Virus record (IMG/VR): IMGVR_UViG_3300045988_101049 | Span: 1-35,366 of that record | DNA: 35,366 bases | Origin: a virus | Direction: 5' to 3' (one strand) | Shown here: one piece after another, positions 1-35,366 of the stretch | Numbering within the stretch: position 1 is the first letter of the stretch | Layout of the letters: every line of letters begins with the position of its first letter | Translations under genes and position numbers: made by a program | The notes under the pieces: model-generated | Seen by the model: only the letters and a program-made list of their open reading frames with translations | Database searches by the model: none | What the model was told of the DNA's origin: nothing

Positions 1-119
1 ATTTTTTTTTGACCGCCGATGATACCCGATTTAACGACAGCATTAAGGATATTGGTCACAAGACCTTCAAATCCCGCTTCGTCTATCGCCCCAAAAAAGA
101 GTGCTTGAATCTCGTCATC
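1..119. repeat. terminal direct repeat; exact copy of 35248..35366 (circular-assembly overlap)
   Basis: I aligned both ends by eye; all 119 nt are identical, including the a+T9 homopolymer. The unique unit is therefore 35,247 bp. Confidence 0.9.
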
Positions 120-320
120 ATCTAATGCGTTGTCGCCGCCGATAATTGCCCACTTAAACAATGTGTAAATATCCTTAACTTTCGGATCTTGAATCTGCGC
201 GATGATTTTCATCAGACCTTGATTCGTCTCTTCTTCGAGTCCGAATATCGCTGAAATCGGAAATGCCAGATTATATTGCTTTTTCCCGATTTTCATTTTT
301 ACCGCCCTGTCTAATACCAT
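1..320 (-). CDS. acidic ~116-aa protein resembling a tail assembly chaperone (G-like); 5' part of a gene that crosses the circular junction
   Basis: ATG at 320..318 overlaps the portal stop (TAATG), with the ribosome binding site AAAGGAGGGGG upstream. Translation is MVLDRAVKMKIGKKQYNLAFPISAIFGLEEETNQGL...DNALDDDEIQALFFGAIDEAGFEG...SGIIGGQKK. It then reads through the A9 run and across the junction to a TAG at 35217..35219. The protein is strongly acidic and small. The family assignment rests on analogy only. Confidence 0.5.
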   Translation of the reverse strand, partial: MVLDRAVKMKIGKKQYNLAFPISAIFGLEEETNQGLMKIIAQIQDPKVKDIYTLFKWAIIGGDNALDDDEIQALFFGAIDEAGFEGLVTNILNAVVKSGIIGGQKK

Positions 321-1546
321 TATTCCCCCTCCTTTCCGCCCTCATCATCTGCACTGTCACCGAGAGCACCCGTCCCGCCGCGCTGTGTGAGCTTGTCAGC
401 GTTCGGGTCGTCGCTCCTCGGATAAGTGATAGACGCGCGAGCTTCATTTGCTGTTAGTATTCCAGCTCCGGTATACGCACTTAAAACGCTTGCTTTTGCT
501 TGTGCGTCGAGAAAATCAAAGACATCATTTGACGTCTTGAATCGATAGCCCTTCATGCTTTGCTTTTCCGTCAATAATTTGACGGTCAATTCAATGCTGT
601 ATCGCTTAATTATCGGAATAATCGTGTGATTGTAGAACGACATCATCTGGTTCGTTGAAAAGGTCGCCATTCCTGCGCCGCCGATAATGTTAAGCATGGC
701 AAGCGGGATTCCGAAAAAGCTGCTAATTGCCTGTGAATTCGTCGTTTTCAGCGTGTCAAAATATGACTTGATATCATTGCTTATGTTTTGCGCGCTCATT
801 CCTGCCGGTAACGGTAAAATAGTGTTATCCGCGCTTTTCAGCATTTCTTTCACGCCGTCCTGTAAGAGTTTTTGTTTCTCCCGCGATAAGTCTGACGTAT
901 AGGACAGGACGATTGTCCCGCTGAAACCGTTTTCAACCGACGTTCTTAACGCCGATTCCACTTCGGCATTGCTCCGGAGCGTGGACATTAAAACATCAAT
1001 AGCCGGCACGCCAACAATCCCATTCCGTGAGAATGATTTAAGATGCAAGATTTCTTCCGGAAGAAACAGAAAACTTTCCCCATTGACCATATCGCGATAC
1101 TCGTAAATGATTTTTCGCTTACCCTCAAGGATATTGGCGTTATCCCAATATACCCGCATACCGGACGGGTCAAGCGGTATCAATCTATCTAAGGTGGTCG
1201 TTTTCTCGTCAAAATGGATATAAGCGTAAGCGTTTCCATGCCCCAGCCTCATTTTCTCCATATATTCCCAGAAGTCGTAAGCGGAAATTCCCGGGTACGG
1301 TTCAAGATTCAATACTCTGTGGTACTTTGCCGCCAGCCCGCCGGCTTCGCCGTTTCCCTTGGCGTACAGTCCCCACTCGTTCTGCGCGATTTGCCTTGCC
1401 AGTATTTCAATGCAAGTCGAATAAATGAGGTCGCCATTGGCGTCTACGTTAATTCGCCGCCCTTGACCGACGGGAAAAATCTGCGTTCGCGTGGCAGTTT
1501 GCCGCCAGACGCTTCCCGTAAAATAATTTTTTAACGCTTCAAACAT
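320..1546 (-). CDS. phage portal protein (HK97-family-like)
   Basis: 408 aa with an acidic C-terminus (DSADDEGGKEGE). Its size and position next to the prohead protease and terminase fit a portal. Ribosome binding site GGGAGG sits 7 nt upstream of the ATG. The start overlaps the ClpP stop (TGATG). Confidence 0.7.
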   Translation of the reverse strand: MFEALKNYFTGSVWRQTATRTQIFPVGQGRRINVDANGDLIYSTCIEILARQIAQNEWGLYAKGNGEAGGLAAKYHRVLNLEPYPGISAYDFWEYMEKMRLGHGNAYAYIHFDEKTTTLDRLIPLDPSGMRVYWDNANILEGKRKIIYEYRDMVNGESFLFLPEEILHLKSFSRNGIVGVPAIDVLMSTLRSNAEVESALRTSVENGFSGTIVLSYTSDLSREKQKLLQDGVKEMLKSADNTILPLPAGMSAQNISNDIKSYFDTLKTTNSQAISSFFGIPLAMLNIIGGAGMATFSTNQMMSFYNHTIIPIIKRYSIELTVKLLTEKQSMKGYRFKTSNDVFDFLDAQAKASVLSAYTGAGILTANEARASITYPRSDDPNADKLTQRGGTGALGDSADDEGGKEGE

Positions 1547-2304
1547 CAGATGCCTCCCGCTCTGGTCAGTAAATCCTTGAGCTTGTCGCTGATTTTGTAC
1601 TCGTCTTTTTTCTCCTCTTCTTGTTTTTCTTCTTCCTGTTCCGGTTGCTCTTCCGGTTGTTCTTCTTCCGGCGCTTCTTCTTCCTGCTCCTCTTCTTCGG
1701 GCTGTTCCTCTTCCTGTTTTTCCTCGTCTTTTGCGTCCTGCTGTTCTTCTTCCGGATCTTCTTGTTCGGCTTTCAATTTCTTATTTTCCTTAACCAAGTT
1801 GGCCAATGAGGAATAAGCGCATAGCGCGTAATCTTTTTTAATTTCGATGAGTTCCGCGTTGGCAAATGTTTCCGCGACTTCTTCGCCGGTAAGCCACACG
1901 TCTCCCTCTTCGATTTGGGAAATCAAGGTATCGTCTGTCGCGTTTTCGGTAATGATGTTATGTAGGATGTTGTCGACGGCTTCCATTGCCTTAATGTCCT
2001 GTTCCAGCGCTTTTTTATTGCCGCTGGAAACCGTCCAGCAGTTATGCAGCATGACCAGACTGTTTTTATCGATTTCAATCGTGTCGCAAGCAAGCGCAAT
2101 GACGCCCGCGATGGACGCCGCCATAACTTCTACGTGTGCCGTAACCTTTGCTTTTGATTTTTGGATGGCGTTCACGACGTTCAGACCGGCGAACACGTCG
2201 CCGCCGGGTGAATTGATGTATAAATCAATATCTTCGGTGGCGGCTTGAATGGCTTTGACCGTATCTTTGGTATCGAATATTTCGCCTGTGAGTTTGATTT
2301 CCAT
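1546..2304 (-). CDS. ClpP-family prohead (head maturation) serine protease with a C-terminal poly-Glu/Pro low-complexity tail
   Basis: Motifs INSPGGDVFAGLNVVNAIQ and ...MAASIAGVIALACD...LHN are ClpP-like. The last ~70 aa are EQEDPEEEQQDAKDEEKQEEEQPEEEEQEEEAPEEEQPEEQPEQEEEKQEEEKK. Confidence 0.8.
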   Translation of the reverse strand: MEIKLTGEIFDTKDTVKAIQAATEDIDLYINSPGGDVFAGLNVVNAIQKSKAKVTAHVEVMAASIAGVIALACDTIEIDKNSLVMLHNCWTVSSGNKKALEQDIKAMEAVDNILHNIITENATDDTLISQIEEGDVWLTGEEVAETFANAELIEIKKDYALCAYSSLANLVKENKKLKAEQEDPEEEQQDAKDEEKQEEEQPEEEEQEEEAPEEEQPEEQPEQEEEKQEEEKKDEYKISDKLKDLLTRAGGI

Positions 2305-2306
2305 GA

Positions 2307-2603
2307 TTATTTGTCCTTTCTGTACAACTGCAACTGTGTCAACATCGCTCTTGCCGCATAGTCCATTTCCGAGTTACCGGTGAACATTCCTTCTCTTTGG
2401 TCATAAGCTCCCGGTGTCCAGTGGGTGAGTACCCACATGTCGCACTTGCCCGCAAATGTCGGGTTATCCGCATATAATAATTCGTAGTCATCGATGGCGT
2501 CCTTCAAATAGTCATACCCCTGTCTGATGATTCTCTCAATAAAGACGTCATCATCTGTATAAGGAATCCTCAAGTACTCCCGGACGTGTTCGGCGGTAAT
2601 CAT
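2307..2603 (-). CDS. gp6-like head-tail connector (Phage_connect_1-like)
   Basis: N-terminus MITAEHVREYLRIPYTDDDVFIERIIRQG matches the gp6 signature (HLRID..DD..I..LI.AA). It is 98 aa, with ribosome binding site AAAGGAG. Confidence 0.65.
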   Translation of the reverse strand: MITAEHVREYLRIPYTDDDVFIERIIRQGYDYLKDAIDDYELLYADNPTFAGKCDMWVLTHWTPGAYDQREGMFTGNSEMDYAARAMLTQLQLYRKDK

Positions 2604-4471
2604 CCCATCACTCCTTTGCTGCGTAGATTATCAAGCCAATCATCGACAAGGTCGTCGGCAGTTGGCGCGTCGTTGTTAAAATCGATAAACGGAGCAATAA
2701 ACCCCGTGATTCCTGCGTCAAGCGGGTCAATTCTGATGTTGCTGTCTGCCCTTAGACTGATTTTCTCCACGGAATAAAAACCCGTATTATTCCTGACCAA
2801 TAAAGCATTGGTGACGGCTTTCTCGAATATATCCTCATGTTCCTTTTGATATGCTATAATGCCGTCTTTAAAGTACTGGCTAAATGATTCAATGTATTGA
2901 CTTAACGCCTTCGGGCTTTGATTCTGCAGTATGAATGTGTCGCACATGTCCGCTAGCTTTTCTTGAATGCCCGCTATGTTGTACGGGTCGGCGGCAATGG
3001 TCACGAAATGTAAGTCGTGTTCATCGCGTATCTGTTTTAATTGTTGGTATATCTGGTTAGTATCAATGTTTTCGCCGCCGGCGCCATTGCATAAAAATAG
3101 TTCAGTATCAACATAGTCTTGATAACTGAACCTATCTTTTTCTATATGGTTTTGAAGTTTGTTTGCCGGCATCCACGAGATGGTCTTAAAGAATAGCCGC
3201 GGATGGTCGTAGACTTTCCCGTATTGCAACAGTCGTCCGTTCTTGCTCTCTCCAACGAAAGTACATAAAAACGCGCTGGACAGATCAAGCGTCTGTGATA
3301 GGTCAAGACCGATGTACCAGTCCTTGTAGCCTTTAGCGATGACGTCATTAAAACTGTAAGAAACGCCGCACGCTTTGAGTTGGTCATACGTACAAATGTT
3401 GCGGTCACCGGCGGAATACCACGTATTGCATTGCTTCGTTACGAATGATTGAAGGGCAAACCCTTTTTCCGCTGTTGCCTCTTTTGCTTTCTGCATGTAT
3501 TTCCGTTTGATATGGTCTTTAATGGTGAATCCGTCATCTTCAAACAATAAAACCGGATTGGCTTTTCCCCACACGTTCATTTTCGTGTAGTCTTTAGCCT
3601 TTACTTCGTCCTCGTCCGGCTCTGTTAGGAACAAAAACAGATTATCCGGAAGGTCGTTTTCGTATAGCATTTTGCGGAGTGTTAGCCATTTCTTGTGATT
3701 ATCCCCGCCGATTTCAAACTGTGCTGTACTCATGGTAACGAGTAACGAATCTTTGAAATGCGCTTGTCCGTCTTGGATTGTCTTTGTGATAATTTCATCA
3801 CATAACATTTCTTCGTCAATAACCGCGACTTTATTAGTATAGCCGTCAAGCGTTTTTTTACTTGCGCCGCCTGTTCTAAACATTTCTATTCGGTTACCGG
3901 TGAATTTATTCTTTGCCCAATAAGCCGTCCGGTTTACGTTGGAAAACGTTTCCGCCAGCCGCGGGTCGTTATCGATGAATTTACAAAATTCATTAAAACA
4001 GATGGTCGCGTTCTGCCCTTTGACGCTGGCTAACACAATCAATTCATTTCTGAATTTGCTCATGCCCGCTAAATAATGAAGCACCGCCGACAACAGGAAC
4101 GATTTTCCGTTCCTTCGTGCTACATATAGATTGGAAGTATTGACCAAGTATCGCCCGTCTTGATACCGTAAGCCGAATATTCCGCACATGATAAATTTCT
4201 GCGCCGGATAGAGTTTTAACCGCTTCACCACGCCGTCCTCGTCAATGTAGGTCAGCATGCTAAGAAACAGGAACAGTCGCTGCATCGCTTTTTTAGCAAA
4301 TCGGTATTTGCCGGAGTTGTACATATCAATAAAACGTTTGAAACATCGAAACTCCGATTCGCCGACTAAGTCCATATCGGCGCGCTTCATCAAGGCTTTA
4401 TAATAGTCGCCGATAAATTCGTTCAGCTCCGCCGGAACGGTAATCAGTTTTAATTCATCCTCAACTATCAT
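2600..4471 (-). CDS. terL: terminase large subunit
   Basis: Contains YPAQKFIMCGIFGLRYQDGRY...ARRNGKSFL (Terminase_1-like ATPase) and a C-terminal nuclease region. I chose the ATG at 4471 (MIVEDELK..., ribosome binding site AAGGAAG) over the longer ORF to 4543. Confidence 0.85.
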   Translation of the reverse strand: MIVEDELKLITVPAELNEFIGDYYKALMKRADMDLVGESEFRCFKRFIDMYNSGKYRFAKKAMQRLFLFLSMLTYIDEDGVVKRLKLYPAQKFIMCGIFGLRYQDGRYLVNTSNLYVARRNGKSFLLSAVLHYLAGMSKFRNELIVLASVKGQNATICFNEFCKFIDNDPRLAETFSNVNRTAYWAKNKFTGNRIEMFRTGGASKKTLDGYTNKVAVIDEEMLCDEIITKTIQDGQAHFKDSLLVTMSTAQFEIGGDNHKKWLTLRKMLYENDLPDNLFLFLTEPDEDEVKAKDYTKMNVWGKANPVLLFEDDGFTIKDHIKRKYMQKAKEATAEKGFALQSFVTKQCNTWYSAGDRNICTYDQLKACGVSYSFNDVIAKGYKDWYIGLDLSQTLDLSSAFLCTFVGESKNGRLLQYGKVYDHPRLFFKTISWMPANKLQNHIEKDRFSYQDYVDTELFLCNGAGGENIDTNQIYQQLKQIRDEHDLHFVTIAADPYNIAGIQEKLADMCDTFILQNQSPKALSQYIESFSQYFKDGIIAYQKEHEDIFEKAVTNALLVRNNTGFYSVEKISLRADSNIRIDPLDAGITGFIAPFIDFNNDAPTADDLVDDWLDNLRSKGVMG

Positions 4472-4886
4472 TGAACTTCCTTTCAAATTCTCGTTTGCCT
4501 TTTTCGATGCGCTCGATAGCCTCCACCCGCATGCCGCCTTCATACCATCGGTGGATTTCTTCGTGGCTCGCGTGGCTAACCGGAATTAAGTTATCCACAT
4601 CAAGGAACATGTCGGGATCTTCGTCACGCTCGACAATATGATGAACGTAAGCCGGCTTGCATGTCCGGACAATTCCAACGCCCATAAGCCAAATATCATA
4701 ACCAAGATATTTATTAATGACTTCTCGGCGGCATCGCTGCCACACTCGTGTCCGGTATTTTTTAAGGTTCTCGTTTTCTTTGAGCTTTCGCCGTTGATAA
4801 GCGACAGATATTTTCGTGTGGCACTTTTGGCACCGTTCACCTTCGTATAATTCATGACAGCGATTGCAGCGTTTAAAAATCGCCAT
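4461..4886 (-). CDS. HNH endonuclease (terminase-associated)
   Basis: Contains CNRCHELYEGERCQKCH...HHIVERDEDPDMFLDVDNLIPVSHASHEEIH (HNH with zinc-binding cysteines). It lies between terS and terL. I chose the start at 4886 (MAIFKRCNRC). Confidence 0.8.
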   Translation of the reverse strand: MAIFKRCNRCHELYEGERCQKCHTKISVAYQRRKLKENENLKKYRTRVWQRCRREVINKYLGYDIWLMGVGIVRTCKPAYVHHIVERDEDPDMFLDVDNLIPVSHASHEEIHRWYEGGMRVEAIERIEKGKREFERKFNDS

Positions 4887-5217
4887 CGTTTTTTGCCTCG
4901 TTGAAAACTTTGGTAAACGGGTTACCATAATCCGCCAATTCGTCTTTTATTTCGTCAAATTTTAAAACTTTGTATAAGTTTAAGGTTAGTTTATTGATTC
5001 TTTCGTAGATCTTGATCTTATCTTCAAGCTCGGCTGTGGTCATCTTACCGATGCCGTTCGTTATCTCAATACTGACCTCTTCGGAAAGAACGACAAACCG
5101 GCAGTACTGCATGATGAGTTCCGCGTTTATCTGGGTTATGGATTCGCACTGATGCTTCAAAGTCCAGATGTGCTTATTCAATTTTTTAATTGCGCGATTT
5201 CTTGAAGATTCCGTCAT
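4873..5217 (-). CDS. terS: terminase small subunit (P27-family-like)
   Basis: 114 aa, the first gene after the terminator and late promoter region. Its size, helical character and position upstream of HNH and terL are typical of P27-type TerS. Confidence 0.6.
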   Translation of the reverse strand: MTESSRNRAIKKLNKHIWTLKHQCESITQINAELIMQYCRFVVLSEEVSIEITNGIGKMTTAELEDKIKIYERINKLTLNLYKVLKFDEIKDELADYGNPFTKVFNEAKNDGDF

Positions 5218-5331
5218 GTTGTCCTCGTTATTCTAAAAAAGAATGAGAAAAAAAGAAAAGTATCCCGTCGATACGACGCTGGAAAGGTCAGAATTTTCAA
5301 ACATACCCCCGTCTGTGTTTATTTTTAAATG

Positions 5332-5358
5332 AAAAACCGCCCTGTTACAGGCGGCTTT
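5332..5358 (-). terminator. rho-independent terminator (reads on the - strand)
   Basis: The - strand reads GAAAGCCGCCTGTAACAGGGCGG followed by TTTTTC. It lies downstream of the ArpU-like gene and upstream of the late operon. Confidence 0.6.
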
Positions 5359-5442
5359 CAGAAGGGGAATCTAACCTTACTCTGTTCTCTACTTTTTCAT
5401 ACTACCAGTATACCTTATAGGGAGGTCGTTTTTGGTAGATAC

Positions 5443-5874
5443 TTACGGCGGAAAATACTTTCGTTGGTACGCATCAAGCGCATAACCGTGCATGACCTTT
5501 ATTGTTGAATACTGATAATGCATTATTTTAGCCACCTCATGCAAACGTAGCGGAACGGTATTCGCATAATAGAGAAATAGCAGCGTTCTATATCTAACGT
5601 CTGAAATCGCGTTTATTCGTATCAAAATGCGCTTTTTACGTTCGCTATATTCATCTATAGTTTTGTCTATTTCTTTGTCCATGTCGGCCAATTTTGCCGC
5701 GGCGTTGGCTATGTCTGAATGGCGCGTTCCCGATACCGGCTCAGAAAGTGGACGGGCAAGGCTCGTGACACGCGCGGCCAGCTTTTCTTTTTCCGTGATT
5801 AGCGCGTCAATTCTCACATTAAGTTCGCGCAGCCCCTCAAGCTCCGCCCGCGCTTGACGGTTATCCTTAATCAT
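5443..5874 (-). CDS. ArpU/RinA-like late-gene transcriptional activator
   Basis: C-terminal region-4-like helix-turn-helix RYRTLLFLYYANTVPLRLHEVAKIMHYQYSTIKVMHGYAL. It is the last early gene, immediately before the terminator and terS, as RinA and Alt are. Start taken at the ATG at 5874 (MIKDNRQ). Confidence 0.6.
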   Translation of the reverse strand: MIKDNRQARAELEGLRELNVRIDALITEKEKLAARVTSLARPLSEPVSGTRHSDIANAAAKLADMDKEIDKTIDEYSERKKRILIRINAISDVRYRTLLFLYYANTVPLRLHEVAKIMHYQYSTIKVMHGYALDAYQRKYFPP

Positions 5875-6388
5875 TCGCCCGGGCCTCTCTGAACCAGATC
5901 GCTCGCTCCAGTGCCTCCAATGCCTGACTCGTGTAAAAGTTTTGCCGGGGCGCGGCCAAATACAGAATGGCAAAGGTAAGATCTAAATCAAGCCCTTTAT
6001 CCGCTGCGTATTCCATCGCACCGATGCTTTCGGAGTTCTGGTGCTGGTAATCAAGATATCGCTTAATGTACCAGCGGGCTTTGCGCAAGTCCTCTAATTC
6101 GGTATCTTTAGACTTTTTACCGGCACGAGAGATATACTTGACCGCGTTCCCCAGATGATAACCAAGCCGCCAGGACTCGATCGCCTCAATCGTTTCAAAT
6201 TTTCCGTCAGTATAATGCGACGGGTGATTAATGATGTCGTTATTCATTTTTCTTTTCTCCTCGATGTCAGACCCCTTAACTTCCCAACTGTTTTTGCTGT
6301 ATTCTTTACTCGCTTGCTCCAGTATGGTCGCCGTCACGTGATAGAACACTATCGCCATAAGAGAAATAACAAAAACAAGAGCCATCAA
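5867..6388 (-). CDS. DUF3310-domain protein with an N-terminal transmembrane helix
   Basis: HPSHYTDGKFETIEAIESW...GNAVKYISRAGKK...EDLRKARWYIKRYL matches the DUF3310 signature. The N-terminus MMALVFVISLMAIVFYHV is hydrophobic. Confidence 0.6.
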   Translation of the reverse strand: MMALVFVISLMAIVFYHVTATILEQASKEYSKNSWEVKGSDIEEKRKMNNDIINHPSHYTDGKFETIEAIESWRLGYHLGNAVKYISRAGKKSKDTELEDLRKARWYIKRYLDYQHQNSESIGAMEYAADKGLDLDLTFAILYLAAPRQNFYTSQALEALERAIWFREARAND

Positions 6389-6402
6389 TATCGCCTCACC
6401 GG

Positions 6403-6645
6403 TTAAAGTCTTTTGCCCATTAAAATGCCGACAAACTCTCTCATCATTTCATCGTCAATTTTTCCATATCGTTTAGTCAGCCAACAACGAATGGCATAGA
6501 TAATCTCCTTCGCATAATCTTCTTCACAAAAAAACGCGTCCTCTTCATCCTCAAATAAGCCACCTGCTTTCATACCAAACCAATAGCTAGTAATGTTCTG
6601 CACCTCTTGCATTAATACGCCGCTTTTATTTACCTTCTCAATCAT
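6403..6645 (-). CDS. hypothetical protein
   Basis: ORF with an ATG at 6645 (MIEKVNKSG) and GGAGG upstream. No recognisable motif. Confidence 0.4.
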   Translation of the reverse strand: MIEKVNKSGVLMQEVQNITSYWFGMKAGGLFEDEEDAFFCEEDYAKEIIYAIRCWLTKRYGKIDDEMMREFVGILMGKRL

Positions 6646-6973
6646 CTTGACCGCCCCTCCACTCCCGAAACATATCGAACCAATCGGCCGCACTCATCGT
6701 GATTAGCCATTCACAGTTATTTTTACGATGAGCTACAATCGGCACGCGCCCGCTCTTTTTAGAATCTCGCCGAGCTTGCGCCATTGCGTCTTCAATGTTC
6801 AACCGTTCCACTCGCTTTACTTCCACATGCACGCCCGGAAGACCGACCACGTCGGCGGCTTCCCCCGTGTTACCGCAATATTGCGCCGTCCGGCGCGCTT
6901 CCCAGCCGTTGGCGCGGCAAAGTCTTGCAAACTCCAGCTCCCCGCGCTTTCCTTTCTGCTTGCCGTTAGTCAT
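6638..6973 (-). CDS. Hjc-like Holliday junction resolvase / PD-(D/E)xK nuclease
   Basis: GKRGELEFARLCRANGWEARR...AADVVG...VHVEVKRVE gives the E...D...EVK catalytic arrangement of Hjc and phage resolvases. I chose the ATG at 6973 over the longer GTG ORF. Confidence 0.55.
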   Translation of the reverse strand: MTNGKQKGKRGELEFARLCRANGWEARRTAQYCGNTGEAADVVGLPGVHVEVKRVERLNIEDAMAQARRDSKKSGRVPIVAHRKNNCEWLITMSAADWFDMFREWRGGQDD

Positions 6974-7502
6974 TTTTGCCGCTTTTCCGCTTTGCGTTAG
7001 CTTCAAGACTTTCTCGAATTTTACCCATTTGATACTGTCCGTTTTTGGGATCTGCGTAAACTGATACGTCCACACCAGCCTTGAGTCCTAAATAAATTTG
7101 CACCATTTGCCCAAAATCAAACTTTGGATCAGCATAAACGGCTACATCTAATCCCGCCGCAAGACCATCACGGATTACTTCCGTTTGCCACTGATTGAAC
7201 CGAGGATTAGCCAAGGCAGACGCATCGATCCCATTTTCAAGTGCGTTCCTGATCAAACACATTTGCTGGTAATTAAGTCGCGGATCAGCATAAATGGACA
7301 CGTCAACGCCATTAATAAGTCCACGTCGCAATTGGCACATTTGCTCATGGCTATACTTAGTATTAGCGTAAATCGCCACATCAATGTTTTGATCCAAACC
7401 CAAAAGAATTTCACACGTTTGGCGAATATCAAAGCCTGTTAATAACTCTTTTAGCTGTGCTAATTGCTCTTCGCTCAATGCTTTTCCTACTTCTCTTGCC
7501 AT
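6966..7502 (-). CDS. protein with five tandem ~26-aa repeats (DVxxYADPxxxxxQMxxIRxGLxxG); function unknown
   Basis: Repeat units: DVAIYANTKYSHEQMCQLRRGLINGV, DVSIYADPRLNYQQMCLIRNALENGI, DASALANPRFNQWQTEVIRDGLAAGL, DVAVYADPKFDFGQMVQIYLGLKAGV, DVSVYADPKNGQYQMGKIRESLEAN. Confidence 0.6.
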   Translation of the reverse strand: MAREVGKALSEEQLAQLKELLTGFDIRQTCEILLGLDQNIDVAIYANTKYSHEQMCQLRRGLINGVDVSIYADPRLNYQQMCLIRNALENGIDASALANPRFNQWQTEVIRDGLAAGLDVAVYADPKFDFGQMVQIYLGLKAGVDVSVYADPKNGQYQMGKIRESLEANAKRKSGKND

Positions 7503-7616
7503 CTACAACGCCTCCACTATGTTTTATTTTTATTTTCTTTCGCTTGCTAAACAGTAAAACAATAGCTAACAATCACAACATCAATCGCCAGCGGGCAAGT
7601 GGGTGGGTTAGATATA

Positions 7617-7640
7617 GTCGGGGGGACTTGCGCCCCCGAC
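7617..7640. other. GC-rich hairpin GTCGGGGG-8nt-CCCCCGAC in the 237-bp gap downstream of the primase
   Basis: Perfect 8-bp stem with no flanking U-tract. Nearby are the direct repeats tggacaga x2 and an AT tract. Possible origin or regulatory element. Confidence 0.3.
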
Positions 7641-7739
7641 TTATCTCCCCCTACTTTCCCCTGGACAGAATGGACAGACATACCAATATATATATAGCGG
7701 GTTTGTCGTCCATATTGTTAACCGTCTTTTTCCTTACTC

Positions 7740-9797
7740 TTATTTACATTCATCAGCATAGTACGCATCCCCGTTTTTGTATCTCAGCTTACCTCCATCC
7801 TTGGCATCCTCCTTGATATATCTTTGTACGGTCTTGACGGATACTTGCAAATATTCCGCAATATCTTCAAGGCTAGCCCTTCCGTCCACTGTCGTTCTGC
7901 TTCCCGCGCCTACTTTGGAATATAGGTCAAATGCCGTTTGCAGACTGTCAATTTTCCTTTGTTTTCTGTCCTGTTTGGCGGCATTGCCTTTTCTGCTTAA
8001 TTGTTCCGGCGTCGGTACTTCTCCCCATACCCTACTTTTAGCCAATTCGCCGTCCGTGTCCGGATAGTGTCGCGGATAATCAAACCAAATATTAATCGGC
8101 TCAAATGGAGCAAACTCACGTAATGTGCCTTCAATCCGCCACGCCGTTCGTCCTCCGGTGTCGATGTTTTCCGTGTCCAGTTCCGTCATGTCAATCAGCG
8201 CATCAGGATCGCGGGCAAATACGCCGCTGCCGCTCGCTCTGTCCATTGACCGTTTGCCGGCTTGTGTTCCTTTGGAATGGTGATGGCAATAAATGACGGC
8301 GCAATCCAGCTCCGTGCATACCTTGTCGAATTGATTACAAAAATGCGCCATCTGATCGGCGGAGTTTTCATCGCCGGTGATAACTTTATATATCGGGTCA
8401 ATAACAACCGCGATATAATTCTTTTTTTGCGCCCTTCTGATGAGTTTAGGCGCAAGCTTATCCATTGGTACCGATTTACCCCTTAAATTCCAAATATCAA
8501 TAGATTTTATTGATTTTGGCGCAGTCTTTGTAGCCGCGTATACTTCTTTGAAACGATGTAGGCAACTTGCCCTGTCCAGTTCCAAATTGACGTATAGCAC
8601 GCGTCCTTGCGCGCAATCGAAACCTAACCACGATGTACCCTCAGCAATGGCGATACATAATTGAATTAGCGCAAACGACTTGCCCGCTTTAGACGCGCCC
8701 GCTAATAGCATTTTGTGTCCTTGGCGTAAAATACCGTCAATCAATGGCGCCGATAATGGCGGCATATTATCCCATGTATCGGCAAGGCTTTCCGGATCGG
8801 GCAAATCATCATTTACCGCCTCAATCCATTCCCGCCACTCTGCCCAGCTGCGTTTGCCGATGTTGGTGTCCACCAAATATTGTTTGTGACCGTCACGAAT
8901 AGCGCCCGGCAATCGAGATAAGCGAGACGGATTTTTGTTTTGCCGGTCTACGCTTAAGCCGTTTTTTTCACAGACGCTATACAGAAAATCAACGCGCTTT
9001 CGGTACTCGTCATAATTGATGGCGTCAATGCGGACAATCGCGTGCAATGACTTTTTTCCGCTATACACCAGACATGCCACCGGAATTTCCAGCTGCCGCA
9101 AAATTTCATTTTGCTTTTCAATGTCGGTGCTGTCCGATTCAACCAGCGTATAGCGATAATCGGTCACATTGGCATTCTTGCAGCCTTGTCCGTCCAGCGG
9201 GTTAAATCGAATCCACGCCCCCGCTTCCGTGTTGTACGTTCCGATGGTGTCCGTGATGTCGTCCGGGCTTCGACGTAACGATTCAATCAGTTGTCCTGCC
9301 GTTCTGTCCCAAAATCCCATGCTCGGCAAATATCGGCCGTTTTTAGCGTGGTAGCTTTCCGATACGTAGCCGACATGTTCGTCCGCCTCAAATAACGTTT
9401 CAAGGTAGGTAATTAATTGTTGCGCCGGATCCCATGTGGAGGGCTCAACCAGTTCCCGCCCTTCCAGCCATTCTGTTTGAATGATCTTGTAATCTTGCGT
9501 GATTTCGGCGTCCCATGCTAACTCGTGTACATCTTTCGCCGCCGGCTTCCAGCCGTGTTGTTTGGCAAGCATGAACACCGTACCCGCCGTGACGGGTGTC
9601 GCGTTACCGTTAAATCCCGCCCACTTGCGCGCGCATTCTCCTTCATGGAAACGCGCCGTGTCGTTCCGGCTCCAGTCTTCCCAAATATGCACGGGGTATC
9701 CTTCCAGCTTTAACGCCATGCCGATATTTAGCCAGTCCTGATAATCAAGCGCAGCGGGGTCGATACAGTCGAGCGCCTTTAATATGTCGCGATTCAT
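7740..9797 (-). CDS. DNA primase/helicase (N-terminal PriCT-like primase region plus AAA_25/RepA-like ATPase and a C-terminal HTH)
   Basis: N-terminus DYQDWLNIGMALKLEGY...WSR...ARKWAGF...GTVFMLAKQHGW is PriCT-like. Walker A is LLAGASKAGKSFALIQL and Walker B is IAVVIDPIY. The C-terminus is LEDIAEYLQVSVKTVQRYIKE. Confidence 0.75.
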   Translation of the reverse strand: MNRDILKALDCIDPAALDYQDWLNIGMALKLEGYPVHIWEDWSRNDTARFHEGECARKWAGFNGNATPVTAGTVFMLAKQHGWKPAAKDVHELAWDAEITQDYKIIQTEWLEGRELVEPSTWDPAQQLITYLETLFEADEHVGYVSESYHAKNGRYLPSMGFWDRTAGQLIESLRRSPDDITDTIGTYNTEAGAWIRFNPLDGQGCKNANVTDYRYTLVESDSTDIEKQNEILRQLEIPVACLVYSGKKSLHAIVRIDAINYDEYRKRVDFLYSVCEKNGLSVDRQNKNPSRLSRLPGAIRDGHKQYLVDTNIGKRSWAEWREWIEAVNDDLPDPESLADTWDNMPPLSAPLIDGILRQGHKMLLAGASKAGKSFALIQLCIAIAEGTSWLGFDCAQGRVLYVNLELDRASCLHRFKEVYAATKTAPKSIKSIDIWNLRGKSVPMDKLAPKLIRRAQKKNYIAVVIDPIYKVITGDENSADQMAHFCNQFDKVCTELDCAVIYCHHHSKGTQAGKRSMDRASGSGVFARDPDALIDMTELDTENIDTGGRTAWRIEGTLREFAPFEPINIWFDYPRHYPDTDGELAKSRVWGEVPTPEQLSRKGNAAKQDRKQRKIDSLQTAFDLYSKVGAGSRTTVDGRASLEDIAEYLQVSVKTVQRYIKEDAKDGGKLRYKNGDAYYADECK

Positions 9798-11377
9798 GCT
9801 CGAATCCCCCTAATTCTTTCCCTCACAGTAGCGCTCATCTTCCATTTGTTTTGGGCAATCAAGCCAATCGCCTGTGTCGCTTGGTCTTTTGTCCAATTGC
9901 CGACGTCTTTCATGCCGTATCGTTCCAGCGTCCGGATCTGTAACGGTGTTGCCAGTCCCGCCGCCATACGCTTAAACAAGCGATTAAGAACAACGGAGGC
10001 CGCGCCTTTACATGAAATGCCAGCCGGATCAACGCCCATTTTTCGCAATGTCTGCGCCTGCTTTTCCGTAACCGGTTCGCGCTCCCATGCAAAGTCGGGC
10101 TCATAATCGAGCAGCATGCCGCCGCCGATAGAAAATTCAAATTGCATAACATTGACGGTCTTACTCTTTTTCGTGCTGTTTTTTTCTAACAGGTCTTTCA
10201 TTGCCTGTTCGCGCTCTTTGACAATATCGCGATCGACTTCGTCGGCAAGTTCCAACAGGTCCAGCTGTTCCCCGTCCGCATCGGTAAGTTTTTGCGTGAT
10301 TCGCGCCAGTTTTTCTTCTTTGTCGGCGACAATGTCAGCCGGGCGGCATAGTTCCATTCGTCCCGACTGCCATAAGAAATCCAGCAACAATAAATCTTTT
10401 TTGTTTGGCGCCGGACGTGTTCCCCGGCCTACCATTTGCACGTAAAGGCTTCGGATTTTGGTCGGCCGCAAAATGACGATGCAATCTACTTCCGGACAAT
10501 CCCAGCCTTCCGTCAACAACATAGCGTTACATAGTACGGAATATTTACCGCGTTCAAAATCGCGGATAATCTCCGCACGGTCAGCCGATTCGCCGTTCAC
10601 TTCCGCCGCAGCTATGCCGATATCCTGTAACGCTTTTACCATCTTTCGGCTTGTATCAATGAGGGGTAAAAACATTACTATTTTGCGGTCAGGGCAAAGC
10701 GGTTTGACTTCTCGCGCAATCTCCGACAAATACGGTTCAATCGCATGTCCGCTATCGCCGGCCGCATAATCGCCGCCGGATCTGCCAACTTGACTGATGT
10801 CAATTTTTAGCGGTATCTGTTTCGCGATAATCGGCACGAGATAACCTTGATTAATCGCCGTAATGGTCGAATATTCAAAGGCTAACGAATCAAATATTTC
10901 GCCTAATTTCTTTTTGTCGCCGCGATCCGGTGTCGCCGTTACGCCTAAATATTTCGCTTGGAAATGGTCAATAATACGTCGATATGTGGGGCTTAGCGCA
11001 TGATGCGCTTCATCAATAATGACCGTGTCGAAATGGTCAGGCTCAAATGCTTGTAGGCGGCTTTCTCTTGATAGCGTCTGCACGCTTGCAATAGTGATCG
11101 GAGCCATACTGTGAAGGCTCGTTTGCGTGCCTTTTTCGAGCGCCGTCATGCATCCGGTCAGAGTTTCAATCTTTTCCGCCGCTTGGTTCAATAATTCTTC
11201 ACGATGCGCAAGTACCAGCACCCGCTTGCCGGCTGCTACTATGCGCCGTACAATTTCGGAAAAGATGACGGTTTTGCCTGTTCCGGTCGGGCAAACGAGC
11301 AACGTTTTAGGTCGCCCGTCTGCCCATTCCTTGAACACTGCGTCCACCGCTTGTTCTTGGTAGTCGCGTAGTTGCAT
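9794..11377 (-). CDS. DEAD/DEAH-box superfamily-2 helicase
   Basis: Motif I is LVCPTGTGKT and motif II is IIDEAHH, with helicase C-terminal motifs (QMVGRGTRP). Confidence 0.8.
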   Translation of the reverse strand: MQLRDYQEQAVDAVFKEWADGRPKTLLVCPTGTGKTVIFSEIVRRIVAAGKRVLVLAHREELLNQAAEKIETLTGCMTALEKGTQTSLHSMAPITIASVQTLSRESRLQAFEPDHFDTVIIDEAHHALSPTYRRIIDHFQAKYLGVTATPDRGDKKKLGEIFDSLAFEYSTITAINQGYLVPIIAKQIPLKIDISQVGRSGGDYAAGDSGHAIEPYLSEIAREVKPLCPDRKIVMFLPLIDTSRKMVKALQDIGIAAAEVNGESADRAEIIRDFERGKYSVLCNAMLLTEGWDCPEVDCIVILRPTKIRSLYVQMVGRGTRPAPNKKDLLLLDFLWQSGRMELCRPADIVADKEEKLARITQKLTDADGEQLDLLELADEVDRDIVKEREQAMKDLLEKNSTKKSKTVNVMQFEFSIGGGMLLDYEPDFAWEREPVTEKQAQTLRKMGVDPAGISCKGAASVVLNRLFKRMAAGLATPLQIRTLERYGMKDVGNWTKDQATQAIGLIAQNKWKMSATVRERIRGIRA

Positions 11378-11379
11378 AA

Positions 11380-11901
11380 TCAGAACGGCGGGTTCGTATT
11401 ATCGGCGGCCGCCTTGACGAACGCCAATAATTCCTTGTCGTTCGGCGCGAGATAGCGGGCAATCTCATTGCGCCACCGTGTTTGTCCGTCGCGGTTTGTG
11501 TATGATTTTTTCTCTACCTTCACATAGCCGCTTTTGCCAATCGCGCCGTCAAAATCAATGCGCGCCCGTTCGTTTTCTTTCTTCATACCGATAGACAGGA
11601 AAAATTGCCCGATTTTCCACTCTAAATCGTTACGCAACACGAGATTATCGAAGGCGCGCACGTTGCGTTGCCCGTCGGATAATTCGAGCATTAATTTCGC
11701 CATGTTGCATGGCGGAAATTTCTCATTGCCGCGCGTCCGCGTCTTTTCGTATTCTTTGACGGTAAACATATAAATGCCGTTTTCGAACGGATCAAAATTA
11801 TTACTGTCTTGGGTGATTTCATCTCCCCAACCCAATTCACGCACTTGTTGTTCTCCGTTCGGGTTATTGGCGAATTGTTTCCAGTTTGCTGCTTGTTCCA
11901 T
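11380..11901 (-). CDS. DUF669-like phage protein (Sak4-associated putative ssDNA-binding protein)
   Basis: 173 aa, directly downstream of the Sak4-like gene. NFDPFENGIYMFTV...RAFDN resembles the DUF669 core. Confidence 0.5.
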   Translation of the reverse strand: MEQAANWKQFANNPNGEQQVRELGWGDEITQDSNNFDPFENGIYMFTVKEYEKTRTRGNEKFPPCNMAKLMLELSDGQRNVRAFDNLVLRNDLEWKIGQFFLSIGMKKENERARIDFDGAIGKSGYVKVEKKSYTNRDGQTRWRNEIARYLAPNDKELLAFVKAAADNTNPPF

Positions 11902-11904
11902 TTG

Positions 11905-12849
11905 TTATTCTCCTTTGGTTTCTTTAATGACGGACACAACGCCGTCCCAATTTTTAATTAAGTTTTTTTCTACAAATTCGGTCGGGTACATTTCCAGCCG
12001 TTTTGATGCCGGATAATATCCCGCTTTCTCAACGGCCGCGCGTACCTGCTCATCGGTTACCTCAAAGTCGCTCATCAGCTTTACCAGCCGCGGGTCAATT
12101 TCCCGCTTAAATCGGTTCGGAATAATGTTCTCCAGCGGTTCATACGAAAGCGGAAATGACGGCGGCAAATCGTGCCGATTTTTCGCATCATAGGCGGGTG
12201 TGTGCGTGGTGTACACGGTTCGTTTCCCGCCGGTCGCTCTGTACTTTTCCGTACCGTTTACGTTGTACACTTTTGTTTCATAGTTGATGAATAAAAGCAT
12301 GTCCGCCCATTCTTTGATGATTGGCGCCGTTTGTGATGCGGTGCGTTTACCCAGCTTCAATTCGTAACGGTCATACGCGCCCGCCTCTCCCGGTTGCTCG
12401 AATTTACGAATTTGCGCGTGCGCCGTGAGTACCACATTCAAGCCGGCCGCGATAATCTCGTTTAACGACTTAATAAATTGTTCAAATTCTTCCCGGACAT
12501 AGGTGTAGCCGGTACCGTAGCCAAACGATTCAATGTTGGTCTTTTCGTGTTTTTTGCATACGTATTCAACGCATAGCATTTCCGCCCAGTCGACAGTATC
12601 AATCACGATGGTGCCAAAGTCATCGATAGCCGGATCTTTCGGAATACGCGCAATCATTTCTTTCAGTTCTTCCCATGTTTGCGGTACGGGCAAACGCGCA
12701 ACGTCCATGTGTGCCGTGCCGCCTTCCGTGTCAATGAATAAAGGCGCGGGAAATTGCGATGCTAATGTGGATTTGCCGATGCCTTCAATACCGTAAATCA
12801 CAATGCGCTGCGCCCGTTCTTGTTTGCCGCGTGTAATTTGAAATGACAA
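11905..12849 (-). CDS. Sak4-like RecA-fold ATPase (single-strand annealing/recombination)
   Basis: Walker A is IVIYGIEGIGKSTLASQFP, followed by FIDTEGG. It is flanked by Gp157 and DUF669 genes. The start is TTG with AAGGAG upstream. Confidence 0.7.
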   Translation of the reverse strand: MSFQITRGKQERAQRIVIYGIEGIGKSTLASQFPAPLFIDTEGGTAHMDVARLPVPQTWEELKEMIARIPKDPAIDDFGTIVIDTVDWAEMLCVEYVCKKHEKTNIESFGYGTGYTYVREEFEQFIKSLNEIIAAGLNVVLTAHAQIRKFEQPGEAGAYDRYELKLGKRTASQTAPIIKEWADMLLFINYETKVYNVNGTEKYRATGGKRTVYTTHTPAYDAKNRHDLPPSFPLSYEPLENIIPNRFKREIDPRLVKLMSDFEVTDEQVRAAVEKAGYYPASKRLEMYPTEFVEKNLIKNWDGVVSVIKETKGE

Positions 12850-12894
12850 GTTGTTTTCTCCTTTCTTGAATACCTAACGCGTCTCTCATGTTGT

Positions 12895-13383
12895 TTACTC
12901 AAATACCACGCTCTCCCCCTGTTCCAGAAATGCGCCGGTAACGGCTTGTCCTGCGTTCAGTGCTTTTTTGATGGCCGTTTTGTCGACGCTCGTCGTAACT
13001 TTCTCTCGAATAAATTCACGCGGGATAGCCGCCTCATCACTTACGATGACGCGCGCGGGATTCTTCCGGCGCTTAATGGTGAATAAATCACCTGCCGCCA
13101 CCCGCTTATCGGTTAAGGTTAAATACGTTAAACACAAGCCTTTCAGCCGTTCCATCGCGCGTTCTTTACGCTTGCGCATTTGCGCAAACTCGGCTTCTTG
13201 CGCTTTCAGCGCTTCCGTCATGCGCATTTGGTTGCGAAATAGCCAACCGATAGCGTCAATTTTTGCGCCCGCCGCATCTTCAATCGCGGCGAATGTGTCG
13301 GCGACTTCTTCCGGCGTTACTTCTTCACTTTCAAGGAGTTCCGCCAATGCGCGGTAATTTTCGCCGATTTCGTATAGTGTCAT
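12895..13383 (-). CDS. Siphovirus Gp157-family protein
   Basis: MTLYEIGENYRALAELLESEEV...AKIDAIGWLFRN...KRRKNPARVIVSDEAAIPREFI matches the Gp157 pattern. Typically found in synteny with Sak4. Confidence 0.7.
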   Translation of the reverse strand: MTLYEIGENYRALAELLESEEVTPEEVADTFAAIEDAAGAKIDAIGWLFRNQMRMTEALKAQEAEFAQMRKRKERAMERLKGLCLTYLTLTDKRVAAGDLFTIKRRKNPARVIVSDEAAIPREFIREKVTTSVDKTAIKKALNAGQAVTGAFLEQGESVVFE

Positions 13384-13676
13384 ATATGCACCTCTACATT
13401 TCTGTCGATTATCTTTTGGATAATCTCTTTCATGCCGTCAACTACTTTCAACATGCCTTCGCCTTGCCCATGGATATAATCCAGTGAACGTTCGTCAAGA
13501 AGATCCGTCTCATCAATGAAATTGGCAAGATGTTCGCCGATGGCTTCAAACGCTTTCAATTCGCTTGTAATCGATTTCCCCATTACTTTTTGATGGAAGA
13601 GACTTGTCGTGCTATAATTTATGTGTATAGTTCTTTGTGCGTCCGTTGCCGCGGGCGCATTTTTTATTTCAGTCAT
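13380..13676 (-). CDS. hypothetical early protein (98 aa)
   Basis: ATG at 13676 with GGGGGAAG upstream. Its ATG overlaps the stop of the upstream ORF (TATTATGACTGA). Confidence 0.5.
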   Translation of the reverse strand: MTEIKNAPAATDAQRTIHINYSTTSLFHQKVMGKSITSELKAFEAIGEHLANFIDETDLLDERSLDYIHGQGEGMLKVVDGMKEIIQKIIDRNVEVHI

Positions 13677-13911
13677 AATATTCTTCCCCCGCTTCTTCAG
13701 AAAAAATAACTTCCCAGTCATCAATTTCGAAGTTGTCGATGTTGCCCATAATGCTATCCTCGTAGTAATCGATTTTTCCGTCAATTTCTTCTTCATCGTC
13801 AGCCGTTACCTTAATAGTCGCCGTGATAATCGCTTTTACTTCCACCGTGTAAACATGTGTTTTAGGGATCGTCGGACGGTCAATCACCATTGGATTATCA
13901 GCTTCTTTCAT
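13669..13911 (-). CDS. small highly acidic early protein (80 aa)
   Basis: Contains DDEEEIDGKIDYYEDSIMGNIDNFEIDDWEVIFSEEAGEEYYD. Translationally coupled to both neighbours. Confidence 0.5.
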   Translation of the reverse strand: MKEADNPMVIDRPTIPKTHVYTVEVKAIITATIKVTADDEEEIDGKIDYYEDSIMGNIDNFEIDDWEVIFSEEAGEEYYD

Positions 13912-14168
13912 CTCGCCACCTCCTCCAAGTCAACGCATAGGCTCATCAGTACGCCGCCGCCAAGAATAGCGCCCCAACTTTTCGCAAGGTATTTCAGCGC
14001 CACCGAATAATCAACATATAACGCAACATCAGCCGTGATTAAATTCACCGCGCCGATTAACATAAGCGCCCCGCCGATCATCGCGCCAATTGCTCGCCAA
14101 TTTTCATGAAGGAAAAGCAGCGCTAATACCAGCCTTTGAACGACGGTAAGCTTTCTACGCCTTTTCAT
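13908..14168 (-). CDS. small 2-TM membrane protein (86 aa)
   Basis: Two hydrophobic stretches: LTVVQRLVLALLFL and IGGALMLIGAVNLITADVALYV. Confidence 0.5.
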   Translation of the reverse strand: MKRRRKLTVVQRLVLALLFLHENWRAIGAMIGGALMLIGAVNLITADVALYVDYSVALKYLAKSWGAILGGGVLMSLCVDLEEVAR

Positions 14169-14317
14169 TTCTTTTCGCCCCTTTCATCGTCTTTATACGA
14201 GATCCCCCGACGCTCGCATTCGCTTTTTATCACCATCATTACGGACCCCACGGCACCGATGAAAAACGCGCCGAATAGAAGCAGAATAAAAATCAGATCC
14301 AATAGCGATAATGTCAT
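14165..14317 (-). CDS. 50-aa single-TM peptide (absent from the ORF track, below 60 aa)
   Basis: MTLSLLDLIFILLLFGAFFIGAVGSVMMVIKSECERRGISYKDDERGEKK. It overlaps both neighbours by ATGA. Confidence 0.45.
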   Translation of the reverse strand: MTLSLLDLIFILLLFGAFFIGAVGSVMMVIKSECERRGISYKDDERGEKK

Positions 14318-14571
14318 TTTTCCAGCCTCTTTTTCGCTTTTAGGCTTTGCGTCGTCACAAGATAATCAATGAACGCGCCCGCATTAATAAGCCGCATGCC
14401 CGGATAACTGATGATTTTATCGTCATATTTACCGCTCGCTTCCATCATTGCCGCATGTTCTCGGATCTTTGTATCGCCGAGGCCTACGAATTTTTTTAGC
14501 CCACTTGTTTTGCACCAGGTATCGCCGGCGGAAATAAGCACGGGACCGTCTATCAGTTGAACGTCTGCCAT
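14314..14571 (-). CDS. hypothetical early protein (85 aa)
   Basis: ORF in the coupled early chain. No recognisable motif. Confidence 0.45.
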   Translation of the reverse strand: MADVQLIDGPVLISAGDTWCKTSGLKKFVGLGDTKIREHAAMMEASGKYDDKIISYPGMRLINAGAFIDYLVTTQSLKAKKRLEK

Positions 14572-14574
14572 TTT

Positions 14575-15030
14575 TTACGCCTCCTTTTCATCACGAATGT
14601 ACGTGCCGATCACCTTTGAATAGTAATCAGAAAGACTGATTTTAAGCCTCCACCCGTCGATCACGCGATATAATCGCACCCCCTTGAACAGACGTTGAAC
14701 AGTAGGCTCGTTCGGGGCGCTAATATCAACAATTCCCAACTCGATCAAAAAAATCTGATTTTCGATCGGTAAATATTCTCCCCCGCGCAAATCGTTCACG
14801 CGGTCATTAAAAACATCAACTTCTGCGAGCGTAACCACCGGTTCCATGTTCGCCATGTATCCCTCAATAGCCGTCAACACGTTTTGCTGCTCCAGATCGA
14901 GTGACGCTTTCACCGCTTGATACCTTTTCCATTGCTTCGCTGTTGCTTTCGTGGTTTGATACGCTTTCCATTGCTCGGCTGTTGCTTTCGTGGTTGGATA
15001 CGCTTTCCCTTGCTTGACTGTTGCCGTCAT
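14575..15030 (-). CDS. early protein with N-terminal tandem 13-aa repeats (KAY.TTKATA.QW)
   Basis: Protein repeat KAYPTTKATAEQW / KAYQTTKATAKQW / KRYQAVKAS. This matches a ~39-nt tandem DNA repeat at about 14905..15025. Confidence 0.55.
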   Translation of the reverse strand: MTATVKQGKAYPTTKATAEQWKAYQTTKATAKQWKRYQAVKASLDLEQQNVLTAIEGYMANMEPVVTLAEVDVFNDRVNDLRGGEYLPIENQIFLIELGIVDISAPNEPTVQRLFKGVRLYRVIDGWRLKISLSDYYSKVIGTYIRDEKEA

Positions 15031-15062
15031 TTGTTTTACCTCCTCTTTTATAGAATTTAATT

Positions 15063-15260
15063 CTAGTTTTTGGGTAAAAAATTAATGTTGTCAATCGGTA
15101 TCTTGTAGGCCTGTGAAATTCGTTTCTGGAACAACGCACTTACGCGCCAAGGTTCTTTTTCCCACCGAATTAAAGTGTCCTTACCGATACCGATTTTTGG
15201 CGCCGCTTGCTTAATAGTAAGGCTGGCATTTACGCGCGCCGCTCGTAATGAAATTTGCAC
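15063..15260 (-). CDS. cro: Cro-like XRE-family helix-turn-helix regulator
   Basis: 65 aa. LTIKQAAPKIGIGKDTLIRWEK is a helix-turn-helix. It is divergent from the CI-like gene. Start is GTG with GGAGGTG upstream. Confidence 0.7.
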   Translation of the reverse strand: MQISLRAARVNASLTIKQAAPKIGIGKDTLIRWEKEPWRVSALFQKRISQAYKIPIDNINFLPKN

Positions 15261-15291
15261 TTTTTCACCTCCGTTCCTTTATCTTGCTCAT

Positions 15292-15320
15292 AGTATAATC
15301 TAGAATTTTATGCTAGTCAA
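15292..15320 (-). promoter_or_regulatory. sigma70-type promoter for cro (TTGACT-17-TATACT on the - strand)
   Basis: Reverse complement of agtcaa (15315..15320) and agtata (15292..15297), with a 17-nt spacer. Confidence 0.6.
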
Positions 15321-15350
15321 GACTTTTTTTCTACTTTTTCCCAAAAAATA

Positions 15351-15379
15351 TTGACCGTTCAAGAATTTTAATCTATACT
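15351..15379 (+). promoter_or_regulatory. sigma70-type promoter for the CI-like repressor (TTGACC-17-TATACT)
   Basis: Hexamers at 15351..15356 and 15374..15379. The ribosome binding site AAAGGAG and the ATG at 15405 follow. TCTAGA palindromes at 15298 and 15397 could be operators. Confidence 0.6.
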
Positions 15380-15404
15380 ATTCATAAAAGGAGCGGATCT
15401 AGAT

Positions 15405-16046
15405 ATGTTAGAGACTGAAATTCGCGCTATTTTTAGCCGCAACTTAAAAATGTATATGGAAATCCACGACCTTAACAACGTAGAATTAAGCCGCATTGTT
15501 GGCGTATCTGAAAGCACCGTCGGCAAGTGGCTGCTTCAAAAGTCTTTGCCGCGCATGGGTGTTGTTGAACAACTTGCCAACTATTTCAAAATTAATAAAT
15601 CGGACTTATTGGAAGATAAAAACAGGGCTGTTTCAATACCAGACGATCCCAACGTTTTCACGCCTAAATTAAAAAAAGTCCCTTTATTGGGGACTACTGC
15701 AGCCGGCGAACCGATATTGTCAGATGAACATTTTGAAGGCTATGTTGGAACAACCGCAAATGCTGATTTTTGTTTGCGGGTTAACGGAGACAGTATGACC
15801 GGCATAGGAATTTATGACGGCGACATCGTTTTTGTTAAGTCGCAAGAGAACGCGGAATCCGGTCAAGTGGTAGTCGTACGCATCAACGGCGACGCCGTCA
15901 CCCTTAAGCGTTTCTATCATAACGGCGAAAGCGTCATTCTGCAGTCAGAAAATCCGGCCTATCCGCCTATGATATTCAACGCTGACAACTGTGACGATTT
16001 CCGTATATTAGGTATTGCTATCATCAAGCAAAGTGTTATTAAATAA
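15405..16046 (+). CDS. cI: CI-like repressor (N-terminal XRE helix-turn-helix plus C-terminal S24/LexA-type autopeptidase)
   Basis: N-terminus LNNVELSRIVGVSESTVGKW. C-terminus RVNGDSMTGIGIYDGDIVFV...AVTLKRF carries the Ser/Lys dyad. Confidence 0.85.
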   Translation: MLETEIRAIFSRNLKMYMEIHDLNNVELSRIVGVSESTVGKWLLQKSLPRMGVVEQLANYFKINKSDLLEDKNRAVSIPDDPNVFTPKLKKVPLLGTTAAGEPILSDEHFEGYVGTTANADFCLRVNGDSMTGIGIYDGDIVFVKSQENAESGQVVVVRINGDAVTLKRFYHNGESVILQSENPAYPPMIFNADNCDDFRILGIAIIKQSVIK

Positions 16047-16085
16047 TTATTTTTTTATATACATGTAGAGGAGGCACGCAAAACA

Positions 16086-16502
16086 ATGGATACTATTTTG
16101 GAGTGGGCTATTATTATTGGCGCGTCTTATGCGATATACCGTCGGTATCAAAAGCAAGTGCTTGCAAACAAATCGCTTTATTCAAAACGCACTTATGCTT
16201 TAATAGAAATTGCTGTGGCTATTATTTTCTTTGTGCTGGCGGCCATTTCGGGAAATTATATCTCGTCGGCATATCGGTACGGGTTTAACCCAACTGCTTT
16301 TGAGCATGGCGCGTTTTATATGTGGTTGCAACTAGATCTGGCAACAATTAACGCGGTTTTTACTGGCTTTTATAGTCGGTCGCTTAAATGGTCAATGTTC
16401 AAATCAACAATAATGGCACTGTTAACATTGTTTATATTTGGCGCCCCAATACCATTTTTGATGATTATGTTTTCAAAACCGAAACAAGCACCAAACAATT
16501 AA
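16086..16502 (+). CDS. 4-TM membrane protein between cI and int (candidate superinfection-exclusion-type gene expressed in the lysogen)
   Basis: 138 aa with four hydrophobic segments. Ribosome binding site GGAGG. Sits in the lysogenic operon. Confidence 0.5.
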   Translation: MDTILEWAIIIGASYAIYRRYQKQVLANKSLYSKRTYALIEIAVAIIFFVLAAISGNYISSAYRYGFNPTAFEHGAFYMWLQLDLATINAVFTGFYSRSLKWSMFKSTIMALLTLFIFGAPIPFLMIMFSKPKQAPNN

Positions 16503-16523
16503 ATAAATTTACATAAATTAAAA

Positions 16524-16546
16524 GCGGAGCGCTGGTAACGCTCCGC
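16524..16546. terminator. stem-loop GCGGAGCG-7nt-CGCTCCGC (terminator-like; U-tract only on the - strand side)
   Basis: Perfect 8-bp stem 21 nt after the stop of the membrane-protein gene. Confidence 0.4.
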
Positions 16547-16668
16547 AGAGAGACGCGCCCACCGTGGCATTAGGAGATGCACACAACACGGTGACGCGGA
16601 CAGTAAAACACGCCCGAAAAGGGCTGTTTTCTGTATGTTTAATTATATCACAATAAGGAGGAAAAGCC

Positions 16669-17814
16669 ATGTATATCGAGGAACGAAAGTCAAAAAGCGG
16701 CCGCACGTCGTACCGTGCCATTGAAACGTACATTGACCGATTAACCGGAACGCGTCGGCGCGTATCTGTGACGATGGACAAAAAGACTAACGCGACAATA
16801 AAGTGGGCAACCGCCGAATTACAAAAGAAGATTGATGCGGCGCAAGAAACGAAAACGGGGAAAAATATCACACTTGCGGAGTTATTAAAAGAGCATGCGG
16901 AGTACCGCCGCCCCGATGTTAGACCGTCAACACAGCGCGCGCATGCGGATTCGATTAAGCGGCTTGTTAAGATATTTCCGGACGGTCTTTTAATATCAGC
17001 CATTACCCTGTCCATTGTGCAAAAGTCATTTATTAAAATGCGCCATCTGTCCGGTGTCACCGTCAGCATGACCGTCGCATTTTTCAAACAGTCAATGAAG
17101 TACGCTAAACGTATGAAGTATATTGAAGATATAAGCTTTATTCATGAAATGACGGTTTCCGGGCGCCCTAAAACGGTAGACGATGTAAAACGCGCGCGCG
17201 AAAAGTTTTTGACACGCGAAGAGCTGGCGGAAGTGCTTCAAAAAGTACGCGAAATAAAGCCGAGATACGCCCTCATGCTTGAATTTATAGCGCTTACCGG
17301 CTTACGCGCCGGCGAATGCTCCGGTTTGCGTTATCAAGATTTTGACGGACAAAACATTGATATTAACGGCACGATCACCCACTCCGTCCCGTTTTCTGCC
17401 AAAGAAATAAAAACGCCGCCGAAAACACTGTCATCTTTCCGGACGGTAGCGCTCAACAGTCGCGCTATTGAAATTTTGAACCAGATCCGGATTGAAAACA
17501 TGAAGTCGGCGGCCGCATGGGGTAAACGAAAATACACGGAAAAAGGCTACTTCTTTACATCGTCGACGGGCAACCCTATCCGCTTTTCCGACATAAATTA
17601 CACGCTTCGCTCGCTTAAATTGCCGCGTCATATATCGACGCACGTATTTCGCCATACGCATATATTTTTATTGGCGGAGTTAGGCGTTCCGCTTAAAACG
17701 ATCATGGAGCGCGTCGGACATATCAATCCGAAAACGACGCTAGCCGTTTATTCGCACGCAAGCGAACAGATGCATCGTGACGCTGCCGATAAACTCGACG
17801 AGATATCAATGTAA
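16669..17814 (+). CDS. int: tyrosine-type site-specific integrase
   Basis: Contains LTGLRAGECSGLRYQDF...HVFRHTHIFLLAELG...VGHINPKTTLAVYSHAS, giving the R..HxxR..Y catalytic signature. Ribosome binding site AAGGAGG. Confidence 0.9.
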   Translation: MYIEERKSKSGRTSYRAIETYIDRLTGTRRRVSVTMDKKTNATIKWATAELQKKIDAAQETKTGKNITLAELLKEHAEYRRPDVRPSTQRAHADSIKRLVKIFPDGLLISAITLSIVQKSFIKMRHLSGVTVSMTVAFFKQSMKYAKRMKYIEDISFIHEMTVSGRPKTVDDVKRAREKFLTREELAEVLQKVREIKPRYALMLEFIALTGLRAGECSGLRYQDFDGQNIDINGTITHSVPFSAKEIKTPPKTLSSFRTVALNSRAIEILNQIRIENMKSAAAWGKRKYTEKGYFFTSSTGNPIRFSDINYTLRSLKLPRHISTHVFRHTHIFLLAELGVPLKTIMERVGHINPKTTLAVYSHASEQMHRDAADKLDEISM

Positions 17815-17815
17815 C

Positions 17816-18056
17816 CGTGGGGGAACGATGGGGGAAAATTTAACGATGGAAACGAAAGCGCCACGATGAAGGCAAAAACAAAGAAGCCTACAACGGCGGG
17901 CTTTGCGACGGTTATGCGGCTTGTACGATGACAACAAAAACAGTAGTGTTTATATATTAAATATATAAAACACAGACAAAAGAACACCCGTAAATAGGCG
18001 TTTGTTGCTTATGGATCTTTCTTGTGGGGGAACAATGGGGGAAAACTATTTCAATT
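17816..18056. other. attP-like region directly downstream of int: 22-bp direct repeats TGGGGGAAC(G/A)ATGGGGGAAAA at 17816 and 18034, plus the AT palindrome TTTATATATTAAATATATAAA (17960..17981)
   Basis: Repeats and palindrome read directly from the sequence. Position immediately after int. Confidence 0.45.
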
Positions 18057-18077
18057 CAAGCCGACAACAATAGACTT

Positions 18078-18171
18078 TATGCGCTATAACGCATACGTTA
18101 AAAAGTTTTTTGAAAAATATTTTATTTTCTTTGCTTTTTCGCTTGACATCTTATAACGCTAGCGTTATACT
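18078..18171 (+). promoter_or_regulatory. strong promoter TTGACA(18143)-17-TATACT(18166) with a perfect 18-bp palindrome TATAACGCTAGCGTTATA (18152..18169) across the spacer/-10, and a related inverted repeat TATGCG-6-CGCATA at 18078..18095
   Basis: Consensus -35, 17-nt spacing, near-consensus -10, AGGAGG ribosome binding site and ATG at 18230. The palindrome would act as an operator that auto-represses the promoter. Confidence 0.6.
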
Positions 18172-18229
18172 ATAATCAGAAAGCGGGGAGAGAGACCCGC
18201 CAAGGTTAAAAACTTAGGAGGAACGAAAA

Positions 18230-18691
18230 ATGACGAAAATTGAAATCAAGGAAATGACAAAACAAGAACAGGACGCGCTTTTATTTAACCGCCACCCCGA
18301 ATTCAAAATGCTTGATGAAAACACGGGAACGATCGGAAGCTACGCTATTATTAAGTTTAACGAAAGAGATCCGCAAGATCTGGACGACGAAAAAGAAAGC
18401 GCCGCCGAAATTTGCGAACGCTATACGCACGAGGAAATTATTCCTGCGTTAGCGCTCATGGCCTACCAACAAGACGATCGTTTTGATAAACTTCCGGAAT
18501 ATATCGCCGAATTTGAAAAATCGCGGAAAAGCGGCGAACCGATGGGCTTTTACCCGTTCGCAACCAACGAAAAAGAATTACGCGGATATCTGGAAGATGA
18601 AATGATCGATCAAAATATTGATGAACATCTGAAAGACTTCGGCGGTCAGTATATTTATAGCCCGCTCGGCGCGTTATTCTTAAATCGTTAA
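18230..18691 (+). CDS. acidic 153-aa protein of unknown function (moron; anti-defense candidate)
   Basis: Strong ribosome binding site, acidic composition (many D/E) and no recognisable motif. First gene of a two-gene operon beside attP. Confidence 0.6.
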   Translation: MTKIEIKEMTKQEQDALLFNRHPEFKMLDENTGTIGSYAIIKFNERDPQDLDDEKESAAEICERYTHEEIIPALALMAYQQDDRFDKLPEYIAEFEKSRKSGEPMGFYPFATNEKELRGYLEDEMIDQNIDEHLKDFGGQYIYSPLGALFLNR

Positions 18692-18696
18692 TCGCA

Positions 18697-18888
18697 ATGT
18701 TAATCGATGAAGTTTTAACCGCCAAAGAAGCGGAGGATCGCTGGAAGTTGGCGCCGGGGCTTATCCGGCAATGGATATTTCACGCGCCGGACAAGTTCGC
18801 CCAAGGCGAAATCAGAAAATCAAATCGCATCTGGTTAATCACTAGAGACGCCATGGTGAGGCATTTCGGCAAAGAACCGGAACAATAA
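18697..18888 (+). CDS. small MerR/excisionase-type (HTH_17-like) DNA-binding protein; Aca-like regulator or excisionase
   Basis: LTAKEAEDRWKLAPGLIRQWI...RKSNRIWLITRDAM fits the excisionase-family helix-turn-helix pattern. Confidence 0.55.
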   Translation: MLIDEVLTAKEAEDRWKLAPGLIRQWIFHAPDKFAQGEIRKSNRIWLITRDAMVRHFGKEPEQ

Positions 18889-18923
18889 AAAAAGCGGAGC
18901 GGGCAAAATGCCTGCTCCTTTTT
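18887..18923. terminator. bidirectional rho-independent terminator
   Basis: A-run, then GGAGCGGGCA...TGCCTGCTCC, then TTTTT, between convergent genes. Confidence 0.6.
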
Positions 18924-18986
18924 CATTTCACCGCCGCCGCAATAACCGCGGCTACCGCTATGATCTGCCACGCCCTTTTTTTATGT

Positions 18987-19361
18987 TCAAGGCTCGTTCG
19001 CTTCCTCAACTCTTCTTTTTTCCACCTCATCAACGACTGCTCGGACTCTTTCAAGGCTTGCTCTGTCTTGCTCAAGGATTGCCGTTGCTCGATCTGCAAC
19101 GCTTTCAACCGATTTATTTCCGCTTTCAATTCGTTGTTGCTCTTGTTCAATCCGCCCGACGCTGCTTTCAATTCGTTGATTAAGCTCTCCCGCTCGTTCG
19201 TTCTCTGTTCTAGCGCGTTCAATTCTGACGTTAGTGTCCGCCATTCCTCCGCCGTCAATGTCACCGGCGCCGCCTTCGCTGAATAACCACCAAACAAAAA
19301 AGCCGCCAATAATAGCGGCAACAAGAATAATAGCAATCTTCGCTTTAGCAATCGTTCTCAC
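18987..19361 (-). CDS. N-terminally membrane-anchored acidic coiled-coil protein; an alternative overlapping frame 18923..19351 is also open
   Basis: Frame B (GTG start) encodes IAIILVAAIIGGFFVWWLF followed by RIE-rich heptads, with G-rich first codon positions. Frame A (TTG start, better-spaced ribosome binding site) encodes a signal-peptide-like N-terminus, a Leu-heptad coiled coil and a C-terminal TM. Confidence 0.45.
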   Translation of the reverse strand: MRTIAKAKIAIILVAAIIGGFFVWWLFSEGGAGDIDGGGMADTNVRIERARTENERAGELNQRIESSVGRIEQEQQRIESGNKSVESVADRATAILEQDRASLERVRAVVDEVEKRRVEEANEP

Positions 19362-19369
19362 CCCTTTTA

Positions 19370-19396
19370 TAGTATGTGCAATTTATTCACATACTA
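19370..19396. promoter_or_regulatory. perfect 9-bp inverted repeat TAGTATGTG-9nt-CACATACTA directly upstream of the coiled-coil gene start
   Basis: Read directly from the sequence. A minus-strand hairpin with a U-tract lies at 19414..19445 just beyond it. Confidence 0.4.
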
Positions 19397-19646
19397 TATA
19401 TAGAGAAATTAAAAGGACTTGCGTACTCATCGTAGACAAGTCCCCGCGGCTCTCCCGTAGGTTTACCGCTATTCTATTAAATTATAACATCAGCATATTT
19501 CGCTTTCAGCTATTTCCATTTTGGAAACAACTGCCGTCACCACCCATGAAAAAACCGTTATTTTTTCCTAGCGACACACTTCATCTATGAAAAAATACAT
19601 GATTTTTCCTACTGCAGTCAAAGTAAGGGTGTATATTTGCCAATAT

Positions 19647-19670
19647 AAAAGGACGAAAGATCGTCCTTTT
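19647..19670. terminator. bidirectional rho-independent terminator (AAAAGGACGA-aaga-TCGTCCTTTT) downstream of hicB
   Basis: Perfect stem with a flanking A-run and T-run. Confidence 0.65.
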
Positions 19671-19696
19671 ATAAAATCAATTTATTTATATTTCAG

Positions 19697-20071
19697 TCAC
19701 ACTATTTGCCGAATTAACGCATCCCGTAACGCAGCCGAAAAGTTTATTTTTTGTCGTTGAGCCACCTCATCAAGCCATGCGGGAATTGTTAAAGTTTTAT
19801 TGCGCAAGTCTTGCGTGTCATTCATATCTGCCACGACATATGTTACAACTTCGATTTCATCACATATAATATCTTCCAGTTTTGACGGCTCTGGAAGACT
19901 TTCTCCATCCACTAATGCAGAAATAAGAAATAGTCCTGACGCTTCTGCGGCGTTTTCCATCGCCTCATCAAGAGAGTCTCCGCAAGTATAACATCCATCT
20001 AAATCAGGAAAAGAAACTGCATATTTGCCAGAGCCTTCCTTTGTAAAAATTGCCGGATATGTTTTGTTCAT
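19697..20071 (-). CDS. hicB: HicB-family antitoxin (UPF0150 fold plus C-terminal ribbon-helix-helix-like tail)
   Basis: MNKTYPAIFTKEGSGKYAVSFPDLDGCYTCGDSLDEAMENAAEA... matches HicB N-terminal domains. It follows hicA. Confidence 0.7.
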   Translation of the reverse strand: MNKTYPAIFTKEGSGKYAVSFPDLDGCYTCGDSLDEAMENAAEASGLFLISALVDGESLPEPSKLEDIICDEIEVVTYVVADMNDTQDLRNKTLTIPAWLDEVAQRQKINFSAALRDALIRQIV

Positions 20072-20109
20072 AGTTTACACCCCCCAGACCGTGAATTACA
20101 TGCGGGGTT

Positions 20110-20286
20110 TCATTTCAACCCCGCATGCTTCATAATCGCCCTTTCTGTGCCTTTTGCTAATTCAGTTGTGTGATACGGCACAATAATTGTCTTTCCGTCT
20201 TTTTTCAGCTTTCTGTGACTTCCTTTACTTGTTGTTTCTATCCATCCCGCTTTAATTAACTTGCGGTAGATTTCTTTGCCCGTCAT
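20110..20286 (-). CDS. hicA: HicA-family mRNA interferase toxin (58 aa, absent from the ORF track)
   Basis: MTGKEIYRKLIKAGWIETTSKGSHRKLKKDGKTIIVPYHTTELAKGTERAIMKHAGLK matches the HicA signature (KGSH...VP.H..EL..GT...I.K.AGL). Ribosome binding site AAGGAGGGAGGG. A hairpin GCGGGGTT-7-AACCCCGC overlaps the stop. Confidence 0.8.
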   Translation of the reverse strand: MTGKEIYRKLIKAGWIETTSKGSHRKLKKDGKTIIVPYHTTELAKGTERAIMKHAGLK

Positions 20287-20441
20287 AACCCTCCCTCCTT
20301 TATGTGTTTATTATAGCACGTGTCATAACACGTGTCAAGGTATTTTGCATAAACTTTCTTATTTATTATTTCTTGTTTAAAGGCTTTGGATTTACCCGCT
20401 TAAAAACATCAACAAAATCAGCGTGTTTTACAGGCTTTTAT

Positions 20442-20963
20442 TCACCGCTTGGCATAATCAGTCACGCCGCGCGCAATTGCCGCAGAAAAGGCGTCTAACT
20501 GCGTTTTCAGAAGTTCGAGGTCGTTTGCGTTGTCAATGAACGCTAATTCGACTAAAACTGCCGGAGCATTAGTTCCGTTCAGCACCCAGAGGCGATCCCT
20601 TTGCTTAATTCCACGGTCAAGAGTATCAATCGAATTAATAATCTGAGATTGAATACATTCGGCTAATACTTTTCCTGCCTCCGACTTATAAAGCGTTTCC
20701 GTTCCTCTCGCCATCGTGTTAAATGAGTTGCAATGAATGGACACAAAAACATCGGCTTCCCACGCGTTGGAAGTTTCGCATATTTCGCTCAAACTGTCGG
20801 ACTGGAGCATAGCGGCTTTGCACCCTGCGGCAATGAGATAATCTCTTACTTGTTCGCCGCAGGTCAACGCATAATCGCATTCACGATCACCCGTTACCGG
20901 ATTGACCGCCCCCGGATCCGGCACGCCATTCGGAGCATGCCCCGGATTAATAAATACTTTCAT
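20442..20963 (-). CDS. N-acetylmuramoyl-L-alanine amidase endolysin (Amidase_3 catalytic domain only)
   Basis: MKVFINPGHAPNGVPDPGAV...DVFVSIHCNSFN...GTETLY. Confidence 0.85.
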   Translation of the reverse strand: MKVFINPGHAPNGVPDPGAVNPVTGDRECDYALTCGEQVRDYLIAAGCKAAMLQSDSLSEICETSNAWEADVFVSIHCNSFNTMARGTETLYKSEAGKVLAECIQSQIINSIDTLDRGIKQRDRLWVLNGTNAPAVLVELAFIDNANDLELLKTQLDAFSAAIARGVTDYAKR

Positions 20964-20977
20964 CGTTCATTCTCCTT

Positions 20978-21517
20978 TCACATCTTTATTTTCTTTTCGA
21001 CTTTATCTTTGACAAGCTCAAGAAAGCGCCCCATAACGACGTTGCCGCCGTCCCTCATGTTTTCCAGAATAGATAAAAATTCCGATGCGCCCAAGTACAT
21101 CCAGACGAGATTGACAGCGAACCCCGCACCGGTCATGAAGTCCCAGCAGAATCCAGCCGCCGTGGCAATGGTATAGGTCAACAGCTTATAAAAAAAGCCA
21201 TTGCGACAAAATCGCGATGATACACGCCCCTCGGCGAACGCTACCGGAATAAATATCCACTTATCAAAGCCGGATATATTTTCCGGCTTCGCTCCTTTTT
21301 CAAGTAGCATTTGATACGTGAGTGCGCTCCACTTGGTGGTAAGGTCAATTAGTACCAATAAAATAAACACGCCCAAGACTTGAACGTGTTTTAAGTGGAT
21401 CAACCAGATCGCCCCGCTACCTACGGCGGAAAAAAAGGACTTCACCCACCACGCGTCGGCGAGTTTTGTCATTGCCTCCGATACTCCTTGAATTATTTCG
21501 TTTAGCTCTTTAACCAT
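20978..21517 (-). CDS. holin-like multi-TM membrane protein
   Basis: 179 aa with 3-4 hydrophobic segments, immediately upstream of the endolysin and after the tail fibre. Confidence 0.6.
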   Translation of the reverse strand: MVKELNEIIQGVSEAMTKLADAWWVKSFFSAVGSGAIWLIHLKHVQVLGVFILLVLIDLTTKWSALTYQMLLEKGAKPENISGFDKWIFIPVAFAEGRVSSRFCRNGFFYKLLTYTIATAAGFCWDFMTGAGFAVNLVWMYLGASEFLSILENMRDGGNVVMGRFLELVKDKVEKKIKM

Positions 21518-21565
21518 AAAATTCGCCCCACTAAAAAAGCACCCTCAGAAGGTGCTGATAATAAA

Positions 21566-23032
21566 CTATGCCCTAACCCACGACATAGTGTTCCAGTTGA
21601 CTTTTTTAGTTTTATTTACATTGTACACGGTAGCCGTTGTAGGTATTTTAACACCTCCATTTGGTACCCATTTTTCGGATAGAATAACCGTTCGCAAGGA
21701 TTTACATTCATCAAATACGAAGCTATCAATGTCAGCGCATTTAGGAATAGAAACCGAAACAAGTCGAACGCAGCCGTGAAACGCCCAGCTTGCGATCTTC
21801 GTACACTCGGGAAGTGATATTTCCGTAAGGTTTGAGCATTGGAAAAACGCGTCATTCGCCAATGATCTACAAGCGGGTAATGATACGCTTTTTAATTGAC
21901 TACAGCCGCAAAACGCTTTAGTGCCGACATATTCGCAATTCGGAGCATTCGCCCCAGTTATTTGAGCGTAATTATAAAGTGCCCTTTCTTCAATTTGCGT
22001 CACACTTGCGGGGAACTCAAGGTTTTCCGGCTTATTCAATTTATATTTCTCCGCAATTGATTGTGTGACGATTTGAATGCCGTTCGGGATACAGTATTTT
22101 TTGAAGGAAGTGAACACTTTTTCTGTGTGTGTCCGTCCTGCGTAATCCACCCATTGAATAGTAACTTCCGTTGCATTTGGATCAGGAGTAGCGGGCAATC
22201 GCCACCGCCCATCACTACCGGATATTGCCGTTTTCCCTTTGAAGATAATCTTCACATTGGGCGACGCAGTGCCCGTCATTTCAGTTACTCCTTCTTCTAT
22301 GGGATCGACTTTAATTGGCAAAAGCTTAACAACCGGAAAAATCGTTTCCAAGCCCCGGAAATTATCCATGTCATAATTGCGCTCTTTTAACCACTGATAG
22401 AAAGCATCGGTACTCGCGCCTTTAGGCTGAAACTTATTGTCCGCCTCCGTTTTAGTATAGACGTCGGTTGTGCTTGCTTTTCCTTTTAACGCGTTTTCTG
22501 TTGTTGCCTTGTCCGCCTTTGTTCCAATTTTATTTGCGACGGTAGTGGCAAAGTTCGGATCATTCCCCAACGCTTCCGCCAACTCTTGCAAGGTGTCAAG
22601 CGTTTCCGGCGCGCTATTGACGATATTCGCCACACGACCGTCGACGTATTCAACACTTGCATACGTGCCTTTTAACTGATATTTCGCGTCGCTTTCCGCT
22701 TTCGTATAGGCGTCAATTTTGTCCGTTTTTTGTAAGTATCTTCCGTCTGCTTCCGTTTTCGCATAGACGTCTGCCGCGTTAGCTTTTGCTCCAAGTTCCT
22801 TTTTTGTCGCAAGCCCGCTTGTCGCGCCGGTTAATTCGGCATGAGTTACAAAGTTAGACGTATCTACGCTTGATTTTTGCTCGTATAGGCACTCAAGATT
22901 ATTCATGACGTAATCTATCCACCCGTCGTTCTGCTTGTTGGATAGCGCCGTATTTTTGCCGTATGCTCCGCTAGAGATGATGTTGTCGTTTTCATCTCTG
23001 ATTTCTGCATGCTGGAACGTTTGTTTTTTCAT
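21566..23032 (-). CDS. tail fibre / receptor-binding protein with a C-terminal BspA-type leucine-rich-repeat domain
   Basis: N-terminal fibre-type repeats (DVYAKTEADGRYL, DVYTKTEADNKF). C-terminal Cys-containing ~23-aa repeats (CSQLKSVSLPACRSLANDAFFQCSNLTEISLPECTKIASWAFHGC). Confidence 0.65.
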   Translation of the reverse strand: MKKQTFQHAEIRDENDNIISSGAYGKNTALSNKQNDGWIDYVMNNLECLYEQKSSVDTSNFVTHAELTGATSGLATKKELGAKANAADVYAKTEADGRYLQKTDKIDAYTKAESDAKYQLKGTYASVEYVDGRVANIVNSAPETLDTLQELAEALGNDPNFATTVANKIGTKADKATTENALKGKASTTDVYTKTEADNKFQPKGASTDAFYQWLKERNYDMDNFRGLETIFPVVKLLPIKVDPIEEGVTEMTGTASPNVKIIFKGKTAISGSDGRWRLPATPDPNATEVTIQWVDYAGRTHTEKVFTSFKKYCIPNGIQIVTQSIAEKYKLNKPENLEFPASVTQIEERALYNYAQITGANAPNCEYVGTKAFCGCSQLKSVSLPACRSLANDAFFQCSNLTEISLPECTKIASWAFHGCVRLVSVSIPKCADIDSFVFDECKSLRTVILSEKWVPNGGVKIPTTATVYNVNKTKKVNWNTMSWVRA

Positions 23033-23042
23033 AGATTGCTCC

Positions 23043-23729
23043 TTAATAGCCTGTTACGTCGATAAGCATATAGGAAAAACATTTCTGCTCGTAATGTATC
23101 TCTTCATACGACGGAATATAAACGTACCCCCCGGAATATGTCCCGTCAGCCTCTACCCCGTCTTTACCAAGCTTTACGTATCGCGTTACTGATGTAACGA
23201 ATGCGTTTTGCTCACCGCTGCGATATTCAGTATCTTCATAAGCTTCAACCCCCAACTGCGCTATTGCATATGTTTTAGACGCGTCTGGATACTGGATAAC
23301 ATCGTCTGCGTTTTTTCCGTAGTAAGACACTCTCATATATTTAGCGTTGCTGTCGAAAATTAAATCGCCGTTATCGTTAAATATTTGCATCCCTACGTTT
23401 CCTTTTGCCTTTTGATCCACCCCAAATACATAAGCTACGTAATTTGAGTCGATAGACGATAAATCAATGTAGTCGAGATCCGCCCCATAAAAGTCGCAAT
23501 AGCCGGAAAAATTAAGTTGAATAATACCAATCCGGCTACCTTTGGGATAGCTTACTGCGGCAACAATCTCCCCGCGGTTTAAATGTAGTCTTCTTGCTAT
23601 CGTGCCTTCATTATTAACGGCGGGCATTTGTGATAGTGAAACCTTTCTCGATAGCATTAAATTTTTATATAAAGAGTCAACTACCAACTTATTGTTATCG
23701 TTTCTTACTTCAATTCCTGCTTCGCTCAT
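23043..23729 (-). CDS. hypothetical tail/baseplate-associated protein
   Basis: ORF in the tail module. Start taken at the ATG at 23729 (MSEAGIEV). Confidence 0.45.
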   Translation of the reverse strand: MSEAGIEVRNDNNKLVVDSLYKNLMLSRKVSLSQMPAVNNEGTIARRLHLNRGEIVAAVSYPKGSRIGIIQLNFSGYCDFYGADLDYIDLSSIDSNYVAYVFGVDQKAKGNVGMQIFNDNGDLIFDSNAKYMRVSYYGKNADDVIQYPDASKTYAIAQLGVEAYEDTEYRSGEQNAFVTSVTRYVKLGKDGVEADGTYSGGYVYIPSYEEIHYEQKCFSYMLIDVTGY

Positions 23730-23731
23730 AG

Positions 23732-24283
23732 TTAATACACCCCGTATAAAATTGTTCCATGTAAACATTGATCGGACGGATTAGAGTATGTCCACGTTAA
23801 CCTATTGCCCCTCTTTTCTATAACCGGTCCTACGTATACAATATTGCTTATCGCTGGTTTGCTGCCTTTTGGTTCAGCAATATCCTTAAAAACATACCAT
23901 AACTCGCCTTCTCTTAATACTTCATTTGTTAAACTCCCCGATGTGCCGTTAACTTTAAAGCTTCCACAATACTTAGTAATTCTGTCCGTAATATCAAGTA
24001 CGCAGTTCCCGTTCTCGTCAAATACTTGTAGCCCTTGCGGCATATGCTTAATTCGCCCCCATCCCTTTTTACCGTCCTTTGTCCAATAAATCTTTTTCTC
24101 CGTCGGTAGCGGCTTAACGACAATGTGTTCCGTTGTATCTTCTTTAGGCTTTTCTTCCGGCTTAATAGGGCTAGGCTTTTCTTCCGGCTTAATAGGGCTA
24201 GGCTTTTTCTTCTTCCTGCCGGTAAGCAAATAGATAATTCCTGCAACAATCAGCGCGTAAATTAAATACTCCATGATTACCAT
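23732..24283 (-). CDS. N-terminally membrane-anchored protein with a perfect tandem 11-aa repeat (KPSPIKPEEKP x2)
   Basis: N-terminal TM segment YLIYALIVAGIIYLL. The exact 33-nt tandem DNA repeat lies at about 24147..24212. Confidence 0.55.
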   Translation of the reverse strand: MVIMEYLIYALIVAGIIYLLTGRKKKKPSPIKPEEKPSPIKPEEKPKEDTTEHIVVKPLPTEKKIYWTKDGKKGWGRIKHMPQGLQVFDENGNCVLDITDRITKYCGSFKVNGTSGSLTNEVLREGELWYVFKDIAEPKGSKPAISNIVYVGPVIEKRGNRLTWTYSNPSDQCLHGTILYGVY

Positions 24284-27200
24284 ACCCCCATCCTTACTCT
24301 TAAATGACCGTTACTATCGAATACTTGAATAAGATTGTTACTGATTTCAGTTCTTGCCCCGCTTGTCGCCGTTCGTAATAGTCCGATATTTGCCGTAATC
24401 GCCGATAACTCATTAACGGCAAGCTTATCCGCCGATATTGATTTGGCTGCAAGCATATTGTTCACAATGACGTTATTATCGAATAATGTATCACCGGTAA
24501 CATGTACAAATTTGCCGTCAATCTTAATGGATTCAGGACAGATGTTAATTTGACTGATTAACTTTGCTTTGTCAGCCTTTTGCTCCACTCTTAAATTGAC
24601 CGTATTATCTAACTGCGTAATGCGGCTGTTTACGCCGTCAACCTTGTTATTAACGTTCTGCGTAATGGCGTCGTTTAGCTGTACGATACGGGATTCTATA
24701 TTGCCTTTGATCTTTTGTTCGTAGTATTTCTCCGTTCCGCTTGCTACTCGTTCATCAATCTTCCCTATCTCGTTTTCAAGTCTGGTAAGCCCCAATTCCT
24801 CCTTATCGATCATCTCTTTAGGAATGGTTGCTTCGACTACTACGCGGCTTGATTCTGACCTATCACCTTCCCCAAAAATGTCGTAATAAGCAATCGTAAC
24901 ATCATAGATCCCCGCCCCGCACAAATAGGGCATCGCGTTGTTTTCCGTCTTCAATGCTGCGTCATTATTGATGTAAACGGTCATTCCCGCGCAACCCGCC
25001 GGGATGGCTTCCGCTTGTACCGAAAATCCACCGAGTGTTGCTGTCAGTTTGGGCGGCTTCGGCTTCGGCGGCTTTTGCTTGTTATAAGTCAGCTCCGCAG
25101 GAGCAGAATACTTTCCGATTGCAGACCGTGCGAACAGGAACAGTTTCCCCGTTCTCTGTGTCAATGGAAGTATCGCCGACAGATTATTTGTTCTTGCCAA
25201 TAGGTTTTCGGATTCTTCTCCCGCATTGGTATCACGGCGGATTTCATAAAACGCGACGTCCGTGTTGGTAACCTCTTGCCAGCTTGCCGTTGCCGCCGCC
25301 CCAAACGCGACAGAAAATCCGTCAGGAGTGTTCGGTGTTTCGGTTTTAAGTGCCACAAGTATCTTAATTTGAGGGGAACTGTCGGGACTTGTGACTTCTC
25401 CGAACGTGTCCTTCGTGCAGACGGCTATTAGGTAAGTATCGCCGACAACGGCTTGCGGAATTACAACTTGATTCTTTCCGCTGCCGCCAAATATCCACTC
25501 GCCTTGAAAGCCGATTTCTGACACGGGAACATCCGCCATTTTTGCAACGGATACGGACTGTTGGTTGCTGGTCTTGTACCATACGTCGCCCTGTAAGTAA
25601 GTCTGCAGTTCCGGCGGTGTCCAATTAACTACAATGTCATATCTCGAAACGCCGTCACTTAATTCTCTGTAGCGGTTATAGGCGGTCAGCCCGGTCACCG
25701 CAGGAATGAAATAATTCTGCAGTTTGTATTCGTAAGCCTTAACCGCTGATAAATCCTGTTCACCGGCGCCGAATATGTTTCTTGAAACAAATTTCAGGTA
25801 GATTTTTTTGCCGATGTCTTTTTTCGTGAAGGGCAATTTCAGCAAGTAATTGTCCAGCCGAACAAACGATTCGCCGGCGGCATGCGTCGCCTTGACTGTG
25901 TTGTATTGCCCTCGTACAAGTCCTTCGAGTAAATACGTGCCGTCGTTTTGGAGCGTCGCTGTCGTATATGACAAACATTCCCCGGCAACCCAACACATAG
26001 TGTTTCCGCGCTCTGCATCTTCGGGCTTCCCACTTAACAGTTGGCCGTTGCAACTGACCTGTATTTTGCCGTCGCTGTATGACTTAACCTCACCAAGTCT
26101 TGAGGAGTTATTGATGTCTCCGACGTGGATATAGTGTTCGTTATCATCCGACACATAAACACTACAACCGCCCCAATTCTTCTCTTTCCCTTTGGCGGCA
26201 ATCCATAATTCAAGCCCCGCTTTTGTCATATCTGCCGGCGGCTGGAACATAACCGGGACAGTGTCGCAAGCCGTGTCGTTCATGTTGATATACGGTCGGT
26301 CGTTTTCGTGTACGTCGTATTGCGCCGGCTCATAATTGCCATCCGGCATAGAGATTGCCCGGAACAACAGCAGCCCGTCTTGGTCTTCTGTGACTTCACT
26401 AATAACGGCAACTTGTTTTTCCATACCCGAATACTCATCGGTCAGTGTTACCAAGTCCCCGACTTCAAGCCGGCAAAAGCACCAGTCAAGCTTAAAGGTG
26501 TATCGGTTTCGTCCGTAAAAATTAATCCTTGCGATTTGTTCTGCAATCTTAACGGCGCGTTCTTTCGTGTAGATGTAGTTGGCGGCAAATACGCCCGCTT
26601 GTCTGCTTCCATACGCCTTAATATCATCGGTAAATTGATAGGTAACGGTCTCTTTTTCGTAGCCGTTTGCCCGATTGATAAACTCTACCGGGAATTGATT
26701 GTAGTTCTCTGACCCGTCTTTCCGTTCGTATCTGACCAATTCTCCTTCCGACTGCGGGATAAAGTCGTCCGCCGTCAGGTCATAAATAATCTGCTTGTTC
26801 GGCTTCCAGTTACCAACCTGCCTGTCGGCAAGCGGGATAATTTTGAATTGGTCATTTGACCAGAATATATAAGCGTTTGTGAGTTGTGCGATCTCGTTGA
26901 CGATATCCCTTGCCGTTTTCGTCTTTTCGTCCGGCGGTGTTGAAATCAAGATGTCTGCTTCCCTGCAGTACTGTCGGTAATTGTCCAGCCCTTGAATTTC
27001 AACGTCTTTCAATCCTGCTTTATCGAGTACGTATCGGATATAGTCCGCCGGATTGACGTCCACGCCGTCACCGGTGTTAAGTAACTTACCTTTAACCTCG
27101 AAATTGTAAGACGGGAACGCGCCCGAATCACCCAGATCTACAACGCCAGCCACATACGCAAGCCCCGGATAAGCGAGCGCCTTTTCCGGATGCTTGCCTT

Positions 27201-27576
27201 GCGTATACGCCCACGGCTGTTGGCTTTGTGTTCCACGGAACAGCGTCATTTGTATGTTGTCGTTCGGATAGTGATATACATCTTTTCCAACCCATACCCG
27301 ATTAATGCCGCTAATTTCCCCTTCACATAAGCCTAAAATGGCGGCTACCGAATAGGTGTATGTAATGTTGACGTGTTTCGATCTACCGCCCTTACCGGCT
27401 CTTTGTACTTCCTTTTGTTCGTGCGCCGTAAAATCGTCATAATATATAATGTTTCCCGCGATTCTGACCGTTCCTAATACCTCCGGAACCGCCGAGCCGT
27501 ATTCCGCGGTAGAGACGGTAAATTCGCTAATTTTATTTGCTCTTGATGTGGTGGTGTGCCCCCGAAGAAATCCCAT
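24277..27576 (-). CDS. host specificity / central tail fibre protein (lambda gpJ-like, GTA gp15-like)
   Basis: 1099 aa, downstream of the NlpC/P60 gpK-like gene in a lambda-type tail tip module. Confidence 0.7.
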   Translation of the reverse strand: MGFLRGHTTTSRANKISEFTVSTAEYGSAVPEVLGTVRIAGNIIYYDDFTAHEQKEVQRAGKGGRSKHVNITYTYSVAAILGLCEGEISGINRVWVGKDVYHYPNDNIQMTLFRGTQSQQPWAYTQGKHPEKALAYPGLAYVAGVVDLGDSGAFPSYNFEVKGKLLNTGDGVDVNPADYIRYVLDKAGLKDVEIQGLDNYRQYCREADILISTPPDEKTKTARDIVNEIAQLTNAYIFWSNDQFKIIPLADRQVGNWKPNKQIIYDLTADDFIPQSEGELVRYERKDGSENYNQFPVEFINRANGYEKETVTYQFTDDIKAYGSRQAGVFAANYIYTKERAVKIAEQIARINFYGRNRYTFKLDWCFCRLEVGDLVTLTDEYSGMEKQVAVISEVTEDQDGLLLFRAISMPDGNYEPAQYDVHENDRPYINMNDTACDTVPVMFQPPADMTKAGLELWIAAKGKEKNWGGCSVYVSDDNEHYIHVGDINNSSRLGEVKSYSDGKIQVSCNGQLLSGKPEDAERGNTMCWVAGECLSYTTATLQNDGTYLLEGLVRGQYNTVKATHAAGESFVRLDNYLLKLPFTKKDIGKKIYLKFVSRNIFGAGEQDLSAVKAYEYKLQNYFIPAVTGLTAYNRYRELSDGVSRYDIVVNWTPPELQTYLQGDVWYKTSNQQSVSVAKMADVPVSEIGFQGEWIFGGSGKNQVVIPQAVVGDTYLIAVCTKDTFGEVTSPDSSPQIKILVALKTETPNTPDGFSVAFGAAATASWQEVTNTDVAFYEIRRDTNAGEESENLLARTNNLSAILPLTQRTGKLFLFARSAIGKYSAPAELTYNKQKPPKPKPPKLTATLGGFSVQAEAIPAGCAGMTVYINNDAALKTENNAMPYLCGAGIYDVTIAYYDIFGEGDRSESSRVVVEATIPKEMIDKEELGLTRLENEIGKIDERVASGTEKYYEQKIKGNIESRIVQLNDAITQNVNNKVDGVNSRITQLDNTVNLRVEQKADKAKLISQINICPESIKIDGKFVHVTGDTLFDNNVIVNNMLAAKSISADKLAVNELSAITANIGLLRTATSGARTEISNNLIQVFDSNGHLRVRMGVW

Positions 27577-28019
27577 TACTTCACCCCCTTAAATCTGTAA
27601 ACCGCCCTAAGTCTTGCGTTTCCTTTAGCGTCATAAAGCATAGATTCGTTCGTTCCGGTCATAATAACGCCTTGACCGACAACGGCATGGATAATCCTTT
27701 CATCTCCGATATAAATTCCGGCATGAGAAATGCAGCGCCCGAATTGATACAGGAAAAAATCCCCCTGCATCGGCTTTCTAACCTTCCGGCAATACTGTTT
27801 CACGTATGACAAAAACCATTCTTCCGAGCGGTGTAAATGCCATTCATTAGAATACGGTTTAATAACGATATCCCCCGGCTTAATCAGTCCTGCGTCTTCC
27901 AGTGTCCCGATAAGGAGCATGCCGCAATCCACGCCTACGCCCTTGACCTTTGCCATATTGATATGAGGCGTTCCGAGCCATTCATAAGCGGCTTTTGCAA
28001 TCTTTTCCCCGTTCGTCAT
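27576..28019 (-). CDS. NlpC/P60-family tail tip peptidase (lambda gpK N-domain-like)
   Basis: Cys in GVGVDCGMLL and His in ISHAGIYIG...IIHAV. Confidence 0.75.
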   Translation of the reverse strand: MTNGEKIAKAAYEWLGTPHINMAKVKGVGVDCGMLLIGTLEDAGLIKPGDIVIKPYSNEWHLHRSEEWFLSYVKQYCRKVRKPMQGDFFLYQFGRCISHAGIYIGDERIIHAVVGQGVIMTGTNESMLYDAKGNARLRAVYRFKGVK

Positions 28020-28597
28020 AACAATACTTCTTTCTGCGGGATAAACGGCGTAATTAGGACTGTATCGCTTTTATCCGTGCTTGATACTACATTGTTTTCA
28101 TTCGTCACATACGCCCCTTGCGGGTAGTATTTTCGTAACGGAAATTCCACATTAAGCCCTTGTGTTTTTGCCTTGACGGACAACTCTAACTTGATGCCGC
28201 CGGCGGACTTAACCTCTACATTACCGCCGAATAGCGAAATAACGCCCAAAATTGACCTATCGCGGAAGAAACAACGCTTCAAATACATTCTTGCCCTGTC
28301 GAGATTTCCCTCATGCGCCGCCTTTAATATGGGTAATCCTTCAAGCTTATCGTTCTTATCGGCATAAATGGTCACCGTCATAGTGTCCACGACTACGCGC
28401 GAGTGCAAGTTAACCTGCTGCCGTTTAATCATCAAGGCGTTGTGCTTGTAGGTCTTACCGTCGCACGTAATGTCTATGTCGGTATCGGCGTAATAATATT
28501 TATTGCCGTTAGACAATACCAACTCGTATAAGTCGCATGATGTAATCTGTTTTTCTCTGTTGAGGTATTTTTCTAATGCTGTATCTACTGTTTTCAT
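28016..28597 (-). CDS. tail tip protein (DUF2163-like, gpL position)
   Basis: Position between the DUF2460-like and NlpC/P60 genes. ATG at 28597 overlaps the upstream stop (ATGA). Confidence 0.5.
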   Translation of the reverse strand: MKTVDTALEKYLNREKQITSCDLYELVLSNGNKYYYADTDIDITCDGKTYKHNALMIKRQQVNLHSRVVVDTMTVTIYADKNDKLEGLPILKAAHEGNLDRARMYLKRCFFRDRSILGVISLFGGNVEVKSAGGIKLELSVKAKTQGLNVEFPLRKYYPQGAYVTNENNVVSSTDKSDTVLITPFIPQKEVLL

Positions 28598-29163
28598 CTT
28601 GCGCTCACCATTTTGAAAGTTTTTGAATCGTTGAGATTGACGAATATGTTTTGAATTTCCATTTCGTCTTGCGTAAATCGGACTTTCCAATAATACGTAT
28701 AATCGGCGGTCACTTTTGAATTAGCGGTAGGCGGTGTAGAAAATTTGACCATACCATTTACGACAGTGTATGCCCCGCTTGGCTGCTTCGTGCCGTCTAT
28801 ATAGACGGTTGCATTTTCGATGTGGTCAACGGGCTCTGTATATCCACCAATTCGCATGACAGCCTGATATACGCCCGGAGTTACCATCGGAAGTTGCACG
28901 CCCTTTTCTTCGTGGTCTTCCGGATCAAGCCACAGAAACGGCTCATAATTGCCCTTGAGGAGTGCGGCAAATCCCATTAATTCATTAGCTTCATCTCTTG
29001 TGAGGTGTAAGAGTTTAGCGGAAATAATCCACTGCGGATATAGCTGATTGGTCATTGACCGTGCTTTCCCGCTTCCCGACATCTGTATCCGTGTGTTCCA
29101 CTTTTGCTTTTTCGTGCTGGTAAAGCTGAATTTCTTGAGCTTTGGAAACTTACGCATTACCAC
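28594..29163 (-). CDS. tail tip protein (DUF2460-like, gpM position / distal tail)
   Basis: Immediately downstream of the tape measure. 189 aa. Confidence 0.5.
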   Translation of the reverse strand: MVMRKFPKLKKFSFTSTKKQKWNTRIQMSGSGKARSMTNQLYPQWIISAKLLHLTRDEANELMGFAALLKGNYEPFLWLDPEDHEEKGVQLPMVTPGVYQAVMRIGGYTEPVDHIENATVYIDGTKQPSGAYTVVNGMVKFSTPPTANSKVTADYTYYWKVRFTQDEMEIQNIFVNLNDSKTFKMVSAR

Positions 29164-31916
29164 ACCCCGCTTTCGGTTGCAAAGTTTCGTGTGTTTTCAA
29201 ACAATTCTTGCTTGATTTCCGACAGTCCGCCGCGCTTGAGGAAGTCCCGGAAAGAGCTTGCATCTATTGCCGAGACAGGCATAGTAACGCTGACATTTCC
29301 ACTGGAAACAACATCACCGACAGATCCGCCTTCTGAAAATTGAGGCACCGCCCCCGCGTTCATAGCGTTAAGCGTTCCGATGCCGATACGGTCAACCGCC
29401 GACGAACGCAGCACGTATTCACCGTTAGAAAGCATAGCCGGGATAGAATCACTTGTTCCCGTTCCTGCGCCGGTGATGTATCCGCCGGTTGCGTGTTTTT
29501 GAATGCCAAATACGGTCTTATTCGCCATATCCGCCGGCGTCATGCCGCTTGCAAGTGTCGGGAATGCCGAATAAATCGCGAATACGCCTAACCACTCTGT
29601 AAGAATGGAAACGGCGTTACTGATTAAGCCGCGCACAAAGTCCGCGAGCGCTTGACTTGCCGATTTATTGCCCTTGATAAAGTCCGCCATTGCTGACCCC
29701 ATGGATTGACCGACTTGCGTACAGTATTCCTGCGTTTTCTTCGCCCACTGATCGGCAACAGATAACTGCTGAATTTCCGCCTGTGACGCTTCCGCTAGTG
29801 CCGTTTTGTACTGTTCGGCGAACTCCGCCAGCGTCTGACCTTTGAGCGCCAATTCTTCGGCAAGCGCGTCCGGCGTCATTTGTAACAACTTAGCCATGTT
29901 GTTAAGCTGTTCGCCCTCGTCCGGATTAGCTACTGCGACGTCAATATCCTGCAGATTCTCTTTCAGCGTTTCTTTGATTTTGTCTATCTTCTGCTTGGCT
30001 TCGTCTTCCGTTCCCAGTATCTGATCAATGAGGTTTTTTGTGTCCTCTTGATTTTCCTTCAAGTTAAACTGGAACTGTTGCGCCTTGACCTTTGCTTCAT
30101 AAAGTCTGTTTTCCGCCGTTACTTGGTCATTGATTGCCTTGATGACGTCTGTTCTTGTCTTTTCATCGTTAATCTTTTTGGCAATCTCTAACTCGTTCTC
30201 CCAACCTTTCATGAGAGTGTCGTGAGCGTCGGCTAATGCTTGAAGTGAGATTCGATTTTCTTCCTGTTTTTTCTGTTCGCCGACAAGCATATTGACGTTC
30301 GCCTTTGCTAATTCAAGCGTAGACTTGGCGAGTGCTTGTTTCTGTTTGTCCGCGTCGGCGTATTTTTTGATAAGCGCGTCGATTTGTCGCTCTTCTTCGC
30401 GGGCGGCTTGTGACTGTTTCGCGCCGCCGGCACTACCGGCACTACCGGCACTACTACCACCGCCACCGCCGCCGGCTCTGCCTGTACTCCTGCGCTGCGT
30501 TCTGACAAAGTTATTTTCCCGGGAGCCTTCCGTCTTGGAGCCCGTCCCGAACGTTGCCGTCCATCCTGCGTCTATCCCTGCCGAGACTGCCTGACCGAGA
30601 CTGCGTAAGATGTTCGAGAGGATGTTCCAAATTTGCGCCAACGGCGAGAGTATCGGCGCCAACGCGCTGGCAATCCGGCTCCCGATGCTTCTAAAGGCTT
30701 CATACATGTTATGCGCCGCAATAATAACAACCTTAATTGCATTAATGATGATTTCAAGCGCGTCACCGACAATGGAAAGCGCGAAACTCGCTACTTCGCC
30801 AAAATCGCTGAAAATACTAACCCCGTCATCTCTGATCATCGATAACAGATCATCGGTAAAATCAATTAATAATTGAATGATTTCCGACTGGTCGAATGCG
30901 TTCACAATGCCGAGCCCGATTTCTTCGCAGCACGCGCCAAGGTTGCCGGTGATATCATCCCAACCGTCAATGAGGTTCTTTTTGGATTTTTCCATCGAGC
31001 CGTCGAACTCATGCATGTAGCCGGTTAACGCTTGAATGGCTGTCTGTGAATCCAGCGTTCCATCTTCAACGGCTTGCATGGCTTCATCGCCCGTCATGCC
31101 GAGTGATTCAAATGCTTTATTAAGGTCAAGCCCTGCCGTCTTCATGGCGATTAATTGACGGCTGGACACTTCGCCGGTTGCTTGCAGTCTCGAGATGGCG
31201 TCTACCATCTGTTGGGCTTCCGTCGCGCCTTTGCCGAGACCGGTGGCGGCATCGCCGCATAAACGAATCAAATCAGCCGCATTAGCCGCCGAATAACCAA
31301 GTCCCATGAGCTGGTTCTGCATGGTCTCCAACTGTGCCGGGTCGAATGTACAATCGCGCGTGAGGTCGTTAAATATCCGGTACGACGTGACCGCATCGTC
31401 CACGCTGTTTTTCATCGCGCCGAAATGCGCCACGACTTGCTCTGCGTTTGCTCCGGCGCTTGCAATGCCGACAGTCATTGCGCCAAGTGCGACAACGACG
31501 CCGCCAATAATGGCGGTGGCTAATCCCGACATCCCGCCGATGAGTGCCGTTAACGCGGAAGAAAAGCCGCCCGCACTGCCCGTTCCTTCGAGAAACTTGG
31601 TGGCTAACGTACCAACCGAGCCGCCGGCGGTATCCGCGCTTTTAGTTAAGTTATTAAAGCCTTTAAGAGTGTCGTTAATGGACTTGTTATATTGCGCGTT
31701 CGTCTGCTTCTGCTCATTGATGGCTTGTTGAAGCTTCCGCATAGCTGAGGCTTGTTCGGCGGTGGCTTTCGTTCCGCTTCCCGTTGCTTTTTCGAGATCT
31801 TTTAACTCTTTCTGCATAGCCTTAACAGACTGTTGTCCGTCCGCCAGTGCCGCGCTAAGTTTTTTCAGCCCCTCGTCATGCGCTTCGGCTATAATATTAA
31901 TCTTTGCTTCTGCCAT
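29157..31916 (-). CDS. tail tape measure protein
   Basis: 919 aa, helical with heptad-rich regions, a Gly/Ser/Ala low-complexity tract (RAGGGGGGSSAGSAGSAGGA) and a C-terminal TGGYITGAGTGTSDSIPAMLSNGEYVL motif. Confidence 0.85.
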   Translation of the reverse strand: MAEAKINIIAEAHDEGLKKLSAALADGQQSVKAMQKELKDLEKATGSGTKATAEQASAMRKLQQAINEQKQTNAQYNKSINDTLKGFNNLTKSADTAGGSVGTLATKFLEGTGSAGGFSSALTALIGGMSGLATAIIGGVVVALGAMTVGIASAGANAEQVVAHFGAMKNSVDDAVTSYRIFNDLTRDCTFDPAQLETMQNQLMGLGYSAANAADLIRLCGDAATGLGKGATEAQQMVDAISRLQATGEVSSRQLIAMKTAGLDLNKAFESLGMTGDEAMQAVEDGTLDSQTAIQALTGYMHEFDGSMEKSKKNLIDGWDDITGNLGACCEEIGLGIVNAFDQSEIIQLLIDFTDDLLSMIRDDGVSIFSDFGEVASFALSIVGDALEIIINAIKVVIIAAHNMYEAFRSIGSRIASALAPILSPLAQIWNILSNILRSLGQAVSAGIDAGWTATFGTGSKTEGSRENNFVRTQRRSTGRAGGGGGGSSAGSAGSAGGAKQSQAAREEERQIDALIKKYADADKQKQALAKSTLELAKANVNMLVGEQKKQEENRISLQALADAHDTLMKGWENELEIAKKINDEKTRTDVIKAINDQVTAENRLYEAKVKAQQFQFNLKENQEDTKNLIDQILGTEDEAKQKIDKIKETLKENLQDIDVAVANPDEGEQLNNMAKLLQMTPDALAEELALKGQTLAEFAEQYKTALAEASQAEIQQLSVADQWAKKTQEYCTQVGQSMGSAMADFIKGNKSASQALADFVRGLISNAVSILTEWLGVFAIYSAFPTLASGMTPADMANKTVFGIQKHATGGYITGAGTGTSDSIPAMLSNGEYVLRSSAVDRIGIGTLNAMNAGAVPQFSEGGSVGDVVSSGNVSVTMPVSAIDASSFRDFLKRGGLSEIKQELFENTRNFATESGVW

Positions 31917-31931
31917 ATCGTCTCACCACCC

Positions 31932-32342
31932 TTAAATCTTAATTTCTTGTTCTAAATATTTATCTACACAGGAGGCGTAGAAATCTTCTATCGCCTTCTT
32001 GTTATTTCCGAAATAATCGCCCCGCGGGGGGTATTTTGTGCCTTTCATGCCTTTACGCTTTCCGTTTGCTCTGATTGCGCGCCCAAACGCGCCGGTGTTA
32101 TACCAACGCGCGAAATAGTTCGCGTAAATCGTTGTATCTATCGTACTTACACCAATCGTATATTTGCCCCGAATAAACATGCCCGACGTCAATTTCTTGC
32201 CGCCGAATGCCGTTTTCGGATGCGTTCGCGCTATGAATAGTCTTGTATCTGCTCTAGCTCGTTCCGTTGCCCGGATGACGGCTTTATAAAAGCCTTTATC
32301 TGATAAGTCCTGCATTTTTACGGCTAATTCATCAAGTGTCAT
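31932..32342 (-). CDS. basic 136-aa protein in the slot between major tail protein and tape measure (possibly HK97 gp10-like; not chaperone-like)
   Basis: Rich in K/R (ARWYNTGAFGRAIRANGKRKGMKG). It is the only ORF between the major tail protein and the tape measure, and it has no slippery site. Confidence 0.45.
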   Translation of the reverse strand: MTLDELAVKMQDLSDKGFYKAVIRATERARADTRLFIARTHPKTAFGGKKLTSGMFIRGKYTIGVSTIDTTIYANYFARWYNTGAFGRAIRANGKRKGMKGTKYPPRGDYFGNNKKAIEDFYASCVDKYLEQEIKI

Positions 32343-32404
32343 GGCTGTTCCTTATATAGGGAAAAGTCCGCCGGAACATACCGACGGACTCTGCCCTGTG
32401 TCTA

Positions 32405-32905
32405 TTAACCTTTGAATCCTGTTTTACGTTCAGGCGCCCCGACGCACGTCGCGGACAAGGATTTTTGAATCAGGTCTTCCGATTCTGCCGTCTTTTCCCA
32501 CGATGAAGGAATGGCGGTGACTACCGTATATTCTTTGGTATCCAAGTCTACAATAGCGAATTGGAGTGCCTTCTTTTCGGCGGTAATATCATCGTTATAA
32601 ACAAATTCTTCAATCGCCGCCTGTGCTTCATTGTCGCGTTGGAATACGACGTCTGCCGAAAGTTCCAAGGATTTGGAAGTGACCGCGCCGCTTGCCCAAT
32701 AGCCCGTGTCTTTCGTCTGGACGGTGGAAACCTCTGTGCTTAACGAGATTGTGTGGCTCGTCAAGCCGCCGAGCAGCGTCCATTTCGGGAGTGCTGCCGT
32801 TGCGGCTTCGCCGTAATTCAAATAGATAACCTCTCGTTTTCCGCTGACGCCTGTTCCGGCATCAAATTTCGGGTATTTTTCTTTTGCAATTGTGATTCCT
32901 GCCAT
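32405..32905 (-). CDS. major tail protein (TP901-1/phi13 family-like)
   Basis: 166 aa, rich in Ser/Thr (MAGITIAKEKYPKFDAGTGVSGKREVIYLNYGEAATAALPKWTLLGGLTSHTISLSTEV...). Position fits. Confidence 0.7.
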   Translation of the reverse strand: MAGITIAKEKYPKFDAGTGVSGKREVIYLNYGEAATAALPKWTLLGGLTSHTISLSTEVSTVQTKDTGYWASGAVTSKSLELSADVVFQRDNEAQAAIEEFVYNDDITAEKKALQFAIVDLDTKEYTVVTAIPSSWEKTAESEDLIQKSLSATCVGAPERKTGFKG

Positions 32906-32908
32906 TTT

Positions 32909-33376
32909 TTATTTCCTTTCTTCTAACTGACCCACTCTGAAAATCACTGATGTTGATCCGCTTTGCCATACTCCGTTGTCCGAATAAATCGGCAGGTTAA
33001 GCCGCATTGTTCCGACGTTCATGGAAATAAGCGCAAACCCCTCACCGTTAAGCGTTTTTTGGAGTGTTTCCCAACCTTGATCGCTGCTTAGGTAATTGAG
33101 TAGCTGTTCAAGCTTCTGCGCGACAATCTTTCGTCCTTTGTAGTTGCTATAGACTTCGAGATTAATCGATGTATCCCACGTAGCCATATCTTTATTAGCT
33201 ACGCAGTCCGCATTAGCCGCTCCGAATATCCCGTAAGCGAATTCAGCCTGTTTTTTGAAGTAGTCTTCAATTTCTTCGATGGGTACGGCGGAATCGAACC
33301 ACTCCAACTGCCCTTTTTTACTTAAGGCGTTATAAATGGCTTTGCTGACCGCGTAAAACGGTAGCTTGTAGTTCAT
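32909..33376 (-). CDS. tail completion / neck protein (hypothetical)
   Basis: Lies between the head closure and major tail genes. Confidence 0.45.
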   Translation of the reverse strand: MNYKLPFYAVSKAIYNALSKKGQLEWFDSAVPIEEIEDYFKKQAEFAYGIFGAANADCVANKDMATWDTSINLEVYSNYKGRKIVAQKLEQLLNYLSSDQGWETLQKTLNGEGFALISMNVGTMRLNLPIYSDNGVWQSGSTSVIFRVGQLEERK

Positions 33377-33729
33377 ATGATCCCACCTCCCGCATTGACG
33401 GCTGTTGCCGTTACTTGAATAAAGTACGGACGGCTTTCATCAATGAGTTTTACCTCATTAATCAAATACGTAAAATCGCGGTATTGAAGCCGCCACGATG
33501 TGTCGATTGGCTCTTTTATCTCGCGAAATACGAAATACCGCGTATCGGCGGTGACGTAATCGCCCACAAACGGCTGCCGTGATTGATCTTTCTGCTCACA
33601 CATGGCGAACAGTTCGATGACCGGCTCATACGTTGTTTCCGACAATCCGCCGAGTTCATCACGCACCGGCTTAGACGGCTTCATCAGTGTAATTTTGTGG
33701 GTAAATCTTCCCGGATTTCGTTTGAACAT
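33373..33729 (-). CDS. head closure / head-tail joining protein (SPP1 gp16-like)
   Basis: MFKRNPGRFTHKITLMKP...DTRYFVFREIKEPIDTSWRLQYRDFTYLINEVKLIDESRPYFIQVTA fits the Phage_H_T_join pattern. Confidence 0.65.
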   Translation of the reverse strand: MFKRNPGRFTHKITLMKPSKPVRDELGGLSETTYEPVIELFAMCEQKDQSRQPFVGDYVTADTRYFVFREIKEPIDTSWRLQYRDFTYLINEVKLIDESRPYFIQVTATAVNAGGGII

Positions 33730-33800
33730 ATGTCCCCCTTAAAAAATGATGTGGTAACCGGTGGCGGAGGAATCCACCGGCCACCACCGAGAAGGAGAGA

Positions 33801-34895
33801 TTAAGCGCCCTGTTTAATAACAACGAACGCTTTGTTATAGGTGTTGATGTCTTGGAAACGGCAAACCGCACGAACAAGAACCGAGTTGCGGGTAAACCCT
33901 GCGGATTCATCAGCCATGACTTCGAGTTCCGGATAAGCAATGTGATACATCGCGCGGAAATCGCCGACGAGTACGGTATTTGCCGCGAGTTCGTCATCTT
34001 CTACAACGATAACCGGACGGCCTTCAATTTCGCGAATAGTCGCGTTATTAGCGTCGCGAACGAGCAAGTAACGATCCTGTTTGTCGGCAACAACCGCAAG
34101 CGCCGCGAATGTGGACTGATTCATGACTACCGTTGCATTTCCGCCGGCGTCGAGCGGTAAGGAAATAACCGCCTGTTTGATGGCGTCAAGGCCTGCTTTG
34201 CTTGCGAGAGCCGTCACACTCTTAGAAGTTGCACCCTTTGCCGCTTCGGTAAGGATAGATTTATTAACATCTTTCATGTATACGCGGTTAAACAGTTTAC
34301 CGATAATCGAAACTACGTCGGTGTTGGCGTCCATCAAGAGTTCGCGGGAAACCGGAATAATCGCGCCTTTGGATGCAAGGCTGAATTTAGCCGAACCGAA
34401 CACGGCTTTCTTTTCGGTAATTTCGTTGTTTTCATCGAAATTAACGAGTGCCAGCGGTTGAGCGTAGTCAATCGTCGGTACCGAACCGGCACGAGTGGAA
34501 ACCGGAACCGTGGTTGCCACATTACGCAAGTCGTTATTGATTCCGTTGTTTTCACGCAACGCGAGAAGCTCTTCCGGAATGAGCGCGCCGCCGTCAGCGG
34601 TTACCGCCCCGTTGTTACCTTTCGCTGCGTTAAATACTTTCATCGTTTCTTCGTTCTGAATACCCATCAAATAATTTTTGAGCGCTTTGTTAAATACTTT
34701 TCTGTCCATTTTTTCGTCTCCTTTGCCCATAACTTTGTTTTTGGATTCTTCTTCTACCTGTGCTGCGTATTGTTCGAGCTTGTCGGACAGTTCCGTCTGC
34801 AGTTCTGCCGGCACTTCCGTTTTCTGCTCGATGAGGCCGTTAATTTTATCGTGCAGCTCTTTGACCTCGTTTTTGATTTCCAGACTTCGTAACAT
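33801..34895 (-). CDS. major capsid protein (HK97 fold) with an N-terminal coiled-coil delta-like region
   Basis: 365 aa from the ATG at 34895 (ribosome binding site GGAAAGGAAGA). Size and position fit. Helical region MLRSLEIKNEVKELHDKINGLIEQK. Confidence 0.75.
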   Translation of the reverse strand: MLRSLEIKNEVKELHDKINGLIEQKTEVPAELQTELSDKLEQYAAQVEEESKNKVMGKGDEKMDRKVFNKALKNYLMGIQNEETMKVFNAAKGNNGAVTADGGALIPEELLALRENNGINNDLRNVATTVPVSTRAGSVPTIDYAQPLALVNFDENNEITEKKAVFGSAKFSLASKGAIIPVSRELLMDANTDVVSIIGKLFNRVYMKDVNKSILTEAAKGATSKSVTALASKAGLDAIKQAVISLPLDAGGNATVVMNQSTFAALAVVADKQDRYLLVRDANNATIREIEGRPVIVVEDDELAANTVLVGDFRAMYHIAYPELEVMADESAGFTRNSVLVRAVCRFQDINTYNKAFVVIKQGA

Positions 34896-35130
34896 GTTTC
34901 TTCCTTTCCGCATTAAAAAAAGACCGCCAATATTCAGCCGTCTCTGTATCAATACTTCCTGTAATCTGATTGCTTTGTCGGTAAGCGGTTAACTTTTTAT
35001 ACGTCGGCGCCTTCCTGCCGTAAGCTCCCCGATATGTCGGTAAAGCGCAGTTGATGATAAACAAGTCCTCAAGTTGTTCCCGCCGCCGTAAATAGCCGTC
35101 AAACATGGCGTCAATTTCAGCAACGGTCAT
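34846..35130 (-). CDS. -1-frame extension ORF (GT-like T segment) or an independent 94-aa gene
   Basis: This frame is open from just upstream of the A9 run. There is an internal ATG at 35130 preceded by GGAGAA. The ORF overlaps the capsid start by about 50 nt. Confidence 0.4.
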   Translation of the reverse strand: MTVAEIDAMFDGYLRRREQLEDLFIINCALPTYRGAYGRKAPTYKKLTAYRQSNQITGSIDTETAEYWRSFFNAERKKHVTKSGNQKRGQRAAR

Positions 35131-35216
35131 TTCTCCGAATTGTTTAGGCGTTAAGTTTAATTCACCGAGTGCGATTTTCTCGAGCTGTTCGAGTAGCTGA
35201 TAAGCCGTAGCATGGG

Positions 35217-35366
35217 CTATTTCTTTTTGGCCGCCAGCGCCGCGTTTATTTTTTTTTGACCGCCGATGATACCCGATTTAACGACAGCATTAAGGATATT
35301 GGTCACAAGACCTTCAAATCCCGCTTCGTCTATCGCCCCAAAAAAGAGTGCTTGAATCTCGTCATC
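35217..35366 (-). CDS. 3' end of the same junction-spanning gene; 35248..35366 duplicates 1..119
   Basis: The zero frame continues ...GGT CAA AAA AAA ATA AAC GCG GCG CTG GCG GCC AAA AAG AAA TAG, with the stop at 35217..35219. Confidence 0.5.
   Translation of the reverse strand, partial: DDEIQALFFGAIDEAGFEGLVTNILNAVVKSGIIGGQKKINAALAAKKK
35248..35366. repeat. terminal direct repeat; exact copy of 1..119
   Basis: Same as above. Confidence 0.9.
35249..35257 (-). promoter_or_regulatory. A9 slippery run (T9 on + strand); putative -1 programmed ribosomal frameshift site
   Basis: The A9 run lies 10 codons before the zero-frame stop. The -1 frame has a TAA only 8 codons upstream of the run and then stays open for 137 codons to 34846. 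This is the classic G/GT arrangement. The run also sits exactly at the contig junction, so a homopolymer length error is an alternative explanation. Confidence 0.4.

Follow-up and report, generated by a model that had tools for sequence, protein, structure and literature searches.

In a 35,366-nucleotide stretch of viral DNA (IMG/VR record IMGVR_UViG_3300045988_101049, referred to here as the window), two short genes lie behind one strong promoter beside the phage attachment site: the first encodes an acidic protein of 153 residues and the second a helix-turn-helix (HTH) protein of 63. The question raised by this locus is whether the pair forms an anti-defence operon of the acr–aca type, held in check by its own regulator, or whether the small protein is the phage excisionase and its neighbor an unrelated passenger. 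We addressed this question by comparing the promoter region, the two proteins, and the integration site with those of related loci and with the CRISPR-Cas locus of the host.

The operon and its putative operators

The elements of the operon are as follows (positions are those of the window).

17983–18002, minus strand: hairpin resembling a terminator of leftward transcription, marking where the conserved module ends on the left
18085–18102, no strand: putative upstream operator O2, TATAACGCATACGTTAAA, ATAACG-N4-CGTTAA, identical to O1 at 14 of 18 positions
18143–18171, plus strand: sigma-70-type promoter, TTGACA-17 nt-TATACT, 11 of 12 matches to the consensus
18152–18169, no strand: putative operator O1, perfect 18-bp palindrome TATAACGCTAGCGTTATA, filling the −35/−10 spacer and overlapping the −10 element
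18183–18200, plus strand: 5′-UTR stem-loop GCGGG-GAGAGAGA-CCCGC, beginning about 5 nt past the expected transcription start
18216–18221, plus strand: ribosome-binding site AGGAGG, 8 nt 5′ of the ATG
18230–18691, plus strand: first gene, encoding the acidic 153-aa protein (pI 4.5, net charge −16), candidate Cas9 inhibitor
18697–18888, plus strand: gene for the 63-aa PF20038 (HTH_59) winged-helix protein, candidate Aca-like autorepressor
18896–18918, no strand: intrinsic terminator hairpin, 10 pairs, A-run before and T-run after

The promoter that a first, sequence-only reading had proposed is present, with its −35 element at 18143–18148, a 17-nt spacer, and its −10 element at 18166–18171, and it is the top-scoring promoter match within 17700–19600. 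This near-consensus promoter is predicted to drive a bicistronic mRNA that terminates at the intrinsic terminator, the 63-aa ORF beginning 5 nt past the stop codon of the 153-aa ORF. The terminator is bidirectional, as had been claimed, and is shared with a convergent 142-aa gene (18923–19351, minus strand). A HicAB pair is found in the same region of the window. The 5′-UTR stem is preserved through other sequences in related loci, as GAGG..CCTC in L003 and L048 and as ATGAGG..CCTCAT in L047, and the stem-loop region is a target of host spacers.

The perfect palindrome said to cross the promoter corresponds to O1, the longest perfect palindrome of the 35-kb window; because Markov shuffles of the window produced a palindrome of 18 bp or longer in 56 of 300 cases, its length alone is not significant window-wide. 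A second, related inverted repeat upstream had also been described, and one exists: O2 lies 67 bp upstream of O1, centre to centre, and the repeat originally meant may be the ATGCG..CGCAT inverted repeat at 18079–18094, which overlaps O2. Comparison of related loci demonstrated that the conserved operator unit is ATAACG-N4-CGTTA, not ATGCG..CGCAT, and exact copies of this unit occur in the 35-kb window at the O1 and O2 sites only.

Across the related promoters compared, the ATAACG-N4-CGTTA half-sites are invariant in 17 of 19, with the central 3–4 nt and the flanks varying. Of 17 related loci, 15 keep the half-sites of O1 unchanged and two, L036 and L038, have ATAACT as the left half, and the centre of O1 differs in all 17; the half-sites of O2 are invariant around a variable centre across the same 17 loci, the variant in L053 being TTAACG-ATTG-CGTTAA. 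The promoter itself is kept in all related loci that retain the HTH gene. Where the HTH protein is 60–63% identical (L003, L048), the O1 position holds another palindrome, TTCACG-AATA-CG(T/C)GTA, and where the HTH gene is a remnant (L054–L056), the promoter differs and the motif is absent. Support for the putative operators is indirect and consists of the placement of O1, the conservation of half-sites around varying centres, the change that accompanies divergence of the HTH protein, and the joint loss with the HTH gene.

In the mechanism that we propose, a dimer of the 63-aa protein would bind O1, within the −35/−10 spacer, and O2, and the protein would shut down its own promoter once enough of it had accumulated. 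Aca1 and Aca2 shut off their own promoters once they have accumulated. The tight spacing or overlap of the two ORFs would keep the repressor substoichiometric.

The two proteins and the cassettes that carry them

For the second gene, a small HTH protein of the MerR/excisionase type had been predicted, and profile and structure searches agree. The 63-aa protein matched PF20038 at 1e-18, scoring 67.5 bits where the cut-off is 27 and covering profile positions 4–65 of 66, followed by pXO2-72 and HTH_17, both under their own cut-offs, and PF20038 was also assigned to the neighboring gene in related loci. Its model (pLDDT 82.6) has the order β-H-H-β-β-H of an Xis/MerR-type winged helix, and its Foldseek neighbors were TraN (4p0y), Tn916 Xis (1y6u), BldC (6ama), Pukovnik Xis (4j2n), and RdfS (8dgl), at query-normalised TM-scores of 0.5–0.7, 12–18% identity, and E > 0.1. 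A link to a catalogued Aca family was not borne out: the best Pfam match is HTH_59, and no model associated with Aca1–Aca12 was among the matches. A word-indexed search with the protein retrieved only five near-identical clusters, and the literature searched yielded a single mention of HTH_59, in a Parageobacillus phage, where it is a putative regulator. We regard the 63-aa protein, as modelled, as a candidate excisionase-fold, Aca-like autorepressor.

The first gene had been described as encoding an acidic protein without a recognisable domain, and family, PDB, and fold searches returned no domain or fold match and no known structural or housekeeping family. Pfam, PHROGs, and NCBIfam gave noise only, as did the PDB by sequence or profile (E ≥ 0.1; aldehyde-alcohol dehydrogenase and CYP51), and the searches made recovered no sequence or fold relative with a known function. 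No homolog of a known or catalogued Acr was found in the operon in a comparison that covered Acrs with solved structures, to none of which the 153-aa protein is similar. The AlphaFold model is confident (pLDDT 92.3), with a β-rich N-terminus, a helical centre, and a β/α C-terminus. The family is very small, with 40 clusters at 90% identity and 7 at 50% among 1.84 billion representatives, and one locus only in IMG/VR. The species genomes of GTDB yielded no relative with the family alignment as query, and blastn of 16600–19400 against the INPHARED phages yielded no match. In its properties (fewer than 200 aa, acidic, and from a tiny family without a database match), the protein appears Acr-like.

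A strong negative charge could also suit a different target, and it is possible, at a rather low probability, that the cassette is auto-repressed as proposed while the acidic protein counters another defence, either as an ArdA- or Ocr-like DNA mimic against restriction-modification or otherwise; the CRISPR context would then be coincidental. The net charge of −16 and the pI of 4.5 recur family-wide, the order of secondary structures in the model is loosely ArdA-like, the top BFVD match, a non-significant one, is annotated "antirestriction protein", and the module also occurs in prophages that do not adjoin cas9. However, the structural scores are all under the usual significance levels, none of the 25 family members searched against Pfam matched ArdA (PF07275), even with an E-value limit of 10, and hhalign of the family against Tn916 ArdA (sequence verified) gave a probability of 0.1%; moreover, the self-targeting spacers of lysogens, described below, would be left unexplained. 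Membership of the ArdA family was rejected at the sequence level on the Pfam and hhalign comparisons.

The cassettes seen among related loci, written as the lengths of their products, are 153+HTH, 97+107+212+86+165+HTH, 160+86+153+160+HTH, and 213+HTH. The third holds two paralogs of the acidic-protein family, so that in L048–L050 a single HTH gene serves two of them, and in the last the acidic-protein homolog is only 31% identical and the HTH_59 gene still lies next to it. The HTH_59 gene is the final gene in every cassette that retains it. Within the acidic-protein family it closes all cassettes except those of one lineage, in which it is a remnant: L054–L056, contigs from three different samples, carry an intact 156-aa acidic-protein gene with its own promoter.

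This arrangement bears on whether the operon is a type II toxin–antitoxin module in reverse order, in which the acidic protein would be the toxin and the HTH protein its auto-repressing antitoxin, a reading that we consider most improbable. An operon of two genes, with a palindromic operator inside the promoter and a small DNA-binding product of the second gene, would fit such a module, and the nearby HicAB pair indicates that toxin–antitoxin modules occur in the region. A toxin gene could not, however, persist intact beside an antitoxin remnant, as the acidic-protein gene does in L054–L056; in L048–L050, two acidic paralogs go with one HTH gene, and the 153-aa protein shows no similarity to toxin families. 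The toxin–antitoxin candidate was rejected on the persistence of the acidic-protein gene without an intact HTH gene.

The module was found in phages with at least four differing insertion contexts, and homology among phages with differing att sites starts at the hairpin at 17983–18002. In L003 and L047–L050, packaging genes flank the cassette on one side and early genes on the other, and no integrase is near it; in L039, L042, and L053, the same module accompanies a different att site, which we count against an anti-Cas9 role. The HTH gene adjoins int–attP in the window, and elsewhere it lies far from any integrase or beside other att sites.

These contexts also weigh on the second alternative, that the 63-aa protein is the phage excisionase (directionality factor), possibly a repressor as well, and the 153-aa protein an unrelated moron, such as a lysogenic-conversion or superinfection-exclusion factor. 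P2 Cox and 186 Apl are excisionases that double as repressors. The part of this alternative that stood is the fold: Tn916 Xis, Pukovnik Xis, and RdfS are among the Foldseek neighbors (query-normalised TM 0.5–0.6), and the protein matches phrog_2655, "excisionase", at 1.5e-11, although that label comes from similarity-based annotation rather than experiment. In the window, some 740 bp separate the HTH gene from the att core, O1 and O2 lie 125–200 bp from that core, and neither the vicinity of int nor the early region showed another recognisable excisionase-like ORF. The sites and the linkage weaken this alternative: the only motif recognised, the pair of promoter-associated palindromes, is an inverted repeat in the operon's own promoter, not a direct-repeat array in an att arm, and the HTH gene goes with the acidic-protein gene rather than with int or att in L003, L047–L050, L039, L042, and L053. 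An excisionase expressed from an autonomous near-consensus promoter would, in addition, be expected to destabilise lysogeny. We consider an excisionase paired with an unrelated moron unlikely.

Integration beside cas9 and apparent self-targeting in lysogens

The attachment site comprises the following elements.

17817–17838, plus strand: 22-nt direct repeat GTGGGGGAACGATGGGGGAAAA, int-side arm of attP, 95% identical to 18024–18045
17956–17965, no strand: attP common core ATTAAATATA, the sole stretch shared by attP, the empty attB, and both prophage junctions
18024–18045, plus strand: second copy of the 22-nt arm repeat, operon-side arm of attP

The core was found by comparing attP with the empty attB (L009, L010, L011), the cas9-side junction (L005/L027, L036), and the tracrRNA-side junction (L046), which places the operon beside attP as originally proposed. 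The 22-nt repeats lie on either side of the core, and the int-side copy stays beside int in the lysogen junction of L046; the repeat at 17817–17838 is probably an integrase arm-type site.

The host of the phage is, by sequence comparison, Negativicoccus, a gut bacterium. It was traced through the neighboring Cas9 because the GTDB search with the family alignment gave no relative; the Cas9 beside the prophage shares 90–91% identity with its N. succinicivorans and N. massiliensis counterparts. The host locus is of type II-A, with cas9-cas1-cas2-csn2, an array, and a tracrRNA gene. The tracrRNA was identified by its complementarity to the CRISPR repeat, and the repeat:anti-repeat duplex of −23.3 kcal/mol, compared with −9.7 ± 2.7 in shuffles, supports the assignment; Rfam returned nothing relevant for the region upstream of cas9. 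The attB of the phage sits between the tracrRNA gene and cas9, and the operon is therefore the prophage unit nearest cas9 in lysogens, where it is transcribed divergently from cas9. When unoccupied, attB is some 155 bp upstream of cas9, at a distance of about 100 bp from the tracrRNA promoter, and in NCBI assembly GCA_902506685.1 the tracrRNA gene directly adjoins the int-side junction. All lysogens encode a full-length Cas9. The orthologs involved differ chiefly in the C-terminal domain and have at least three or four apparent PAMs.

All host arrays examined hold spacers against this phage. Spacers matching the window with at most three mismatches made up 2/9, 3/9, 6/14, 8/38, 12/44, and 1/7 of six arrays. 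Self-targeting was assessed over about 10 kb around the gene in lysogens, on metagenomic contigs in which one lysogen's junction could be joined to a non-lysogen's array. On this basis, L027 carries one 30/30 match and one 29/30 match with its mismatch at PAM-distal position 11, both with flanks fitting the strain's apparent PAM, NNNRCC; the target of the perfect spacer is the operon-side 22-nt arm repeat. L036, a 567-kb scaffold, carries a 28/29 match whose single mismatch falls at position 9 and whose flank fits NNNGAA. Both lysogen contigs with self-targeting spacers carry intact cas9-cas1-cas2-csn2. In a third lysogen scaffold, L051, no self-target was found in the 10.5 kb of prophage read. 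Another gene of the prophage could also account for the tolerance of self-targeting, as could the mere presence of the prophage between the tracrRNA gene and cas9.

In the proposed mechanism, the 153-aa protein would bind and block the host Cas9 or its guide-loaded complex. Such a block would allow the phage to infect and lysogenise CRISPR-immune cells and would allow lysogens to tolerate spacers against their own prophage.

A different explanation of tolerance, which we consider very unlikely, is that insertion between the tracrRNA gene and cas9 in itself disables CRISPR-Cas expression and that the operon does something else. The attB lies within the divergent tracrRNA–cas9 control region, no consensus cas9 promoter was detected in the 155 bp left attached to cas9, and a precedent exists in PhiAP1.1 of Streptococcus pyogenes, a prophage that inserts into the type II-A CRISPR array and carries AcrIIA23 (Varble et al., bioRxiv 10.1101/2020.10.09.333658). 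Against this, the tracrRNA gene keeps its own promoter, matching 11 of 12 consensus positions, on its side of the att core. The empty site has a terminator-like hairpin with a 12-bp stem directly upstream of the core, and the phage brings its own hairpin to the equivalent place; in both states, cas9 is therefore probably transcribed from within the retained 155 bp. The S. pyogenes phage, furthermore, still requires AcrIIA23 for lysogeny under targeting, so silencing by insertion and an Acr are not mutually exclusive.

Overall reading and comparison with known systems

The acr–aca-like, auto-repressed anti-defence operon proposed in the sequence-only reading is the best-supported account of the locus, its architecture and operator footprint having held. 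The link to CRISPR gains strength from evidence outside that reading: a Cas9-bearing Negativicoccus host, integration between the tracrRNA gene and cas9, host arrays that target the phage, and self-targeting spacers on lysogen contigs. We give about an even chance to the full claim, that the cassette is an autonomous, self-repressed anti-defence cassette of the acr–aca type in a temperate Negativicoccus phage, with a candidate new AcrIIA. Short-gene acr–aca operons have been defined (AcaFinder, PMC9765179) as sets of same-strand genes less than 250 bp apart that encode proteins below 200 aa, with an HTH protein below 150 aa among them; here, both genes are on the plus strand, separated by 5 nt, with products of 153 and 63 aa, the latter an HTH_59 protein. 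The host-side feature in the same source, a complete CRISPR-Cas system with self-targeting spacers, was found on metagenome contigs.

A bolder version, improbable as a whole, is that the phage acts on type II-A immunity at two levels, through an attB in the tracrRNA–cas9 intergenic region and through a constitutive, self-limited operon beside cas9. In that version, the first gene would encode a Cas9 inhibitor with an unseen fold, and HTH_59 would be a new Aca class that may double as a directionality factor coupling excision to anti-CRISPR output. Cassettes closed by HTH_59, with their 86-, 97-, and 107-aa paralogs and GLDV-repeat proteins, would then offer a guilt-by-association handle in phages of Negativicutes.

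If the 153-aa protein inhibits the Negativicoccus Cas9, it would represent a new AcrIIA family with a new fold in a diderm Firmicute lineage; the literature searched contained no paper linking anti-CRISPRs with the Negativicoccus lineage. Its 63-aa partner would extend the Aca regulators to the PF20038 winged helix and supply a new guilt-by-association marker. The genomic context may matter more than either candidate: an attB between the tracrRNA gene and cas9, together with apparently self-targeting lysogens, constitutes a natural system in which a prophage coexists with an adaptive immunity that remembers it, and the same system asks whether insertion into a CRISPR control region itself modulates immunity. 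The PAM variety of the Cas9 orthologs may also have practical interest.

The acrIF1–aca1 operon of Pseudomonas phage JBD30 and the acrIF8–aca2 operon of Pectobacterium phage ZF40 are Aca-repressed acr–aca operons. The present locus resembles such operons in having one or more small, unannotated acidic genes followed by a small same-strand HTH gene, a strong promoter with two inverted repeats, one over the core promoter elements, a cassette content that varies while the HTH gene remains constant as the last gene, and a place in a phage or prophage of a host with complete CRISPR-Cas and self-targeting spacers. It differs from known acr–aca operons in that the upstream protein has no homology to any Acr checked and that the HTH protein is a PF20038 winged helix of the excisionase/MerR type, whereas the Pfam types reported for Aca1–12 are HTH_24, HTH_3, HTH_29, KORA, DUF1870, YdaS_antitoxin, and similar (PMC9765179).

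In predicted fold and size, the 63-aa protein is like Tn916 Xis, Pukovnik Xis, RdfS, BldC, and TraN; unlike Xis-type proteins, its putative sites are palindromes in a promoter rather than direct repeats in an att arm, and its gene travels with the acidic-protein gene rather than with the integrase. The 153-aa protein resembles ArdA (Tn916 Orf18, 2w82) in length, in its strong negative charge, and, loosely, in the order of its β-rich, helical, and β/α segments.

Like PhiAP1.1, this temperate phage integrates within a type II-A CRISPR-Cas locus and carries, here as a candidate, an anti-Cas9 function. Unlike that of PhiAP1.1, its attB is located in the tracrRNA–cas9 interval and not in a repeat, leaving the array intact; the host is a diderm Firmicute (Negativicutes), and the candidate inhibitor shows no sequence relationship within the reach of the comparison. 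AcrIIA1 of Listeria prophages combines anti-Cas9 activity with HTH autorepression and protects self-targeting lysogens, with the HTH and inhibitor domains in one protein. The present locus is similar in being a candidate prophage anti-Cas9 locus with putative HTH autorepression and self-targeting lysogens, and it differs in that the HTH protein and the candidate inhibitor are encoded by separate genes and have unrelated folds.

Promoter, genes and products of the operon

The promoter, palindromes, two open reading frames and terminator described in the sequence-only reading were all recovered as stated. The features of the operon are as follows.

18085-18102: O2, second candidate operator TATAACGCATACGTTAAA, 67 bp upstream of O1, centre to centre
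18143-18148, plus strand: -35 element TTGACA, 17 nt from the -10
18152-18169: O1, perfect palindrome TATAACGCTAGCGTTATA, occupying the promoter spacer and overlapping the -10
18166-18171, plus strand: -10 element TATACT, 17 nt from the -35
18216-18221, plus strand: AGGAGG, 5' of the 153-aa frame
18230-18691, plus strand: 153-aa acidic protein
18697-18888, plus strand: 63-aa helix-turn-helix (HTH) protein, beginning 5 nt past the preceding stop
18896-18918: terminator hairpin of 10 pairs (by scan), with an A-run on one side and a T-run on the other

TTGACA-17-TATACT matched 11 of 12 promoter positions and received the top score of the promoter scan within 17700-19600. No other perfect palindrome in the window is as long as O1; a palindrome of at least 18 bp turned up somewhere in 56 of 300 Markov shuffles, so its length by itself is no proof. 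Its weight lies in position and repetition: O1 and O2 have 14 of 18 positions in common, and exact ATAACG-N4-CGTTA occurs in the 35-kb window at these two places only.

A stem-loop lies at the 5' end of the operon mRNA (window 18183-18200; L003 ~3262-3282; L047 ~5955-5975) and is preserved through differing sequences (GCGGG..CCCGC, GAGG..CCTC, ATGAGG..CCTCAT); it may stabilise the mRNA or serve the regulator as an RNA site. By eye, and without scan support, a weak possible leftward promoter, TTTAAC-17-TAAAGT (18040-18110, minus strand), overlaps O2; its predicted transcript of ~80 nt would cross the arm repeat, a 22-nt direct repeat flanking the attP core (copies at 17817-17838 and 18024-18045), and run to a hairpin at 17983-18002.

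The 63-aa protein matched Pfam PF20038 (HTH_59; 1e-18) and also a PHROG labelled 'excisionase', over the C-terminal portion of the latter. The predicted model (pLDDT 82.6) runs strand-helix-helix-hairpin-helix, and the closest solved folds were TraN of pIP501, Tn916 Xis, BldC, Pukovnik Xis and RdfS. Together these matches indicate a predicted winged helix of the excisionase/MerR type, bearing out the earlier guess of such an HTH protein.

The 153-aa protein has a pI of 4.5 and a net charge of -16, and its entire family is likewise acidic. Searches of Pfam, PHROGs, NCBIfam and PDB sequences, by single sequence and by profile, returned zero matches. A model predicted from a 25-sequence alignment was confident (pLDDT 92.3, pTM 0.86). 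The family is tiny: at 90% identity it forms 40 clusters among 5.8 billion proteins, and at 50% identity 7 among 1.84 billion representatives.

The terminator hairpin is common to the operon and a convergent gene (18923-19351, minus strand), itself a target of host spacers. This gene encodes a 142-aa protein with a hydrophobic N-terminal segment, a long coiled coil and weak PHROG matches to Rz-like spanins; a spanin identity would suit a host with two membranes, a diderm of the Negativicutes. The stretch 19697-20286 (minus strand), located between cassette and lysis genes, encodes the toxin HicA (58 aa) with the antitoxin HicB (124 aa), a pair also present in L036 and L039-L041. An 80-aa, very acidic frame in the early region (13669-13911, minus strand; C-terminus ...DDEEEIDGKIDYYEDSIMGNIDNFEIDDWEVIFSEEAGEEYYD) had no family match, overlaps host protospacer 13669-13698 and is possibly another anti-defence gene.

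The cassette and its candidate operators across related loci

In the related loci examined, an HTH_59 gene, called or uncalled, lay downstream of the acidic-protein gene, even beside the most distant homologue, a 213-aa protein of L047 that is 31% identical over its C-terminal half. L054-L056 keep a remnant only (QIRQW...RHFGTEPEK). The HTH gene is constantly last while cassette content and setting differ.

Cassette content and genomic context
Window: 153+HTH; adjoins int-attP
L001, L039, L042: prophage end, inserted beside a 419-aa ORF
L053: prophage end, inserted beside a Na/H antiporter gene
L003: 97+107+212+86+165+HTH
L048-L050: 160+86+153+160+HTH, with two paralogues of the acidic family, 41% identical
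L003, L047-L050: opposite-strand island, packaging genes on one side and early genes on the other

The longer HTH_59-closed cassettes (L003 3327-4916, L048 5228-5986) also encode 160/212-aa proteins composed of repeats of the type G(L/I)D(V)xxYA(D/N)P, and a paralogous family of 86/97/107-aa proteins. Neither group had a Pfam match, and both are further anti-defence candidates.

A phylogenetic footprint over 17 loci gave the consensus T(C/T)ATAACG-NNNG-CGTTATAC for O1 and ATAACG-NNNN-CGTTAAAA for O2. The half-sites were invariant, save that the O1 left half is ATAACT in L036 and L038, while the centres differed (O1: CTAG, ACTG, ATAG, GCTG, TTAG; O2: CATA, CAGT, AACA, CAAT, TAGT). L053, examined apart from the 17, has the O2 variant TTAACG-ATTG-CGTTAA. 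L003 and L048, whose HTH proteins are 60-63% identical, carry another palindrome at the same position, TTCACG-AATA-CG(T/C)GTA. Where only the HTH remnant survives (L054-L056), the acidic-protein gene has a different promoter in front and the motif is absent. Operator and HTH gene thus vary and vanish jointly, which is the strongest evidence at hand that the HTH protein would bind O1/O2 and repress its own promoter. In L054 (9781-10806; also L055 and L056), the acidic protein is 69% identical, its promoter is TTGCCA-17-TATAAT, and the gene lies downstream of a SocA/PemK pair; the phage is P2-like.

These comparisons bear on two alternatives. That the two genes form a toxin-antitoxin pair is highly improbable: the L054-L056 lineage keeps the acidic-protein gene with the HTH remnant only. 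We consider it improbable that the HTH protein serves as excisionase beside an unrelated moron, the 153-aa protein; the fold is correct and no other Xis-like frame was recognised, but the pattern of linkage, the palindromes at the promoter and that promoter's strength and autonomy all count against this reading. The readings considered in this text are not all exclusive, since an excisionase-fold protein can combine the roles of repressor and directionality factor, as does P2 Cox.

Integration beside cas9 and spacers against the phage

On several independent contigs (L004, L005/L027, L031, L033, L034, L036, L038, L051, L052) the operon-bearing prophage end directly adjoins the beginning of a Cas9 gene. 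This Cas9 shares 90-91% identity with the Cas9 proteins of Negativicoccus succinicivorans and N. massiliensis, and source names of HTH and Int homologues include N. succinicivorans. Alignment of attP, three empty sites and one junction defined a shared core, ATTAAATATA (window 17956-17965); in the host, cas9 starts ~155 bp downstream of it and the tracrRNA promoter is ~100 bp away (attB/junction host positions: L010 5823-5860; L046 11270-11530; L027 9587-9760). A gene with a terminator and an 11/12 promoter occupies the strand opposite cas9 on the far side of the core. The duplex between its 5' end and the CRISPR repeat GTTTGAGAGTAGTGTCATATCC... scores -23.3 kcal/mol (shuffles, -9.7 +/- 2.7), identifying the gene as that of the tracrRNA. 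NCBI assembly GCA_902506685.1 contains a related prophage, with an Int 94% identical, whose int end meets the tracrRNA gene at the same core. The core alignment and the junctions on both sides therefore place the insertion between the tracrRNA gene and cas9, so that the attB lies in this interval of the Negativicoccus type II-A locus. In lysogens, the operon is the prophage transcription unit closest to cas9 and is transcribed away from it.

That insertion itself silences CRISPR-Cas is quite improbable: the tracrRNA gene retains its promoter, and terminator-like hairpins precede the core in empty and occupied sites alike (the empty one has a hairpin with a 12-bp stem directly before the core).

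All six recovered arrays contained spacers matching the window at no more than 3 mismatches, several of them perfectly.

Spacers matching the window, by array
L009: 2 of 9
L010: 3 of 9
L027: 6 of 14
L036: 8 of 38
L051: 12 of 44
L052: 1 of 7
Protospacers of these arrays in the window: 2151-2180, 5766-5795, 9116-9145, 9541-9587, 11972-12061, 12251-12292, 13669-13698, 14357-14386, 14915-14944, 15858-15887, 17564-17593, 18027-18056, 18162-18194, 18827-18856, 19250-19309, 21422-21531, 21825-21854, 22270-22299, 26662-26691, 28739-28768, 29365-29394, 33847-33876

Four or five protospacers fall inside 17564-18856, in int, the arm repeat, the operon promoter and leader, and the HTH gene. Hotspots targeted independently by different arrays include 9541-9587, 12251-12292 and 18162-18194, the last being the operon promoter and leader, targeted from two arrays on opposite strands. 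The flanks suggest strain-specific PAMs (NNNRCC in L027, NNNAAAA in L009, NGC-like in L010, NNNGAA-like in L036), in agreement with Cas9 divergence: the orthologues (L027 5411-9586, L036 5419-9585, L009 3215-7390, L010 6001-10176) are 92-98% identical in the centre and just 71-83% in the last ~200 residues.

Two lysogen contigs, both with intact cas9, cas1, cas2 and csn2, carry spacers against their own prophage, although these are metagenome assemblies, in which a lysogen junction could be joined to a non-lysogen array. In L027 one spacer has a 30/30 self-match (9798-9827, flank CAAGCC) and a second one of 29/30 (9933-9962, flank GAGACC, mismatch at PAM-distal position 11); in L036, a 567-kb scaffold with the entire prophage inside, a single spacer does so at 28/29 (mismatch at position 9, flank AGCGAAGG). 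Type II-A systems trim the spacer 5' part off the mature guide, so these self-matches are effectively perfect. A third lysogen, L051, had no self-target within the readable part of its prophage.

An L027 spacer matches int at 17564-17593 (30/30), where the 3' flank reads TAAATT in the window. L008, a related phage, has TAAACC there, in keeping with the apparent L027 PAM, and the window may thus carry a PAM-escape change. In the N. massiliensis array (L010 12288-12515), one spacer, GGCGGCAGCAGATTTTAGCGAAGATTA(A/G)CG, occurs four times consecutively; its first 22 nt match L008 11862-11883.

Preferred reading and known systems

The cassette agrees with the published structural definition of acr-aca (anti-CRISPR and paired HTH repressor) operons (PMC9765179), and it shows the contextual hallmarks used in Acr searches: it lies in a prophage, alongside self-targeting and a CRISPR-Cas system that is complete. 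On both grounds we rank an acr-aca-type cassette first, at about an even chance; the 63-aa protein would occupy O1 and O2 and repress the operon promoter, and the 153-aa protein would inhibit the host Cas9. Action of the 153-aa protein on another anti-defence target is possible, if unlikely. The genomic context is unusually informative; every functional step is an inference.

An Aca-repressed anti-CRISPR operon is an already known kind of system. If the reading holds, the new elements would be the family of the 153-aa protein, with its fold, an Aca of HTH_59/excisionase type (none of Aca1-12 is of this Pfam type; PMC9765179), the host lineage, and the placing of attB in the interval from tracrRNA gene to cas9. 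The literature searched held no paper linking Negativicoccus with anti-CRISPRs and no description of such an attB. The closest ecological precedent is PhiAP1.1, which encodes AcrIIA23 (bioRxiv 10.1101/2020.10.09.333658); it integrates into the CRISPR repeats, whereas the window phage inserts between the tracrRNA gene and cas9.
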